From contig RECP01000052.1 of the NCBI GenBank assembly GCA_007693945.1, forward strand, positions 88,594 to 152,593: 64,000 nucleotides of DNA, given 5' to 3'. The notes beneath the pieces are model-generated. The model was not told the DNA's origin, ran no database searches, and worked only from the letters and a program-made list of their open reading frames with translations. The DNA comes from Spirochaetaceae bacterium. Lineage in GTDB: Bacteria; Spirochaetota; Spirochaetia; DSM-27196; PWMO01. Shown in pieces: positions 1 to 64,000 of the stretch. The position numbers and the translations under genes were made by a program. Position 1 is the first letter of the stretch, and each line of letters opens with the position of its first letter.

Positions 1-2610
1 CTCGATCTCCAGCTCACCCCGCTGCTGTGCCGGACGGTACCAGCCTTCCGCACGTGCCAGGCTCCGGCCCCTGCTGACCTCAGCCCGCAAGCTCGACTGT
101 CCCCGTTCATAGTCCAGCTCCAGCAGCAGCTGACCGATTTCGCGACGTGCCAGAACGAGATCACGTCCACCGAGAGCAGCCGTAACAATCGGCGGACCGC
201 CGGGGGTCACGATCACCGAGATTGTTCCAGACACCATCCCTGAGTAGGCGTCGGCATCCTGGTTCAGCAGGGGGATAATTGTCGCCAGTTCGAGATCCGA
301 GATCCGCACGTCGAGCGGAGGGAACTCCTGGTCCGCATCACGCCGCGAGTCAATCAGTATGGCGGCCTGATCCCTGGTCAGCCGCAGGTTTTCAACCAGT
401 ATCGAACCGTCAGAGATCACAACCAGGTGATCATCGGCGATCTGCCAATCGAAAGACCGGACCGAAAGCCGTTGCGGATCAAACCTCAGTATCAGGCTGT
501 CGCTTTCGAGGCGCGCCCGGGCGCCGATACGCAGCAGATCGGCTCCCTGCTCATCGTCGAGCGTCAGATAGCCGGAGAGCGTGTTGGCGCGCGCATCGCC
601 CCGCACGGTTGGGCCGTGCAGAACCGTGGTACCGCGTTCAACGCGCGAAGCTGCGATTTCGTAGAGCAGCACCCGTGGTCCGGTCGACGCGCTCATGTTG
701 AGCTGCACGACGCGCACGCCGGCAACCGCAATCTCCTCGATACGTGCGTCGGCCTGCATAGTCCCCTCGCTGCCCTCATACACCAGGCGCGCCGAGAGTG
801 CCGACAGCGCCGAGAGTTCGGGGACCAGCGGAACCAGCAGCGTCAACGGCTGGAATACTTCAATCTCCAGCTCAATACTACCGTCCGGCCGCTCCGGCGT
901 CCGGCTCCCCGGTCGTGCGAAGTAGCGCGCTACATGCCGGCGCAGGCTGTCTTGCACCGCATCGAACGCCAGATCAGCGCGAAACTGGAGAGTCAGAATA
1001 TCTGACTCGATCGAGACCCGCGACGCGTGCGCCGTTTGCTGGGCGGTACTGGAAACCAGGAACGACAACTCCTCCAGACGGTGCTCACGCTCCTCTTCTC
1101 GCAGCACGACGTGCGTCAGATCTCCGCCGGCACGAAACTCGCTCGGTGAATCAAAGGATACGTCGAATCGGGAATCACCACTGAGCACGAGGCGCTTGTG
1201 AGCCAGTCCGAACGTCTGCAGGTCGGCACGTGCGACCTTGACCTCACCGCGGAACCGGCGAGTGGCTGTCTGCTGATTGACCTCGAGATCAAGACTGACA
1301 TCAAGTTCGTCGCGGAAGGTCAATCTGGATCGTACGGTGTGGGCCAGCCGTACGCCCAGGCGGCGGTCCGGCGCATCCGCCAGCGGGCGCACCTCGCCGC
1401 GGAAACTTGCCTCTCCGGCACTGCTGTCACCGACAAAGTCGGCCTCAACCTCGTCGAGCGTACCTCGCAGCGATCCGCTAAGGCGCATCCACGCCGGCAA
1501 TGGTACCGCCAGCGCCCGATCATCGACGCCCAGCCGCCGCAATTGCTCGCGATCGACCTCCAACTGCTCAACGACCAGACGGTACGCCGGCTCTTCGCGC
1601 GACAGCAGTCCGCGAAGCTCGCCACGAGCGGTAAGCCGGTTGCCTTCTCCCAGCCCGATATCGATCATCGGGAATTGCAGATCGTCGAGGGTACCGAACA
1701 GCGAGCCGCTCACCGAAAGGCTGGTACCATCCAGAAAACGGCGCATTGCGGCGGGAACAAACGGCATCACGCTCTGCAGGTCGCGCGCGGCCAGGCGGGT
1801 ATTGTAGACCGTTACCGACAACAGGCTGTCAGCCGCTACGCGTTGCGGTTCGCGCGGCCGAAGAGCCTCCGGCGCGGTTACCAGTGAGAAGGCCCCCCGC
1901 AGGGTGCTCTCACCACCGGTCAGCAGAAGATGGTCAACCGAGATCTCGTATTCACTCAGCGTGAACAGCAGCTCGCCGTGATCGAGGCTCAGCCCGTTAA
2001 AGTCACGAAACGAGACGTGCCGCAAATCGAGCGCTACGTGACCTCGCGCCGCCTCAAGATCGTGAGCCCGCACATTGACCCCGTAGAATCGCCAGAGCGG
2101 ATCGTCAATCGGCTCTTCGGCTGCTTCTCTGTAGGTGACGTCGGCTTCGGTTAGCACAATACGCCGCAGCCGCACGCTCCACGGATCGATTTCGAGAAAC
2201 TCGCGTTCGGCCGGTGATCGTGCCGGCAGCGATTGACCGAACTGCGTGATATTGAGTCTTTCCCCCTGGCGCAGATTCAACTGCACTCCGGTCAGCGACA
2301 CCACTCCGATATCTACGATGCGGTCCAGCAGGGCGCGGAGATCGATTATCAGCTCTCCGCGCTCGACCTGCAGCATGGTCCGGCCGTCGGACTCCTGTAC
2401 CTTCAAGCCCGCGAACCGCAGTTCACCGGACAGTCCGGCACGAATCTCGCGGATCTCGATCTCGGTATCTGAACGCTCGGCAAGCGTTTCAAAAACACGG
2501 CGCACCAGCTGCAACTGCACCCACGGGTGCATCGCCAGCAGCGACGCCACACCTCCCAGAGAGAGCAGCACCAGCATTGAGACAGAGATGGTCACCAGCA
2601 GTTTCTTCAT
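1..2610 (-). CDS. TamB/AsmA-like outer-membrane translocation-and-assembly protein, first 870 codons (3' end runs off the window)
   Basis: Absent from the ORF track because no stop codon lies in the window. Hand translation from ATG 2610 (AGGGG 4 nt upstream) gives MKKLLVTISVSMLVLLSLGGVASLLAMHPWVQLQLVRRVFETLAERSDTEIEIREIRAGLSGELRFAGLKVQESDGR..., a signal-anchor followed by repetitive beta-rich segments. The frame is still open at spot checks near 1000 (RVSIESDILT) and at base 1 (AQQRGELEIE). The plus-strand ORFs here (427..1005, 1198..1887) are Arg/Gln-rich and not protein-like. Confidence 0.6.
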   Translation of the reverse strand, partial: MKKLLVTISVSMLVLLSLGGVASLLAMHPWVQLQLVRRVFETLAERSDTEIEIREIRAGLSGELRFAGLKVQESDGRTMLQVERGELIIDLRALLDRIVDIGVVSLTGVQLNLRQGERLNITQFGQSLPARSPAEREFLEIDPWSVRLRRIVLTEADVTYREAAEEPIDDPLWRFYGVNVRAHDLEAARGHVALDLRHVSFRDFNGLSLDHGELLFTLSEYEISVDHLLLTGGESTLRGAFSLVTAPEALRPREPQRVAADSLLSVTVYNTRLAARDLQSVMPFVPAAMRRFLDGTSLSVSGSLFGTLDDLQFPMIDIGLGEGNRLTARGELRGLLSREEPAYRLVVEQLEVDREQLRRLGVDDRALAVPLPAWMRLSGSLRGTLDEVEADFVGDSSAGEASFRGEVRPLADAPDRRLGVRLAHTVRSRLTFRDELDVSLDLEVNQQTATRRFRGEVKVARADLQTFGLAHKRLVLSGDSRFDVSFDSPSEFRAGGDLTHVVLREEEREHRLEELSFLVSSTAQQTAHASRVSIESDILTLQFRADLAFDAVQDSLRRHVARYFARPGSRTPERPDGSIELEIEVFQPLTLLVPLVPELSALSALSARLVYEGSEGTMQADARIEEIAVAGVRVVQLNMSASTGPRVLLYEIAASRVERGTTVLHGPTVRGDARANTLSGYLTLDDEQGADLLRIGARARLESDSLILRFDPQRLSVRSFDWQIADDHLVVISDGSILVENLRLTRDQAAILIDSRRDADQEFPPLDVRISDLELATIIPLLNQDADAYSGMVSGTISVIVTPGGPPIVTAALGGRDLVLARREIGQLLLELDYERGQSSLRAEVSRGRSLARAEGWYRPAQQRGELEIE

Positions 2611-2858
2611 AGACCCCTGGTTACCGGCAGCCGCAACCGATAACTGCACCGGCGTAGCCGGTCCCCACCTATAAGGTATCGAAGCAACCGCCACGGAGCA
2701 ACCCGGCCGCGCCCCAGAGTGCCCCTCGCAGCGTCTCGGCAGCCACACTATGCCAACCGACCCTGCACGGCCAAAATCAGAATTGCTGCGCAACGCACCG
2801 ACGACGCACCGACGGTGGTGGTCTGAAGGACGCCGATGTGGCATACTGTTTGACGACT

Positions 2859-3359
2859 ATGAAGGAACCAACAACGCAGCCGGGTTCGCGCAGCGACGTA
2901 ACGCTGATCGAGGCGGTTGCCGGAACAACGGAAGCACTCGACGGCCGCCCGTCCTGGGGCGCCTATTTCATGGCAACCGCTTTGATCCTGGCTTCGCGCT
3001 CGAGCTGTGAGCGACTGCATGTCGGGTGCGTAGTGGTCTCCGGGCCGCAGAACCCCAACAGGATCATCGCCGCGGGCTATAACGGCTTTCTGCCGGGTGC
3101 CGCGCACCGCTCACGAATGCGTGACGGTCACGAACAGGCCACCGTGCACGCCGAACAGAATGCAGTTGCCGACGCGGCCCGTCGTGGGGTGACGCTCGAC
3201 GGCACAACCATCTACGTGACCCACTTCCCGTGCATCAGCTGCGCAAAGATCCTTGCAGCCGCCGGAGTACGCGAGATCGTCTATCACTACGACTACCGCA
3301 ACGATCCGCTGGTTGCCGAGATCCTGGAAGAGAGCTCAGTGACGCTGAGCCGCCTGTAA
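2859..3359 (+). CDS. comEB: dCMP (deoxycytidylate) deaminase
   Basis: Zinc-deaminase motifs HAEQNA and PCISCAK are present, with RPSWGAYFM near the N-terminus. ATG 2859 is preferred over GTG 2838 because an extended -10 (TGG-CATACT, 2839..2847) lies between them. Confidence 0.8.
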   Translation: MKEPTTQPGSRSDVTLIEAVAGTTEALDGRPSWGAYFMATALILASRSSCERLHVGCVVVSGPQNPNRIIAAGYNGFLPGAAHRSRMRDGHEQATVHAEQNAVADAARRGVTLDGTTIYVTHFPCISCAKILAAAGVREIVYHYDYRNDPLVAEILEESSVTLSRL

Positions 3360-3382
3360 CCGCGGCAGAATCGGAGGTGCCG

Positions 3383-4711
3383 ATGGAGACAACCGTGTCG
3401 GTTAATCTGGCGATACTGGCCGATGACTTCACCGGCGCCAACGATACCGCCGTACAATTTGCCAAGAAAGGTTTCTGTACGGGAGTTACTCTGGACAGCA
3501 CTGTCGCGGAAACTGCGCTGCGACGCTTCACCGTACTGGCCGTTGATACCGAGACTCGTTTTGACTCCGCGCAACTCGCCTTCCGCAAGACGCACGCCGC
3601 CGTCGCTCAACTGCACGCCGCTGCTGTCCGTCGCTTCTACAAAAAGGTCGATTCAACCATGCGAGGCAATCCCGGCAGCGAAATTGAAGCGGTCCTCGAT
3701 GCTGCCGACCTGCCGCTGGCGATTCTTGCTCCGGCGCTTCCTTCGCACGGCCGCACTACGCTGGCCGGCCAATGCCTGGTGAACGGAGTGCCCGTTTCAC
3801 AGACCGAGTTCGGCCGTGATCCCAGGACACCGGTCAGTGATTCCTCGATTGCCGCCATCCTGGCTGCTCAGTGTTCCTGTCCAGTTGACATCCTCGAACT
3901 GCAGACCGTGCGCCGCGGCGCAGAGCAGCTCTTCTCGCGGCTGCAGACTCTAACCGCCGACGGACGGCGTCATATAGCGGTACTGGATGCCGAATCCTCC
4001 ACCGATCTGGAGCTCATCGGTCGCTGTATCGCGCTGTTTGCCCAGCCTCCGCTGGCGGCAGGATCTTCAGGGCTGGCAGACTATCTTGTGGTGCCGCGCA
4101 CCGCTCCGAGCACCGACCACCAACACGGGGAATCTCCGGCCGGCTCCGTCCCCCGCGGCAGCGCCCGCAGAGGCCCCGCTCTAATCGTCGTGGGTAGCGT
4201 AAGCCAAACCGCCGCGGCCCAGATTGAACACGCCGTCAGCGCCCGCAGCGATCTATGCGAACTGCGCCTCGACCCCGCCGCGGCGGTTCACAACCCGCAG
4301 CGGGAACGCAACCGCCTGCGACAGCTCTACCTCCTGACGCGCAGCCGCGGCGTGCCGGCGATCCTGCGTTCCACGCACCCCGCTGATAGCGGCCGGCTGT
4401 CACCCGAGCAAATCGCGCGTTGCATAGGTCGCCTGATCGGCGATATCGTTGTTCACCACCCGCCGGGCGGTCTGATGCTCAGCGGCGGGGATACCGCGAT
4501 CAAGACAGCCGCCGCCCTGGGCTGCAGCGGGTTTGCGATTGACGGTGAGGTTCTGCCCGGCATTCCGTGCGGGCGATTCATCGTTGAGCCCGGCACACGG
4601 CCATATGCGGCCGGCGTGCAGCACATACCGGTGGTAACCAAGGCGGGTGGCTTCGGCCACCGCGATGCCATCGTGCGTATTCTCCATTATCTCGAGGAGT
4701 GTACATCGTGA
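3383..4711 (+). CDS. Four-carbon acid-sugar kinase, DUF1537 family (DtnK/OtnK-like)
   Basis: The N-terminus METTVSVNLAILADDFTGANDTAVQFAKKG is the DUF1537 signature. GGAGG lies 7 nt upstream of ATG 3383. The longer ORF from 3230 overlaps the deaminase gene and was rejected. The gene is paired with a PdxA-family gene. Confidence 0.75.
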   Translation: METTVSVNLAILADDFTGANDTAVQFAKKGFCTGVTLDSTVAETALRRFTVLAVDTETRFDSAQLAFRKTHAAVAQLHAAAVRRFYKKVDSTMRGNPGSEIEAVLDAADLPLAILAPALPSHGRTTLAGQCLVNGVPVSQTEFGRDPRTPVSDSSIAAILAAQCSCPVDILELQTVRRGAEQLFSRLQTLTADGRRHIAVLDAESSTDLELIGRCIALFAQPPLAAGSSGLADYLVVPRTAPSTDHQHGESPAGSVPRGSARRGPALIVVGSVSQTAAAQIEHAVSARSDLCELRLDPAAAVHNPQRERNRLRQLYLLTRSRGVPAILRSTHPADSGRLSPEQIARCIGRLIGDIVVHHPPGGLMLSGGDTAIKTAAALGCSGFAIDGEVLPGIPCGRFIVEPGTRPYAAGVQHIPVVTKAGGFGHRDAIVRILHYLEECTS

Positions 4712-5688
4712 TCGTAGTAACCATGGGAGATGCCAATGGCGTCGGCCCCGAGCTGACACTGAAGGGCTGGGTCGAAGGGGACTTTGAGCCGGATACCGTC
4801 ATAATCGGTGACCTGGCCGCGCTTGAACGTGCGCGCGAGGCGCTCGCGCTGGCGATAGACTTCACCAGACTCGAAGACATCTCTTCACCGGTGGCCGGCG
4901 GTACGCTCGGTATTCTGGATCTTGACATGCTGTCCCCGGCTGATATCACTCCGGGACAACTGTCGCGCGCCACCGGCTCCGCCGCGATTGCGTACGTCGA
5001 GCGTGCTACGCATCTGGCACTCGATGGTGCGGTTGACGCGATTGTGACCCTGCCGATCAATAAGGAGGCCACCGGACTGTCGCTGCCGGGCTTCTCCGGA
5101 CATACCGAGTTTATCGCTGAATTGTGCCACACGGCCGGAACAACCATGATGCTGGCATCCGAGCGCCTGATTGTCACGCACGTCAGCACGCATGTCTCAC
5201 TGCGGCATGCCGTTGAGCGCGTGCGGCGCCCGCGAGTTCTGGAGGTGATCCAGCTGACACATGACGCGCTGCAGCAGTTGCGGCCTCGGGCGCGCATAGC
5301 GGTTGCCGGGCTCAATCCACACGCCGGGGAGCACGGGGCCTTCGGCGACGAAGACATCGGCGAGATCCTGCCGGCAGTCGAAGAGGCCTGCGCACAGGGC
5401 ATTGACGCATCCGGACCAATTGCCGCCGACACGGTCTTCTATCAGGCGGTGGAAAACGATCGCTACGATGCGGTAGTCTGCATGTATCACGACCAGGGGC
5501 ACATACCGATGAAGACTCTCGATTTCGACGGCGGGGTCAACGTAACGCTCGGACTGCCGATCGTACGCACTTCGGTTGATCACGGGACCGCGTTTGATAT
5601 CGCCTACAAGGGAATCGCACGTACTCGCAGCCTGCGCGCGGCCTGCGCGATGGCCCGGCTGCTGCGCCCCACCCTCCGCGACCAGTGA
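4708..5688 (+). CDS. pdxA2: PdxA-family 4-phospho-threonate/4-hydroxythreonine-4-phosphate dehydrogenase (PdxA2-like)
   Basis: It shows ..IVVTMGDANGVGPEL.., GHTEF and HDQGHIPMK motifs. GTG 4708 overlaps the upstream stop (GTGA) and lies 8 nt after GAGGAG. The ORF track begins it at GTG 4699. Confidence 0.75.
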   Translation: MIVVTMGDANGVGPELTLKGWVEGDFEPDTVIIGDLAALERAREALALAIDFTRLEDISSPVAGGTLGILDLDMLSPADITPGQLSRATGSAAIAYVERATHLALDGAVDAIVTLPINKEATGLSLPGFSGHTEFIAELCHTAGTTMMLASERLIVTHVSTHVSLRHAVERVRRPRVLEVIQLTHDALQQLRPRARIAVAGLNPHAGEHGAFGDEDIGEILPAVEEACAQGIDASGPIAADTVFYQAVENDRYDAVVCMYHDQGHIPMKTLDFDGGVNVTLGLPIVRTSVDHGTAFDIAYKGIARTRSLRAACAMARLLRPTLRDQ

Positions 5689-5811
5689 AGATCGCCGCGC
5701 GTGTTCGTGCGCCGGCATAGGTGTTCGACTGCCACGTTCGCGTCGCGCCGGCGGAGTTGGCCGGCGCCGAGGTTCCGACCTGACCTGCCGCGACGGATCG
5801 CCCTTGAAGGT

Positions 5812-5840
5812 TTGCACAACGCGATCACAATGCGTACTAT
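5812..5840 (+). promoter_or_regulatory. Sigma70-type promoter TTGCAC-17-TACTAT in front of the HD-GYP gene
   Basis: The -35 is at 5812..5817 and the -10 at 5835..5840. In-frame GTG codons sit at 5844 and 5847, that is +4 and +7 from the -10, and no Shine-Dalgarno sequence (SD) is present. Confidence 0.4.
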
Positions 5841-5843
5841 ATA

Positions 5844-7088
5844 GTGGTGACACCTCGGTCAGCTATTGCCGTTCCGTCGCACAGGAACGTGCCGCGCGAT
5901 GTTAACAGCCTGCTCGATACAGTAGATGCGGTCAACCACATTCAGGAACTCGACGAACTGCTGGAAAGGGTACTGCTTGAGAGCCGCCGCTTTGTCAGCG
6001 CCGATGCCGGAACGCTCTATCTGATTTCAAAGCAGCGTCTCTTTTTCAGCTACGTGCAGAATGACACGCTGTTCGCACGAAACCAGGCGGAATCACGCTA
6101 CGTGTATTCGAGCCGCAGCCTGCCGCTGGACCATCGGTCGCTGGCCGGCTACGCGGCATCGAGCGGTGAGAGCCTGCTGATCGACGACGTCTACCACATC
6201 CACAGCGACGTCGATTACTCCTTCAACCCCTCGTTCGATCAGAGGACCGACTACCTGACCGGATCGATGCTGATCGTTCCACTGATCACGCGCGCAGCCA
6301 AGGTTGTGGGTGTACTGCAGCTGATCAACGCCCTGGACCACAGCGGAGAGGTCGTGCCTTTCTCCGAGCAGGACCGGCGCTACGTCAATCAGTTTGCACG
6401 TCACGCCGCCAACGCCATCGAAACCGCTCGCATGGGTAAAGAGATGGTACTGCGCATGGTTGAACTCGCCGAACTACGCGACCCCTACGAGACCAGCCGC
6501 CACGCCAAACGGGTCGGGGCGTACGCCGCGGAGCTCTACGAGTTGTGGGCTCGCCGCCGCAGTATACCCGAGCGCACCCTCAGACGCCATCGCGGCATGA
6601 TCAAGACGGCGGCAATGCTGCACGACATAGGCAAGGTCGCGGTGAGCGACGCCATCCTGAAGAAGCGCGGCAAGCTCTCCGATGATGAGCTGGCATTGCT
6701 GAGGTGGCATACGGTACTGGGGGCCCGGCTGTTCAGCCGCGTTGACTCGCCATGGGACCAGATAGCGCGTGAAGTGATCCTCAATCACCACGAGCGCTGG
6801 GACGGTACCGGCTACCCGGGGAAGATAGAATCGCTGCAGAGCGCCACGATCCGATTCGGACCGGGCAAGCGCGCCGAAGAAATACCGGTCAGCGCGAGGA
6901 TTGTGGCCATTGCCGACGTCTTTGACGCCCTGATTTCGGAACGCTCCTACAAGAACCCGTGGGTTCTCGACCGCGCGCTGGAGTACCTCAACGAAAACGC
7001 GGGCAGCCAGTTTGACCCCGAACTGGTGCAGATATTCCTGGATATGCAGGACGTAGTCGCCTCCATCCGACGCAAGTACGAGTACTGA
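5844..7088 (+). CDS. GAF-domain HD-GYP c-di-GMP phosphodiesterase
   Basis: The C-terminal half carries HDIGK and HHERWDGTGYPG, the HD-GYP signature. The N-terminal half is GAF-like. The start is uncertain (GTG 5844/5847, possibly leaderless). Confidence 0.75.
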   Translation: MVTPRSAIAVPSHRNVPRDVNSLLDTVDAVNHIQELDELLERVLLESRRFVSADAGTLYLISKQRLFFSYVQNDTLFARNQAESRYVYSSRSLPLDHRSLAGYAASSGESLLIDDVYHIHSDVDYSFNPSFDQRTDYLTGSMLIVPLITRAAKVVGVLQLINALDHSGEVVPFSEQDRRYVNQFARHAANAIETARMGKEMVLRMVELAELRDPYETSRHAKRVGAYAAELYELWARRRSIPERTLRRHRGMIKTAAMLHDIGKVAVSDAILKKRGKLSDDELALLRWHTVLGARLFSRVDSPWDQIAREVILNHHERWDGTGYPGKIESLQSATIRFGPGKRAEEIPVSARIVAIADVFDALISERSYKNPWVLDRALEYLNENAGSQFDPELVQIFLDMQDVVASIRRKYEY

Positions 7089-7112
7089 AATCCCGTCAGA
7101 GCCGATGGGCAC

Positions 7113-7141
7113 ACGACAGCTGCCTCCACCCGTGTTACAAT
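7113..7141 (+). promoter_or_regulatory. Candidate promoter ACGACA-17-TGT-TACAAT for the acyl-CoA ligase gene
   Basis: An extended -10 (TGTTACAAT) lies at 7133..7141. A 42-nt leader follows, with GGAG 7 nt before ATG 7183. Confidence 0.4.
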
Positions 7142-7182
7142 GGAGTCTCACACAATCCGTATTCAACTCGCAGGAGACCGGT

Positions 7183-8934
7183 ATGAAGACCGCACAGCAG
7201 GATATTCCGTGGCGCTTCCTCGACACCTATCGTGGAACGCATTTTCACGGCTCGTGGCCTACGTTGCCCGAGCTCTTCACTATCACGACCGAGCGGTTTC
7301 CCGATCGGCAATGCTACACGGTGTACGATCCCGAGCGCAGCAGCATGCCCTACTCGGAAGCTCTGGCGATCATTGGACGGGTAGCCAATTTCCTGCGCTC
7401 AATCAAGATCGATCACGGAGACAAAGTCGCGGTCAGCGGCAAGAACAGCCCCGAGTGGGCTATCGCCTATATGGCAACGCTGTTTGCCGGGGCCACGGTG
7501 GTCCCGATCGACTATCAGCTCAAGGATGCCGAGATCGATAAGCTGCTGTCGGTATCCGGGGCAAAGGCGCTCTTCATTGACGAAGAACGATTCGAACGCT
7601 TTCGTGCCGGCAAAGCAGCGCCGCGCGGGGTATTCAGCCTGTCCAGGAACCACGATTCCTACATCTACCACCTGGAGAGCAAGCGCACCTACAAGATAAC
7701 GCCGGCCCGGCAGGACGATCTGGCCGCGATTCTGTTCACCTCCGGCACTACGGGGACTCCCAAGGGTGTCATGTTGACGCACGCTAATTTCGTCTCCGAC
7801 TGTTTTCTGGCGCAGGCCAACCTCGGTATCTTTCACACCGACGTGTTCTACGCGCTGCTCCCGCTTCACCACTCGTACTGCATGCTGGCGGTGTTCATTG
7901 AGAGCATGTCGGTCGGCGCCGAGCTGGTATTCGGCAAACGCATGGTGATCACTCAGATTCTGCACGATCTGAAAGAGGCACGTGTCACGATGTTCCTCGG
8001 CGTTCCAATGCTGTTCAACAAGGTGTTGAACGGCATCATGCGCGGAGTGCGCCGGAAAGGTATTGTGGTTTACGCCCTGGTCCGTTTCCTGATGGGCGTC
8101 AGCGGCCTGATCAAGAAGCTTTTCAGGCGCAATCCCGGCAAGAAGATCTTCCGCAGCGTACTGGATAAAGCGTCCCTGGCCACCGTCCGCATTTGCATTT
8201 GCGGAGGCGGGCCGCTGGCACCGAGCGTTTTCCGCCGCTACAACCAGCTTGGTATCGACTTTGTACAGGGCTACGGACTGACTGAAACGGCGCCCATACT
8301 GACGCTCAATCCGGTCGAGCACTACAAGGAAACCAGCGTCGGCCGCGTCATCCCCGAAGTCGACATGCGGATCATCGATCCGGATGAGCGCGGAGCCGGG
8401 GAGATTGTTGTCAAGGGACCGATGGTCATGCAGGGCTACTATAACCTGCCCCGCGAAACCGCCGAGGTGTTCACCGAAGACGGTTACTTCAAGACCGGTG
8501 ACATCGGCTACCTCGACCACGAAAACTACCTCTACCTCACCGGTCGGGCCAAGAACATGATCGTTACCGAAGGCGGCAAGAACGTTTACCCCGAGGAGAT
8601 CGAGAACGGCTTTCAGCTCTACGAGGAGATCGAGCAGATCATGGTACGCGGCTACCAGCAAGACCCGCACCAGAAGGTCGAACGGATCGAGGCACTGGTC
8701 TACCCCAACCCGGAACTGTTCCAGGACCAACTCCAGGGCGGTCAGCGCGGTCGCATGGCGGTTGAAAAGCGCGTCAACGAAATAGTCGCCGAAGTCAATC
8801 GCGAGGCGGCACCCTATCAGCGCATCTCCCGTGTGCAGGTTCTCGATCAGCCGATGGAGATGACCACTACCAGGAAGATCAAGCGCCATGCCGTGCAGGA
8901 CGAAGGCCGGCAAGACCAGACGGCGCTTTCCTGA
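7183..8934 (+). CDS. fadD: Long-chain fatty-acid--CoA ligase (AMP-forming)
   Basis: The AMP-binding motif TSGTTGTPKGVMLTH is present, along with GYGLTE and a C-terminal TRKIKR. ATG 7183 is preceded by GGAG. The upstream extension from 7105 has no support. Confidence 0.8.
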   Translation: MKTAQQDIPWRFLDTYRGTHFHGSWPTLPELFTITTERFPDRQCYTVYDPERSSMPYSEALAIIGRVANFLRSIKIDHGDKVAVSGKNSPEWAIAYMATLFAGATVVPIDYQLKDAEIDKLLSVSGAKALFIDEERFERFRAGKAAPRGVFSLSRNHDSYIYHLESKRTYKITPARQDDLAAILFTSGTTGTPKGVMLTHANFVSDCFLAQANLGIFHTDVFYALLPLHHSYCMLAVFIESMSVGAELVFGKRMVITQILHDLKEARVTMFLGVPMLFNKVLNGIMRGVRRKGIVVYALVRFLMGVSGLIKKLFRRNPGKKIFRSVLDKASLATVRICICGGGPLAPSVFRRYNQLGIDFVQGYGLTETAPILTLNPVEHYKETSVGRVIPEVDMRIIDPDERGAGEIVVKGPMVMQGYYNLPRETAEVFTEDGYFKTGDIGYLDHENYLYLTGRAKNMIVTEGGKNVYPEEIENGFQLYEEIEQIMVRGYQQDPHQKVERIEALVYPNPELFQDQLQGGQRGRMAVEKRVNEIVAEVNREAAPYQRISRVQVLDQPMEMTTTRKIKRHAVQDEGRQDQTALS

Positions 8935-8941
8935 CCCGCTG

Positions 8942-9778
8942 ATGGACCACATGAAGCACCTGGCGCCGCTGGCCGGCGCCATCGACTCACACTGCCACCT
9001 CGCGTTCACTGCAGCCCGCGGGGTGCCGGTCAACGACATTCTGACCCGCTGTTTCGGTACCGGCATGAGCGCGGTGCTCGACATTGCCGTCACTGCTGAC
9101 GATATTGCCGAACGCCTGAAACTGACGCACGGTTTCCCTCACGTCGTGCACAGTGTCGGTGTGCACCCTGCCGAAGCGGCGCGGGCGGATGCCGCCGGGG
9201 TCTCGACCATCCTGCGCGATGCCGCCGCAACGTGTCCCTCGGTGGTTGCCATCGGCGAGACCGGACTCGACTGGTACCGTGGTCGCCGCAATGCCGCCGC
9301 GCAGTATGCACTGTTCGAGGCGCAACTGCAGCTGGCGTGCGAACTCGACCTGCCGCTGATAATCCACAACCGCGATGCCGCCGACGACATTCTGGCACTG
9401 CTGCGGACCAGCCTTCCGCCGCGCGGCGGGATCATGCACTGCTACTCGGCACACCCCGACTACGTCGCTGAGTTCGTGGACCTCGGTTTTGCACTCTCTT
9501 TTGCCGGCAACCTGACGTTCCCGCGAGCCGAAGAGACGCGTCAGGCAGCCGTGGCCGTACCGCAGGAGTGGCTGCTGGTCGAAACCGATTCACCGTTCCT
9601 GGCGCCGGTTCCGGCTCGCGGACGGCCCAACCACCCCGGCTACATCGGTCACACCTACCGGGCGCTGGCAGCCCTCCGGCGTCAGCCGCTTGATGAGTTG
9701 ACCCGGCACGTGGCGCAAAACTTCGCGCGGCTGTTCCCCTCCGCGCCTTTGGCGCCGGCTCGCTTCGACGCCGGCTGA
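8942..9778 (+). CDS. tatD: TatD-family metal-dependent deoxyribonuclease/hydrolase
   Basis: It shows IDSHCHL, GETGLDWY, the HNRDA region and ETDSPFLAP motifs. Confidence 0.8.
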   Translation: MDHMKHLAPLAGAIDSHCHLAFTAARGVPVNDILTRCFGTGMSAVLDIAVTADDIAERLKLTHGFPHVVHSVGVHPAEAARADAAGVSTILRDAAATCPSVVAIGETGLDWYRGRRNAAAQYALFEAQLQLACELDLPLIIHNRDAADDILALLRTSLPPRGGIMHCYSAHPDYVAEFVDLGFALSFAGNLTFPRAEETRQAAVAVPQEWLLVETDSPFLAPVPARGRPNHPGYIGHTYRALAALRRQPLDELTRHVAQNFARLFPSAPLAPARFDAG

Positions 9779-9811
9779 CCGGCGCCCCCTACCGGCCGGC
9801 CTTGAAACAAA

Positions 9812-9837
9812 GAGCCCCGCGGCGTAGCCGGGGGCTC
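9812..9837. terminator. Bidirectional hairpin between convergent tatD and flaA
   Basis: GAGCCCC-G-CGGC gta GCCG-G-GGGGCTC forms 11 bp with one G:G mismatch. On the minus strand it is followed by TTTGTTTCAA. Confidence 0.5.
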
Positions 9838-9873
9838 CGAATGTGCATCTCACGAATGAGCCGTGACGCGCGA

Positions 9874-10584
9874 TTACCAGCCGTCTATCATGTCGTCGGG
9901 ATCACGACTCTCCTCAGTGAACAGATCGGTCATGACCCGCAGATCATCGAAGTAGACGTAGTACGAACCGAAGGTCTCCAGCATTGCGGGCCGAATCAGG
10001 AATCCAAGGATTTCGATTCCCGCCAGGTGCGGGTAGTGTACGTTGCGCTGCATGATGTTGGGTGGAATGGCAGTCGTCATGCGTCGCCAGCCGGAAAAGT
10101 TCATGCGGCCCATAAAGAGCTGACCCTGATTACCGAACTGATCGCGAATTACGGCGTACAGTTCGTGGTTGAAGTTACGCCCCGCAACCCAAACCGACAG
10201 CGTCTTGGCGATGCCCGGAACCGGCAGCGGCCGTATGGCTTCCACGTAGATGGTGGTAACTCCGCGACGGAAGAACTCAGTCCTGACGCCGAGCACGTAA
10301 TCATCGGGTTCTTCGATACCGGCGGCCACTTCTGCTTCTATCGGCTCCTTGTCCATCGGACCGCCTTCGAGGCGGCGATGGGTTATGAGGCCCGAGTCAA
10401 GAGGGATGTAAACGCGCCAGAACCCGGGATCCTCGAAGCGCGATATCGAGACCTCCTGCAGCGCCTGCTGGGCCGTGTCCTGCCCCAGCTGATCCGCCTG
10501 GATGTTGTTGACCTGCTGCGCAAAGAGCGAGCCTCCCGCGAACAACAGAGTAATCAGAACGATCAGGATCACTGTTCGTTTCAT
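9874..10584 (-). CDS. flaA: Periplasmic flagellar filament outer-layer (sheath) protein FlaA, copy 2
   Basis: It has a signal peptide (MKRTVILIVLITLLFAGGSLFA). FlaA-family features include RTEFFRRG, WVAGRNFNHELYAVIRDQFG, NFSGWRRM and the C-terminal YVYFDDLRVMTD. AGGAGG lies 7 nt upstream and overlaps the stop of the preceding flaA. Confidence 0.85.
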   Translation of the reverse strand: MKRTVILIVLITLLFAGGSLFAQQVNNIQADQLGQDTAQQALQEVSISRFEDPGFWRVYIPLDSGLITHRRLEGGPMDKEPIEAEVAAGIEEPDDYVLGVRTEFFRRGVTTIYVEAIRPLPVPGIAKTLSVWVAGRNFNHELYAVIRDQFGNQGQLFMGRMNFSGWRRMTTAIPPNIMQRNVHYPHLAGIEILGFLIRPAMLETFGSYYVYFDDLRVMTDLFTEESRDPDDMIDGW

Positions 10585-10595
10585 TGCGGCGCCTC

Positions 10596-11327
10596 CTACA
10601 TTCCGCGCGCTTCGTTCCAGAGCTGCTCAACGGCCTCCGGATCGCCGAGCTTCTCGCCATCCCAGTAGTCTTCCGCCAGGTTGGTAACCACTCGTAGCTC
10701 ATCGAGATAGACGTAGAACTCGCTCACCCGCTCGGTGGGGCGCGTCCACAGTACCAGTTTGACCACTTCCAGACCGCGCCGCTGCGGAACGTAGCTTATC
10801 TGCTGCGGAATCCAGGTCGGGATATCCACAAAGATGTTCTCCCAGCCGCGGTAGTTGATGTTACCCAGCCGCAGCGTATGCACAATCCCGCGATGATCAC
10901 GCAGTTGGACATCCATGTAGTAATCCCGATTGGAACCCCACACCCACAGGTCTATGGACAGCGCGGTACCCGGCACGGGAATCGTCCGCGGAACCAGCTC
11001 ACCGTTCTGGTCTTCCTGGGCGGGAATGATCTCCAGGTAGTTGTAACCGATACGGTTGAAGCCGCTGCGAATACCCAGCGAGCGCAAGGTCACGCCCTCA
11101 GGCTCGGTGCGATACAGAGCTTCCGGCCAGGCCCGTACCCATTGCCAATCCAGCAGATCGTCATTGGCGAAGCGGCTTCCACGCACGATCCAGCGACTGG
11201 ACGGATCGTTGAAGTCGTCCAGAACGACCGAGTTGATCATCGGCCGCCGCATCTGGGCCAGAATCGGCGACGAAGCCAAAACGAGCAGCGCCAATACACA
11301 GACGAACAGGCGAACACCCTGTTTCAT
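10596..11327 (-). CDS. flaA: Periplasmic flagellar filament outer-layer (sheath) protein FlaA, copy 1
   Basis: It has a signal peptide (MKQGVRLFVCVLALLVLASSPILA). It shows the same family blocks as copy 2 (WVWGSNRDYYMDVQLRDHRG, NYRGWENI, YVYLDELRVVTN) but is clearly diverged from it. Confidence 0.85.
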   Translation of the reverse strand: MKQGVRLFVCVLALLVLASSPILAQMRRPMINSVVLDDFNDPSSRWIVRGSRFANDDLLDWQWVRAWPEALYRTEPEGVTLRSLGIRSGFNRIGYNYLEIIPAQEDQNGELVPRTIPVPGTALSIDLWVWGSNRDYYMDVQLRDHRGIVHTLRLGNINYRGWENIFVDIPTWIPQQISYVPQRRGLEVVKLVLWTRPTERVSEFYVYLDELRVVTNLAEDYWDGEKLGDPEAVEQLWNEARGM

Positions 11328-11379
11328 TCCTTACTCCTTCCTAAGCATCGTTGGTAGGTACAAGCGCATAGCACTCCAA

Positions 11380-11408
11380 AGTATATTTCTACCCATAGCC
11401 TTTGTCAA
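11380..11408 (-). promoter_or_regulatory. Sigma70 promoter TTGACA-17-TATACT for the flaA-flaA operon
   Basis: Read on the minus strand it is TTGACAaaggctatgggtagaaaTATACT. A 52-nt leader ends in AGGAAGGAG before ATG 11327. Confidence 0.65.
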
Positions 11409-11479
11409 ATCGGCCGATTGCGCGCGACACCGACCGCGTTGCGCGCCACGCCGGCACAGCGCCGCCGAAACCCTCTTCC

Positions 11480-12442
11480 TCACTTTCCAGCATCGGCAGC
11501 TCGAGCCAAAGACTTAACCTGTTCCACGACTGAACTCCGGTGATCGCCGGACAGCACCGGTCCTCTGATGAAGCGCGCCGGCACTTCGAGCACCGCCCGG
11601 CGCCGTCCATCGGAGGCTTCCAGAACGGCGTCGAGGGCATCCGTCCACGAGTGCGCAACCCACCCCACCACCCGCCGGTCGCCGGTCTGAGGCGGTAACC
11701 ACTCGGTGATGATGTTGACCGCTCGGCTGCCGATGACCTCCCAGGCAGTGTGGTTGGCAGATCCCAGAAAGAACGCGTACAGCGCGTCGTCTTGATCGTC
11801 AGCGCGATTACGGCCGGGACTCAGAACCGTGCGCAGCGCGTCGCCGCCCGGCGGATCACTGTACTGCTCTACGCGGAACCGCACCTCCGCTTCGGACAGC
11901 CCAAGCGCGGCAAACTCCCGATCCGCGGCGGCACGCAGGGCGGCGAGTTCAGCCGCGCGCCGGGGCGAATCAACCAGGAAGAGCACCGTCAGCTGCGCTG
12001 GTGCGCCGGCCGCGCCGGGGCCGCCACCTGGACGAGTGACCGCGAAACGCGCCGCCACCCTCCCGGCAGTCTCAAAGGCCGCCGTCCGCTCATAAGCGAC
12101 TGCGGTCGCGTTGGCCCGGCGCGGAGCGGCGTCACGCCCCACCAGGTAGAAATGGCGCTGCGGATAGTCATCGGCAACCTGCAGGGCAACCGTACCGAAG
12201 AGCGCCGGCACGAGTACCTCCGGCGCGGCATTGGTCTCCAACGCGTGGACAAGCGCAACCGTCGACAGCTCGGCTACCGGTACCACGGCCACGCGGCGAT
12301 TGTGCTCGCGTCCAACGCGACGCAGATCCCGACTCAGGCCGCCGTCGGCGTTCGCGGTCGCGGAGAGGATCGGATCGAGGATTACCAGAGTCTCCGGTGC
12401 GCACGCTGACAACAGGGCGGCAGCTGCCGTTGCCGTCAGCAT
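11480..12442 (-). CDS. Hypothetical lipoprotein
   Basis: ATG 12442 gives MLTATAAAALLSAC, which contains a lipobox. The longer ORF from 12547 would overlap the upstream gene. No family was recognised; the alpha/beta composition could fit a periplasmic-binding fold. Confidence 0.5.
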   Translation of the reverse strand: MLTATAAAALLSACAPETLVILDPILSATANADGGLSRDLRRVGREHNRRVAVVPVAELSTVALVHALETNAAPEVLVPALFGTVALQVADDYPQRHFYLVGRDAAPRRANATAVAYERTAAFETAGRVAARFAVTRPGGGPGAAGAPAQLTVLFLVDSPRRAAELAALRAAADREFAALGLSEAEVRFRVEQYSDPPGGDALRTVLSPGRNRADDQDDALYAFFLGSANHTAWEVIGSRAVNIITEWLPPQTGDRRVVGWVAHSWTDALDAVLEASDGRRRAVLEVPARFIRGPVLSGDHRSSVVEQVKSLARAADAGK

Positions 12443-12485
12443 CGCTCGCAACCAGTCTCTCACAGCGCGAGCTCCCCCGGCCCCC

Positions 12486-13205
12486 CTACAGGCCCGGTTC
12501 GTCGGCAAGCGACGATTGCCGGCTCCCGGATCGCAGCGTGTTCTCACTCAGCCCGCCACCGCCGAGCCCGCGGTCGGGATAGTACGCGGAGCGCAGCGAA
12601 AGGTAGACCACCACCGCAGCGGCGGTCAGCAATACGGCTACGGCGATGCCGGGCACCGGCTGACTCAGGGCCAGCAAGGCCGGGGCAATCGCAGTCAGAA
12701 ACGGCAGCACGATCAGCAGCAAAGCATAGAGCACTCGCAGCGCAACGCGGACTTCCCGTATCCACACTCCGACCAGCAGCGGGGTAAGAATCATCAGCGC
12801 CACCCGGTGTGCCGGCAGAATCAGTACCCGGTAGACACCCAGGAAACCGGTGTCAAGCATGATCTGCGCCAAACCGAATACGGTCAGGAACGCGGCCAGG
12901 AACAGCGTCATTGCCGGCACCATCGCGCGGTCATCTTCGGCAGCCAGGCGATGATAGAACAGAAAAAACCCCAGCAGCCCCAACACGTAGGGCAGATAGG
13001 CATCACGTATTGCGAAATAGCGTAACAGATCGGAAGCGTTGTATTGCAGATCGAGTAGCGCTTCAGTGATTATGGTTGCCGGAAAACCTACCGCATACCA
13101 CAGCGCACCGCGCACAACCGGTCCGATCGTCGGACCGCGTTCACCGGTGTAGTGCAGAATCACGTAGCAGGCCAAGGGTACCGCAACTATGGCAAACAGT
13201 ATCAT
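12486..13205 (-). CDS. Hypothetical polytopic membrane protein
   Basis: The 239-aa product has about 7 hydrophobic spans (for example ILFAIVAVPLACYVILHY and LGLLGFFLFY). No family was recognised. Confidence 0.55.
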   Translation of the reverse strand: MILFAIVAVPLACYVILHYTGERGPTIGPVVRGALWYAVGFPATIITEALLDLQYNASDLLRYFAIRDAYLPYVLGLLGFFLFYHRLAAEDDRAMVPAMTLFLAAFLTVFGLAQIMLDTGFLGVYRVLILPAHRVALMILTPLLVGVWIREVRVALRVLYALLLIVLPFLTAIAPALLALSQPVPGIAVAVLLTAAAVVVYLSLRSAYYPDRGLGGGGLSENTLRSGSRQSSLADEPGL

Positions 13206-13254
13206 AATGCTTGACGGAGGCTATCATGAGAGCTTTGCGCTGTGCAAGATGCTA

Positions 13255-13283
13255 TTGACAACGCCATTCCGACGACCTAGGAT
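13255..13283 (+). promoter_or_regulatory. Sigma70 promoter TTGACA-17-TAGGAT, with metX ATG only 10 nt after the -10
   Basis: The -35 is at 13255..13260 and the -10 at 13278..13283. The intervening GCCACACAC has no SD, which implies a leaderless or near-leaderless metX mRNA. Confidence 0.5.
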
Positions 13284-13292
13284 GCCACACAC

Positions 13293-14423
13293 ATGAGTGG
13301 CAACCGCGAACAACCGCTTATCTCGGTCCCGCAGGACGTCCGTTTCGACGACGGAGTCACGCTCGACAGCGGACGAGCGTTCGCCCCTGTCACCGTGCGC
13401 TACGAGACCTGGGGTTCTCTCAACCGGGCGCGCAGCAACGGGGTGCTTATTGTACACGCCTTCTCCGGCGACGCGCACGCTGCCGGTTATCATCCGGGAG
13501 GAACCCTCGCCGGCTGGTGGGACAACATGATCGGGCCCGGCAAAGCCTTCGATACCGAGCGCTACTTCGTGATCTGCTCCAACGTGCTCGGCGGTTGTCA
13601 GGGAACCACCGGACCGGGCTCGGCCGATCCGGCCACCGGCCGGCCGTACGGGCTCTCTTTCCCGGTGGTGACCGTCAACGACATGGTCAAGGTGCAGAAA
13701 CGGCTGATCGACCACCTGGGAATCCAACGGCTGCTGTCGGTGGCCGGCGGCTCGATGGGAGGCATGCAGGCTCTCGAGTGGGCCGTCACCTACCCTGATT
13801 CCATCGCCACCGCCGTCGTACTGGCATCGACCTCGCGCCTGTCGGCACAGGGGATTGCGTTTGACGCGGTCGGGCGCAACGCCATCATGTCCGATCCGCT
13901 GTGGAACAGCGGCGACTACTACGACAGACAGCCGCCGGCGCGCGGACTCGCGATCGCCCGGATGCTCGGCCACATAACCTATCTGTCCGATGAGTCGATG
14001 GGGATGAAGTTCGGTCGCAAGCTGCAGGAGCGCTCGCAGTTCGGCTTCGACTTCGCCGACCAGTTTGCCGTAGAGAGTTACCTTGAACACCAGGGCGGGA
14101 AGTTCGTAGACCGGTTTGACGCCAACTCGTATATCTATCTGACCAAGGCCATGGATTACTACGATATCAGCGAGCGCTTCGGTTCACTGCAGGCCGCGTT
14201 TGCCCAGGGAGCTCCCAGGTACCTGGTGATCTCGTTCACTTCAGACTGGCTCTACCCGCCCTACCAGTCCAAGGAGATGGTCTTTGCGATGATGAAAGCC
14301 GGCAAGGACGTTTCCTACGCCGAGCTGGCGAGCCCCTATGGCCACGACTCGTTTCTGCTCGAAACCGAGCGCCAGGCAGAGATCATCGCCGGCTTTCTGG
14401 AGAGCGCCTATGAAGAAGCGTGA
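13293..14423 (+). CDS. metX: Homoserine O-acetyltransferase
   Basis: It carries the alpha/beta-hydrolase nucleophile elbow GGSMGGMQALEW, the VTVRYETWG..LN block, and the C-terminal SPYGHDSFL. Confidence 0.9.
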   Translation: MSGNREQPLISVPQDVRFDDGVTLDSGRAFAPVTVRYETWGSLNRARSNGVLIVHAFSGDAHAAGYHPGGTLAGWWDNMIGPGKAFDTERYFVICSNVLGGCQGTTGPGSADPATGRPYGLSFPVVTVNDMVKVQKRLIDHLGIQRLLSVAGGSMGGMQALEWAVTYPDSIATAVVLASTSRLSAQGIAFDAVGRNAIMSDPLWNSGDYYDRQPPARGLAIARMLGHITYLSDESMGMKFGRKLQERSQFGFDFADQFAVESYLEHQGGKFVDRFDANSYIYLTKAMDYYDISERFGSLQAAFAQGAPRYLVISFTSDWLYPPYQSKEMVFAMMKAGKDVSYAELASPYGHDSFLLETERQAEIIAGFLESAYEEA

Positions 14424-15054
14424 TCATTTCAGCTATGACGAGATCGTGGCACTGGTACGCCACGGCAGCAGCGTACTGGACCTTGGGTGCGGCAACGGAG
14501 AATTGCTGCAGCGACTCAGCCGTGAGCGGCAGGTTCGCGGACGCGGCGTTGATATAGAGGAAGAGATGATCGTGCAGTGCATCGGGCGCGGCATATCGGT
14601 CTACCAGGGAGACCTCGACGAGGGTCTGAAGGACTACGCCACCGGCAGCTACGATTACGTGATTCTGAACCGCACCCTGCAGATGGTGCGTCATCCGGTG
14701 ATGCTGCTGCAGGAAATGGTGCGCGTAGGGCGTGAGGTGATAGTGAACTTCCCCAACTTCGGCTACATCGTCAACCGGTTCCAGTTGATGGTGCTGGGGC
14801 GCATGCCGGTCAACCGGGACATTCCGTACCAGTGGTACGACACTCCCAACATCCATTTCTGCACGCGCAAGGATTTCGTGGTGCTGTGCGGTAACCTGGG
14901 CATTCCGATCCTGCACGAGATCGCGCTGCGACGGAACCGTCGTGTACCGTACAGCGCGCGCAACCTGCTGGCCACGGAAGTGTGCTTTGTGCTGCAGGGA
15001 ACTACCGCCGCGGACGAGGCACCGCTCGATCAGGCCAGTGTTTCAAGATCGTAG
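14410..15054 (+). CDS. metW: Methionine biosynthesis protein MetW
   Basis: MKKRDHFSYDEIVALV...VLDLGCGNGELL is a SAM-methyltransferase-like fold typical of MetW. ATG 14410 overlaps the end of metX, and metX-metW synteny is conserved. Confidence 0.85.
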   Translation: MKKRDHFSYDEIVALVRHGSSVLDLGCGNGELLQRLSRERQVRGRGVDIEEEMIVQCIGRGISVYQGDLDEGLKDYATGSYDYVILNRTLQMVRHPVMLLQEMVRVGREVIVNFPNFGYIVNRFQLMVLGRMPVNRDIPYQWYDTPNIHFCTRKDFVVLCGNLGIPILHEIALRRNRRVPYSARNLLATEVCFVLQGTTAADEAPLDQASVSRS

Positions 15055-15518
15055 CGCGAACGTGCCAGCGTCTTACGCCGTTCGCAATCGCGTGCCAGTG
15101 CGTGGAACAGTTCGGCGGTCTCGGCGTCCGACGCGCCCGAAGAGAGCGCCTGGTAGAGTTCGGCCAGCGCCCCTTCGCGCCGACAGATCAGCATCAGGAA
15201 GTCGGTATACTGCGTCTCGGCATCGAACGCATGGTCGACATCCGAATCGCTGCCGGACGGCGCCGATACCGTACCGCCGGGAAAAGCGAGCAACGTCTCG
15301 CATTGCTGCCGGCGACCAAGTCGTTCGACCTTCTCGAGCCGCTCCCGACTGGCATCCCGCAAGGAGAGCAGCATGTTGCGCGCACTGTAGTGGTCGGTCG
15401 CCTCTGCGTAGGCCCCGTAGATGACGGCGCTTTCACTCTCGATGCGTTTGACCGCCTCCACAACCACAAACCGCACGATATCGTTCATGATCGGCCCATT
15501 ATAGCGGCTCACGGACAA
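15030..15518 (-). CDS. Hypothetical protein, possibly a ferritin-like helical bundle
   Basis: The composition is acidic and helical, with two EA..D/E..H-like segments. It is more protein-like than the antisense ORF 14982..15551. The start is uncertain (TTG 15518 or ATG 15488). Confidence 0.4.
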   Translation of the reverse strand: MSVSRYNGPIMNDIVRFVVVEAVKRIESESAVIYGAYAEATDHYSARNMLLSLRDASRERLEKVERLGRRQQCETLLAFPGGTVSAPSGSDSDVDHAFDAETQYTDFLMLICRREGALAELYQALSSGASDAETAELFHALARDCERRKTLARSRYDLETLA

Positions 15519-15530
15519 TCGGCATACCCT

Positions 15531-15579
15531 TTGACTCTTTGCGGCTGTTGATGATAGATTATGCCATTCATGGTATACT
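15531..15579 (+). promoter_or_regulatory. Two candidate promoters for infC-rpmI-rplT
   Basis: One is TTGACT-18-TAGATT (15531..15560). The other is an extended -10, TGG-TATACT (15571..15579). Confidence 0.45.
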
Positions 15580-15607
15580 TTGCCGATAAAGCGCGGTAGG
15601 AGGCAGA

Positions 15608-16171
15608 TTGGCTGTAAAAGATTTACGAACGAACTCGATGATTCGCGTGCGTGAAGTTCGCCTGGTCGATGATGACGGTGAGCAGATGGGCATCGTTGCG
15701 ACCACTGAGGCGCTCAGGCTGGCCGAGGAACGAGGCCTGGATCTGGTTGAGGTTGCTCCGCAGGCACGGCCGCCGGTGTGCAAGCTGCTCGACTACGGCA
15801 AGTACAAGTTTGAACTCGAGAAGAAGAACCGCGAATCCAAGAAGAAGCAGAAACTCGTCAAGATGAAAGAGATTCGGATGCAGCCGAAGATCGAAGAACA
15901 CGACATGAAGTTCAAGGCCAAGCATATTCAGGAGTTTCTGGACGAGGGGAACAAGGTTAAGGTTACGATCCGGTTTCGCGGTAGAGAGCTGGCGCATACC
16001 GATCGCGGGCGCATGGTTCTCGACAGGATGCTCGGCATGCTGAACGAGGGTGTAGTGGTTGACCGTCCCCCCGCGATGGAGGGCAGGTTCATGTCGATGA
16101 TCCTGAGCCCCGCCAAGGGAGGAGCCCGCGATGCGGCTGCCAAGGACGGATCGGTAGAAGAAAACGCATAG
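15608..16171 (+). CDS. infC: Translation initiation factor IF-3
   Basis: It shows [27 protein letters not shown]...[15 protein letters not shown] and the [16 protein letters not shown] blocks. The start is TTG 15608, 4 nt after AGGAGG. No in-frame ATG or GTG is available. Confidence 0.9.
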
Positions 16172-16189
16172 GAAATACGAGGTAGTGTT

Positions 16190-16387
16190 ATGCCCAAGAT
16201 GAAGACCCGCAAGAGCGCAGCCAAGCGCTACAAGATGACGGCCGGCGGTAAGGTCCGCTATAAGAAACAGGGACTGCGCCACATTCTCACCAAGAAGAGC
16301 ACCAAGCGTAAACGTGGGTTGCGCAAGGCAGCGTATTTGAGCCCTGCCGAGACCGCCCGAGCCAAAGCGCTCTGCCCCTACGCGTAG
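16190..16387 (+). CDS. rpmI: 50S ribosomal protein L35
   Basis: [36 protein letters not shown]. Confidence 0.95.
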
Positions 16388-16435
16388 GTACGCCGACGCT
16401 GTTCCGGACAGGATTATCACCCAAGGAGATACACA

Positions 16436-16798
16436 ATGCCACGTGCAGTGGATGGAACCAGAAGAAAGGATAGACGCAAGAAGATACTCGGTCAGGCGAA
16501 AGGTTACTGGGGACGCCGCAGTACGCTCTTCCGGACCGCCAAGGACGCCGTTGCCAAATCCGGGCAGTACGCCTACCGTGATCGGCGTGTGCGCAAGCGC
16601 GACTTTCGCTCCCTCTGGATCACGCGGATCTCGGCAGCCTGTCGTGCTGAAGGTATCAGCTATTCACGCTTCATGAACGGCCTGCGGCAATCCGACATTC
16701 AGATCAACCGCAAAGCGCTGTCAAACATGGCTATCGAAGACAACGCGGCGTTTCACACCCTGGTGGAAACGGCAAAGAAGGCTGCCGTAGCGTCATGA
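16436..16798 (+). CDS. rplT: 50S ribosomal protein L20
   Basis: [29 protein letters not shown]...[18 protein letters not shown]. Confidence 0.95.
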
Positions 16799-17208
16799 TC
16801 ACCCTCGAGCAGATCCACCGGCTGGAAAAGGGAGTTCAGAATGCCGTTGCGGCCATCACGGCCGTCAAGGGGGAAAACACGCTCCTGAAGCAGAAACTCT
16901 CCGGCTACGAAAAGCGGATTACCGAGCTCGAGGCCAAGCTGGTCGAGTTCAAAGAGAGTCAATCGGAGATCGAGCGTGGCTTGTTGGCGGCGCTCGACCA
17001 GCTCGACACGCTGGAGGATGAAGTCCTGGAGGAAGTCTCGCCACCGGCCGAACAGGATCACGGCGAGTTCAGCGCTGCCGAGCCGCACCAGCCGGCCCCG
17101 GAGCAGACAACCGATTCAGCGGCGCCCGACTCAGACGACAACAGTACGGGTGCCTCGGTCAACAACCAGGACGAGCAGCAATCCGCCGACGAGCTGGATA
17201 TTTTCTGA
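16795..17208 (+). CDS. Coiled-coil protein with an acidic tail (ZapB/DivIVA-like character, function unknown)
   Basis: The ATG overlaps the rplT stop (ATGA). A heptad-rich segment ([31 protein letters not shown]) is followed by a low-complexity acidic tail ending SADELDIF. It sits immediately upstream of zapA. Confidence 0.5.
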
Positions 17209-17230
17209 AGAAGCGACACTCGGTGCGCCT

Positions 17231-17524
17231 ATGAAGATCGAGTTGTTGGGAGCCTCGTTTGTAGTCCAAACCGACGAGGATCCGGAACACCTGAAAGATC
17301 TCGTCGACTACCTCAAGACCAAGATCCAGGAAGTGCGTTCTTCGGTATCCACCACCGACCCATTGAAGCTCGCCATACTCAGTGCCCTGCTGACAACCGA
17401 TGAGCTATTCAAGGAGCGCACATTGCAGCGCCGTCAGCTGGCGGATTCACAGCAGGTTGAGGAGATTACGCAGCGCATCCTGGATCAGCTGGAGTCCAGC
17501 CTCAGCTACAGAGCTCCTGAATAA
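17231..17524 (+). CDS. zapA: Cell division protein ZapA
   Basis: MKIELLGASFVVQTDEDPEHLKDLVDYLKTKIQEV...LKLAILSALLTTDELFK matches the ZapA pattern. The longer ORF from 16976 lies in a different frame from the upstream gene and overlaps it. Confidence 0.75.
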   Translation: MKIELLGASFVVQTDEDPEHLKDLVDYLKTKIQEVRSSVSTTDPLKLAILSALLTTDELFKERTLQRRQLADSQQVEEITQRILDQLESSLSYRAPE

Positions 17525-18497
17525 TCGCGGGATCTATGCCGTCGTATCGGCACCCCTCAACCGTCACCACGGCCGCCGCAATCCGGTTGGCCAGTTGCGC
17601 GCAGCGCTTCAGCGGCCAGCCGCGGGCGGTACCATAGAGATAGCCGCCGGCAAAGCTGTCTCCGGCTCCGGTGGTGTCTCGGGGCTGAACTCGATAACCC
17701 GCGACGGCCACCGTCGCCGCCCCGCACCGCACCAGACAGCCGTCTGCACCGGTTTTCATCACCAGGTGCGGCGCGAAGGCCTGCGCCGCAGTCAAGATCG
17801 CCGAGTCCGGCCCGCTGACACCCGTCAGAGACTGCAGTTCGGCGCGGTTGGCAAACAGCATGTCACAGTTCTGCGGCAGCCACGAACGCAGTTTCTGACC
17901 GTAGCGTTCAGCGACAAACGGGTCCGCCACGTCGAATGAAACCAGTACGCCCGCCGCACGCGCCGCAGCGGCCGCTTTGCGGGCGGCCGCCTCCTGACTG
18001 GCGGTATCCCACATATAGCCGGTAACATGAAGAATCGAACTGCGCGCAATTGCCGCAAGGTCGAGGTCGGTCTCATCCAGCTCGCGGCACGCTCCCAGAA
18101 AGGTGAACATCGTACGCTCGAAATCAGGAGTCACCACAATCGCCGAGCTTCCGGTGGGAGTTGATTTGCGCGCCAGTTCGGCCGTGACACCCGAAGCCTG
18201 CAGCTCATCGGCAAACACGTCGCCAAACCGGTCACAGCCCACCGCTCCGACATAGTGCAGTGCTGTGGCAGCGTCCTGCAACTGCCTGGTAATCCACGCT
18301 GCGGCACGCATAGTGTTGGCACAACTGCCGCCGGGTAGTCGCGACACCTGCCGGCAGCGTTGTATGACCGCCAGTTGCTCTTCGTAGGTCACTAGATTCA
18401 TCGTGCCGGGTTCAGCCGCCAGCGCGGCCAGATCGTCGTGGGTACCGGTCAAGATGATGTCCATCAGTGGATTGCCCATGCCGTGGATCGATCCCAT
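17502..18497 (-). CDS. PfkB-family carbohydrate/nucleoside kinase (adenosine-kinase-like)
   Basis: The N-terminus is GMGNPLMDI and the C-terminus carries TTGAGDSFAGGYLYG. ATG 18497 was chosen because the longer start at 18548 would cover the divergent promoter. Confidence 0.75.
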   Translation of the reverse strand: MGSIHGMGNPLMDIILTGTHDDLAALAAEPGTMNLVTYEEQLAVIQRCRQVSRLPGGSCANTMRAAAWITRQLQDAATALHYVGAVGCDRFGDVFADELQASGVTAELARKSTPTGSSAIVVTPDFERTMFTFLGACRELDETDLDLAAIARSSILHVTGYMWDTASQEAAARKAAAAARAAGVLVSFDVADPFVAERYGQKLRSWLPQNCDMLFANRAELQSLTGVSGPDSAILTAAQAFAPHLVMKTGADGCLVRCGAATVAVAGYRVQPRDTTGAGDSFAGGYLYGTARGWPLKRCAQLANRIAAAVVTVEGCRYDGIDPAIIQELCS

Positions 18498-18509
18498 GTT
18501 CCTGCCGCC

Positions 18510-18538
18510 TTGACTGCATACTCGCGGTAGCATACTAT
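18510..18538 (+). promoter_or_regulatory. Sigma70 promoter TTGACT-17-TACTAT for the PilZ-TPR operon
   Basis: The ATG at 18551 lies 12 nt after the -10. The intervening sequence is CGTAAATCACGG, so the start context reads CACGGATGG. Confidence 0.5.
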
Positions 18539-18550
18539 CGTAAATCACGG

Positions 18551-19384
18551 ATGGCAGTCACTACCAGCCAGCAAATCGCCGAATACTTCCAGCAGTTCCA
18601 GAACGTCGAGGTCACGTTCAACAGTGAGGTTACGCGTGCAATAGACCTGAACACCACTCAGGTGTTTCTCAAGTGCCTCGGTCGTCAGTGGCCGTGCATC
18701 GTCTACTCCAGCTCGCTGGCCGAAGCCAAGGTAATCGTCAACACCGGCGGTGAGTTCAATGAGACGGTTCGCAAAGCCAACAACCTGGTTTCGCTGCGCT
18801 ATTCGTTTCTGCAGCGCGACAAGAGCGGTCCGCTGGCGTTCTTTGTCGCGGCCCGAATCGGCGGCTTTGCGCCTTACGGCACGCAGCGCCCCGATCTTTC
18901 GTTTGTCACCCTGACGTACACGCAGCGGCCGCCGGATGATCTGATCGTAATCCTTGGGCAACTGCTCGAAGCCAACATCAACTCCACGCGGCGCCGCGAA
19001 GAAAGAATAACAATGACCGCCGACAACGCAGCCCGAGTAGGACTGCGCGCCAAGGAGACCATCGTCGAGATAGCCGGGGTTCCGCGCCACTGCATCATTC
19101 GCGACATCTCCTTTTCGGGCGCCAAGGTGATCGTGCTGGGCATCGCAAAGCTGCTCGTCGACAAACCGGCGCTACTGCATCTCGAGCTGGAGGATCCGTC
19201 CGAGAAACTGCGGATTCCCGGTACCGTGATACGTTTCGAAGCCGTCGAGGGGCGCTCGGATATTGCGGCGTTTGCAATCCGCTTTGATGACCAGAGGGTT
19301 CCGATGCGCTACAAACTCAGGATCACCGGTTACCTGAAGAGCACCAGGAAGAAGTCTGGAGGCTGCGATGCCGCAACCGGGTGA
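18551..19384 (+). CDS. Two-domain PilZ c-di-GMP receptor (PlzA / PilZN3-PilZ-like)
   Basis: The C-terminal domain has both PilZ signatures, RRREER (RxxxR) and DISFSGA (D/NxSxxG). The N-terminal half of about 150 aa is a degenerate PilZ-like barrel of the kind seen in spirochaete PlzA-type proteins. Confidence 0.75.
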   Translation: MAVTTSQQIAEYFQQFQNVEVTFNSEVTRAIDLNTTQVFLKCLGRQWPCIVYSSSLAEAKVIVNTGGEFNETVRKANNLVSLRYSFLQRDKSGPLAFFVAARIGGFAPYGTQRPDLSFVTLTYTQRPPDDLIVILGQLLEANINSTRRREERITMTADNAARVGLRAKETIVEIAGVPRHCIIRDISFSGAKVIVLGIAKLLVDKPALLHLELEDPSEKLRIPGTVIRFEAVEGRSDIAAFAIRFDDQRVPMRYKLRITGYLKSTRKKSGGCDAATG

Positions 19385-20474
19385 TCCGCTCAAGAGCATC
19401 GTGTACATCACCGTTCCACCGCACCTCGAGCGTAACCTTGGAGAGGTGCATCTTGATCCCAGGATCCCGCTGCCGGTAGAAACCACCGCAGGCTGGAGCA
19501 TGGAAGAGCTCAGCTGGGAACAGATCATCGCGGCGATGCTCAAGATACTCGCCAACCGCGTTGACCATGAGCACGCCGCGTACTACCGCAGGTTTGTCCT
19601 GGCCGCGCGGCCGACGATTGTCGATGATCTCTCCGAAACCGGAGTCCTCAAGGCACGTAATCGCGATTTCGAGATTGCCGACGAAATCTTCCGTGCGCTG
19701 TGCGGCCTGCTACCCTCGGACAGCCGCCCGCGGCTCAACCTGGCATTGCTGTGTGAACAGCGTGCCGACGCGTACGAGGCGCTCGACAAACCGCAGCTGG
19801 CCGCCCACCAGACCGAACGCGCTTTCGAGCTCTATAAGGAGCTGCTTGCGGCCGACAGTGTAGTGCCGGAGGTCTATCTGAACGCCGGGTACTTCTTCAT
19901 CAAGCAGCGCAACTACGGGCGGGCACGGTCCGCCTTTGAGGCGTTCCTGGAAGCCGGCAGCAGCGATGCGGAGAAATGCAATGAGGTCGAGCGCATCATT
20001 GGCGAGATCGACTCGCAGAACCTGCTCGACACGCTGTTCAAGGAAGCCTACGACTACATTCGGCTCGGCAGAGAAACCGAAGCAATCGAGCGTATCCGAG
20101 ACTTTCTGCAGAAGCGTCCCGATGTCTGGAACGCCTGGTTCCTGCTCGGCTGGGCGAATCGACGGCTGGAGAACTACGCGGAGGCCAAGGAAGCCTTTCT
20201 GCAGGCAGTTGAGACCGGATCGACGGAACCGGACACGTTGAACGAGCTGGCTATCTGCCGTATGGAACTTGGCGAACTCGATGAAAGCCGTGCAGATCTC
20301 GAGCGGGCGCTCCAGCGTGACCCGGAAAACGCCAAGATTATCTCCAACATGGGGATACTTTCGCTGAAGGAAGGCAAGCCGGCAGAGGCGGCCGCCTTTT
20401 TTCGTACCGTGCTGGAGTATGAACCCGAAGATCCCATCGCACTGAACTACCTCGAGATGCTCGAGCAGCAGTAG
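19368..20474 (+). CDS. TPR-repeat protein
   Basis: Multiple 34-residue repeats are present (AWFLLGWANRRLENYAEAKEAFLQAVE, ALQRDPENAKIISNMGILSLKEGKPAEAAAFFRTVLEYEPEDP). The ATG overlaps the end of the PilZ gene by 17 nt. Confidence 0.75.
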   Translation: MPQPGDPLKSIVYITVPPHLERNLGEVHLDPRIPLPVETTAGWSMEELSWEQIIAAMLKILANRVDHEHAAYYRRFVLAARPTIVDDLSETGVLKARNRDFEIADEIFRALCGLLPSDSRPRLNLALLCEQRADAYEALDKPQLAAHQTERAFELYKELLAADSVVPEVYLNAGYFFIKQRNYGRARSAFEAFLEAGSSDAEKCNEVERIIGEIDSQNLLDTLFKEAYDYIRLGRETEAIERIRDFLQKRPDVWNAWFLLGWANRRLENYAEAKEAFLQAVETGSTEPDTLNELAICRMELGELDESRADLERALQRDPENAKIISNMGILSLKEGKPAEAAAFFRTVLEYEPEDPIALNYLEMLEQQ

Positions 20475-20530
20475 CAGTGACGCCAGGCGAAAAAAAGCCG
20501 CGATTGCGGGCAATTTCACACACTTTGCGT

Positions 20531-20557
20531 TAAGCTTTAAGGTGCAGGTGCCGATAA
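20531..20557 (+). promoter_or_regulatory. Sigma28 (FliA) promoter TAAGCTTT-N11-GCCGATAA
   Basis: It matches 14 of 16 positions of the TAAAGTTT-N11-GCCGATAA consensus with exact 11-nt spacing. It lies 269 nt upstream of the flaB-1 ATG. Confidence 0.7.
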
Positions 20558-20752
20558 CAAATCCGGAGGAGACCGGCGTGCACCGGGTGACTCGGGTCAG
20601 CAGGGATGTCGCGTCATCTATATGATCGGTAACGCGGCACGATCCTTGAGTGCCATCCGGGAAAAACCTGCGACGGGTCGCCCGGGCCGGCTCACTACCA
20701 AACCGGCAGTGCAAGGAGGTGACAGAGAGACACGATAGATCTGCGATTTGTG

Positions 20753-20817
20753 TTTCAGGCACGGAGGCCTGAAACCACCCTCCTCGACAGGGAGTCGAGG
20801 CGAATTTTCACGGAGGA
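20753..20817 (+). promoter_or_regulatory. Candidate CsrA-binding sites in the flaB-1 leader
   Basis: Hairpin 1 is TTTCAGGC-ACGGAG-GCCTGAAA (20753..20774). Hairpin 2 is CCTCGAC-AGGGA-GTCGAGG (20782..20800). A third GGA lies in the SD, CACGGAGGA (20809..20817), 8 nt before ATG 20826. The octamer CACGGAGG occurs at both 20760 and 20809. Confidence 0.55.
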
Positions 20818-20825
20818 AGAACCAC

Positions 20826-21683
20826 ATGATCATCAATCACAACATGAGCGCAATGTTTGCGCAGCGTACTACTGGTCTGGTAGACCGACGGGTTCAGGGG
20901 AACATCGAGAAACTGTCGTCGGGCATGCGCATCAACCGCGCCGGTGACGACGCGTCCGGTCTGGCCGTATCCGAGAAGATGCGCAGTCAGATCCGCGGAC
21001 TCAACCAGGCCTCGCGCAACGCGTCCAACGGCATTTCGTTCATCCAGGCCACCGAAGGCTACCTGCAGGAAACCCAGGACATCTTGCAACGCATCCGCGA
21101 ACTCTCGGTTCAGTCAGCCAACGGGATCTACTCGTCTGAGGACCGAATGCAGATTCAGGTAGAGGTTTCGCAGCTGGTAGCGGAAGTGGACCGCATTGCG
21201 TCTCACGCCCAGTTCAACGGTATGAACATGCTGACCGGCCGCTTTGCCCGCGACACCGGCGAAAACGTGGTGACCGCCAGCATGTACTTCCACATCGGCG
21301 CCAACATGGACCAGACTATGAGGGTCTATATCGGCACGATGACCGCCCAGTCACTCGGTATTCGCGACGCCGCGCAGGAGATCATCAGCCTCGAGACCCC
21401 GGAGCTGGCCAACCAGGTCATCGGGATTGTCGATGGGGCGTTGATGCGCGTGAATCAGCAGCGTGCGGACCTCGGTGCGTATCAGAACCGCATGGAGCTG
21501 GCCGTCGAAGGTATCGACATTGCTGCAGAAAATCTGCAGGCCGCGGAATCCCTGATTCGCGATGTGAACATGGCTGCCGAAGTCGTCGACTTCGTGCGCA
21601 ACCAGATCCTGATGCAGTCGGGTACCGCAATGCTGGCCCAGGCAAACTTGCAGACTCAGACAGTGTTGCAATTGTTCGGATAG
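20826..21683 (+). CDS. flaB: Flagellar filament core flagellin FlaB, copy 1
   Basis: [14 protein letters not shown]..., [34 protein letters not shown], and the C-terminal [18 protein letters not shown]. The upstream extension from 20748 has no support. Confidence 0.95.
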
Positions 21684-21696
21684 CGCGCTATGATTG

Positions 21697-21743
21697 GCGA
21701 TGGTGGGGAGGTCTGAGCTTTCTCGCCATCGCTTTCGTTCTTT
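21697..21743 (+). terminator. Intrinsic terminator after flaB-1
   Basis: An imperfect hairpin of about 15 bp has arms at 21697..21711 and 18..32 (GCGATGG/CCATCGC core plus G:U-containing extension). It is followed by TTTCGTTCTTT. Confidence 0.5.
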
Positions 21744-21764
21744 GACAGCAATCCTCCTTGTCGG

Positions 21765-21793
21765 TTGACAGCAGTGCGACCGCCTGATATCCG
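21765..21793 (+). promoter_or_regulatory. Weak sigma70-like promoter TTGACA-17-TATCCG upstream of flaB-2
   Basis: The -35 is perfect and the -10 is poor. No sigma28 match was found. The palindrome ATCCGCGCGGAT (21789..21800) overlaps the -10. Confidence 0.3.
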
Positions 21794-21882
21794 CGCGGAT
21801 GTCAGAGTAGTCTCTCTGCTGCTTGCACAGGCCGGTTTGTGGCGCGCTCACAGGCCGTGCCGCCGCTCTCAGCCGGGACCGA

Positions 21883-21925
21883 GGGCCACGGAAGGCCCAC
21901 GGAAAAGGTACATACAAGGAGGGCC
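21883..21925 (+). promoter_or_regulatory. Candidate CsrA-binding sites in the flaB-2 leader
   Basis: The hairpin GGGCC-ACGGAA-GGCCC (21883..21898) is followed by ACGGAAAAGG and then the SD AAGGAGGG (21916..21923) before ATG 21927. GGCCC 21894..21898 can alternatively pair with GGGCC 21921..21925, which would occlude the SD. Confidence 0.5.
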
Positions 21926-21926
21926 T

Positions 21927-22787
21927 ATGATCATCAACCACAACACGAGTGCTGCTTTCGCCTCACGGACCCTGAACTTTCGCGGTGGAGAGATTCAGTC
22001 GAACATTGAGAAACTCTCCTCGGGAATGAGGATCAACCGTGCCGGCGACGACGCTTCCGGGCTCGCGGTTTCCGAGAAACTGCGCAGTCAAATTCGTGGG
22101 TTGAACCAGGCTGAGCGCAATATCCAGAACGCCGTTTCGTTCATTCAGACGACCGAAGGGTATCTGCAGGAAACTCAGGACATTCTGCACCGTATGCGCG
22201 AGCTTGCGGTACAGTCGGCTCACGGGATTTATACCCCCGAAGACCGCATGCAGATCCAGGTCGAGGTTTCGCAGCTCATTGCCGAGGTCAACCGAATTGC
22301 CTCACACGCACAGTTCAATAACCTGAACATGCTGACCGGGGCATTCGCTCGCGATGCGGTAACGGCAAACGGGGCCGGGATCACCTTCCAGATTGGTGCC
22401 AACATGGACCAGTCTGAGGTGGCCTACATCGGTACGATGACGGCTCAGGCACTCGGGCTGATGGACGCACAAAATGCGCAAGGCACACTGTCGATTTCGA
22501 CGCCGGAAGCTGCAAACCGCGCGATCGGGCTGGTCGATGCGGCGCTCACACAGGTTTCACGCCAACGTGCAGACCTGGGCGCCTATCAGAACCGCTTCGA
22601 GCTGGCGCGTGAAGGCGTTGCAATCGCTGCGGAAAACCTGCAGGCCGCAGAATCACTGATCCGTGATGTCGACATGGCATCCGAAGTGGTCAGCTTTGTG
22701 CGTAACCAGATTCTGGTGCAGTCGAACACTGCAATGCTGGCGCAGGCCAACACACAGCCCCAGTCGGTGCTGCAGCTGCTCGGCTAG
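21927..22787 (+). CDS. flaB: Flagellar filament core flagellin FlaB, copy 2
   Basis: [14 protein letters not shown]..., [33 protein letters not shown], and the C-terminal [18 protein letters not shown]. It is a close paralogue of copy 1. Confidence 0.95.
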
Positions 22788-22903
22788 ACACCCCTTGAGC
22801 GGGAGAGATCTCTGGACGTCATCTTTCCTGCAACAACGAATTCTTGGACGGTGACGGGGGAAGCGCGCTCCCTCGCACCTTCTTCTTACACGGAGGTAAG
22901 AAT

Positions 22904-23260
22904 ATGTCCATGGAGGTCAACAGAGTTTTCGGCGAGCCTCATACGGCGGAACACTACGTACTGCCGCAGCGCACTGCGGTGCGCGCGGCAGCCGCTAGTC
23001 GGCAGGACGCGATTCTGACCGCGTCTTCAACAAACCAGGCGGCGGATCTCGATACCGTACTGGCCGAGCTTCAGGGTGTATCGCGCATATTCGACCGCAG
23101 GCTGCAGTTCAGCGTGAATCGGGATCTCGATCAAGTGGTTGTGAAAGTCATTGACAAATCGACCGATAGAGTGATTAAGGAGATCCCGCCTGCGGAGCTG
23201 CAGCGGGTGCATTCCCGGATCCGCGAGGCTATAGGCCTGTTTGTAGACGAACGGATATAG
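22904..23260 (+). CDS. flaG: Flagellar protein FlaG
   Basis: The C-terminal block LQFSVNRDLDQVVVKVIDKSTDRVIKEIPPAELQ is the FlaG signature. Its SD context is CACGGAGG (22889..22896). It sits just upstream of fliD. Confidence 0.75.
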   Translation: MSMEVNRVFGEPHTAEHYVLPQRTAVRAAAASRQDAILTASSTNQAADLDTVLAELQGVSRIFDRRLQFSVNRDLDQVVVKVIDKSTDRVIKEIPPAELQRVHSRIREAIGLFVDERI

Positions 23261-23281
23261 CGCCTCGAGGGAGAGGACGCC

Positions 23282-25306
23282 TTGTCTGACATCAGTATTC
23301 CCGGCATCTCCGGTGGAGGCCGGTTCAACACCAGCGAGTTAGTCGACGACCTGATGAAGGTCGAGCGCATCCCGGTAACACGCATGGAGGAACGCGTCGA
23401 GCGGCTCCAGGACCAGCGTGTCATCTGGAACGACGTCAGCCGTGCGACCGCCGAGCTGCGCGACAGCGCACGCGCGCTGTACGGGTTCCAGAGTCCGTTC
23501 AATTCCCGCATTGCGCGCTCATCCAACGAATCGGTACTGACCGCCGAGGCGACGCGCGAGGCGCAGGAGATGACAAGCCGGATAGAGGTACGTCAGCTTG
23601 CCGGCCGCGACCATTTTCTCTCGCGCAGTCTCGACCGCGACACCGACGTGGCGCCCGGGACCTACGGCTTCCGCGTCGGCGAAGACGAGATTACGTTTAC
23701 CTTCCGCGGCGGCTCGCTGCGCGAGTTTTCTGATGCGGTCAACCGCAACGCCGGGGAACTGGTACGATCGCGCGTTGTGCACAATACCCGCGAGACTGCG
23801 GTCATAACCTTTGAAGCACAGCGAACGGGGGCCGAACAACGGCTTTCCTTCCTCGAGGATGCAGCCGATTTTGCGCTTTCAGCGGGTATCGTTGAACCCG
23901 GCCGCGACGCGCAGCGCGCGCTAAGCATAACCGATCAGACCATCGCGCGTTGGACACAGCCCCTCGACCGCCGCGCGCTGCAGGTCACCGACGGCACGCT
24001 GACCGTACGTCCCGGCGGGGAGCTGTCGCTGCCGGTACGTCCTTCGTTTGCCGTAGACGGCAACGTGATGCTGGAAATGGAAGTGCGCGTCACGGACCGC
24101 AGCCCCGAAGTACTGGCCCCTCCCCCACCGCCACCGGGACCCCGGATCCCCGAAGGTCCCGGCGTAACGCTGGAGGACATCACCGTCGAGGGCGCTCGCT
24201 CACGCGCGGTGTTGCCGGCTATCGAGACGCCCGAACCGCCTCAAATCATCGACGACCTGCGCTTTCTGTTTGCGCGCCAGGCCGGAACCTCGGTCCAGCT
24301 CCCGGAGTTGCGCGACACCCGCGAATTCCAGACGATCCGCATACCGCTGGCCGACTATGTCGATCAGATCGACGCCCTCGACATCCGCAACCGCAACAGT
24401 CATCGTGATCTCGAGATCCGTAACGTTCGTGTGTTCGACCCGGATGCACGCAACGATTTCCAGCCGATCAACGCGGTTGAAGTCGCCTCCGACAGCATCA
24501 TCGCGGTTGATGGTGTCGAGATCATCCGTGACAGCAACACCATCGACGACGTCATCGCCGGAACGACGCTCAATCTACACCAGGTGAGCCCTCAGCCGCT
24601 TTCGCTGGCCGTTGAGCCGGATCGCGACACAATCAAGGACAGCATTATCCGCTTTGCCGCCCAGTACAATCAGCTGATTCGCGATATCAACATTCTGACC
24701 CGTACCAACCCGGCACTGATCGAAGAGGTCGGCTATTTCTCCGATGAGGAGCGCGAGCGGGCGCGCGACCGCCTGGGAGCCTTACAGGGCGATACAACGC
24801 TCAATCAGCTGCGATCCCGCTTGCAGACCCTGATCATGAATCCCTACGAAACCCGCGCCGGCAGTGAGCTCAGTCTGCTGGCCCAGATCGGGATATCGAC
24901 CAATGTGTCAGGGTTTTCCGGCAGTATGGACGCGTCTCGCATGCGCGGTTATCTCGAGATCGATGAGACCCGACTCGATAACGCCATCCGTAACAATCTG
25001 CAGGCCGTCCGCGACCTGTTCGGCTACGATACCGACGGCGATTTTGCGGTTGATTCCGGAGTAGCCTACCAGGTGGAGCGCAACCTCGCGCCCTACGTGC
25101 AGTCCGGTGGCGTCTTTGCCATGCGCCGACAGGGCCTCGACGTTCGCGTCGAGCGGACCGAGACCGATATCGAGACCTACAACCGGCGTCTGGACCGCCG
25201 TGAGCAGCAGTTGCGCGTGGAGTTTGGCCGTATGGAGGGCGCGTTGCAGATGCTCGAAGACCACCAGCAGGCGCTCGACAGCCTCAGACCGCAGACCCAG
25301 CGATAG
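23282..25306 (+). CDS. fliD: Flagellar filament capping protein FliD
   Basis: The N-terminus is ISIPGISGG..FNTSELVDDLMKVERIPV. The C-terminal region reads LNQLRSRLQ...GISTN...LEIDETRLDNAI. The start is TTG 23282, after GGAGAGGA. Confidence 0.85.
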   Translation: MSDISIPGISGGGRFNTSELVDDLMKVERIPVTRMEERVERLQDQRVIWNDVSRATAELRDSARALYGFQSPFNSRIARSSNESVLTAEATREAQEMTSRIEVRQLAGRDHFLSRSLDRDTDVAPGTYGFRVGEDEITFTFRGGSLREFSDAVNRNAGELVRSRVVHNTRETAVITFEAQRTGAEQRLSFLEDAADFALSAGIVEPGRDAQRALSITDQTIARWTQPLDRRALQVTDGTLTVRPGGELSLPVRPSFAVDGNVMLEMEVRVTDRSPEVLAPPPPPPGPRIPEGPGVTLEDITVEGARSRAVLPAIETPEPPQIIDDLRFLFARQAGTSVQLPELRDTREFQTIRIPLADYVDQIDALDIRNRNSHRDLEIRNVRVFDPDARNDFQPINAVEVASDSIIAVDGVEIIRDSNTIDDVIAGTTLNLHQVSPQPLSLAVEPDRDTIKDSIIRFAAQYNQLIRDINILTRTNPALIEEVGYFSDEERERARDRLGALQGDTTLNQLRSRLQTLIMNPYETRAGSELSLLAQIGISTNVSGFSGSMDASRMRGYLEIDETRLDNAIRNNLQAVRDLFGYDTDGDFAVDSGVAYQVERNLAPYVQSGGVFAMRRQGLDVRVERTETDIETYNRRLDRREQQLRVEFGRMEGALQMLEDHQQALDSLRPQTQR

Positions 25307-25383
25307 TCCGCATCGTGGGCAGCGCGTGAGACTTCCGGTTTGCCTCGACACCGCAATGACCGATATTATAAAGGGGTAGACCA

Positions 25384-26304
25384 TTGCAGATTCTCGTGAA
25401 CAACCAGCAGATCGATGTAACCCTCGAACAGGAACGCACTCTGGCCGACGTGGTGGCGGCCATCAACAGCTGGGTCGTGGGCAACGGCCAGGCGATCACC
25501 ACGCTGCGGATCGACGGTACCGAGTGTACGCTCGACCGTCCGCAGACCTGGGGCGACCGGCCCCTTGAGACCATCGGTGAGGTGCATGTCGAGACCAGTG
25601 CGCAGTGGCAGCTGATTCTGGCACATCTGGAACTGGTGCTGCAGTTTGTGCGTTCCTGGGAAACCGCTCTCGGCAACGGCGACCGGCCGGCAATCGACTC
25701 GCTGGTGGCTCAACAACAGGACCTGGCACGCCACCTGCAGGAACACGTTGAACTCATATTCCTCGAACTGCCCCAGACCCCATTGCACGACGTTTTCTCC
25801 ACCACCGGCGATCCGTCGGCCATGACCTCACCGCCGGCCGGCAGTGAGGTGCTCGGCCGCCAGCTGAATGCGCTGGCGGCTCTGATCGAGCAGCGCGTTA
25901 ACGAGATACGCCATCCGGGCAGAGAGGCCGCCGCGACGGCCGGGTTGATCTCGGCGCTGCTCAACGATGTGCGCGAAGTGTCGGTGCTGCTGCAGACCGG
26001 CAAGGATCAGCAGGCAATGGGCAATGTCGTGCGCTTCAGCGAGCTGGTGGAGAAGCTGCTGCGGATTGTGCCGCACCTGGCGCGTGAGGATGAGCAGTTT
26101 CGCGCACGCATCGAGCGCGGCGGGGACCTCGACACCATCACTACCGCCCTCAACAGCACGCTTCGCGAACTGGTAGACGCCCTGGACGTGCGGGATTCCG
26201 TTTTGATCGGCGATCTGTTAGAATACGAGATCGCCTCCAGGATTGAGGAGCTGATAGGCGTGATTCCGACCGGCCCCGGCAACGCTGCCGGACACGGCCA
26301 ATAG
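25384..26304 (+). CDS. Hypothetical protein in the fliS/fliT position
   Basis: The 306-aa ORF starts at TTG, 8 nt after AGGGG. The N-terminal ~70 aa (MQILVNNQQIDVTLEQERTLADVVAAINSW...) resemble a ThiS/MoaD-like beta-grasp opening. The rest is helical. I could not recognise a FliS signature. Confidence 0.5.
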   Translation: MQILVNNQQIDVTLEQERTLADVVAAINSWVVGNGQAITTLRIDGTECTLDRPQTWGDRPLETIGEVHVETSAQWQLILAHLELVLQFVRSWETALGNGDRPAIDSLVAQQQDLARHLQEHVELIFLELPQTPLHDVFSTTGDPSAMTSPPAGSEVLGRQLNALAALIEQRVNEIRHPGREAAATAGLISALLNDVREVSVLLQTGKDQQAMGNVVRFSELVEKLLRIVPHLAREDEQFRARIERGGDLDTITTALNSTLRELVDALDVRDSVLIGDLLEYEIASRIEELIGVIPTGPGNAAGHGQ

Positions 26305-26319
26305 TCTCGGGAGTACGCG

Positions 26320-27405
26320 ATGGTACTGTTGCAGACCCCTCCGTTCACGTTCTTCACCGCCCCCGACCCCGCAACCAATCGCATAGCTGTCGCGGTCTTT
26401 GCAGCAATTGTGGTGGCTGTCGTGGCAGCCTCGATAGCCAGCCGGCGTCGAACCCCCGGCAGCCGCTCCGCACGCGGACTGCGGCGTACGGCGCGTCGCA
26501 TGGGCCTGGACCGCAATCATATCGAGATGCTCTACGAGATGGTACGAACGCTCAGGCCCCAGAATTCAATGCGCCTGCTCAGCGACCCGGACTTCCTGAC
26601 CGCCGCGGTCAGGCGCATGGTGCGCCGTATTGACGGGTCGGCCATCGGCACAGCCGAAAAAGAGGCCCGCAAGGCGCTGGTCTTCCAGCTCAAGCAGCGG
26701 GTAACGGTGGCTCAGACCGGCCACAGTTCGGTCTCATCCACACGACAGCTTCAGGTCGGGCGCGAAATCCGTATAAGCACTGATGGCCACACATGGCTCG
26801 AATCGGCAGTCAAATCCAACGCCCAGGGGAGCTTTGCGATCGAGGTGCCGTACGACAGCCGCGGCCGCGATGTTCTGCTGGATCGCGGTACGACCGTAAT
26901 GGTGGCCTTCACTCTCGACAGTGACGGAAAGCTGTTTCGGCTCAAGACCAGAGTCGCCGGGATCACCCGCTCGCGGCGCGGTTCCAGCCTGCTGCTGGCA
27001 CACAGCGACAAGATCGATCAGAGTCAGAAACGCCGCTTTCCGCGACGGGAGTTCGACCGCCCGGCGATGTTCTGGCCGATAGACGTTGTAACCGTTGGAA
27101 CCGGACGCAAAGCAAAGAAGCAGGCGGTTATCAACAAATACCGCCGCCATCTGGGACAGATTGAAGAGATCTCGGCCGGCGGCTGCAGCATCCGGTCGTC
27201 CACTCCCCTGGCAAGCGGGACATTGCTGAAGATCGAGTTTGAGACCGTGAACCGCGAGCGGCTGGCGGTCTTCGGCAAGGTACGCGCGATCGATCGGGTT
27301 CCCAGCCGCTTTGGAATCATGCACGTGATGTTCACCAGGGTAACGCGCGCCAATCTCAACCGCATTCAGGCCTTCGTCTACGGCGTGGACAGCGGCCGTG
27401 ACTGA
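26320..27405 (+). CDS. Membrane-anchored PilZ-domain protein (YcgR-like architecture)
   Basis: GGGAG lies 6 nt upstream of the start. It has one N-terminal TM span (IAVAVFAAIVVAVVAASIA), a YcgR-N-like middle region, and a C-terminal PilZ domain with RRFPRR (RxxxR) and EISAGGCSI (xxSxxG). Confidence 0.7.
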   Translation: MVLLQTPPFTFFTAPDPATNRIAVAVFAAIVVAVVAASIASRRRTPGSRSARGLRRTARRMGLDRNHIEMLYEMVRTLRPQNSMRLLSDPDFLTAAVRRMVRRIDGSAIGTAEKEARKALVFQLKQRVTVAQTGHSSVSSTRQLQVGREIRISTDGHTWLESAVKSNAQGSFAIEVPYDSRGRDVLLDRGTTVMVAFTLDSDGKLFRLKTRVAGITRSRRGSSLLLAHSDKIDQSQKRRFPRREFDRPAMFWPIDVVTVGTGRKAKKQAVINKYRRHLGQIEEISAGGCSIRSSTPLASGTLLKIEFETVNRERLAVFGKVRAIDRVPSRFGIMHVMFTRVTRANLNRIQAFVYGVDSGRD

Positions 27406-27428
27406 TACGGCCGATCTCGGAGTCCGGT

Positions 27429-27692
27429 GTGACGGTTGTACAGATCGATGACATCAGCCGCCGTGATTCGCTGATCCACTACCGCCGGCAGTATACGGCC
27501 ACCGCCGTGGTGAGGCACGTCGCCTCGGACGGGCAATCGGTTCCAATCGCGTTCACGATCGAGCAGTCTGCAACCGAAACACCGGCGGTGTCGGTGGACA
27601 TCCGCGGGCCACTCGATTATCCTGTGATTCCGGCAACGCACGTGTTGCGCGAGTACATTCTCAAGCTGGATTTGCAAGGAAAGCTCCCCTGA
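27429..27692 (+). CDS. Hypothetical small protein (87 aa)
   Basis: It starts at GTG, 7 nt after GGAG. It is packed tightly between the PilZ gene and tsaE. No family was recognised. Confidence 0.4.
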   Translation: MTVVQIDDISRRDSLIHYRRQYTATAVVRHVASDGQSVPIAFTIEQSATETPAVSVDIRGPLDYPVIPATHVLREYILKLDLQGKLP

Positions 27693-27697
27693 ACCTG

Positions 27698-28150
27698 ATG
27701 TGCCTGAACCAGTCGCGCCCGACACGCCTCATCTCGGACTCTGCGGCGCGCACGCGCGCCATTGCCGCTGAACTCGCCGAGCGGTTGCAGCCCGGCGACG
27801 TCGTGGCGCTACGCGGACCGATGGGCGCCGGCAAGACCGTGTTTGTCAAAGGCATCGCCGATGCATTTGGCGTGCGTGAACCGGTGACCAGCGCCACCTT
27901 CACCATCATCACCGAGTACGAGGGTCGAATCCCGCTGGTGCACGCCGATCTCTACCGCCTGCATGGCAGCGCTGAAGCCGCCGAAACCGGCCTGCAGGAC
28001 TACCTCCGGGACTCCTCGGTGGTCGTTGTAATCGAGTGGGCCGAACGAGCGTCCGACCTCTACCCGTCGGATACGATCTGGATAAGCATTTCGGTTTCCG
28101 AGGACGGTCGGCGCGCGATAGCAATCGACCGGACGGAGCAGCAGCCGTGA
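27698..28150 (+). CDS. tsaE: tRNA t6A37 biosynthesis ATPase TsaE
   Basis: It has the Walker A motif GPMGAGKTVFVKGIA, plus HADLYRL and VVVIEWAE. Confidence 0.85.
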   Translation: MCLNQSRPTRLISDSAARTRAIAAELAERLQPGDVVALRGPMGAGKTVFVKGIADAFGVREPVTSATFTIITEYEGRIPLVHADLYRLHGSAEAAETGLQDYLRDSSVVVVIEWAERASDLYPSDTIWISISVSEDGRRAIAIDRTEQQP

Positions 28151-28821
28151 ACGCCGTCGCCATCGACACAGCAACCGACGTTCTGTCGCTGGCAGTGAGC
28201 ACTGCCGCTCAACGGTACTACTACCAGGCCGAAGCCGGGCTTCGCCACGGCCAGCAGATGATGCCGGTGCTGGCGTGGCTGCTGCAACAGGCGTCATTGC
28301 CTCGAGAGGCTATCGAACTTGTGGTCTGCAGTGACGGTCCCGGTTCGTTTACCGGCTTGCGCATCGGCATGGCGTGCGCCAAGGGTCTGGCTGCCGCAAC
28401 CGGTGCTCGCCTGGTAGCCGTGCCGACCCTCGACGCGCTGGCCTGGCCGCTGCGCGTCTGGCCGCAGCCCGTTGCGGTCGCAATTGATGCCCGCAAGAAC
28501 CGTTTCTATGTAGCACTGTTTCACGGCCCGCACAAGCTGACGCAAGACCTGGATATCACCCCGGCGGCCTTCGAGAAGCTGCTTGAACAGCACGCCGCCG
28601 ATGGGCCCGTGCTGCTCACCGGACCGGGAGCCGCGCAACTGCACGGCCGGCTCAACGCACCGCAACGGACACAGCGTGATACACACTGGCGCGCGGGCGC
28701 CGCGGCCGGTCTGCTGGAGCTTGGACGTCTGAAAGCTGAAGACGGACAGTATGCCGCCGAATCTCACGGTCCGAACTACGTACGTGTCAGCGACGCGGAG
28801 ATCGGCGTGCTACGCCAGTAA
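28147..28821 (+). CDS. tsaB: tRNA t6A37 biosynthesis protein TsaB
   Basis: VNAVAIDTATDVLSLAV..., GPGSFTGLRIG. GTG 28147 overlaps the tsaE stop (GTGA). Confidence 0.8.
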   Translation: MNAVAIDTATDVLSLAVSTAAQRYYYQAEAGLRHGQQMMPVLAWLLQQASLPREAIELVVCSDGPGSFTGLRIGMACAKGLAAATGARLVAVPTLDALAWPLRVWPQPVAVAIDARKNRFYVALFHGPHKLTQDLDITPAAFEKLLEQHAADGPVLLTGPGAAQLHGRLNAPQRTQRDTHWRAGAAAGLLELGRLKAEDGQYAAESHGPNYVRVSDAEIGVLRQ

Positions 28822-28880
28822 CGCAGACGGCGGTTACCGCTGCTCCGGCCACCCATGATCATTTTGAAGCGCACCTGATC

Positions 28881-29177
28881 TCAGTCGTCGCTTTGTCTGT
28901 TCTGTTCTTCTCCGGCGTCGCGGGCGGCGGTTCGGCCGGAATCGGCCGATCCACTCCCACCGAACAGCGCGTCGAGCTCGGGCGGTATCGCGCGTGCGGC
29001 GGCGGCCTGACGGTTTTCTTCCAGAATCGCCTCGTAGACCTCACGGCGGTAGACCTTGACGTGGCTGGGCGCGTTTATGCCGAGTTTCACCTGGTCACCG
29101 CGAATGTCGATGATCGATACTTCGATCTCGCCCCCGATGATGATACTCTCGTTCATTTTGCGCGCCAGAATCAGCAT
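28881..29177 (-). CDS. csrA: Carbon storage regulator CsrA (FliW-partnered type, long C-terminal tail)
   Basis: [51 protein letters not shown]. The ATG overlaps the fliW stop by 1 nt (TGATG). The 98-aa product includes a low-complexity tail of about 40 aa. Confidence 0.9.
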
Positions 29178-29611
29178 CAGTCCGTCCTTGTCATTTCGGA
29201 AGCGATTTCGTGTTTGGTCTTCCAACGGGGATCAAGCGAGATCGATTGCTTGCCGATGCGCTGCGCGCGGTTGATCACCAGCGGTCCCTGTAGATTGGCG
29301 GTCACTTCTCCCTCGGCCGGGATGGTGAGAATCGCGAAGACCAGAATATCGTCCTCTTCGGGTGAACCGATCTGTTCCAGGTCCTCGGCGGCGATGTCGA
29401 GTACGTAGTCGGAGCGGAACAGGTACGGGTTGACCAGAATAAAGGCCACTTCACGGTCATGCGTGCTCTGCAGCCAGTAGAACGGTGGTCGATGCGCGTC
29501 GAGCAAACCGAACTCGGTGTGTTGCTCGAACCCGTAGAGTCCCTCGGGAAAGCGCACCAGCTGTTTCTCCGCCAGTTCCAGCGGGCCGTATGCCTTGGTA
29601 TCTATGGTCAT
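29177..29611 (-). CDS. fliW: Flagellar assembly factor FliW
   Basis: FPEGLYGFE..., PFYWLQS, FILVNPY, and [11 protein letters not shown] are FliW-family blocks. Confidence 0.9.
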
Positions 29612-29613
29612 GA

Positions 29614-30861
29614 CTACCTCAGGAAGTCCAGCAGCGTCGGCTGTATCACGCGTGCCGCGGTTGCCAGAGCAGCCCGATGGGTGTATTCGAGCATCCGCAG
29701 ATTAGTGATTGCTTCGGCCATGTCGATATCGACCTCGTTGGAGTTGAGTTTGCCGATCTGCGGTATCTCGAATTCGGTTCGCAGGTAGGCGTGCTCCAGG
29801 CGCGCGTCTTTGGCTCCCAGGCGTCCCAGATTGGAAAGCAGGTTGTCGAGCGCGCTGTCGATTCCCCGCAGCGCACCGCCCCCGACGTCAAAACTGTCCC
29901 CGTTGTATAGTGCGTTGCGCAGAGTAATGATCGAATCAAACAGGGATCCGCCGAAGACCGTGGCGGTGGGGGCCACGTTGCCCGGAGGTGTTATATCAGA
30001 ACTGACCACGATGCCGAGATCCTGCAGCACCGCGCTGCCCTCACCATCCTGCACCCAGATCTGGTGCGGTGAGGTGGTCTCGAGCACCAGCGAGTTCTGT
30101 ACCGGATCAAGCCGGGCGCGTACGGCGGCCGGGGAATCGTTGATCTTGCTTATGATCGAGAAGACGTTGTCGCCGGCCGTCAGTTCAATCGGCACGTCGT
30201 CGATGTAGATCACCCCGTCTTGTGCTACGGTGTAGCCGTCGGAGTCGACCGAGGAATAGATCTGCTGATTCTCGGCCCAGAACACCTGATTGCCGGGAAA
30301 ATTGAGTTCAATATAGGAGTTCTCGGCGATTTCCGTCATTCGTTCGCCTATGTCGCCCACGTAGTCGACCGTGGTGATCACCGCTCCGGATGCACCTTCG
30401 ACGTTGCCTTCAATGACGCGAAACGGCACCGTCTTGCTCTTCTTGCCTGCAAACAGCATCGTTCCGTCGGCGTTGCGCCCGTTGGCAATCTCGACAAATT
30501 CGCGCAACAGCTCATCGATCTCGTTGGCCATGTGCCGCAAGTCGTCGCCCGAATAAGTGCCGGTTGCACCCTGGATGGCCAGCTCGCGTATGCGCTGCAA
30601 CATATCCACACCCTGTTTCATATAACCTTCCGCAACCCGGTAGTTGTCCTGCGCGTAACGGATATTGTCGGCAAACCGGTTCAGCCGCGCCAGATAGGAC
30701 TGGTAGCGCGTCGAGTGCGCCGCCGCCAGCGGTGCATCGCGCAGGTTCTGGATGCGCGACTGTGCCGCCATCTGGTTCTGTGCCTGGTTCATCAGGTGCT
30801 CACGGCGGCGAGCGTGATACTGCATGTTGTCGTTGGGCAGATTGGTACTTATGCGAAACAT
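29614..30861 (-). CDS. flgL: Flagellar hook-associated protein 3 FlgL
   Basis: MFRISTNLPNDNMQYH..., a flagellin-like N-terminus, and the C-terminal ITNLRMLEYTHRAALATAARVIQPTLLDFLR. Confidence 0.85.
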   Translation of the reverse strand: MFRISTNLPNDNMQYHARRREHLMNQAQNQMAAQSRIQNLRDAPLAAAHSTRYQSYLARLNRFADNIRYAQDNYRVAEGYMKQGVDMLQRIRELAIQGATGTYSGDDLRHMANEIDELLREFVEIANGRNADGTMLFAGKKSKTVPFRVIEGNVEGASGAVITTVDYVGDIGERMTEIAENSYIELNFPGNQVFWAENQQIYSSVDSDGYTVAQDGVIYIDDVPIELTAGDNVFSIISKINDSPAAVRARLDPVQNSLVLETTSPHQIWVQDGEGSAVLQDLGIVVSSDITPPGNVAPTATVFGGSLFDSIITLRNALYNGDSFDVGGGALRGIDSALDNLLSNLGRLGAKDARLEHAYLRTEFEIPQIGKLNSNEVDIDMAEAITNLRMLEYTHRAALATAARVIQPTLLDFLR

Positions 30862-30864
30862 GGC

Positions 30865-32739
30865 CTAAACTCCCAGCCGGTTGATGATTGTGTCGAGCAT
30901 GCGGTCGACGTAGGTGATGAAACGCGCCGCGGCGTTATAGCCGTGTTGAAACTTGATCATCTGCGCCAGTTCTTCGTCCACGTTAACCCCGCTGATGGAC
31001 TCGCGCGTGTCGCGCAGGTCCTTCATGATTGCCTCCTGGGTGCGCAGCGCCAGCTGCGCTTCCTCGCCTTTGAGTCCTATCTCGGCCACCGTATCGGCGA
31101 AGTAGTCGTCAAAGGTCGCAATCTGCCCGACCATCACCGGGCGGTTGCGCAAACCGGCGATCTCCAGCGCTGCGTCACCGTCTCCAATAACTCCAGGCTG
31201 TCCCGGCCGACCGAAGGCTGCCGCGATGCGCGCCGGCTCGTTGCGGATCGAAGGATTCATGTCGATCCACGCCGACGGGTTCTGCAGCGGAGCGACCGCA
31301 AAACGGCCATCGGCACGCAGCAGGTCGACGGCGTCGGCCTGATCCCAGCTATAGGCGCCGTCGGCTCCGGAGGCTGCCAGAACGCCCGCGTACCCGACCA
31401 GGAACTGTCCGGAGTCCTCGACGTGACGTATTACAAAGTCCGGGTGATCGATCTGCGCCGCCGGGGTACCCTTTAGCATCAGATGGCCTCCGCGGTCGAG
31501 CCGTGCCACCACTTCAGCGCCCGAGTTGTTAATACGCGCGATGAGATCGTTGACGGTATCGGTCGGAAAGTACTCGATATCGAGCGTGCCTTGAGAAACC
31601 GCGAGGGTCAGCGTCCCCTGCAGCCCGATCTGCTCCTCTGAGCGCAACGCGTTGGCGCCACTGATGCGGAACAGGTATGTCGAATCGAAGGCCCCGTCAC
31701 CGGTACGGTCGTAGTTTCCGAGGGCGTTCAGCACCGCGGGATACTCCACGAAGAAGTCGAGACCGGTTTCACCGGTAAGGCCGTAGCCGTCACGGTGAAT
31801 CTCATTCACCAGATCGACGAAATTGATTGTCATGTTATCGAGCTTCTGTACCTCGCGACGCACGTCCACGTCGCGCAGTTCAAGCACCGAAGCCAGTGTT
31901 CCGCCGCGAAAGTCGGCAATTTCCCCGGAGTGTGACCAGACCACATTGGAGTAACCATCGTTCTCGGGCACCGGAACAGCCTCAAACGGTCGAGCGATGC
32001 GGCCCTGGACGATGTGAAAACCGCTGGTGTAGATGCTGAACTCATCGGGATTACGGTCGTCGATGGTGATGTTTATCTTTGAGGAGAGTCGGTTGATCAA
32101 AAGGTCGCGGCGATCATACAGATCGTTTGGCTCGTCACCGGCGGCTTGCGACTTGACGATCTCGTTGTTCAGCGCCGCGATCTCGCGAATGATCTCGTTA
32201 ACCTGAAAGACACCGGCACGGACTTCGTCGTTGAGCATGGTGCGAACGCGGTCCAGGCTGTGATAACGCAGCTGAATTCCCTCCATCAGGGCTTCGCCGC
32301 GCTCTGTAACCGCGCGCCTGGCGGTCATCTGGTCCGGAAAGATGGACAGCTCCTGCCAGCTGTCCCAGAAGCGGTCCATCAGATTGCGCACCGAGTGCTC
32401 GGTCGGTTCGTTGTAGACCTGTTCGAGCATCATTACGTACTTGTCGCGCATCTGCCAGTAGCCTTCCTCATGCGCTTGAGCTATTATGCGTCCTTCCAGC
32501 AATCGGTCGCGCACGCGTTCGATTCGCGCCACCTCCACTCCCTGCCCGATCTGGCCGGGGCGTTCCGCACGGTTGAGCTGGGGACGGTCGATGGCGTGAA
32601 ACGCGCGCAGCTCCACCCGCTGGCGGCTGTATCCCTCGGTGGAAGCATTACTCAGGTTGTGACCGGCGGTGTTGAGGGCGATCTGGTGCGCAAACAGACC
32701 CCGCTTGCCGATCTCGATACCCGAAAAGGTTGATTGCAT
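30865..32739 (-). CDS. flgK: Flagellar hook-associated protein 1 FlgK
   Basis: MQSTFSGIEIGKRGLFAHQIALNTAGHNLSNASTEGYSRQRV and the C-terminal VNVDEELAQMIKFQHGYNAAARFI. ATG 32739 follows GGAGGGGG. The extension to 32898 overlaps flgN and was rejected. Confidence 0.9.
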   Translation of the reverse strand: MQSTFSGIEIGKRGLFAHQIALNTAGHNLSNASTEGYSRQRVELRAFHAIDRPQLNRAERPGQIGQGVEVARIERVRDRLLEGRIIAQAHEEGYWQMRDKYVMMLEQVYNEPTEHSVRNLMDRFWDSWQELSIFPDQMTARRAVTERGEALMEGIQLRYHSLDRVRTMLNDEVRAGVFQVNEIIREIAALNNEIVKSQAAGDEPNDLYDRRDLLINRLSSKINITIDDRNPDEFSIYTSGFHIVQGRIARPFEAVPVPENDGYSNVVWSHSGEIADFRGGTLASVLELRDVDVRREVQKLDNMTINFVDLVNEIHRDGYGLTGETGLDFFVEYPAVLNALGNYDRTGDGAFDSTYLFRISGANALRSEEQIGLQGTLTLAVSQGTLDIEYFPTDTVNDLIARINNSGAEVVARLDRGGHLMLKGTPAAQIDHPDFVIRHVEDSGQFLVGYAGVLAASGADGAYSWDQADAVDLLRADGRFAVAPLQNPSAWIDMNPSIRNEPARIAAAFGRPGQPGVIGDGDAALEIAGLRNRPVMVGQIATFDDYFADTVAEIGLKGEEAQLALRTQEAIMKDLRDTRESISGVNVDEELAQMIKFQHGYNAAARFITYVDRMLDTIINRLGV

Positions 32740-32761
32740 TCGTTTCCCCCTCCAGCAACGC

Positions 32762-33265
32762 TTACAGGTGGCGGTCGACCACCACCGCGTGCGCTCCGGT
32801 GGCTCCGGCGTTTCCATCCTTGCGGTAAATCGTACCCCGATGCGCCGGCGAGCACTCCTCGAGAAAGGAGCGCATGGTGGCGGTGCTCGACGCAACATAG
32901 GCGTCGATACCGCCGGTCAGGCTGCGGATGCGCATCACCGCCACTTTCAGACTGCGGTACAGCGCGCGCAAGCGCCCGGCGGACTGCTCGTCAAGCCGCG
33001 AAATCAACTCCGAGAAGCTGGCCGTATCATTGAGACCCAGCGTCAAGCTCAGCGTGCTGAAACAGCGCTCCCGGTCCCCTTCGGCCTGCTGGATCTCTTC
33101 CGACAGCGCTGCCATCTGGTCTATCACCTTCTGCAACTCCTGCCAGTCGCGCTCAAGCAAGTGGCTCTGCAGGATGCGCTCACGTTCAGCCAAAGCACCC
33201 AGCAACTGAATCTCCTGCACGAGTATTCTGCTCAATGACTCAAGCTTGTCTTCTACGCTTTTCAT
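32762..33265 (-). CDS. flgN: FlgN-like flagellar export chaperone
   Basis: The 167-aa helical protein begins LSRILVQEIQLLGALAERERILQSHLLERDWQELQKV. It sits directly upstream of flgK as in other flagellar loci. Confidence 0.55.
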   Translation of the reverse strand: MKSVEDKLESLSRILVQEIQLLGALAERERILQSHLLERDWQELQKVIDQMAALSEEIQQAEGDRERCFSTLSLTLGLNDTASFSELISRLDEQSAGRLRALYRSLKVAVMRIRSLTGGIDAYVASSTATMRSFLEECSPAHRGTIYRKDGNAGATGAHAVVVDRHL

Positions 33266-33283
33266 GGTCCATCCTCTTGTCTA

Positions 33284-33310
33284 TCATCGGCGTTTTTGGA
33301 CCTTACATTA
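33284..33310 (-). promoter_or_regulatory. Sigma28 promoter TAATGTAA-N11-GCCGATGA for flgN-flgK-flgL-fliW-csrA
   Basis: Read on the minus strand it matches 12 of 16 consensus positions with exact 11-nt spacing. The -10 ends 18 nt before ATG 33265. Confidence 0.55.
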
Positions 33311-33320
33311 AGCGTCCATC

Positions 33321-33350
33321 TTTACCGCCCGGGAGCGTTTGGGCTACAAT
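33321..33350 (+). promoter_or_regulatory. Candidate promoter TTTACC-18-TACAAT for the GH3 gene
   Basis: It lies about 60 nt upstream of ATG 33410, divergent from the flgN promoter. Confidence 0.4.
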
Positions 33351-33409
33351 CAGCATCAGGACCAACCGGCACCGGTTACGGTAGCTCGGTTATCTGGAGT
33401 TTGAACACG

Positions 33410-35128
33410 ATGAAACGGCGCGGCGTATCACTTCTTCTCCTGTGGACCCTGTTGGCCCTGCCGGGTTTGGTCCGTAGCGTGCAGCTGACCGCCGAGCAGC
33501 GCGGCACCTTCTGGCTGCAGCGGCCTGATGAGGAAGTGATCGAACTGCTGATGGCACAGATGTCGGCCGAGGAGACAGTCAGTCAGGTCTTCCTGGTCGG
33601 CTGGGCCACCGAGGAACCGAGCCGCGAGCTGCTGGCCTGGATTCGCCGCCGCAGTATCGGCGGGGTCAAGGTGTTCGGCTGGAACTCCAACGACCTGCGC
33701 GTGTTGGCGCGCAGCATCTCGCAGTTGCAGCGCGAGGCTGCCGCCGGTGACCACGCGATTCCGCTGTTCACCGCCACCGACCAGGAAGGTGGATGGGTGC
33801 GTCACGTGCGGGGTCGCACTTCCATGACCCCCGGCAACATGGCGCTGGGGGCCACGGGGGTGCCGCAGGACGCCTACCAGACCGGTTACTACATCGGTGC
33901 CGAGCTGCGCGCGCTCGGCATCAACATGAACTTTGCTCCCACCGTGGATGTGTTTGTCAATCCGTTCGACTATGTTATCGGCCCGCGCGCGTTCTCGGCC
34001 GACCCGGTGCAGACGGCGGTACTCGGCAGCGCCTTTTTTCGTGGCATGGAGCACCACCGCGTGATCGCCACGGCCAAACACTTCCCCGGACACGGAAACG
34101 CCGCCGAGGATTCGCACGGCAGCCTGCCGGAAATCAATGACCCCTTTGAAGAGGTCTGGAACCGGGACCTTGTTCCCTACCGCATGCTGATTCGCGAGGG
34201 CCTGCCGGCGGTACTGAGCGGACATCTCAGCTTTCCGCTGGTTACCGGCAACGGTACACCGGCTTCGCTTTCGGCCTACTTCAAACGGGATCTGCTGCGC
34301 TCGCAGCTGGGCTTCGACGGTATCGTGATCACCGACGATCTCTACATGGGGGCGGTCTACCAGTACGGGCGCGCAACCGGCCGCAGCTTCGCCGAGCTTT
34401 GCCTGCTGGCTCTGGAAGCCGGCAGCGACATGATCATGCTTTCGCGGACGCCCGCACTCAACGACGTTATCTGGCGAACAGTGTACGACGCCTACCTGCA
34501 CCGTCCGGAAGTCCGCCGCAGCATCGACGCCTCGGTACGCCGTATACTGCGCACCAAGCTGCGTTATCTCAAGCCCGAGGATCGGGTACCACTCTACCCT
34601 GACCCGGCAACGGTTGCGGAGCACGTGCCGCATCCCGACGCCGAGCGATTCTTCGCCGATCACGCCTACCGCAGCGTAACGATCACCTCCGGCAGCCGCA
34701 TCCCGCTGCAGCCGCGCGCGGACGAGCGGATACTGCTGGCGGGTAAGTTCGGTGATTTCCTGCGCGAGGGGTCGGCGCGTTTTCCGTCCGCTGCGCACCA
34801 CCGTTTCTCCACGGCCTCCGTCTACCACGCCTCGATGCAGGAGCGCGCCGAGTTCCGACGTGTCGCGGCTGCCTTTGATACGGTGATCTTCTGTCTCTCC
34901 GATCCGGCAACCGTAACGCTTGCCGACGAACTGCGCGGCCTCGACGTGGAGCTGATTCTCTTCTCGATTCTGTCGCCCAGTTACCTGCGTAGCTTTGACT
35001 GGGTCCAGACTGCGCTGGCGGTGTATGGCTGGGGCCGGGACTCCTATCGTGCGGGTTTCGCGGTGCTGTCCGGCGAACTACACGCCAAGGGCGTGTTACC
35101 GATCGCGCTGCCCGGTGACCGGCCGTAG
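33410..35128 (+). CDS. Glycoside hydrolase family 3 (beta-N-acetylhexosaminidase, NagZ-like), secreted
   Basis: It has a signal peptide (MKRRGVSLLLLWTLLALPGLVRS) and the motif KHFPGHGNAAEDSHGSLPE, plus GFDGIVITDDL. Confidence 0.8.
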   Translation: MKRRGVSLLLLWTLLALPGLVRSVQLTAEQRGTFWLQRPDEEVIELLMAQMSAEETVSQVFLVGWATEEPSRELLAWIRRRSIGGVKVFGWNSNDLRVLARSISQLQREAAAGDHAIPLFTATDQEGGWVRHVRGRTSMTPGNMALGATGVPQDAYQTGYYIGAELRALGINMNFAPTVDVFVNPFDYVIGPRAFSADPVQTAVLGSAFFRGMEHHRVIATAKHFPGHGNAAEDSHGSLPEINDPFEEVWNRDLVPYRMLIREGLPAVLSGHLSFPLVTGNGTPASLSAYFKRDLLRSQLGFDGIVITDDLYMGAVYQYGRATGRSFAELCLLALEAGSDMIMLSRTPALNDVIWRTVYDAYLHRPEVRRSIDASVRRILRTKLRYLKPEDRVPLYPDPATVAEHVPHPDAERFFADHAYRSVTITSGSRIPLQPRADERILLAGKFGDFLREGSARFPSAAHHRFSTASVYHASMQERAEFRRVAAAFDTVIFCLSDPATVTLADELRGLDVELILFSILSPSYLRSFDWVQTALAVYGWGRDSYRAGFAVLSGELHAKGVLPIALPGDRP

Positions 35129-35141
35129 AACTGCGGGGCGT

Positions 35142-36002
35142 ATGCGCTGGTACACGGCGCGCGAGCGCCAGCTGGAAGAGATCACCACGATGCTGCGCAG
35201 TCGCGAATGGTCGTGCGTTTCCTTCAGCGAACGGCTGCTGCACGGCGGACGGCCTTCACTGCCGCCGCGCGTGCGCGAACGCGTGATCTACTATCGCGAT
35301 AGCGACGCGCAAATGGCCGGAGCAATCCTGCAGAGCTTCACCGGCGTCTATCTTCCGTGTCTGCCACGGCCGGAGCGATGGGACAGACAACTGACCGCCC
35401 GGCTCGCCGACCGCTTGCGACGCGGCTCACTGAGCAACGCCATGGTGATGGGCGCCGAAGACGATGTGCGCCTGGTGGAGTCCGCAATTGCATCCCGGCC
35501 GGCCCACGCGGTTGACTACCTGCTGCTGCTGTGTGAACAGCCGTTGCCCGCGACACGAACCGCACCGGACTGGTTCCAGATCCGTCGTGCGGAGGAGTCC
35601 GACTGTCGGCTGCTGGCCCCGCTGCAGTTAAGCTACGAGGAAGAGGAGGTGCTGTTACCGGGGAGGTCTCTGAACGCCGCGGCGACGCTGCGGGGCCTGC
35701 GAACCCGCCTGCGCACGCAAGAGGTCTACCTGGCCCACATCAACGGTCAACCGATCGGCATGGCCGGAACGAACGCGCGCGGGTTCGATTACGACCAGAT
35801 CGGTGGAGTCTTCACCGTTGGCCGTTACCGCAACCGCGGTGTGTCACGCGCCTTGATGGCCCGACTCGCCCGCAGCGCGGCCTGCGCCGGACGACGCCTG
35901 TGTCTGTTTGTAAAACCCTCCAATGCGGCGGCCATTCGCATCTATCAACAGATGGGGTTCGTACGCAGGGACGACTTCAGAATCACGTACTACAATCAAT
36001 AA
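35142..36002 (+). CDS. GNAT-family N-acetyltransferase
   Basis: The C-terminal acetyl-CoA-binding block is FTVGRYRNRGVSRALMARLA...NAAAIRIYQQMGF. Confidence 0.65.
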   Translation: MRWYTARERQLEEITTMLRSREWSCVSFSERLLHGGRPSLPPRVRERVIYYRDSDAQMAGAILQSFTGVYLPCLPRPERWDRQLTARLADRLRRGSLSNAMVMGAEDDVRLVESAIASRPAHAVDYLLLLCEQPLPATRTAPDWFQIRRAEESDCRLLAPLQLSYEEEEVLLPGRSLNAAATLRGLRTRLRTQEVYLAHINGQPIGMAGTNARGFDYDQIGGVFTVGRYRNRGVSRALMARLARSAACAGRRLCLFVKPSNAAAIRIYQQMGFVRRDDFRITYYNQ

Positions 36003-36015
36003 CGGGAGTGTGAGC

Positions 36016-37524
36016 GTGAGTTCGAACGCCAGTGCAGATGACGGCGCGTTGAGAATCCTGATGGTGTGCAGCGAGGCGATGCCGTTCGCCAAGGCCGGGG
36101 GCCTTGGCGATGCGGTTTCAGCGTTGTGCCACGGCCTGCGGCAGCTAGGGCACGACGTGCGCCTGCTGTTGCCACGCTACGGGTTTATCGACCTGACCAC
36201 CCTTGAGGAACTCCCGCGCCCGCTGGGTGTGCCTATCGGTGGTCAGGAGTTGTGGACTGCAGTCTACCGCGGTATGCTGCCCGACGGGCTGCATGGAGAC
36301 ACCGTTACGGTATATTTTCTCGATTACCGTCAATTCTTTGACCGCGCCGGGATCTACAACACACCCGGGCAGCCCGAATATGACGACAACCCGCGGCGTT
36401 ACGCGCTGCTCTGTCGTGCCGCCTTCCAGCTGTGCCGTAAACTGCACTGGATCCCCGATATATTGCACGCCCATGACTGGCCCGCGGCGCTGGTCCCGGT
36501 CTACAATCGATTGCTGGAAGCGCATTCCGAGTTCAGTTTCTCTCGTGCCGTGCTTTCGATACACAATATCGGTTATCAGGGCATCACCGCGCGCCGGCAG
36601 CTCGATTCGCTTGGATTGCCGGCGGCGCGGATCGAGGAATCGGGACTGCTCTTCGGCGAGGCCATTAATCTGCTCAAGGGCGGCATCACCTGTGCCGACG
36701 CGCTGGTGACCGTTTCACCGCAGCACGCAATCGAAATCACCTCGCCTGAGCACGGCTTCGGTCTCGACGCGCTGCTGCGCGCGCGCCAGAGTCGGCTCGA
36801 AGGTATCATCAACGGTATGGACGAGAGCGTCTGGGATCCCCGGATCGATCCCCTGCTGCCGCACCACTACGGCACCGATGATCCGGGCAACAAGGCGCGC
36901 CTGAAGCGAACGCTGCAGCTGGAGATGGGATTGGCCCCCCGCACCGATGTTCCGCTGCTGGCGATGGTCTCGAGACTTGCCACTCAGAAAGGTTTCCACG
37001 AGCTATGCGACCACCAGCGCGGCGCGCTGCCACGCATCCTGGAGGTCCTTCCGGTGCAGATCGCCATTCTCGGCAGCGGAGACCCGCGGTTCGAGCAGCG
37101 CCTGCGCGAGCTGTCGCGTCTCCACCCCAACCTGGGACTGATTGTCGGTTACCAGGAGCGCCTGGCACATCTGGTACAGGCGGGAGCGGACTTCTTCCTC
37201 ATGCCATCGCGCTATGAACCGTGTGGACTCAACCAGATGTACGCTCTGCGCTACGGTACCATCCCGATCGTTAGCCGGACCGGCGGGCTGGTAGACAGCG
37301 TCGACGAGTTCGATCCGCTGAACGACAGTGGTGACGGGTTCTTCATCGATACGCCGACGCCGTGGATGATCTTTGATGCCGTCAGCCGTGCGGTGCGGCT
37401 CTGGCACTCGGACCCCGAAGCCGTGAAACGCATGCGCTGCCGCGCTATGCAGCGCCGTTTTCCGATTGCCGACACCGCGGCGGCCTACGTGAACCTTTAC
37501 CGGCGGGCCCTCTCGGATCGATGA
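36016..37524 (+). CDS. glgA: Glycogen synthase (ADP-glucose type)
   Basis: ILMVCSEAMPFAKAGGLGDAV, HAHDWPAA, and PSRYEPCGLNQMYALRYGTIPIV. GTG 36016 follows GGGAG. The exact start is uncertain. Confidence 0.9.
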   Translation: MSSNASADDGALRILMVCSEAMPFAKAGGLGDAVSALCHGLRQLGHDVRLLLPRYGFIDLTTLEELPRPLGVPIGGQELWTAVYRGMLPDGLHGDTVTVYFLDYRQFFDRAGIYNTPGQPEYDDNPRRYALLCRAAFQLCRKLHWIPDILHAHDWPAALVPVYNRLLEAHSEFSFSRAVLSIHNIGYQGITARRQLDSLGLPAARIEESGLLFGEAINLLKGGITCADALVTVSPQHAIEITSPEHGFGLDALLRARQSRLEGIINGMDESVWDPRIDPLLPHHYGTDDPGNKARLKRTLQLEMGLAPRTDVPLLAMVSRLATQKGFHELCDHQRGALPRILEVLPVQIAILGSGDPRFEQRLRELSRLHPNLGLIVGYQERLAHLVQAGADFFLMPSRYEPCGLNQMYALRYGTIPIVSRTGGLVDSVDEFDPLNDSGDGFFIDTPTPWMIFDAVSRAVRLWHSDPEAVKRMRCRAMQRRFPIADTAAAYVNLYRRALSDR

Positions 37525-37647
37525 CTGCCACAAAGCTTGGTGATTGCGATACACCCGCAAGACCGGCAGCCGCGGCACGGCGCTTGAAAGATTGCGCGCG
37601 TGCACCAACCACCCTGCCTGCCTCTGCCCCCGGCGCAACAATGCGTC

Positions 37648-38928
37648 TCATACCCCGTCATACGGGCCTGTCTTTCCTGCTGCTCGAGTTTTGACCAGGC
37701 TTCGTAGCAGTTTACGCTCGATGCGCTGTCGCCGCCGCACGAGCTCCGCTTGAACAGCGCGCGCGTGATCCCAGCCGGCAGCGCGTTCTACGATATCGGC
37801 CGCCGCGGCCAGGTCGCGGCGTCGGTGTTCGTGGTACTTGGCCAGTTCTACCGCCGCCCACAGACTGCGGCGCCGTTCGAAGTGCAGCAGCCACACCCGC
37901 TGCGCGGCACCCCAGTTGCCGCGTCGCCGCTGCAAAGCGCAGTAGTAGCGCGCGGCCGTCGCCGACTGCGGATGGTCGGGAACGCAGGCCAGCGCCTCCA
38001 GGCTGCTGAGCCCTCGCTGCCGCAGACTGAGACTGCCGGCAACACGGTAGGGCGACTCTATCAACAACCGCGCACGCTGCAGAGGATCCACGTTTCCGTT
38101 ACCGTCCTCATCAGCGGCCAGCAGCTCGATGCGTGCCAGCAGTTGCAGCAATGACGCGCTGTCCTGCAGCACGTGCGAGAAGACCGGCTGAATCCGGGCA
38201 CTGTCGCCGGTCCGGATGAAACGCAGCCATGCATCCGGAACCGCGGCTCCGTCGATGTCGGCCTGGCGCGTTATGCCGAGTATCTCGCGTTCAACCACCG
38301 AGAGCGAGCACCGCTCGAGGACCGTTCCGAACAGGCGCCGTGCAGGATGCAACAGGTCGATGTGCTGCCGCTCGACCGGCTCGATACGGTTGAGCAGGAA
38401 CCGATTGCGCAGAATGGCGACGTCAAACGCGCGACCGTTGTAGGTTACCAGGGTCTGCGCCCGTAGCAGCTGTTCGCGCACCAGTTGCAGGAATACCGGC
38501 TCACCGGAGAAATCGGACAGAAACAGCAAAGTCGTCTCTAACTCTTCAGCCTGCAGACGCGCAGATGCCAGCAGAAAGGCGGTTGTGCCGGCGCCGCCTG
38601 ACAGACCGGTGGTTTCGCTGTCCAGAAAACACAACCCCTCAGGGTCGGTCTCCGGTCCCACCAGCAGGCCACCGATGGAGGCACAGCGGCGCACCACTGC
38701 TGCCGCGGGAGCGGCCGAGCGATAGACTGCACGCCACACCTCCCCGGCGACCTGCTCCCACGGCGGCGACAGGCGAACCGCGGGTCGCCGACCCGGGCGC
38801 GGCTCTCGTCGCGCATCCGAGACGGATGCAGCATCGACGACGGAAACGCCGGACGGACCGCTATCCGGCCGAGAGGCTGCGGACTTAGCTTCCTTCTGCT
38901 GCTTGAGTCGTTCGTAGAGGTTGTGCAT
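37648..38928 (-). CDS. mrfB: RNase-H-fold (DnaQ-like) exonuclease with C-terminal TPR-like region, YprB/MrfB-like
   Basis: LCFLDSETTGLSGGAGTTAFL and LVTYNGRAFDVAILRNRF are exonuclease motifs I and II. The helical C-terminus is repeat-like. It lies downstream of, and overlaps, the helicase gene. ATG 38928 was chosen over 39048. Confidence 0.6.
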   Translation of the reverse strand: MHNLYERLKQQKEAKSAASRPDSGPSGVSVVDAASVSDARREPRPGRRPAVRLSPPWEQVAGEVWRAVYRSAAPAAAVVRRCASIGGLLVGPETDPEGLCFLDSETTGLSGGAGTTAFLLASARLQAEELETTLLFLSDFSGEPVFLQLVREQLLRAQTLVTYNGRAFDVAILRNRFLLNRIEPVERQHIDLLHPARRLFGTVLERCSLSVVEREILGITRQADIDGAAVPDAWLRFIRTGDSARIQPVFSHVLQDSASLLQLLARIELLAADEDGNGNVDPLQRARLLIESPYRVAGSLSLRQRGLSSLEALACVPDHPQSATAARYYCALQRRRGNWGAAQRVWLLHFERRRSLWAAVELAKYHEHRRRDLAAAADIVERAAGWDHARAVQAELVRRRQRIERKLLRSLVKTRAAGKTGPYDGV

Positions 38929-41218
38929 CACCCAACCACGCCTCCAGTAAGCCACGCAGAGCCAGCTTGGGATCGCCCGCAATCTCCTCGGTGCTGTCAC
39001 GCGGGCCGACGCACGAAGGGCAGCCCTGCTCACACGGGCAGCCGGCAATCAGGTCACGGGCCGCCGAGAGCACCGTCGGCAGGACAGTCACAAAGGCTTC
39101 AGCAAGGCCCGATCCACCGGGATAGGCGTCGTAGATGTAGAGCGCCGGCGCTCCGAAGTGCGGGTCGCGCAGCCGTTCGGCGAGTCCAATGTCGCGCGCA
39201 TCACACAACAAGAAGAACGGGGCGACGTTACGGATCACCGCGCCGATGCGTGTCATTGCCGGCGAGATCATAACCGGCTCGAGTTCGGCAAACGCGTTTC
39301 CCGCTGCAGTCCCGTCGGCAAATACCAGCGCCACGGCCCGCGTGTGCATCTCTTCCTCGGGCAACGAGATCGTACCGTAACCGATGTTCTCGTGGCTGCG
39401 GAAGCGGATCTTCTTGAATTTTGCCACCTGCGTGCGCACCAGAATATCACCAACTGCTACCTCGCAGCCGCCGATCCGTACACGGCGGTCTTCGTGAAGC
39501 ACCTTGATATCACGCTTGACCAGTGCGTCGGTAAAGTAGTTGACATCACTGCGCTCGACGAGTGCGCGCCGGTTTCCGAGGTCAAGCTGCAGGACGACGT
39601 ACTGTTCGCCGCGGTGCAGGTAGATGGCGTTGTCAAACAGCATTTCCTTGGCCGACGGCCGGTCCATCTCACCGATTACACGGTGCGCTCCGGCGGTAGT
39701 ATCGATGATCACCACGTTGTCCGATGTGGCACTGCGCAGTGATATGCCTTCGGCCGGATACCCGCGGTCGGCCCAGTAGTAGCTGTTTCCCGATAGGCGA
39801 ACGGTACCCTCCTCCTCCAGCAGCGCCAGGTGCTCCTCTACGGGGCCGGGGAAACCCTCGCCGCCGCCAAACGGGAGTTCGAACACGGCACACTTGAGGT
39901 GGTCCATCAGGACATAGATGTTGTCCGGATCGATGAACGCCGATTCCGGCGCGCGACCAAAAAAGTAGTCAGGATTCTTGACCATGTACTGATCGAGCGG
40001 GGCCGACGATGCGATCAGAATCGCCAGCGACACCGTCCGGCGGCGCCCGGCACGACCGAGCTGCTGCCACGATGACGAGATCGATCCGGGAAACCCGCCG
40101 AGGATTGCGGCATCGAGCCCGCCAATGTCAATACCGAGCTCGAGCGCGTTTGTAGAGACAACTCCGTGAATCGACCCGTCGCGCAGCCCCCGCTCGACCG
40201 CACGCCGTTCGCTCGGAAGATAGCCGCCACGATAGCTCTCAACGCGAATGCGCGCGTTATCGGTATAGACGTTGGCCAGGCTCTTGTTGATATAATCGGC
40301 AATCAGCTCGGTACGCACGCGCGAGCGCGAGAATACGATTGTCTTGATACGCTCGCGCAGCAGGCGGATGGCCACCTTTTGCGCCTCGTTGACCACACCG
40401 CGCCGAATACCCTGCACGCGATCGACCAGCGGCGGATTGTAAAGCACCACATAACGTTCACCGGCGGGCGCACCGTTCTCGTCGACCAGCGCGACCTGGC
40501 GTTCGAGTATCGCCTGCGCCAGCTGCAACGGATTACCGATAGTGGCTGAAGAGCAGATAAACACCGGGTTCGTGTTGTAGAAACGGCAGATCCGCCCGAG
40601 CCGCCGAACTACGTTGGTAACGTGAGAGCCAAACACCCCGCGGTAACTGTGCAGCTCGTCAATCACCACAAACCGCAAATGCTTCAGAAACTTGATCCAC
40701 TTGGGATGATTGGGCAATACCCCGGCGTGCAGCATATCCGGATTACTGATGACAATCTGGCCGGTCTCGCGCGCCGAAGCACGCAGGCTCTCCGGGGTAT
40801 CGCCGTCGTAGGTCGCTACCTTGACACCCAGCTCCGACGCCAGGACCACCTCACCCAGCTCCGATTGCTGGTCCTGCGACAGCGCCTTGGTGGGAAACAG
40901 ATAGAGCGCGCGCGTCTCGGGGCGCTCGATGATGGTCTGCAACACCGGCAGGTTGTAGCACAGCGTCTTGCCGGACGCGGTCGGTGTTACGACCACGCTG
41001 TCACGACCGCTGCGCGCGTTGGCGTAGGCGCGCGCCTGGTGAACGTAGAGCCGCTCGATTCCCCTGCTTCTCAGGGCCTGCTGCAGACGGGGGTCAAGAT
41101 CTTCAGGCAGATCCTCGTAGCATCCCGGGCGTTGCGGCAGCCGTTCCCAGCGTGTTACGCAGTTCATGAAATCGCGATCGTTCCGCAGGTCGGTTATGAT
41201 TCGATTGATGTCATCCAT
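38885..41218 (-). CDS. mrfA: DEAD/DEAH-box helicase with C-terminal DUF1998 zinc module, YprA/MrfA-like
   Basis: It has motif I TPTASGKT and motif II VIDELH, plus QQLGRAGRR. The C-terminal cysteine cluster is AGCPCEQGCPSCVGP. Confidence 0.8.
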   Translation of the reverse strand: MDDINRIITDLRNDRDFMNCVTRWERLPQRPGCYEDLPEDLDPRLQQALRSRGIERLYVHQARAYANARSGRDSVVVTPTASGKTLCYNLPVLQTIIERPETRALYLFPTKALSQDQQSELGEVVLASELGVKVATYDGDTPESLRASARETGQIVISNPDMLHAGVLPNHPKWIKFLKHLRFVVIDELHSYRGVFGSHVTNVVRRLGRICRFYNTNPVFICSSATIGNPLQLAQAILERQVALVDENGAPAGERYVVLYNPPLVDRVQGIRRGVVNEAQKVAIRLLRERIKTIVFSRSRVRTELIADYINKSLANVYTDNARIRVESYRGGYLPSERRAVERGLRDGSIHGVVSTNALELGIDIGGLDAAILGGFPGSISSSWQQLGRAGRRRTVSLAILIASSAPLDQYMVKNPDYFFGRAPESAFIDPDNIYVLMDHLKCAVFELPFGGGEGFPGPVEEHLALLEEEGTVRLSGNSYYWADRGYPAEGISLRSATSDNVVIIDTTAGAHRVIGEMDRPSAKEMLFDNAIYLHRGEQYVVLQLDLGNRRALVERSDVNYFTDALVKRDIKVLHEDRRVRIGGCEVAVGDILVRTQVAKFKKIRFRSHENIGYGTISLPEEEMHTRAVALVFADGTAAGNAFAELEPVMISPAMTRIGAVIRNVAPFFLLCDARDIGLAERLRDPHFGAPALYIYDAYPGGSGLAEAFVTVLPTVLSAARDLIAGCPCEQGCPSCVGPRDSTEEIAGDPKLALRGLLEAWLGDAQPLRTTQAAEGS

Positions 41219-41277
41219 AAGCGGTCTCCAATAGTAGCAGAAAAGGGGCTCATTCGGTAGATCAGGTCGATCTTTTG

Positions 41278-41307
41278 TTGACGGCGGCTTATCGGAGGCC
41301 GTAGAAT
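41278..41307 (+). promoter_or_regulatory. Sigma70 promoter TTGACG-18-TAGAAT placed 6 nt before the glgC ATG
   Basis: The -10 lies at 41302..41307, followed by ACAGTA and then ATG 41314. The A of the ATG is therefore the expected +1, giving leaderless geometry. Confidence 0.55.
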
Positions 41308-41313
41308 ACAGTA

Positions 41314-42594
41314 ATGCGCAACGTGCTTTCGATCGTTATGGGTGGCGGAAAAGGCACCAGACTCTACCCCCTTACCAAAGAGCGGGCCAAGCCGGCGGTT
41401 CCGTTTGCCGGCCGCTATCGGCTGGTCGATATTCCGATATCCAACTGCATTATTGCCGGCTTCCGCAAGATCTACGTCCTGACGCAGTTCAACTCCGCCT
41501 CGCTGCATCTGCACATTGCCAGCACGTATATCTTTGATTCGTTCTCTCAGGGGTTTGTCGAGGTTCTGGCGGCCGAGCAGACCTTTGACCACTCCGGCTG
41601 GTACGAGGGAACCGCCGACGCCGTGCGCAAGAACCTGATGCATTTCCGGCCGCAGGAACCAAGCCATTACATGATCCTGTCAGGTGACCAGCTCTACCGC
41701 ATGGACCTGCTTGACTTCTACCAGCGGCATATCGAGTCGGGAGCAGAGGTGACTATCGCGGCCACCGCGGTCAACCGCGAGCAGGCGGTCAGCTTCGGCA
41801 TTCTGCAGGTTGACGATCAGGGAGCCGTCACGGCGTTCGTGGAGAAACCGCCAATTGACCGTGACGTGTCGGCGTTGATTGTCCCTGAGCATCTGCACCC
41901 GGACAAGGAACAGCTCAAGCAGGGCCGGGAGTATCTGGCCTCCATGGGCATCTACTGCTTCACGGCGCAGGCGCTTGAGAAAGCACTCGACAACAACCTG
42001 ACCGACTTCGGTCACGAGGTCATTCCGGGCCTGATCGGAACGTCTCGTGTACAGTCTTACGTGTTTACCGGTTTCTGGGAGGACATCGGAACCATACGGT
42101 CGTTCTATGAAACCAACCTCAACCTCGCGTCAATCAGCCCGGCGTTCAACTTCTACGATGAGGATGCGCCAATCTATACGCATCGCCGCGACCTGCCGGC
42201 ATCCAAGTTCAATGCCTGTTCGTTGTCCAGCACACTGGCCGCCGACGGCTGCATCATTACCGACTCGGTGGTGCGCGACTCGATTATCGGCATCCGTACG
42301 ACCATCGAGCCCAACACACGGCTCGACGGCGTCATCTGTATGGGCGCCGACTACTACGAGACCAAAGAACGTCGCGCCGAAAACCGTGTACGCGGGATTC
42401 CGGATATCGGCATCGGGCGCAACTGTCTGGTTCGCCGCGCGATCATCGACAAGAACGCCCGGATCGGTGAGAACTGCCGTATCGGCATGGATCAGCACGA
42501 GCTGCCCGATGGTGATTACTCTACGCATTACGTGCGTGACGGCATCATTATCATCCCGAAGAACGGCGTAATACCGCCGGGGACGGTCATTTAG
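41314..42594 (+). CDS. glgC: Glucose-1-phosphate adenylyltransferase
   Basis: LSIVMGGGKGTRLYPLTKERAKPAVPFAGRYRLVDIPISNC and FWEDIGT. Confidence 0.9.
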   Translation: MRNVLSIVMGGGKGTRLYPLTKERAKPAVPFAGRYRLVDIPISNCIIAGFRKIYVLTQFNSASLHLHIASTYIFDSFSQGFVEVLAAEQTFDHSGWYEGTADAVRKNLMHFRPQEPSHYMILSGDQLYRMDLLDFYQRHIESGAEVTIAATAVNREQAVSFGILQVDDQGAVTAFVEKPPIDRDVSALIVPEHLHPDKEQLKQGREYLASMGIYCFTAQALEKALDNNLTDFGHEVIPGLIGTSRVQSYVFTGFWEDIGTIRSFYETNLNLASISPAFNFYDEDAPIYTHRRDLPASKFNACSLSSTLAADGCIITDSVVRDSIIGIRTTIEPNTRLDGVICMGADYYETKERRAENRVRGIPDIGIGRNCLVRRAIIDKNARIGENCRIGMDQHELPDGDYSTHYVRDGIIIIPKNGVIPPGTVI

Positions 42595-42604
42595 CGCGGC
42601 AGGT

Positions 42605-43006
42605 TCATGGCTGCCGACCGTATCGTGTCAGCAGCTGGGGCAGCAGCGCTCGGTCGGAATCGGCCAGATCGAGGGTCTCAACCTCGGACCACGGTGTCCA
42701 GCGCACGGTTTCGTGCTCGCTCAGCCGGAAACGCGCCGAACACAGAGTCACCTCGTATGCCTGCAGCAGGTAGTGCTCCGGGCCATTCTGGAACGCGGCG
42801 CGCGCCACTTCCGCGTCTACATGGCACCGCACACCGAGCTCCTCGTGCAGCTCACGCCGCACTGCCTGCGGCGCCGTCTCGGCACCGTCGACCTTGCCGC
42901 CCGGGAATTCCCAACAGCCACCGATCGCGCCACCCGGTTTACGCCGCGCCAGCAGCACGGTGCCGCAACGCACCACTATCGCGGCAACCGAGCGGTTCAT
43001 AGCCAC
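42605..43006 (-). CDS. NUDIX hydrolase (MutT-like)
   Basis: The Nudix box is GGKVDGAETAPQAVRRELHEELG. Confidence 0.8.
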   Translation of the reverse strand: MAMNRSVAAIVVRCGTVLLARRKPGGAIGGCWEFPGGKVDGAETAPQAVRRELHEELGVRCHVDAEVARAAFQNGPEHYLLQAYEVTLCSARFRLSEHETVRWTPWSEVETLDLADSDRALLPQLLTRYGRQP

Positions 43007-43009
43007 GAC

Positions 43010-43423
43010 TTACAGAAACAGCACCGAGGGGAATAGAAAATGCAGCGCGCCGATCAGTATGCCGGCCGTGCCGAACATACTACGATTCTGTACAAAGATC
43101 TTGTCTATTGAATCCAGCATTGGCGAGCTGACATCGGAGCGTGCGCGGTAGTAAAGCACCAGCAGTATCAACCCCTGAATGACGCCTGAAAGCGCGGGAA
43201 TCAGGTCCCCGACCACCGGGACGTCACCGTTGGTCACCGAGAGAAACTTGAAGAACCCTACCAGGAAAGTCGCGATACCGAGACCAAGCCGGAATCCCAC
43301 CGATTCGAACAGATCACGGTTGAAGATCGAGCTGAGATGTACCTTCTCATCGAGACCGTCGAAAGAGAGCGTTATCCCGGCTACAATGTTCGTGAGCACC
43401 GAAAGCAGGTAGATTTGAATCAT
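43010..43423 (-). CDS. Hypothetical small membrane protein
   Basis: From ATG 43423 the 137-aa product has about 4 TM spans (MIQIYLLSVLTNIVAGITLSF...). No family was recognised. Confidence 0.5.
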   Translation of the reverse strand: MIQIYLLSVLTNIVAGITLSFDGLDEKVHLSSIFNRDLFESVGFRLGLGIATFLVGFFKFLSVTNGDVPVVGDLIPALSGVIQGLILLVLYYRARSDVSSPMLDSIDKIFVQNRSMFGTAGILIGALHFLFPSVLFL

Positions 43424-43466
43424 GTGAAACTCCCCATAAAAGCATACCCCCAAAACGGTCCGCAGG

Positions 43467-43991
43467 TCAACGCGAATCCGCCGTTCGCCGTTTGAGCTGC
43501 AGTTGCTCAGCGTTGACGCTAATGTGCGCACGCAGCACCCCGACTGCGGGCGGACCGACGTACTCGAGTATACGCCGCTCTCCGGCGCGCGGCGGTAACA
43601 GATCGAGCACCGGCTGCGAGACGTGCCCGCCCTCGTCGAAGAAGGTGACCGTCACGATCTGATTCTGCATCGCGTGCGCGTCATCGCGTCGACGGGTGAG
43701 CCGCAGTTCCCACACACTCTGCTGCTGGTCAGTCTGCACGTGCAACTCGGCTTCCACCCCTTCGATAGTGCCCCGCCAGCTTTCACTGTTGAGCAAGGTC
43801 GACACTACCGCATAGATCAGCAGGATCACCGCAACGTCAATCATGATGATCACAAGCGAGCGATTCCGGCTGCGCCTGCGGGGCGCATCGGCCGGGACGT
43901 CCTGCTGCCGATCCCGCGACCAGCGCTGCCCGGGTCTTCGCGTATGGTAGACCGTGCGCCCGTCGTTCTGATAGTCACTCACTGGAATCAT
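43467..43991 (-). CDS. Hypothetical single-pass membrane protein
   Basis: From ATG 43991 it has a basic N-terminus, one TM span (LVIIMIDVAVILLIYAVV), and then a beta-rich domain of about 110 aa. It overlaps the end of nnr by 17 nt. Confidence 0.45.
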   Translation of the reverse strand: MIPVSDYQNDGRTVYHTRRPGQRWSRDRQQDVPADAPRRRSRNRSLVIIMIDVAVILLIYAVVSTLLNSESWRGTIEGVEAELHVQTDQQQSVWELRLTRRRDDAHAMQNQIVTVTFFDEGGHVSQPVLDLLPPRAGERRILEYVGPPAVGVLRAHISVNAEQLQLKRRTADSR

Positions 43992-45552
43992 CCGTACTCG
44001 CAGCGGCATACCGCGCCAGCAGCACCGCAACCTCGTGCGGCAAATCCTCGGCAAGAAAGAACCCGCGATCAACGTACAGCCGCCGGCCGGCGCACTGGTG
44101 AAGCAGGACCGCAGCCTCAGCGGCTGCTGCGGCCGCCATCCCGCCGCCGAGCAGCGCAGCTACCATGCCGGCCAGGACATCCCCGCTGCCGGCGGTACCC
44201 AGCGCCGGGTTCATGCCGTCAACTACGGTCAACGCTCCCTCGGGTCGTGCAATGTAGTTCACGTGACCCTTAAGCACGATGACCGCGTTCAGGCGCCTGG
44301 CCCACCGCCGCAGAAGCGACGCAGGGTTTTGCGGCAGCCGCCCTCGCTCGATACCGCACAAATCCGCGAACTCGCCCGGATGCGGCGTCACTACCCAGCG
44401 CCCCCCGAGCCCGCCGCCGGCAGCCACAACCGCATTGAGCACCGCAACACCGTCGGCGTCAATGACGCCCGGGAGTCCCATCTTCAGCAGCGCCGCCAAC
44501 TGCCGCTCCCGCGCTGCTCCACGCCCCCATCCGGGACCAACCACAAGCGCCGTGGCGCCCGTCGGAACCGTTACCTCGTGCTCGGAGCGGGCCACCGTCA
44601 TCACCGATACCAGCTGCGGCGCAACCAGCGGGTAGACCGACTCATCCGCGTAGAGCCGTACCATTCCCGCTCCGCAGTACGCCGCGGCACGACTGCACAG
44701 TACCGCTGCTCCAACGGTGCCGTGCGCCCCGGCAAACACCGCCACCACACCGCGCTGATTCTTGTATGCCGAGGGCGAAAAGGGCGGCAGCAAGCCGGGC
44801 AACGCGCCTGCGTTACTCAGCAGCCACTGATCTCCGGCGCTCCCGTGCTCGCCGGCTGCCTGCAGCAGTGCGGGCGGAAAACCTATCGGCAACAGCTCGA
44901 TCTCACCGGCCAGTACGCGCGCGGCACGATAGTAGAGGCAGCGCTTTGGCAAGCCGATGGTGATCGTGGCGTGCGCGCGAACCGCCGGGAACCCCGCCTC
45001 GTACTCGTCCCCGATGCCGCTCGGGCAGTCAATCGCGACTACCGGCTGACGCGCACGGTTGATCGCCTCGACTACCGCGGCCGCATCTCCGCGCAGTTGC
45101 CCCTGGATGCCGGTGCCGGCAAGCCCGTCTACCACCCAGTCGGCGGCCGCGATGGCCTCGGCGGCCGCATCGGGCTGCGAACGCCACTCCAGGACCGTTA
45201 CGCCCAGTGCGCGGCAGGCACGCAGATGGCCGGCGCCCGGCTCATTCAGCTGGTCGCCCGTGATCAGCATGGTCGGAAGATATCGACCCTCAACCGCGCA
45301 GTGACGCGCCATTACCAGCGCGTCACCGCCGTTATTGCCTTTGCCGGCAACAAACAGAACTCGCAGCGCACTGCGGCGGCCGCAGGCCGGTCCGTCGGCC
45401 GGGACCAGATAACGGTCGCGCAGCAGCGCCCAGGCGCGTGCACCGGCGGTTTCCATTAGAACGATTCCCGGGATATGAAATTGCGATTGCGCCAGTTGGT
45501 CGATCTCGTTCATCCGGGAGGCTGTGACAAGCGGAATCGACCCCGGCTTCAT
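43975..45552 (-). CDS. nnr: Bifunctional NAD(P)H-hydrate repair enzyme Nnr (YjeF epimerase/dehydratase)
   Basis: The YjeF-N motif is GKGNNGGDALV and the C-terminal kinase-fold motif is GSGDVLAGMVAALL. ATG 45552 overlaps the upstream stop (ATGA). Confidence 0.85.
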   Translation of the reverse strand: MKPGSIPLVTASRMNEIDQLAQSQFHIPGIVLMETAGARAWALLRDRYLVPADGPACGRRSALRVLFVAGKGNNGGDALVMARHCAVEGRYLPTMLITGDQLNEPGAGHLRACRALGVTVLEWRSQPDAAAEAIAAADWVVDGLAGTGIQGQLRGDAAAVVEAINRARQPVVAIDCPSGIGDEYEAGFPAVRAHATITIGLPKRCLYYRAARVLAGEIELLPIGFPPALLQAAGEHGSAGDQWLLSNAGALPGLLPPFSPSAYKNQRGVVAVFAGAHGTVGAAVLCSRAAAYCGAGMVRLYADESVYPLVAPQLVSVMTVARSEHEVTVPTGATALVVGPGWGRGAARERQLAALLKMGLPGVIDADGVAVLNAVVAAGGGLGGRWVVTPHPGEFADLCGIERGRLPQNPASLLRRWARRLNAVIVLKGHVNYIARPEGALTVVDGMNPALGTAGSGDVLAGMVAALLGGGMAAAAAAEAAVLLHQCAGRRLYVDRGFFLAEDLPHEVAVLLARYAAASTDDSSE

Positions 45553-46790
45553 CGGCTCAAGTCTCCCACCAGTCGATCGCTGCGCCACCAGACCACGCGC
45601 GCGTGATCCTCAAATCCCAGCAGCGCACTGAGGACACCGCTTGAGCTGACGTGGTAGGTCTTGTAAAGGATTTCGCTGTCCTCAACGTGCAGGTTGCGCC
45701 TCCGGACCACCCGTCCGTCGGTGCGCATGATAAGCAGTTGGGTCTGGTCGTTGTCCTCACGCGACAGCAGAAAGAGGTGCTCCTTCGGCGCTACTCCCAC
45801 CAACTGGTACATGTACTCAACCTGCTGGCGATCAAACACACTCTGTCCGCTGATGGTCTGGGTATTGGCGGGAAGATTCACGTAGCCCTCGTAGCGTCCG
45901 GACTCCAGATCGAGCCAGAAGACCCTCGACAGTGTCTTGTCTATGCCGAAGCTCGCGCCGGTTTCGGGGTCCAGCGCCTGTTCGTAGTAGTCGAGCTTCA
46001 GGTAGAGCCGAGGGTATTCCCTGTCCGGCAGCACCGTTTCAAGAATCGCAATCACATCGCGATCCTGCGGAATCGGCAGCCGGTCCAGCGCAATCTCAAC
46101 GTTGTAGTAGAGGTCGCCCTCAGCGGTAAACCAGTACACCAGCCAGCTCCGCATGGTTCGACTCACCACCACAATCTCATCGCGCCCGGTGACTTCCAGC
46201 CGTTCTATATAGGGGAACGGCGTGCCGCCGATTCCTTCCTGGCCCAGGTAGTCTATCAGCTGTCCGCGCGAATCAAAGCGCAGCACTACCCTATTCAGAT
46301 TGACTCCCAGGTCGGCATCGAACACGGCGCGTTCATCACCGAGCATGTCTTCCACCAGGATGGTCTTGTTGGAGGTCACCCCGACCTCTCCCACCTGCGA
46401 GAAGTGATACGCATGAGCGCGACGGTTAGTCATGCGCCCCTCTACCACCGAAGCCTGCAGCAGCACCGGTCTCGGGTTCTCATCAGGGTCGTAGAGCAAG
46501 GAGATCAGATCACCATAGGAGCTGAACTCCATGACCTTGTTGGCACTGCCGTTGCTGATGAAGAAGAGTCCGTCGCTCATTGCGATGCGCGTCTTCTGAT
46601 TGAGCGGAGCACCCTCCATCTGGAACAGATCGATCTGGTCTTCGGCGCGCCCGATTGCCAGGCGAAAGAGGTCTTCGCGCTCCAGCGAAGCCACCCTCGC
46701 GCGCGCGCAGCCGCCCAGTACTGAGAGCAGCAGCAGTACCGGCAGCGCGTACATCAGAAACAGAGACAGCGTTTTACGGTGTGATTCCAT
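45549..46790 (-). CDS. Hypothetical lipoprotein
   Basis: ATG 46790 gives [28 protein letters not shown], which contains a lipobox. The first ATG of the ORF (46820) lies inside the predicted -10. The body is beta-rich and no family was recognised. Confidence 0.55.
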
Positions 46791-46818
46791 GGTACCCCGG
46801 GCCCTTGCGGCCCTCTTC

Positions 46819-46848
46819 ATACTACCTGTGCCCCGGCAGCGGTGTCAA
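46819..46848 (-). promoter_or_regulatory. Sigma70 promoter TTGACA-18-TAGTAT for the lipoprotein-nnr operon
   Basis: Read on the minus strand. Its -35 abuts the -35 of the divergent secA promoter. Confidence 0.5.
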
Positions 46849-46850
46849 TC

Positions 46851-46880
46851 TTGACCGCCTCCGAGTTTGCGAGCTACATT
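46851..46880 (+). promoter_or_regulatory. Sigma70 promoter TTGACC-18-TACATT placed 6 nt before the secA ATG
   Basis: The -10 lies at 46875..46880, followed by AGCAGG and then ATG 46887. This is the same leaderless geometry as at glgC. Confidence 0.5.
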
Positions 46881-46886
46881 AGCAGG

Positions 46887-49628
46887 ATGATACATCGCGT
46901 AATCGACGTCGTGTTTGGTTCCAAGGGAGAGAAAGATCTCAAGAGCCTGATACCGCTCCTGCACCAGATAAACACCCGCGAAGCGTGGGCTATGGGCCTG
47001 ACGGCCGAGCAGTTTCGGCAGCAGACCGAGGATTTCCGCCGCCGGGCCGCCGGGGAGGCGTCGCTGGACGAGATTCTGCCCGACGCCTTTGCGCTGGTGC
47101 GCGAAGCGGCTCGGCGCACCCTTGGCGAGCGGCTCTACGATGTGCAGATTCTCGGTGGCATCGTGCTGCACCAGGGCAAGATCATGGAGATGAAGACCGG
47201 CGAAGGCAAGACGGTCTCATCGGTTACCGCCGCCTACCTCAACACGCTGTCGGGCAACGGTGTTCACGTGGTCACCGTAAACGACTACCTCGCGCAGCGC
47301 GACGCGGATTGGATGCGCCCGGTGTTTGACTACCTGGGCGTCTCGGTCGGCGCGATTGTCTCTCAGATGGACAATGAACTGCGCAAGGAACAGTACAGCA
47401 AGGATATCACCTACGCCACCAACAACGAGCTCGGTTTCGACTATCTGCGCGACAACATGGCGTTTGATCCGGGCCGCAAGGTCCAGCGTGGGCACCACTT
47501 CTGCATTGTGGACGAGATCGACTCGATTCTGGTGGACGAGGCGCGGACACCGCTGATCATCTCCGGTATGGCCGAGGATGACGTGCGAAAGTACGTGGAG
47601 GTCAATCGCGTGATCGGTGAGTTGGTTGAATGTGCCAAGGACCCCGACACCGGAGACTACCCTGAAGAGCCGGATGGAGACTACCAGGTAGACGAGAAGG
47701 GCAAGCGCGTCACCTTCACCGACCAGGGACTCAACCATCTGGAGACCATCCTGCAGAGGCGGAAGATCATCAATACCTCGCTCTTCCTGGAAGAAAACTT
47801 CGAGTACATCCATCACGCCACTCAGGCGCTGCGCGCCCACCGGTTGTTCCGCAAGGACCAGGAGTACGTAGTGGCCGACGGCAAGGTAGAGATCGTCGAT
47901 GAGTTTACCGGGCGGATCCTGCACGGACGGCGCTATTCCGACGGTTTGCACCAGGCAATAGAGGCCAAAGAAGGTATTCGTATTGCCCAGCGCAACCGAA
48001 CGCTGGCGACAATCACCTTCCAGAACTTCTTCCGGATGTACGACAAGATCTCGGGAATGACCGGAACCGCGGAGACCGAGGCCAAGGAGTTCGGCAACAT
48101 CTATGGACTCGACGTGGTGGTGATCCCCACCAATCGACCGCTGGCACGGGCCGACGAGGATGACGTCATCTATCTGACGGAAGCCGACAAGTACGAGGCG
48201 ATCTGCAACGAGATCGAAGAGGTTCATCAGCGAGGTCAACCGACCCTCGTAGGCACCGTTTCAATCGAGCGCTCGGAGAAGCTCAGTAATCTGCTGCTGA
48301 AGCGTGGCATCCGGCACGAGGTGCTCAACGCCAAGAACCACGCACGTGAAGCAATGATCATTGCCGAAGCCGGCGCCAGGGGTGCGGTTACCATAGCAAC
48401 CAACATGGCCGGCCGCGGGACCGATATCAAGCTCGGCGGCAATCCGGAGTTTCGCGCACGCCGGCGAGCCGGGACCGATGCCACACGAGAGGAATACCGT
48501 GAGGTATTCGAGACGGAGTATACGACGTGGCGCGAACACTACCGCGAAGTCCAGGAGGCCGGCGGCCTCTACGTGCTTGGTACCGAACGCCATGAATCGC
48601 GGCGCATCGACAACCAGCTGCGCGGGCGTTCCGGCCGCCAGGGAGATCCCGGCAAGTCGCGTTTCTTCCTCTCGATGGATGACGACCTGATGCGGCTTTT
48701 CGGCCGAGGTTCCGCCAGTATCAAGAGTCTGATGGAACGCGGACTGCCCCCTGGAGAACCCCTCAATCATAAGCTGATCAACAAGAGCATCGAGCGCGCC
48801 CAAACCAAGGTCGAGGAACGCAACTACGAAATCCGCAAGCACCTTCTGGAGTACGATGACGTACTCAACGAGCAGCGCAAACTGATCTATCAGCAGCGCG
48901 ACGCGATTCTGTCCGACGACGATCTTTTCGAGCGCGTGCTGAACACCTCGCTCGACATCGTCGACGAGCTGCTGGCCGACTACGAACCGGACAAGAATAA
49001 CGACAGCGGTGCAATCCAGATGGTGCTGAACGAGCTCAAGGAGCGGCTGTTCTTCGTTCCCGAGACGCCTGTTGAGCAGCTGGCGGGACTACCCACCGCA
49101 CAGCTGAAGACAACGTTGCTGGAGGACATGCGTTCCGATCTGGTCCTCAAAGCCGAGACCGCCGGGCACGAACGGCTCAACATGGCCATCCGCTTCGAAT
49201 ACCTGCGCAATATCGACGGCCGCTGGCAGGATCACCTGGAAAACCTGGAGGCGCTGCGTGAGGCGGTCTATTTACGCAGCTACGCACAGAAGAATCCTCT
49301 GCTCGAGTACAAACTCGAAGGCTTCCAGATCTTCGATCAGCTGATCTACGACATCCGCGCCGCTATTGCCAGGAAGCTCTTTGCCGTGAAGGCTGAGAGC
49401 TTCCAGCAGGCCCCGCGTGTGGTGCGTGGACCGGCCAATGCAGTCGCGCAACACGCGGACATGCAGATGATCGGTGGCGGCGCGGCTCCCGCGGCGCAAT
49501 CCGGTGGCGTCGCGACCGCCACAATGCCGCAGCGCACCCAGGTGCAGCGAAATGTGCCCAAAGTCGGACGTAACGACCCGTGCCCGTGCGGAAGCGGCAG
49601 GAAGTATAAGTATTGTCACGGCAGGTAG
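46887..49628 (+). CDS. secA: Preprotein translocase ATPase SecA
   Basis: [52 protein letters not shown], and the C-terminal zinc finger [14 protein letters not shown]. Confidence 0.95.
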
Positions 49629-49689
49629 GCGTATGAGCGTCATCGGGCCGCGCGGTCGGCGGCCTGCACCACGAATTACGGCTTACCCG

Positions 49690-49809
49690 TCACTTCTCAC
49701 TACTGTGAACACTGCCCGAAGCGCCTCGCGCCTCGGTCTCTATCGTATAGGCGTTGATAAAGGTGAAAAGGGCAAAAAGACAGATGATAATGATCGCCAC
49801 TCTTCTCAC
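49690..49809 (-). CDS. Unlisted small ORF, 39 aa, predicted single-pass membrane peptide
   Basis: Found by hand. GGAGGGG lies 6 nt upstream of GTG 49809. The translation is (M)RRVAIIIICLFALFTFINAYTIETEARGASGSVHSSEK with stop TGA at 49692..49690. It is below the ORF-track length cutoff. Confidence 0.35.
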   Translation of the reverse strand: MRRVAIIIICLFALFTFINAYTIETEARGASGSVHSSEK

Positions 49810-49880
49810 GACGTTCCCCTCCTGGACAATCCGATGTACTACGCGCAGACGTGTTTACATTGGGTGCGATCACCGCAAGT

Positions 49881-51170
49881 TTAGCGCAAATAGCGCATCG
49901 GGTCCACAAAAGACCCGTTCTTTATTATCGAAAAGTGCAGATGAGGGCCAGTGCTGCGTCCGGTATTGCCCATCACGCCAATATGCTGTCCCTGGCTGAC
50001 CAGTTGGCCGGGGCGGACCGTGTAGCTGTCAAGGTGCGCGTAGAGCGTCTGATAGCCTCCCTCATGGCGCAGGATCACGAACCGGCCATAGTTCCCCGGC
50101 TGGTTCTCGACGTGCACGACCCTGCCGGCCATTGCCGCCGTTACTGGTGTTCCAACTGCTGCCGCCAGATCGATGCCGTTATGGAAGCGGCGAATCCCGG
50201 TAAACGGATCGTTGCGCATCCCGTAGCCGGAAGTCAGTCGGCCGTTCGAAGGGTAGATGAACAGCCGTCCGAGAACGCGTTGCAGGTCGGTGTGGCTCAT
50301 GCGCGCGTCAGGCACGAACAGCGCCTGTCCGGCCGTAATTGTGGCTGAACTGAGGTCGTTGGCGTCGAGAAGAGCGTTGACGGTAGTGCCATACCGGCTC
50401 GCAATCGAGCTCAACGACTCTCCCCGGCCAACGGTGTGGAGCAGACCGTCGCGGTTGGGAATCTGCAGCGTGTTACCCGCCCGGATGCGCCGGGCGTCTG
50501 TTATCCGGTTGAAGCTGGCCAGCGTGTCGATACGCAATCCGTTGCGTGAGGCGATTCCCGAAAGGGTATCTCCTTCCGACAGCCGGTAGTCGCGAACCTG
50601 CAGGCGCTGGAATTGCACCGTGTCGATCCCTGACTCGACATCGTGTCCCCGAGCGTCCGCCGAGGGCGCCAGAACATCACGGAACAGCTGCTCACGAGCG
50701 GTGGCCTGGGGAGAAGTCAGGCGCAGTGCCGGTTGCGCCAGACGCATCAGCGCAGTGTCGGGAACCAGTACCGTTGAGAGCACCGATAGTGCAACGGCTA
50801 CGGCAGCGAACAGCGGTAACGGCGCGCGGTAATCCAGAACTACCAGCCCGTTACAGGCATCAGCAATTGCGCCGGCGGCGGCGGCCATCATTCGTGAGAC
50901 GCGCTCGAGGCGTCGCCCCCGCCGCGGTGCCAGCACGCCGCGCGGACGTGACTGGTACCGTTCGCTTACGCGTACTACCGGTACCCGCGCCGCGGCGGCA
51001 CTGCCGACAGCAGCCGCCCGCCACAACGGGGTTATTCGCAATCCGGGCGCCACGGAGCCGTCTCGCAGTGAAGCCCAGCTACGCGCCGCAACGGGTGCCG
51101 TTGGCGAAACCAAAGACGCACGGACCGCGCGTCTTCTCGATACCTTTTGATGCTGTATACTGCTGACCAT
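49881..51170 (-). CDS. LysM-domain M23 metallopeptidase (peptidoglycan endopeptidase)
   Basis: It has two LysM repeats (YRLSEGDTLSGIASRNGLRIDTL, HTVGRGESLSSIASRYGTTVNAL) and M23 motifs HNGIDLAA and GNTGRSTGPHLHFSI. Confidence 0.85.
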   Translation of the reverse strand: MVSSIQHQKVSRRRAVRASLVSPTAPVAARSWASLRDGSVAPGLRITPLWRAAAVGSAAAARVPVVRVSERYQSRPRGVLAPRRGRRLERVSRMMAAAAGAIADACNGLVVLDYRAPLPLFAAVAVALSVLSTVLVPDTALMRLAQPALRLTSPQATAREQLFRDVLAPSADARGHDVESGIDTVQFQRLQVRDYRLSEGDTLSGIASRNGLRIDTLASFNRITDARRIRAGNTLQIPNRDGLLHTVGRGESLSSIASRYGTTVNALLDANDLSSATITAGQALFVPDARMSHTDLQRVLGRLFIYPSNGRLTSGYGMRNDPFTGIRRFHNGIDLAAAVGTPVTAAMAGRVVHVENQPGNYGRFVILRHEGGYQTLYAHLDSYTVRPGQLVSQGQHIGVMGNTGRSTGPHLHFSIIKNGSFVDPMRYLR

Positions 51171-51217
51171 AACCTACTGTAGATATCGACACGATCTGAA
51201 GGGGGTTTTACCGCTTT

Positions 51218-51772
51218 ATGCCGCAGCGCACCGCCGACACCGGCAATAGCGAGTACGAACTGCCACTGCCGGTGCTTTTGGGCCCGGTTGTCGCTCTCCT
51301 GCTGTTACTGCTGTTCGGGATCGACGTGGCAGTGGTGCGCGGTGAATCGATGGCGCCTCTGCTACGCGATGGGCAGGTCGTGTTCGTCAATCAGGCCGCA
51401 TATGGTATCCAGGCCCCCTTTCTCAATTCTTACCTCTTTTTGTGGGACAAACCACGAAAAGATGATATTGTTGTGTTTGACAGTCCTGCGGACGGACGGC
51501 TGGCGGTGAAGCGCTGCGTTGCGGTCCCGGGTGACAGCATCGTGGTGGGTGACGCCGTTGTCGTTGCGGGAGGGGAAACGTACGACGTGTCGTTGCAGGT
51601 AGTGGACTCACTGCAGAATCTGGCAAGAATCCCCGATAATATGGTGTTTGTGGTTGGCGACAATCGCGGGCGATCGACCGATTCGCGCCATTACGGCTTG
51701 CTGCCGCTGCGCTCAATCCGCGGCAGGCTGCTGGCGCCGCGAAGCACGGTTCTTCAGGGGTTGTCGGAATAA
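51218..51772 (+). CDS. lepB: Signal peptidase I (S26)
   Basis: It has RGESMAPLL (catalytic Ser), VKRCVAVPGD (catalytic Lys) and GDNRGRSTDSRHYG. Confidence 0.8.
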   Translation: MPQRTADTGNSEYELPLPVLLGPVVALLLLLLFGIDVAVVRGESMAPLLRDGQVVFVNQAAYGIQAPFLNSYLFLWDKPRKDDIVVFDSPADGRLAVKRCVAVPGDSIVVGDAVVVAGGETYDVSLQVVDSLQNLARIPDNMVFVVGDNRGRSTDSRHYGLLPLRSIRGRLLAPRSTVLQGLSE

Positions 51773-53634
51773 TGCAGGACAGTCTGACTCGCAGGCGTTA
51801 TAAGATCGTTTTTGCGCTGCTGACGATGGTGGTAGCACTGATTTTCGGGCGGTTTGCATCGATCATGCTTGCCGCGCCGAGAGCCGCCGGAGCAGCCGCC
51901 GGCACCACGTTTAACCGCGAGCGCGGCGCGATCTACGACCGGCATGGGCGTGTACTGGCCCTGCAGACCGAATTGGACACGGTGACGGCGTGGACGCCGC
52001 ACATCCGCGATCTGCGGACCACCGCAACGCTGTTGGCCGACATCCTCGACCTCAATCAAGAAGAGCTGCTTGAACGCCTGCGCGGCAATACCGGTTTCCT
52101 GATCATCAAACGCACGGTGACGCCTACCGAGAGCAGGCAGGTGCGGCAGCTGATTTCAGCCGGCAACCTGCCGGGAATCCGGTTGGAACCCGACACCGGT
52201 CGCAGTTATCCCGAGCGTCACCTTGCCTCCCATCTTCTGGGATACGTCGGGGTCGACAACGTCGGACTCGATGGCATCGAATACAGCTACAATAGCCATC
52301 TTTTCTCCCCGGCGCTTGACAGCACGGGTTCCAGCGCAGGCAATCGGCTCTACCTCACTATCGATCTCACTATCCAGAGCGAACTCGAGCGTATGGCGCA
52401 GGTGTCGCTGGAGGAACAGAACGCAGATTCGGTCATCCTACTGGCCGTCGATGCCGCCAGCGGTGAATACCTGGCCTACGTATCGGTGCCCACCTTCGAT
52501 CCCAACACCTTTGACCAGTACAGTGCCGAGCTGCGCCGAAATCGCCCAATCTCGATGGTCTACGAACCGGGATCGGTGTTCAAAGTGTTCTCTGTAGCCA
52601 GTTTTCTCGAGCTCGGGGGACTCGGTCCGGGGGATGCCTTTCAGACCTCCGGAGGCTACGTCAGTCCCGACGGGAGCTTCACACTGCGCGACGTCGGGAA
52701 TTACGGACGACTTGACGCGGAGGGCATCATCAAGTATTCGAGCAACGTGGCGGCCGCCTACGCTTCGGAACAGGTTCAGGCAGACGCCTTCTACCACATG
52801 ATCAGGCGCTTCGGATTCGGCAGCCCTACCGATATCGGATTGAACGGCGAGGAGCGCGGCCTGTTGCGCGAACCCGCTCGCTGGTCGGCGCGCAGTAAAC
52901 AGACCATCTCGATTGGCCAGGAGATCGGCGTGACCGCCAATCAGATCGTTGCCGCCGCCACCGCCCTGGCCAACGACGGCGTCTTGCTGAAGCCGCACGT
53001 CGTGTCGCGAATTGTCGCCCCCGACGGGCGTATAGTTCGCCAGTTCGGCCGTGAACCGGTACGCGAGGTGATCTCGCCCCACACAGCGCGCACCCTGCTG
53101 GATTTCATGCGGGCCTCGACCGAGGACGGCGGCACGGCGCGGCGCATCAGGATCGAAGGGGTCGAGATCGCCGCCAAGACCGGCACCGCTGAAGTCTTTG
53201 ATCAGTCGCTCGGCAGCTATTCCCGCGACGCGTTTGTCGCTTCCACTCTGGCAATTCTTCCGGCCGAGTCCCCGCGGGTTATCCTCTACGCGGTGATCGT
53301 GCACCCGCGCGGCGAGAGCATTTACGGATCGCGCATCGCGGTACCGCTTGTTCGCGAGGCGGCGGAGTTCCTGATACCCTACCTCGGGATCCCCACCGCC
53401 CGTGACCAGATTGCCCGTCACAGCGGGAGAATTGCCGTTTCCACTCCGCAGCTGCCCGAGCTTACCGCCACCGTTCCCGACTATTCCGGGCTGCCGAAAC
53501 GCACGCTGCTTCCGCTGCTGCAGCGTGAGGACCTCAACGTAGATATCAGGGGCAGCGGCTGGGTGGTTCGACAGAGCCCCCCGCCGGGAAGCGCTGCCGA
53601 GCCGGGTATGACGCTGCGTCTGGACCTTGAATGA
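51772..53634 (+). CDS. Class B penicillin-binding protein (FtsI/PBP2-type transpeptidase with C-terminal PASTA)
   Basis: It carries the SxxK (SVFK), SxN (SSN) and KTG (KTGTAE) motifs. The C-terminal PASTA-like block is VPDYSGLPKRTLLPLL...VRQSPPPG. The ATG overlaps the lepB stop (TAATG). Confidence 0.85.
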   Translation: MQDSLTRRRYKIVFALLTMVVALIFGRFASIMLAAPRAAGAAAGTTFNRERGAIYDRHGRVLALQTELDTVTAWTPHIRDLRTTATLLADILDLNQEELLERLRGNTGFLIIKRTVTPTESRQVRQLISAGNLPGIRLEPDTGRSYPERHLASHLLGYVGVDNVGLDGIEYSYNSHLFSPALDSTGSSAGNRLYLTIDLTIQSELERMAQVSLEEQNADSVILLAVDAASGEYLAYVSVPTFDPNTFDQYSAELRRNRPISMVYEPGSVFKVFSVASFLELGGLGPGDAFQTSGGYVSPDGSFTLRDVGNYGRLDAEGIIKYSSNVAAAYASEQVQADAFYHMIRRFGFGSPTDIGLNGEERGLLREPARWSARSKQTISIGQEIGVTANQIVAAATALANDGVLLKPHVVSRIVAPDGRIVRQFGREPVREVISPHTARTLLDFMRASTEDGGTARRIRIEGVEIAAKTGTAEVFDQSLGSYSRDAFVASTLAILPAESPRVILYAVIVHPRGESIYGSRIAVPLVREAAEFLIPYLGIPTARDQIARHSGRIAVSTPQLPELTATVPDYSGLPKRTLLPLLQREDLNVDIRGSGWVVRQSPPPGSAAEPGMTLRLDLE

Positions 53635-55544
53635 GCTGGTACATACACAATCGGCCGCTGCTGACGGAGCGCGCCGACCTTTCCGCAGCCGAGATTGACG
53701 CCTGCGCGATACCGACCGGTTTTGTCGTCCAGGCGGCGGCCGACGGTGAGCCTACCGCTCAGCTTGACGGCAAGATGGTTCACAGCCGCCGTGACCCGCG
53801 TGCGGAGGCGCGCCGGCTTATCCGGTCCTCGTGCGCAGACGGGACGGTTGTCCTCTTTTACGGCGTCGGTCTCGGCTACCACGCGGAGGAGTTTCTTGCG
53901 CATTGCAGCCAGGGGATTGCGGTGATTATCGAACCCGAGCCGGCAATGCTGCGGGCCGCACTCGAAGCCCGCGATGCGCGGCCGCTGCTGAGCGAGGGCC
54001 GTCTTCACTTTCTGGTGGGCCAGCACCCCGACGCACTGGCTGTGATCCTGCGCCGCTACGAGCACCATCGCTGCTCCACCATCAGACTGCGTTCGGTCTA
54101 TGAACGCAATCGCGACTACTATCGTAGTCTGGACGCGGTTCAGGAGCAGTTTGCCGGCCGGCGCGAGATAAACACCAACACCCTGCGCCGCTTTGCCGGA
54201 GTCTGGATTCGCAACCTGTCGCGCAACGTGCCTCTGCTGACCGGCGCCGCGGGCGTAGAGTCGGCCGCGGGGCGTTTCGAAGGTATTCCCGCGCTCTTGC
54301 TGGCCGCCGGCCCGAGCCTGGATCAGGTGCTGCCGTACATCGAGCAGTTGCGTCAGCGGGCCTTGGTCATCTCCGTGGATACCGCCGCGGCGGCGCTGGC
54401 GGCTGTAGCAGTGGAGCCCGACATACTGGTCGTCGTCGATCCGCAGTGGTGGAACACGCGCCATCTTGATCGTCTGAGTCTGGATGGCACGATAGTTGTG
54501 TCGGAGTCCTCGACTCACCCTCGGGTCTTTCGCCTGCTGCAGGGCAAGACGCTGTTTGCCGCGTCACTGTTTCCGTTGGGCCGCTACCTGGAGCAATCAA
54601 CACGCATCAGCGGAACGTTGGGAGCCGGAGGCTCGGTTGCCACTTCCGCCTGGGACCTGGCTCGGCTGCTCGGCTGCAGACCGGTCTACTGCGCCGGTCT
54701 CGACCTCGGGTTCCCCCGCAATCGGACCCACTGCAGGGGCAGTTTCTTTGAGGAACGGGCCCATACGCTGTCTGAACGTACCCGCCCGGCAGCGCACCAC
54801 GATTTTGCGTACCTCGTTGAGGCCGATCCCTATCCGGTTGAGGCCAATAGCGGCAGCCAGGTGCTCACCGACCGTCGTATGGCCATCTACCACTGGTGGT
54901 TCGCCAACCAGGCCAGAATCCATCGCGATTGTGACAGCCGCAATCTCTCGCCCGACGGTGTGCGCATCGAGGGCTTTGCATATGCCGAGGTGGACGAGCT
55001 GCTGTCACGTCCCGACCGGCGCAGCGACATCGACCGTGAACTCGAACGGCTGCGCGTGGATGGCGGCGCCGCGGCGCGCGGGGCCACCGCCGATCAAACG
55101 CTCAGCGCACGGCTGCAATTGCTGACAGAAGAGTTGCAACGTGTCGGTAGTCTGTGTCGCACCGGCATCAGCGCGATTGAACGAACCCGGTGCGGCCTTC
55201 AGACGGTCACCGCTGCGCTTGCGCAACTCGATCAGGTTGACCGCTTGCTGCGTAGCTCGCAGAACCGCGATATCGCCGGCTTCATGGTGCAGGATGTACT
55301 GGCAGATGTGATGCGAGGCGATACCGCGGCCAATGGTCCCCGGGCGGCAACGACGCGCGCACCCTCTGCGCCACCGCTGGAAGTCGCATCGGCCGCCACG
55401 CCGCCGACAAGCGCGGACCCGCTTCAGAGCTCCGAACGCATTTACGCCGCACTGCTGCGTTCGGCGGATTTCCACGTACGCGAGCTTCAGCAGGCCCTGC
55501 GGCGGTTGTCAGCGCTGCCGGGGCGGGACGTGGAATCGAGTTGA
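53631..55544 (+). CDS. DUF115 / motility-accessory-factor (Maf)-like putative glycosyltransferase
   Basis: It shows LLLAAGPSLD, VISVDTAAAAL...PDILVVVDPQ, and GGSVATSAWDLARLLGCRPVYCAGLDLGF, the blocks I associate with PF01973. The ATG overlaps the PBP stop (ATGA). Confidence 0.65.
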   Translation: MSWYIHNRPLLTERADLSAAEIDACAIPTGFVVQAAADGEPTAQLDGKMVHSRRDPRAEARRLIRSSCADGTVVLFYGVGLGYHAEEFLAHCSQGIAVIIEPEPAMLRAALEARDARPLLSEGRLHFLVGQHPDALAVILRRYEHHRCSTIRLRSVYERNRDYYRSLDAVQEQFAGRREINTNTLRRFAGVWIRNLSRNVPLLTGAAGVESAAGRFEGIPALLLAAGPSLDQVLPYIEQLRQRALVISVDTAAAALAAVAVEPDILVVVDPQWWNTRHLDRLSLDGTIVVSESSTHPRVFRLLQGKTLFAASLFPLGRYLEQSTRISGTLGAGGSVATSAWDLARLLGCRPVYCAGLDLGFPRNRTHCRGSFFEERAHTLSERTRPAAHHDFAYLVEADPYPVEANSGSQVLTDRRMAIYHWWFANQARIHRDCDSRNLSPDGVRIEGFAYAEVDELLSRPDRRSDIDRELERLRVDGGAAARGATADQTLSARLQLLTEELQRVGSLCRTGISAIERTRCGLQTVTAALAQLDQVDRLLRSSQNRDIAGFMVQDVLADVMRGDTAANGPRAATTRAPSAPPLEVASAATPPTSADPLQSSERIYAALLRSADFHVRELQQALRRLSALPGRDVESS

Positions 55545-55569
55545 CCTCCGGCGCAAGCCGGTTCATACT
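55541..55569 (+). promoter_or_regulatory. Candidate promoter TTGACC-17-CATACT for the acyl-CoA mutase operon
   Basis: The -35 overlaps the stop codon of the Maf-like gene. It is followed by a leader of about 32 nt. Confidence 0.4.
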
Positions 55570-55607
55570 ATGGCAGTACGGCAATCTACCCCCCAAAGTG
55601 AGCATTT

Positions 55608-57293
55608 ATGAGTGATCAAATTGATTTTGAGCCGATTGAAACGGCCCGCCAACAGTGGCAGGAAACGGTTCTTGCAGATGCGCTGTCAAAGCATGCACAG
55701 CGTGACGAGGAAGGCTTGCGTACCGCGTCCGGTATCCCGCTGCAACCGCTGTACGACCCGTCCGACGACGATCCGTGTACCTACCTTGAGCGCCAGGGGT
55801 TCCCAGGCTGCTTCCCGTTCACGCGCGGCGTGCAGCCAACGATGTACCGCGGACGCTACTGGACCATGCGGCAGTACGCCGGTTTTGGTACGGCGGAACA
55901 GACCAACGCACGATTCCGCTACCTGCTGGAACAGGGGCAGACCGGTCTTTCGGTGGCCTTCGACCTGCCGACGCAGGTGGGTCTCGATTCGGATCATGCG
56001 CTGGCGCAGGGAGAAGTCGGCAAGGTGGGAGTGGCAATCGACACGTTGCGAGACATGGAGACCCTGCTGGCCGGTATCCCGCTCGACAAAGTCTCGACGT
56101 CGATGACCATAAACGCGCCCGCCGCGGTACTGCTGGCGATGTATATCGTCGTCGCGGAGTCGCAGGATGTTGACTGGTCGGTGCTGCGCGGTACAATCCA
56201 GAACGACATCCTCAAAGAGTACGTTGCACGCGGCACCTACATCTTCCCTCCCGACCCTTCGATGCGTCTGATCCGCAACACCTTTGCGTTTTGCTCGCAC
56301 CGGTTACCCAAATGGAACAGTATCAGCGTCTCCGGCTACCATATCCGCGAGGCGGGCGCCACTGCGGTTCAGGAGGTAGCGTTTACGCTGGCTGACGCCA
56401 TAGCGTACGTCGAAACGGCGCTCGGGGCCGGGCTGAACGTCGACGAGTTTGCCGGAGGGCTGTCGTTCTTCTTCAGCGCCGGCAGCGATCTGCTGGAAGA
56501 GGTCGCCAAGTTCCGCGCGGCACGCCGTATGTGGGCGCACATCATGAAACAACGCTTCGGCGCACAATCCGCGCGTTCGATGACGATGCGCTTTCACTCG
56601 CAGACAAGCGGCGCCGCGCTGACCGCGCAGCAACCCGACAACAACGTAGCCCGCGTCACGCTGCACGCTCTGGCCGCGGTGCTGGGAGGAACCCAGAGCC
56701 TGCACACCAATTCGCGCGACGAAGCGCTGGCTCTGCCGAGCGAGGATTCAGTACAGATCGCGCTGCGCACGCAGCAGATTCTGGCGCATGAGTCCGGAGT
56801 GGCCAACACCGTCGACCCGCTTGCCGGGTCCTACGTGGTCGAAGCGCTTACCGACGAGATCGAGTCGCGCGCGCTGCGCTATCTCGAGCAGATCGAGAGC
56901 ATGGGCGGCATGGTCCGGGCCATCGAAAGCGGTTACGTGCAGCGCGAAATCGCCGACGCAGCCTACACCTACCAGCGTCAACTCGAGGAAGGAAAGCGCG
57001 TCGTCGTGGGCCTGAACCGCTACGTGAGCACGCAGGAACCGCGGCGTGACATCATGCGTCATGACCCCGGGCTGTACGACGCCCAACTGGCACGCCTTTC
57101 AGAGGTGCGCTTCGAACGTGACGAACTCGCGGTACTACACGCACTACGCAGCCTGCGTAGTGCTGCGCAGCAGGAAGACCAGAATCTGATGTATCCGATT
57201 ATCGACTGCGTACGCCGCTACGCGACCCTGGGAGAGATCTGCGGCGAGCTGCGTTCCGTGTTCGGCGAGCATACACAGCAGGGTGTGGTGTAG
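55608..57293 (+). CDS. Methylmalonyl-CoA mutase family, large catalytic (N-terminal domain) subunit
   Basis: [38 protein letters not shown], and [11 protein letters not shown]-type blocks. Assigning it to methylmalonyl-CoA rather than another acyl-CoA rests on the adjacent epimerase. Confidence 0.85.
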
Positions 57294-57302
57294 GAGACAG
57301 CG

Positions 57303-57710
57303 ATGGCAAAGCGAGTGCGAATTCTGATCGCCAAACCGGGTCTCGACGGACATGACCGTGGCGCCAAGTTCATTGCGCGTGGCCTGCGCGACGCGGGCTA
57401 TGAGGTGATCTACACCGGTATCCGTCAGACCCCCGAAAGTATCGTGGCAACTGCCATCCAGGAGGATGTCGGGTTCATCGGTCTGAGTCTGCTCTCCGGG
57501 GCGCACAACGAGCTCTTCCCCCGCATCGTGGAACTCCTGCGCCGGGAAAACGCCGAGGACATCGTGGTCTTCGGGGGCGGGATCATTCCCGACGAGGACA
57601 TCCCTCAGCTGAAGTCCGCGGGCCTCCGAGCGATCTTTACCCCCGGAGCCACCTTGAAACAGATCATTGAGTTCATCGAATCGTGTCAGCACGACCGCAA
57701 CCTCAGCTGA
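57303..57710 (+). CDS. Methylmalonyl-CoA mutase small subunit, B12-binding domain
   Basis: [34 protein letters not shown] carries the DxHxxG cobalamin-binding motif. Confidence 0.9.
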
Positions 57711-58750
57711 CCGGGCTGGCGCAGCAGGTACGCAGCGGCAGCGCTCGCGCTGTGGCACGGGCCATTACACTGATCGAGTCCGGCGGCAGCGAAGGTGAGG
57801 CGCTGATCGATCTGCTCTACCCGCACTTCGGCCCTGCGCGCATTATCGGCGTGACCGGTCCTCCGGGGGCCGGCAAAAGCACGCTGGTTGACGGACTGCT
57901 GACGGAGTTACGGCGCCGCGGTGAGCGCGTCGGTGTACTGGCGGTCGATCCGAGTTCGCCGTTCTCTGGCGGAGCTCTGTTGGGCGACCGTTTGCGCATG
58001 GCGCGCCATGCCGCCGACAGTGGTGTGTTCATCCGATCGATGGCTACACGCGGCCACTGGGGCGGCCTGACGCTGGTAACAACTGAAGCCGCAGGTGTTC
58101 TGCAAGCAGCCGGATTCACGACCGTTATCATTGAAACCGTCGGGGTCGGTCAGAGCGAAGTTGAAATCATGTCGGCGGCCGACGTGGTGCTGGTTGTGCT
58201 GGTACCCGGAGCCGGAGATGATATCCAGGCGCTGAAGGCCGGGATTATGGAGATCGGCGACATATACGTGGTCAACAAGTCCGATCTGCCGGGCGCTGCC
58301 GAACTGGCCGCGGTACTGCGCTTTGCATTGCGCGGCGAGGGGAATCCGGCTCTCGATGAGTCCGAACACCCGGATTCCGGACACGCCGACAGCGGCGATC
58401 CGAATACACTGCCTGGACCGGTTCACGCACCACAGATTCGTCTTGCTTCGGCACTTAACGGCAGCGGTCTTGCCGAGCTCATGGTCACGCTTGAGCAGAC
58501 CGAGGCCCGGCTGCAGGCCAGCGGTGAACTCGACCGGCGCCGTCGCCGCCGTAGCGCAACCGAACTTGAACGGATCGCTCAGGCGGCGGTCAGAGGCTGG
58601 CTGGTCGATCGCGGTATCGTGCCGGTTGACCCCGATCAGCTGCTGCGCGAGTTCGAACGGGACAACCGCGGACCACACCGTTTCATCCGCGAACGACTGG
58701 AAGAGGCAATCCGAAACGGAAACAGGCTAAGCGGAGGCGCGTCAAAATGA
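57683..58750 (+). CDS. meaB: Methylmalonyl-CoA mutase-associated G-protein chaperone MeaB/ArgK
   Basis: [40 protein letters not shown], and VNKSDL. Confidence 0.9.
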
Positions 58751-59184
58751 TACAGGGTATCGATCATGTAGGAATCGCCGTGCGGTCAATCGAGGCACAG
58801 TTGGAGTTCTATCGCCAGACCCTCGGTCTGCAGCAGGTTCAGATCGAGCTGGTCAATGAGCAACGGGTACGTGTCGCGATCATCCAGATCGGTGACAGCC
58901 GTATCGAGCTGCTGGAACCCACCGCGGACGATAGTCCGATTGCACGGTTCCTGGAGCGCCACGGCGAAGGTATGCACCACCTGGCGCTGGCAACTGAGGA
59001 CATCGACGGTGCGATTTCGACGCTCGTGGATCGCGGTGTAAGGATGATAGACACAACACCGCGATGCGGCGCCGGTGGAACGCAGATTGCGTTCATACAC
59101 CCCAAGTCGGCCGGCGGTGTTCTGACCGAACTCTGTCAACACGGCTCCCAGACGCGGCTTGAAGTTCAGACCAGCGAGGACTGA
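58747..59184 (+). CDS. mce: Methylmalonyl-CoA epimerase (VOC/glyoxalase fold)
   Basis: IDHVGIAVRSIE..., GEGMHHLALATEDID, and AFIHPKSAGGVLTEL. It starts with an ATGA overlap with meaB. Confidence 0.8.
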   Translation: MIQGIDHVGIAVRSIEAQLEFYRQTLGLQQVQIELVNEQRVRVAIIQIGDSRIELLEPTADDSPIARFLERHGEGMHHLALATEDIDGAISTLVDRGVRMIDTTPRCGAGGTQIAFIHPKSAGGVLTELCQHGSQTRLEVQTSED

Positions 59185-59714
59185 AGAACACGTCCCGGAG
59201 CCAGCTCCAGACCACGCGCGAATGCTTCCAGGTTGGGATGATCGACGCCGAAGCGTGTCCGAATTGCCTGACTCACGGAATCCGGCTCGACGACTCCGGT
59301 CATGGTGACAAGCACACCCACCATGCACATATTGGCGGCCTGGGGACGTTTCAGCTCTTCCTCCGCGGTTCTGATAATCGGCAGCGAGAACTGCCGAGCG
59401 TCAACACGCGCGTCCAGCGTGACCAGAGTCTCATCCACGATCAGGATACCACCGGGGCGAATACTCCGGTTCAGTCTCAGATAGGCGTCCTGGTGCAGCG
59501 CAACCAGCACGTGGGCCTGCTCCACCCGCGGATAGTAGATCTCGCTGTTGGCGATCGTCAGATCGGTGCGCGCCAACCCTCCGCGAACCTCGGCGCCGTA
59601 GGATTGCGTCTGGACTGCGTAGCGCCCCTCATGGATTACAACCGCTTCGCCCAGGATTACGCCCGCGGTGATGATGCCCTGACCACCAACGCCGGAAAGG
59701 ATCAGCTTCAGCAT
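59166..59714 (-). CDS. korG: 2-oxoacid:ferredoxin oxidoreductase, gamma subunit
   Basis: MLKLILSGVGGQGIITAGVILGEA. ATG 59714 lies directly after the korB stop. Confidence 0.85.
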   Translation of the reverse strand: MLKLILSGVGGQGIITAGVILGEAVVIHEGRYAVQTQSYGAEVRGGLARTDLTIANSEIYYPRVEQAHVLVALHQDAYLRLNRSIRPGGILIVDETLVTLDARVDARQFSLPIIRTAEEELKRPQAANMCMVGVLVTMTGVVEPDSVSQAIRTRFGVDHPNLEAFARGLELAPGRVLQSSLV

Positions 59715-59715
59715 G

Positions 59716-60570
59716 TCAGACCTCTTTTCTGGCGTCAGCGCCGACCGGCTGACCCTGCTCTTCCACCTCGACTCTGCTCCTGGCAACCATGTCATCGTAC
59801 AGTTCGCAGTATTCCGGTTTGTCCTGGTCCACAAACACACCGCGTGGTACGAGTGACGGATCAAGCTCCAGTTTCCTGGAGTTCAGCGGAACGGTCTTGC
59901 TCTGCAGTTTCTTGAGCATGTCGACCGCGCTGCCTTCCTTGTTTCGGCGGCCGAAATGCGTCGGACATTGGGACAGCACTTCAACCACTGAGAATCCGCG
60001 ATGGCGAATAGCCTGGACCAGCATCTTCTCCAGTTCACGCACGTGAAACGTGGTAGTCCTGGCAACGAAGCTGGCGCCGGCTGCTCGAGACAGCTCGACT
60101 ACGTCAAAGGCATGATCGATGGTGGAATAAGGGGCGGTGGTCGCCTGGATTCCACAGCCTGAAAGCGGGGAGAACTGGCCGCCGGTCATGCCGTAGATCC
60201 GGTTGTTCAGGATGATGGCGGTGATGTCGATGTTACGCCGGGCAGCGTGCAGGAAGTGGTTACCGCCGATCGCCAGTGCGTCACCGTCGCCCATCGGAAC
60301 CAGAATAGTGAGTTCGGGGCGACTGAGCTTCACCCCGGTAGCGAACGCCAGCGCTCGGCCGTGCAGCGTGTGCAAGGTGTGCACGTCGACATAGCCGCTG
60401 ATGCGCGCAGAACAACCGATACCTGAGACCATTACGATCTCGTTCTTGGAGAGTCCCAGCTGTTCCAGAGCGCGCAGCAGCGCATTGAGCACCGTACCGT
60501 GCCCGCAGCCCGGGCACCAGATATGCGGAAAGAACCGTTTACGAATGTAGTTTTCGATTGCCACTGTCAC
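59716..60570 (-). CDS. korB: 2-oxoacid:ferredoxin oxidoreductase, beta (TPP-binding) subunit
   Basis: WCPGCGHG and GDGDALAIGGNHF...NNRIYGMTGGQ. Confidence 0.9.
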   Translation of the reverse strand: MTVAIENYIRKRFFPHIWCPGCGHGTVLNALLRALEQLGLSKNEIVMVSGIGCSARISGYVDVHTLHTLHGRALAFATGVKLSRPELTILVPMGDGDALAIGGNHFLHAARRNIDITAIILNNRIYGMTGGQFSPLSGCGIQATTAPYSTIDHAFDVVELSRAAGASFVARTTTFHVRELEKMLVQAIRHRGFSVVEVLSQCPTHFGRRNKEGSAVDMLKKLQSKTVPLNSRKLELDPSLVPRGVFVDQDKPEYCELYDDMVARSRVEVEEQGQPVGADARKEV

Positions 60571-60579
60571 ACTCCGTGG

Positions 60580-61743
60580 TCACACTCCATGTCCGTCTAC
60601 CAGGCGAATCACGGTACCGATGTCTTTGGGCTTTATGAACTCACCGTCGACCCGATTCGCCAGGAATACCCGTTCGGGGGCACGCACGGCTGCACGAACC
60701 TGGTCACGGATCTGTCCCATGTTCATCTCCACCACGATCACGATCCGCGCCTTTTCGCAAACGTCCCGCACCAGCTGACCAGGAAACGGCCACAGCGTCT
60801 CGAGCTCCAGCACGCCGACTCGATGACCGCTATCCCTTCCCTTGCGGGCTACCTGCATTGCGGAGCGAGCCGGCGTTCCGTACGAGATCAGTACCGTATC
60901 GGCGTCTTCAAGTGCGTACTCGCGATGCGACTCCAGTTCGCCGGTGCGCACAACGATTTTATCGTGCAGATGGTGCAGCAGGTCGTTGACTGTAACGGGA
61001 TCGGTGGAGGGAAAGCCCCACATGTCGTGATACAGGCCCGTGACGTTGTACCGATGCACCCCGCCGAAGTCGGACATCGGCAAGCGGCCGTCCGACCGCG
61101 CCAGATAGGGCCGATAGTCAACCCCGCCGGGAACAAACGTGCGTAGCCGCTCAACCAGCGGCAGATCGCCGGGTTCCGGCAGCGTGAGGCGCTCGCGCAT
61201 GTGTGCCAGCAATTCGTCGTACAGAACGATAACCGGCGAACGATAGGTTTCCGCCAGGTTGAAGGCCCGCACGGTTGCCTCAAAGAGCGCCTGGTGAGTT
61301 GAAGCGGTAAGCGCGATGATGGCGTGATCGCCGTGAGTACCCCAGCGCGCCTGATTGACATCACCCTGGCTTCCCTGGGTCGGCAATCCGGTTGACGGTC
61401 CCCCGCGCATCACGTTTACGATCACGCACGGAATCTCAGCCATGATGGCGTACCCGAGCGCCTCCTGCATCAGCGAAAAACCGGGACCACTTGTTGCGGT
61501 CATAACCTTGCGCCCGGTCAGGGAGGCGCCGATGATGGCGCACATCGAGGAGATCTCATCCTCCATCTGGATGAATCTACCGCCGTTCGCCGGCAGCCGC
61601 ACGCTCATTTCTTCAGCAATCTCCGACGACGGCGTGATCGGATAGCCTGCGTAGAATGACACCCCGGCGTACAGAGCGCCTTCCACGCACGCCTGATTGC
61701 CGTGCACAAACAGCGTACGTTCACTCATGGTTGCCGTTCCCAT
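60580..61743 (-). CDS. korA: 2-oxoacid:ferredoxin oxidoreductase, alpha subunit
   Basis: GNQACVEGALYAGVSFYAGYPITPSSEI. The start is either ATG 61743 or ATG 61728, both overlapping korD. Confidence 0.9.
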   Translation of the reverse strand: MGTATMSERTLFVHGNQACVEGALYAGVSFYAGYPITPSSEIAEEMSVRLPANGGRFIQMEDEISSMCAIIGASLTGRKVMTATSGPGFSLMQEALGYAIMAEIPCVIVNVMRGGPSTGLPTQGSQGDVNQARWGTHGDHAIIALTASTHQALFEATVRAFNLAETYRSPVIVLYDELLAHMRERLTLPEPGDLPLVERLRTFVPGGVDYRPYLARSDGRLPMSDFGGVHRYNVTGLYHDMWGFPSTDPVTVNDLLHHLHDKIVVRTGELESHREYALEDADTVLISYGTPARSAMQVARKGRDSGHRVGVLELETLWPFPGQLVRDVCEKARIVIVVEMNMGQIRDQVRAAVRAPERVFLANRVDGEFIKPKDIGTVIRLVDGHGV

Positions 61744-62002
61744 TGTCGTACACCAGCGTTATTGCGAGGTCGGGGCAGATGCGCTCACACAGTTCGCACG
61801 ATATGCACGCCTCAACCCGTACCGCTTCAGCGCGGTCGCGTTCTCCCGCAACAAACACATCCCTGGGACAGAACTCGATGCAAACGCCGCAGCTCTTGCA
61901 CCATTGATGGTTTACGTTGATTTCAACTACACGGGCCTTTGCCACCCCTGCCTCCGGATATGCAGACCCGCGCGACTGAACACGCAGGCCGGCCGAGACC
62001 AT
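61721..62002 (-). CDS. korD: 2-oxoacid:ferredoxin oxidoreductase, delta subunit (2x[4Fe-4S] ferredoxin)
   Basis: The cluster motifs are CKSCGVCIEFCP and CISCELCERICP. ATG 62002 follows GGAGGTGAGG. Confidence 0.85.
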   Translation of the reverse strand: MVSAGLRVQSRGSAYPEAGVAKARVVEINVNHQWCKSCGVCIEFCPRDVFVAGERDRAEAVRVEACISCELCERICPDLAITLVYDNGNGNHE

Positions 62003-62127
62003 AGACCTCACCTCCGGTATGAATAGCACTGCTACTCATATCTTCGGAAAGACTCGGTATCCACTCGACCGTTGTTTTGCTACCGGCACATCCCGAATAC
62101 CTTACCGATGGTATGCGCTATATCCTC

Positions 62128-62156
62128 AGTATATCACGCTTTCGTGCAGACACGAA
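62128..62156 (-). promoter_or_regulatory. Promoter TTCGTG-17-(TGA)TATACT for korDABG
   Basis: Read on the minus strand, with an extended -10 (TGATATACT). It is followed by a leader of about 120 nt. Confidence 0.45.
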
Positions 62157-62205
62157 GAACCGATTACAGAAAAGGATCAAAAAGGAGGAAATCGGGCCGG
62201 GGTTC

Positions 62206-63360
62206 TCAGTGCGCCGGGTTGCGGATGCACGCCTCGAAGATCATTGCAGCGTAGAGTCGGGCAGCTTCACGTACCTCGCTGAGCTCAACGTGCTCGTTCC
62301 GTGTATGCGCCACTTCAAGCCGCCCGGGTCCGCAGACCATCGTCAGCGCGCCCCGGCGCTGGAAGTACGACGCATCAGAATGCGAACGGAACACCGCCGG
62401 CTGCCACGCCAGACCCCGCGCATCGAAGGCCGCCCGCAACGGCGGCAGCAGATCCGAGTCATGTTGCCCGGAAAAACCCGGCGCCCAGAAAAGCCGTTCA
62501 TACTGCAGGGCGGTTGCACGGTTCGTCGCCTGTGCCCGTGTTCGAGCCTGATCGATGAGGTCCTCGATCTCGTCCGGCCCGCTCACGGGAGGCACATGAA
62601 CGTCCAGCAGTGCTTCGCAGCTGTCCGCCACTACGAACCCACCGGCACCGCCCGAGATTTCGCGCGGATTGACCACCATCCCGCGCGGCGTGTCGGCGCC
62701 GCCGGCAACGTCGAGAATCTCCATCATCCACGCCAGCATATCGTGAATCGCACTGGCACCAAACTCAGGCAGCGCGGCGTGCGCCTGAGTTCCCCGCGCG
62801 CTCAGTCGACATTCGTAGTAACCGTAATGGTCGAGACACGGCGCCAGGCCCGTCGGCTCACCGACAACCGTCAGCGGTGCGTCCAGATGCTCGCGCAGTG
62901 TCTGTGCTCCGTCACCGTACTCCTCCTCGCCTACTACCAGCGCCACCGAAAGCCCGCGCTGCAGCTCGACGCCCGACTCTACGGTCGCCACGACCGCCTC
63001 CACCGCTGCGGCACATGCGCCCTTCATGTCGGCGCTGCCAAGGCCGTACAGTATGTCGCCTTCGAGCCTGGTATCCTGCTCTTCATCCGAGTAACCCACG
63101 GTATCCACATGCCCCACCCACAGCAGCTCAGCAGGCCCCGGCCCAAGCGAAACCACCAGGTTTCCATGAGACGAGCCGTCCTGTCGCTCGGCAACCGGCT
63201 GACGCTGAAAGGCGATCCCCCCGGCCGCCAGACGATCGGCAAAGATAGCCATCGCCGGTTCCTCGGCATACGACGGGCTGTACTGATCGACGGCATCAAT
63301 CAGCAGTTGCGTGAGCCGCTCGTCATTGATGTTGGACAGAATATCGCTCAGCACAGCCAC
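62206..63360 (-). CDS. M20-family metallopeptidase (ArgE/DapE/CPG2-like deacylase)
   Basis: WVGHVDTV, GLGSADMKG, and VVGEEEYGDG are metal-ligand blocks of the M20 family. Confidence 0.75.
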   Translation of the reverse strand: MAVLSDILSNINDERLTQLLIDAVDQYSPSYAEEPAMAIFADRLAAGGIAFQRQPVAERQDGSSHGNLVVSLGPGPAELLWVGHVDTVGYSDEEQDTRLEGDILYGLGSADMKGACAAAVEAVVATVESGVELQRGLSVALVVGEEEYGDGAQTLREHLDAPLTVVGEPTGLAPCLDHYGYYECRLSARGTQAHAALPEFGASAIHDMLAWMMEILDVAGGADTPRGMVVNPREISGGAGGFVVADSCEALLDVHVPPVSGPDEIEDLIDQARTRAQATNRATALQYERLFWAPGFSGQHDSDLLPPLRAAFDARGLAWQPAVFRSHSDASYFQRRGALTMVCGPGRLEVAHTRNEHVELSEVREAARLYAAMIFEACIRNPAH

Positions 63361-63381
63361 ACCGGACCTCCTCGCCTGAGC

Positions 63382-63909
63382 TCAGCCTTCTCTGCGCCGC
63401 CGTTTGTAGCTGGGCAAATTCGTCAGATTTCTGCTCATATAGACGTGCCGGACCGCCTTGCCGTAGCCCTGTTGCCGGAAAAACCGGATCGCACCTTCAT
63501 TCTCGGCGGCAGTATCGACCATCATCATACGCGCACCCTCGTCAATGCACTGCTGCGTAAACCGGTCGACCAGCCTGCGGGCAATGCCGAGTCGCCGAAA
63601 CGCCGGGTCGGTGCCTATCCACAGCAAGTAGCCATACTTCCACGCACTGCGCCGCTTCTCGATCAGCGTACCCAGCGCGAACCCCGCAATCCGTCCGTCA
63701 AGGTCGGCCACAAAGCAGAAGTCACCGTCGGAGGCAAACAGCCCCACCAACTCGTACTCGTCCCAGGTACGGTAGAGGCTTGGCCATTTATCAGCCGTAA
63801 ACAGCTGCTCGCCGAGCGAGAAAACGCGGTGGATATCCTCCAACTCCATCTCTCGAATTTCGAGGTCCTCAGAGTCGTATGCCGGCCCGATGGCGTCCGA
63901 ACGGCTCAC
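63382..63909 (-). CDS. GNAT-family N-acetyltransferase
   Basis: IGTDPAFRRLGIARRLV...NEGAIRFFRQQGY. It starts at GTG 63909, after GGAG. A TTGACA-17-TATCGT promoter lies at 63964..63992 (minus strand). Confidence 0.75.
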   Translation of the reverse strand: MSRSDAIGPAYDSEDLEIREMELEDIHRVFSLGEQLFTADKWPSLYRTWDEYELVGLFASDGDFCFVADLDGRIAGFALGTLIEKRRSAWKYGYLLWIGTDPAFRRLGIARRLVDRFTQQCIDEGARMMMVDTAAENEGAIRFFRQQGYGKAVRHVYMSRNLTNLPSYKRRRREG

Positions 63910-64000
63910 CTCTTTCTCCGGTTCGCCTTTGGTGGTTTGCTGGACATCGCAGCTACGGCAATAACGATACCGGGCCCCCGCTTGCCTGTCAACCTTTGGT

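Follow-up and report, generated by a model that had tools for sequence, protein, structure and literature searches.

A membrane-anchored YcgR/MotI-like PilZ protein and a TP0873-family protein encoded side by side behind fliD in Spirochaetales

The c-di-GMP-binding proteins YcgR of E. coli and Salmonella, MotI/DgrA of B. subtilis, and PlzD/VCA0042 of V. cholerae act as flagellar brakes or clutches, and in E. coli ycgR is a member of the late flagellar regulon. To our knowledge, c-di-GMP control of spirochaete periplasmic flagella is poorly understood, with studied effectors only of the PlzA/TDE0214 type, and we know of no YcgR-like brake so far demonstrated in spirochaetes. Galperin and Chou described in silico a "PilZN4"-PilZ type represented by TDE1318 of T. 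denticola (bioRxiv 10.1101/814665), and their account of this type makes no mention of linkage to fliD or of a TP0873-family gene. TDE1318 vanishes from the proteomes of motB and flgE deletion mutants, like other flagellar proteins, at a proteomics value near the detection limit (PMC6930189 Table 3). The stator or the rotor is the target of characterized flagellar PilZ proteins such as MotI and Campylobacter jejuni FlgX, a PilZ-family tetramer that stabilizes the stator ring (PMC11725899). In many other bacteria, genes for the flagellar export chaperones FliS, FliT, and FlgN follow fliD. In B. burgdorferi, fliS (bb0550) and fliT (bb0549) belong to the cheY1 operon and FliT binds FliD (PMC12327847), and the FliS of T. 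denticola is TDE0119 (PMC6930189).

The locus studied here lies in a 64,000-nucleotide stretch of DNA (the window) from a soda-lake spirochaete with a 61% GC genome. Three co-oriented ORFs of 306, 361, and 87 codons are placed between fliD and tsaE (Table 1), with gaps of 15 nt between the first and second, 23 nt between the second and third, and 5 nt between the third and tsaE. An SD-like purine run (AGGGG, GGGAG, and GGAG, respectively) is found 6 nt 5' of each ORF, and all three have the GC1/GC2/GC3 pattern of coding sequence in a genome of 61% GC. The tight spacing, coordinates, gaps, and ribosome-binding sites are as an earlier sequence-only reading of this DNA had given them. No terminator-like sites were detected on the + strand from flaG to tsaB, the search for internal promoters returned one sigma-70-like match (25340-25369) that does not exceed the shuffle expectation, and Rfam found no riboswitch or other RNA, either above gathering score across the whole window or at E<=1 in positions 18000-29500. 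The three ORFs are best read as distal genes in a late-flagellar (filament) cluster that is conserved among free-living Spirochaetales, in the order plzA-like, TPR, flaB, flaB, flaG, fliD, TP0873-like, TM-PilZ, (87-aa ORF), tsaE, tsaB. The PlzA-type PilZ gene of this locus, absent from the sequence-only reading, is found upstream of (TPR)-flaB in the related loci that extend far enough; with it, a second PilZ gene sits at the opposite end of the same filament locus.

Table 1. Positions of the features of the fliD-tsaB region and of the PlzA-type gene, numbered from the first nucleotide of the window
Feature	Position	Strand	Evidence or remark
PlzA-type PilZN3-PilZ protein, second putative c-di-GMP receptor	18467..19384	+	Pfam PilZN3 3e-58, PilZ 5e-9
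fliD (filament cap)	23282..25306	+	Pfam FliD_N 5e-21, FliD_C 2e-51; NCBIfam PRK06664 3e-180
TP0873-family protein, 306 aa	25384..26304	+	TTG start; cytoplasmic, acidic, pI 4.6
Beta-grasp-like N-terminal domain, aa 1-73	25384..25602	+	AF2
All-helical region with two family-invariant motifs, aa 74-292	25603..26259	+	AF2 helices
Membrane-anchored YcgR/MotI-like PilZ protein, 361 aa	26320..27405	+	Pfam PilZ; pI 11.5
Single TM helix, aa 17-43	26368..26448	+	AF2; hydrophobic segment in 75/76 homologues
Cytoplasmic helical subdomain, aa 47-133	26458..26718	+	AF2 H47-60, H65-78, H90-106, H111-133
xPilZ (YcgR-N / PilZNR-like) beta-barrel, aa 149-235	26764..27024	+	AF2 strands; Foldseek
Canonical PilZ domain, aa 237-355	27028..27384	+	RxxxR 27031-27045; E-I-S-A-G-G 27166-27183
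Conserved small protein, 87 aa	27429..27692	+	Coding-type GC3; kept in related loci
tsaE-tsaB, distal genes	27698..28821	+	Pfam TsaE 3e-38; NCBIfam TsaB 6e-40; tsaE ATG 27698

Gene order was compared across 80 related Spirochaetales genomes, in which 75 to 78 loci were assessable depending on the gene. The homologue of the 306-aa gene lies directly 3' of fliD in 77 of 78 loci (median gap, 17 nt), and it is followed directly by the PilZ gene in all 76 loci that could be assessed, with a median gap of about 1 nt and a 4-nt overlap in 34 of them. The order fliD / 306-aa / PilZ thus recurs in 76 to 77 of about 78 related genomes, which is beyond chance, and the co-occurrence with fliD that the sequence-only reading named as a check holds across these Spirochaetales genomes. 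Judging from these overlaps and gaps, the TP0873-like and PilZ genes form a conserved, apparently translationally coupled pair. The genes are real and flagellum-linked, and their families are catalogued yet uncharacterized. They are not new to the databases: TP0873_N and DUF8042 are in Pfam, and the PilZ architecture has been described for TDE1318. Profile searches placed neither the 306-aa nor the 87-aa protein in a characterized non-flagellar family.

The 87-aa ORF looked like an orphan in a word-indexed protein search, and its conservation emerged from the comparison of loci. A homologous ORF of 83 to 89 aa lies between the PilZ gene and tsaE in 36 of 75 loci, with the family motifs YRR/N, F-LE, DYPLxP, and LKxYI..LD..GKLP. 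The protein has no match in Pfam, NCBIfam, or PDB, and its origin as a PilZ fragment was rejected (hhalign, 0.4%). It is a putative accessory protein, carried by roughly half of the genomes.

The 361-aa protein contains a PilZ domain at residues 237-355 (PF07238, E-value 2.7e-11), scoring 44.1 bits where the gathering threshold is 22.5. Its AF2 model (pLDDT 82) combines the TM helix, further helices, and two barrels; the TM and cytoplasmic helices make up a five-helix N-terminal unit, the xPilZ barrel (149-235) has no terminal helix, and the PilZ barrel is followed by a helix (H343-353). The two-barrel region was matched by Foldseek to MotI/DgrA (5vx6, 7e-12), PlzD (2rde, 7e-11), YcgR (5y6f, 4e-9), and also PP4397, with two-domain alignments of 213 to 248 columns to 5vx6, 2rde, 5y6f, and 3kyf, and with YcgR-N (5y6h) at 5e-3; identity to the solved structures is 10-16%. 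PF12945 (precomputed) was found on five homologues, and NCBI and JGI annotate homologues as "flagellar brake protein" or "YcgR." Pfam, AF2, and Foldseek therefore agree with the proposed layout of one TM helix, a YcgR-N-like middle, and a C-terminal PilZ domain, and the RRFPRR and EISAGG motifs are present as reported. The linker RxxxR reads R238-R-F-P-R242, with R238 kept in 76 and R242 in 77 of 77 homologues. In the second motif (E283-I-S-A-G-G, compared with [D/N]hSxxG), S285, G287, and G288 are kept in 77/77, and at position 283, 64 of the 77 have D, 12 have E, and 1 has N. The predicted c-di-GMP-binding residues are thus conserved in this family, with E in place of D or N at position 283 of the window protein. 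A short tail precedes the TM helix and is predicted to be periplasmic; within it, residues 3-5 read LLQ, with L4 in 62 and Q5 in 67 of 77 homologues. Net positive charge follows the helix in 76/76 homologues (median K+R, 8 after and 1 before), and the positive-inside rule predicts an N-out/C-in topology. In the model, the helix would hold the helical subdomain and the xPilZ-PilZ pair against the inner membrane on its cytoplasmic side. The sequence-only reading had supposed a spirochaete-specific module; according to Galperin and Chou, this architecture also occurs in Aquificae and Fibrobacteres (10.1101/814665).

A c-di-GMP-responsive flagellar role is plausible, as the sequence-only reading had suggested. 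The reading we favor, with a confidence just short of even, is that the late flagellar genes are co-expressed with a motor brake or clutch that is tethered to the membrane, responds to c-di-GMP, and probably has the TP0873-like protein for a partner. Rising c-di-GMP would bind the linker and PilZ site of the 361-aa protein, as in YcgR and MotI, and the tethered protein would then engage the motor of the periplasmic flagellum, either at the cytoplasmic domain of MotA (stator) or at the rotor. The motor would be slowed or disengaged, which would make the 361-aa protein a tethered brake or clutch, produced alongside the late flagellar proteins. The two products carry opposite charges, and the acidic TP0873-like protein (pI about 4.5) would most likely serve the very basic PilZ protein (pI 11.5) as stoichiometric partner or adaptor, act as a factor associated with FliD, or do both. 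The synteny, the 4-nt overlaps, the PilZ motifs, the AF2 model, the Foldseek matches, and the loss of TDE1318 in mutants all speak for a brake. Counted against it are the E that opens the second motif, instead of D or N, in the window protein and in 12/77 homologues, the near-limit proteomics value for TDE1318, the presence of TP0873 in T. pallidum without a PilZ protein of this type, and the very strong conservation of acidic motifs in the 306-aa protein, for which a brake offers no explanation.

Gene order might also be conserved without any shared function, with the PilZ protein steering a non-flagellar membrane process (exopolysaccharide, transport, or chemoreceptors) from a stable operon with tsaE/tsaB. 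Two genes that play no part in flagella, tsaE and tsaB, follow on the same strand, with tsaE downstream in 74/75 related loci, so that conserved order here is by itself no proof of shared function, and PilZ domains also regulate the membrane cellulose and alginate synthases (BcsA and Alg44 were among the Foldseek matches). We nevertheless consider this improbable, because it is MotI, YcgR, and PlzD, and not the synthase-type PilZ domains, that match over both barrels, the PilZ gene appears translationally coupled to one that tracks fliD, TDE1318 is lost in flagellar mutants (PMC6930189), and only flagellar genes flank the module, with flaB, flaG, and fliD on one side and csrA, fliW, flgL, flgK, and flgN on the other.

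For the 306-aa protein, a start at TTG agrees better with how its family begins (MxIxIN...) than does the start of the public annotation, which gives 302 aa. The domains TP0873_N (PF27299) and DUF8042 (PF26154) were assigned from the precomputed Pfam annotation (PF27299.1 and PF26154.2) of a public entry that is 100% identical, and both are also present in all 120 homologues among the matches listed. Relatives numbered 247 in the word-indexed search and 2477 as cluster representatives at E<=1e-3; nothing was found in the literature searched on TP0873, TP0874, BB0149, BB0150, DUF8042, or the Pfam accessions. In the AF2 model (pLDDT 90.9, pTM 0.85), residues 1-73 form the elements E2-5, H20-33, E36-43, E46-48, H53-56, and E66-73, and the order b-b-a-b-b-short helix-b is that of a beta-grasp (pLDDT about 95, within 91-97, in this part). 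Foldseek gave a weak match of this domain to the ubiquitin-like doublecortin N-domain. The ThiS/MoaD-like opening seen earlier thus holds for topology but not for sequence: no ThiS/MoaD Pfam match was found in the protein or in 78 family members, and membership among the sulfur carriers was rejected. The beta-grasp is N-terminal and runs into a helical region of 230 residues, so there is no free GG terminus. Within the helical region, residues Q204, G206, D208, A211, A266, D271, G276, D277, L278, E280, Y281, and E282 are invariant in the family, and the two motifs that carry invariant residues are SVLLQTGKD (at about 25981-26007) and DSVLIGDLLEYEI (at about 26194-26232); these acidic motifs are conserved very strongly. 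Foldseek against the PDB returned no fold match below E=0.06 for the model. The matches to EfeO/EfeM and PhoU (E 0.06-0.3, TM 0.13-0.27) and a Pfam Flagellin_IN match (0.045) were dismissed as noise, and no kinship was found between the helical regions of the 306-aa and PilZ proteins.

The sequence-only reading had taken the three proteins to fill a vacated fliS/fliT slot, as a c-di-GMP module acting on flagellin/FliD chaperoning, type III export, or the cap/filament and supplementing or replacing FliS/FliT. The near-universal place right after fliD (17-nt median gap) is what such a module would show, and the 306-aa protein resembles export chaperones in being cytoplasmic, acidic, and for the most part helical, with an invariant Tyr in its C-terminal acidic motif. 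FlgN, FliT, and FliS dock on FlhA through a conserved Tyr, which offers a lead for this protein, and the membrane anchor could put the PilZ protein near the export gate. As had been noted, no fliS was found in the window: Pfam FliS has no match in the roughly 38 plausible ORFs that were covered. The 306-aa protein itself shows no FliS signature, again as observed earlier, and its candidacy as a FliS/FliT/FlgN homologue was rejected by Pfam, a PDB sequence profile, Foldseek, and hhalign alike. Pfam FliS, FliT, and FlgN gave no match to it at E<=1, and across the 78 family members the best values were FlgN at 0.009 (two matches) and FliS at 0.03 (one), all below threshold and among 86 noise families; hhalign against the FlgN of the window gave a probability of 0.2%, and Foldseek found no chaperone fold in the model. 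At about 300 aa with a beta-grasp, it also differs from chaperones of 120-150 aa. Canonical fliS and fliT are kept elsewhere in spirochaetes, as shown by both genes in B. burgdorferi (PMC12327847) and by fliS in T. denticola (PMC6930189), so the slot is not one that was vacated and filled, and a replacement of FliS/FliT is unsupported. Every structural relative of the PilZ part is an effector of either motors or transcription, and MotI, YcgR, and PlzD act on motors, which argues against a role in chaperoning, export, or the cap. Such a module is therefore doubtful in our judgment, and most likely the pair tunes the motor rather than standing in for FliS/FliT, although gene order alone would look the same whether the target were the motor, export, or the cap.

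A further possibility is that the TP0873-like protein is a FliD-dedicated factor (cap stability, timing, or regulation) that is independent of the PilZ protein and merely shares an operon with it in this clade. The Pfam family is named for TP0873, whose locus tag is beside TP0872, the FliD of T. pallidum (PMC11387709), implying from names and locus numbering that the two genes are neighbors there as well. The PilZ proteins of T. pallidum are reported to be of the PilZN3-PilZ type only (10.1101/814665), so a TP0873-like protein can exist without such a PilZ partner and the linkage to fliD seems to outlast that to PilZ; this argues for a primary role tied to fliD and not to PilZ. Set against this, the T. 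pallidum order is itself deduced from names and numbering, and coupling to the PilZ gene (about 1 nt median) is tighter than that to fliD (17 nt) in 76 assessable genomes. We rate a factor of this kind as unlikely, though not remote. A bolder combination, in our view a long shot, is that the TP0873-like and tethered PilZ proteins form a c-di-GMP-gated complex of periplasmic flagella that relays the state of the cap/filament (FliD) to the motor or to late export. It would act through the conserved acidic LLQTGKD / GDLLEYE surface of the TP0873-like protein and would use the short periplasmic tail of the PilZ protein to reach the collar or stator region. If this were true, the complex would found a class of flagellar regulators of its own, beyond a simple YcgR variant.

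With the tethered motor brake as the preferred reading, the value of the locus lies in a YcgR/MotI-like receptor and a TP0873-family gene that are coupled directly behind fliD in practically all the genomes compared from a large spirochaete clade. On sequence grounds, the pair is a concrete candidate for how c-di-GMP could control the motor in spirochaetes, and it gives a first functional context to TP0873, listed as a conserved hypothetical gene in the agent of syphilis. A direct experimental route leads through T. denticola, a genetically tractable species with its own TDE1318.

Compared with known systems, the 306-aa protein belongs to the TP0873_N + DUF8042 family, having both domains and a gene that adjoins fliD. 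It is cytoplasmic, acidic, and helical like FliS, FliT, and FlgN, but it is twice their size, has an N-terminal beta-grasp, and carries motifs far more strongly conserved than is usual in chaperones, and their small antiparallel helical-bundle fold was not found in it. ComFB, a c-di-NMP receptor near T. denticola flagellar genes, has another architecture, is absent from T. pallidum, and was set aside as unrelated. With FlgX, the 361-aa protein would share the tie of a PilZ-family protein to a complex high-torque motor and its stators, and a protein associated with the stator could well be lost when motB is deleted, as TDE1318 is; FlgX, however, is an atypical PilZ protein without an xPilZ partner domain or membrane anchor, and it was absent among the top Foldseek matches. 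[quoted passage not shown] The 361-aa protein differs from them in about 135 extra N-terminal residues (tail, TM helix, and four-helix subdomain), in being very basic, and in the coupling of its gene to a dedicated acidic partner gene. With 361 aa, a TM helix, and the added subdomain, against soluble proteins of 210-250 aa, it would work like the YcgR type and is no plain member of it.

A search through GTDB, at one genome per species, identified 183 genomes with a relative of the 306-aa TP0873-like protein, and the best 80 of these, all Spirochaetales, Spirochaetaceae or Sediminispirochaeta-type MAGs, were kept for synteny scoring by tblastn with the window proteins as queries. Among these best 80 of 183 genomes, fliD lies directly 5′ of the 306-aa homologue at 77/78 assessable loci, the gene directly 3′ encodes a homologue of the 361-aa PilZ protein in all 76 loci (76/76), tsaE occurs farther downstream in 74/75, and a homologue of the 87-aa ORF lies between the PilZ gene and tsaE in 36/75. 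The three genes are real, and their linkage to fliD, which the sequence-only reading had left to be examined across related genomes, is near-universal in this clade. The same gene order, without the small ORF, is found in a complete 4.8-Mb genome whose 306-aa protein is just 29% identical. Three exceptions were noted among the homologous loci of related genomes (L-numbers): in L064 the TP0873-like gene lies ∼450 nt from fliD and the PilZ protein is very divergent (24% identity), L079 lacks tsaE downstream, and the PilZ homologue of L071 has no clear membrane helix, given the start codon chosen for analysis.

Features of the filament locus (nucleotide positions in the window) and of the 361-aa protein (residues, AlphaFold model)
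Feature	Position	Strand	Remark
FlaA filament sheath protein	10596-11327	-	Pfam FlaA 5e-20
PlzA/TDE0214-type PilZN3-PilZ protein	18467-19384	+	Pfam PilZN3 3e-58, PilZ 5e-9
TPR-repeat protein	19368-20474	+
flaB (first)	20748-21683	+
Terminator-like hairpin	21696-21733	+	17-bp stem, T-rich tail
flaB (second)	21765-22787	+
flaG	22844-23260	+
fliD	23282-25306	+
306-aa ORF	25384-26304	+	TTG start
361-aa ORF	26320-27405	+
87-aa ORF	27429-27692	+
tsaE	27698-28150	+
tsaB	end 28821	+	longest ORF 28036-28821
csrA, fliW, flgL, flgK, flgN	3′ of tsaB, in that order	-
361-aa: disordered N-terminal tail	before residue 17
361-aa: long hydrophobic helix	residues 17-43
361-aa: four more helices	residues 47-133
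361-aa: beta-barrel without terminal helix	residues 149-235
361-aa: PilZ barrel and C-terminal helix	residues 242-353

Across the related loci, the 306-aa gene starts a median of 17 nt after the fliD stop. The 306-aa gene stop and the PilZ gene start overlap by 4 nt in 34/76 loci (median spacing, ∼1 nt), which is a classic signature of translational coupling and shows the two genes to be coupled in this way. In the window, inspection of the sequence reproduced the previously described spacing of 15, 23, and 5 nt and the Shine-Dalgarno-like runs of the three ORFs, and the GC1/GC2/GC3 values of all three are of coding type, as in the genome (window GC content, 61%). The terminator scan found no terminator-like hairpin between flaG and tsaB; the sole strong one lies directly 3′ of the first flaB. 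This hairpin suggests that the first flaB is transcribed alone, whereas no site of the kind breaks up the stretch from flaG through fliD to the three ORFs. One sigma-70-like match in the gap between fliD and the 306-aa gene is no more than expected by chance, and no Rfam family matched in the window. The longest tsaB ORF shares 115 nt with tsaE; because the NCBIfam TsaB match starts only at residue 42, the real start codon probably sits close to 28150, immediately at the stop of tsaE.

The tsaE-tsaB pair, a t6A housekeeping unit, is lodged between two flagellar blocks (27698-33265; loci L003-L082) and is convergent with csrA-fliW-flgL-flgK-flgN, as it is in 74/75 related genomes. Such co-conservation shows how the genes behind fliD could be mere hitch-hikers in the operon, an explanation that we consider improbable.

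The AlphaFold model of the 306-aa protein is confident (pLDDT, 90.9; pTM, 0.85) and bears out the proposed architecture, with a beta-grasp topology in residues 1 to 73 and an all-helical remainder (residues 74 to 292). An exhaustive profile search places it in a family of 2477 cluster representatives (E<=1e-3), 412 of them at E<=1e-30. Precomputed Pfam assignments give PF27299 (TP0873_N) and PF26154 (DUF8042) on all listed homologues, including a 100%-identical public entry. The family is acidic (pI 4.1 to 5.4) and has no signal peptide; 12 columns are invariant in 78 sequences, clustered in SVLLQTGKD and DSVLIGDLLEYEI. The public annotation gives a 302-aa product starting at GTG 25396, 4 codons 3′ of TTG 25384; the longer form is favoured by the family alignment (MxIxIN...) and by an AGGGG run 6 nt ahead of the TTG.

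The sequence-only reading proposed that these genes, in the place of fliS and fliT, form a c-di-GMP-responsive module for flagellin chaperoning, export or cap/filament assembly that would replace or supplement FliS/FliT. It rightly saw no FliS signature in the 306-aa protein: the Pfam search of all 78 family members yielded sub-threshold noise only, the PDB sequence profile search returned designed helical proteins only, and Foldseek against the PDB gave no match below E=0.06. The top Foldseek matches (E>=0.06) are EfeO/EfeM, PhoU, vinculin/catenin, and designed bundles, with FliS, FliT, and FlgN absent among them. Kinship with FlgN was rejected by hhalign against the FlgN of the window (0.2%). 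In these searches, the protein is without chaperone-like homology. No Pfam FliS match occurs in the ∼38 plausible ORFs of the window, in agreement with the reported absence of fliS. This absence is expected for the phylum, since spirochaete fliS and fliT sit elsewhere: in Borrelia burgdorferi, fliS (bb0550) and fliT (bb0549) belong to the cheY1 operon, and FliT binds FliD (PMC12327847), and the FliS of Treponema denticola is TDE0119 (PMC6930189). Therefore, the position behind fliD is no vacated fliS/fliT slot. We consider the export, chaperone or cap model unlikely.

In Treponema pallidum, TP0872 is FliD (PMC11387709). The family name and locus numbering thus imply that TP0873 adjoins fliD in the syphilis spirochaete as well. 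The TP0873-like protein is apparently present there without this type of PilZ protein, which would fit an independent, FliD-directed role; we regard this alternative as possible but rather unlikely.

The 361-aa protein has a YcgR/MotI-like fold, conserved predicted ligand-binding residues, and a membrane anchor. Its C-terminal Pfam PilZ match is clearly above threshold, and in the AlphaFold model (pLDDT, 82) the two barrels match MotI/DgrA (7e-12), PlzD/VCA0042 (7e-11), MrkH, YcgR (4e-9), and PP4397 by Foldseek. Taken alone, the first barrel matches the YcgR-N domain, as had been read from the sequence. R238 and R242 (RxxxR), S285, G287, and G288 are essentially invariant in 77 family sequences; the second motif opens with D in 64 of them, with E in 12 (the window among these), and with N in 1. 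The single transmembrane helix recurs as a hydrophobic segment in 75/76 homologues. The 25 residues past this segment hold a median of 8 K+R versus 1 in the tail ahead and are far more positive in 76/76, a concentration of charge that predicts an N-out/C-in topology with both barrels cytoplasmic. At pI 11.5 the protein is very basic, and its family has a conserved LLQ in the N-terminal tail.

Although the 87-aa ORF had 2 matches only in a word-indexed protein search, it is a conserved small gene and not an orphan. Its homologues are 83 to 89 aa everywhere and share the motifs YRR/N, F-LE, DYPLxP, and LKxYI..LD..GKLP; in loci without it, the gap between the PilZ gene and tsaE is mostly <200 nt.

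The PlzA-type gene, a second c-di-GMP receptor of the locus, lies upstream of the TPR gene and the flaB genes, so that the filament locus is bracketed by two PilZ proteins. It has a like position in related loci reaching far enough (L001, L019, L030, L033, and L062, and, with the TPR gene, L026, L051, and L075). The TPR-repeat protein, directly upstream of flaB, has homologues at the same spot in 35 related loci and may belong to the filament cluster as another conserved component. The flaA gene precedes the flaB genes by ∼10 kb. For several further ORFs with coding-type GC3, Pfam gave no hit at E<=0.01 or E<=0.001: 427-1005, 1198-1887, and, on the reverse strand, 12486-13205, 15030-15518, 15623-16420, 43010-43531, 43467-44072, and 57144-57758.

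Collectively, we tentatively favour, at somewhat less than even confidence, a PilZ protein that serves as a membrane-tethered, c-di-GMP-dependent brake or clutch of the motor. It would be co-expressed with the late flagellar genes and, depending on c-di-GMP, would act on either the stator or the rotor of the motor that drives the periplasmic flagella. In this reading, the acidic TP0873-like protein would be a partner of the PilZ protein, a FliD-associated factor, or both. The literature searched holds no mention of TP0873, DUF8042, PF27299 or PF26154, and we found no report of the fixed fliD/TP0873-like/TM-PilZ arrangement or its translational coupling, of the conserved 87-aa companion, or of the two-PilZ bracketing. 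Both larger proteins fall into catalogued, functionally unstudied families, and the locus gives context to a conserved hypothetical protein of T. pallidum (TP0873).

The PilZ architecture has already been described in silico. By description, T. denticola TDE1318 of Galperin and Chou has exactly that of the 361-aa protein: a hydrophobic first helix, a pentahelical subdomain, xPilZ (a YcgR-N-type beta-barrel), and PilZ (10.1101/814665). This type was noted in spirochaetes, Aquificae, and Fibrobacteres, whereas T. pallidum and Borrelia have PilZN3-PilZ proteins only (10.1101/814665). TDE1318 was detected in wild-type T. denticola but went undetected in the motB and flgE deletion mutants, in whose proteomes FlaA, FlaB, FliL, and MotA were down (PMC6930189); as its abundance is low, this loss is only suggestive. 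The brake idea can be tested directly in T. denticola, and the locus is a variant of the c-di-GMP flagellar effector rather than a new category.
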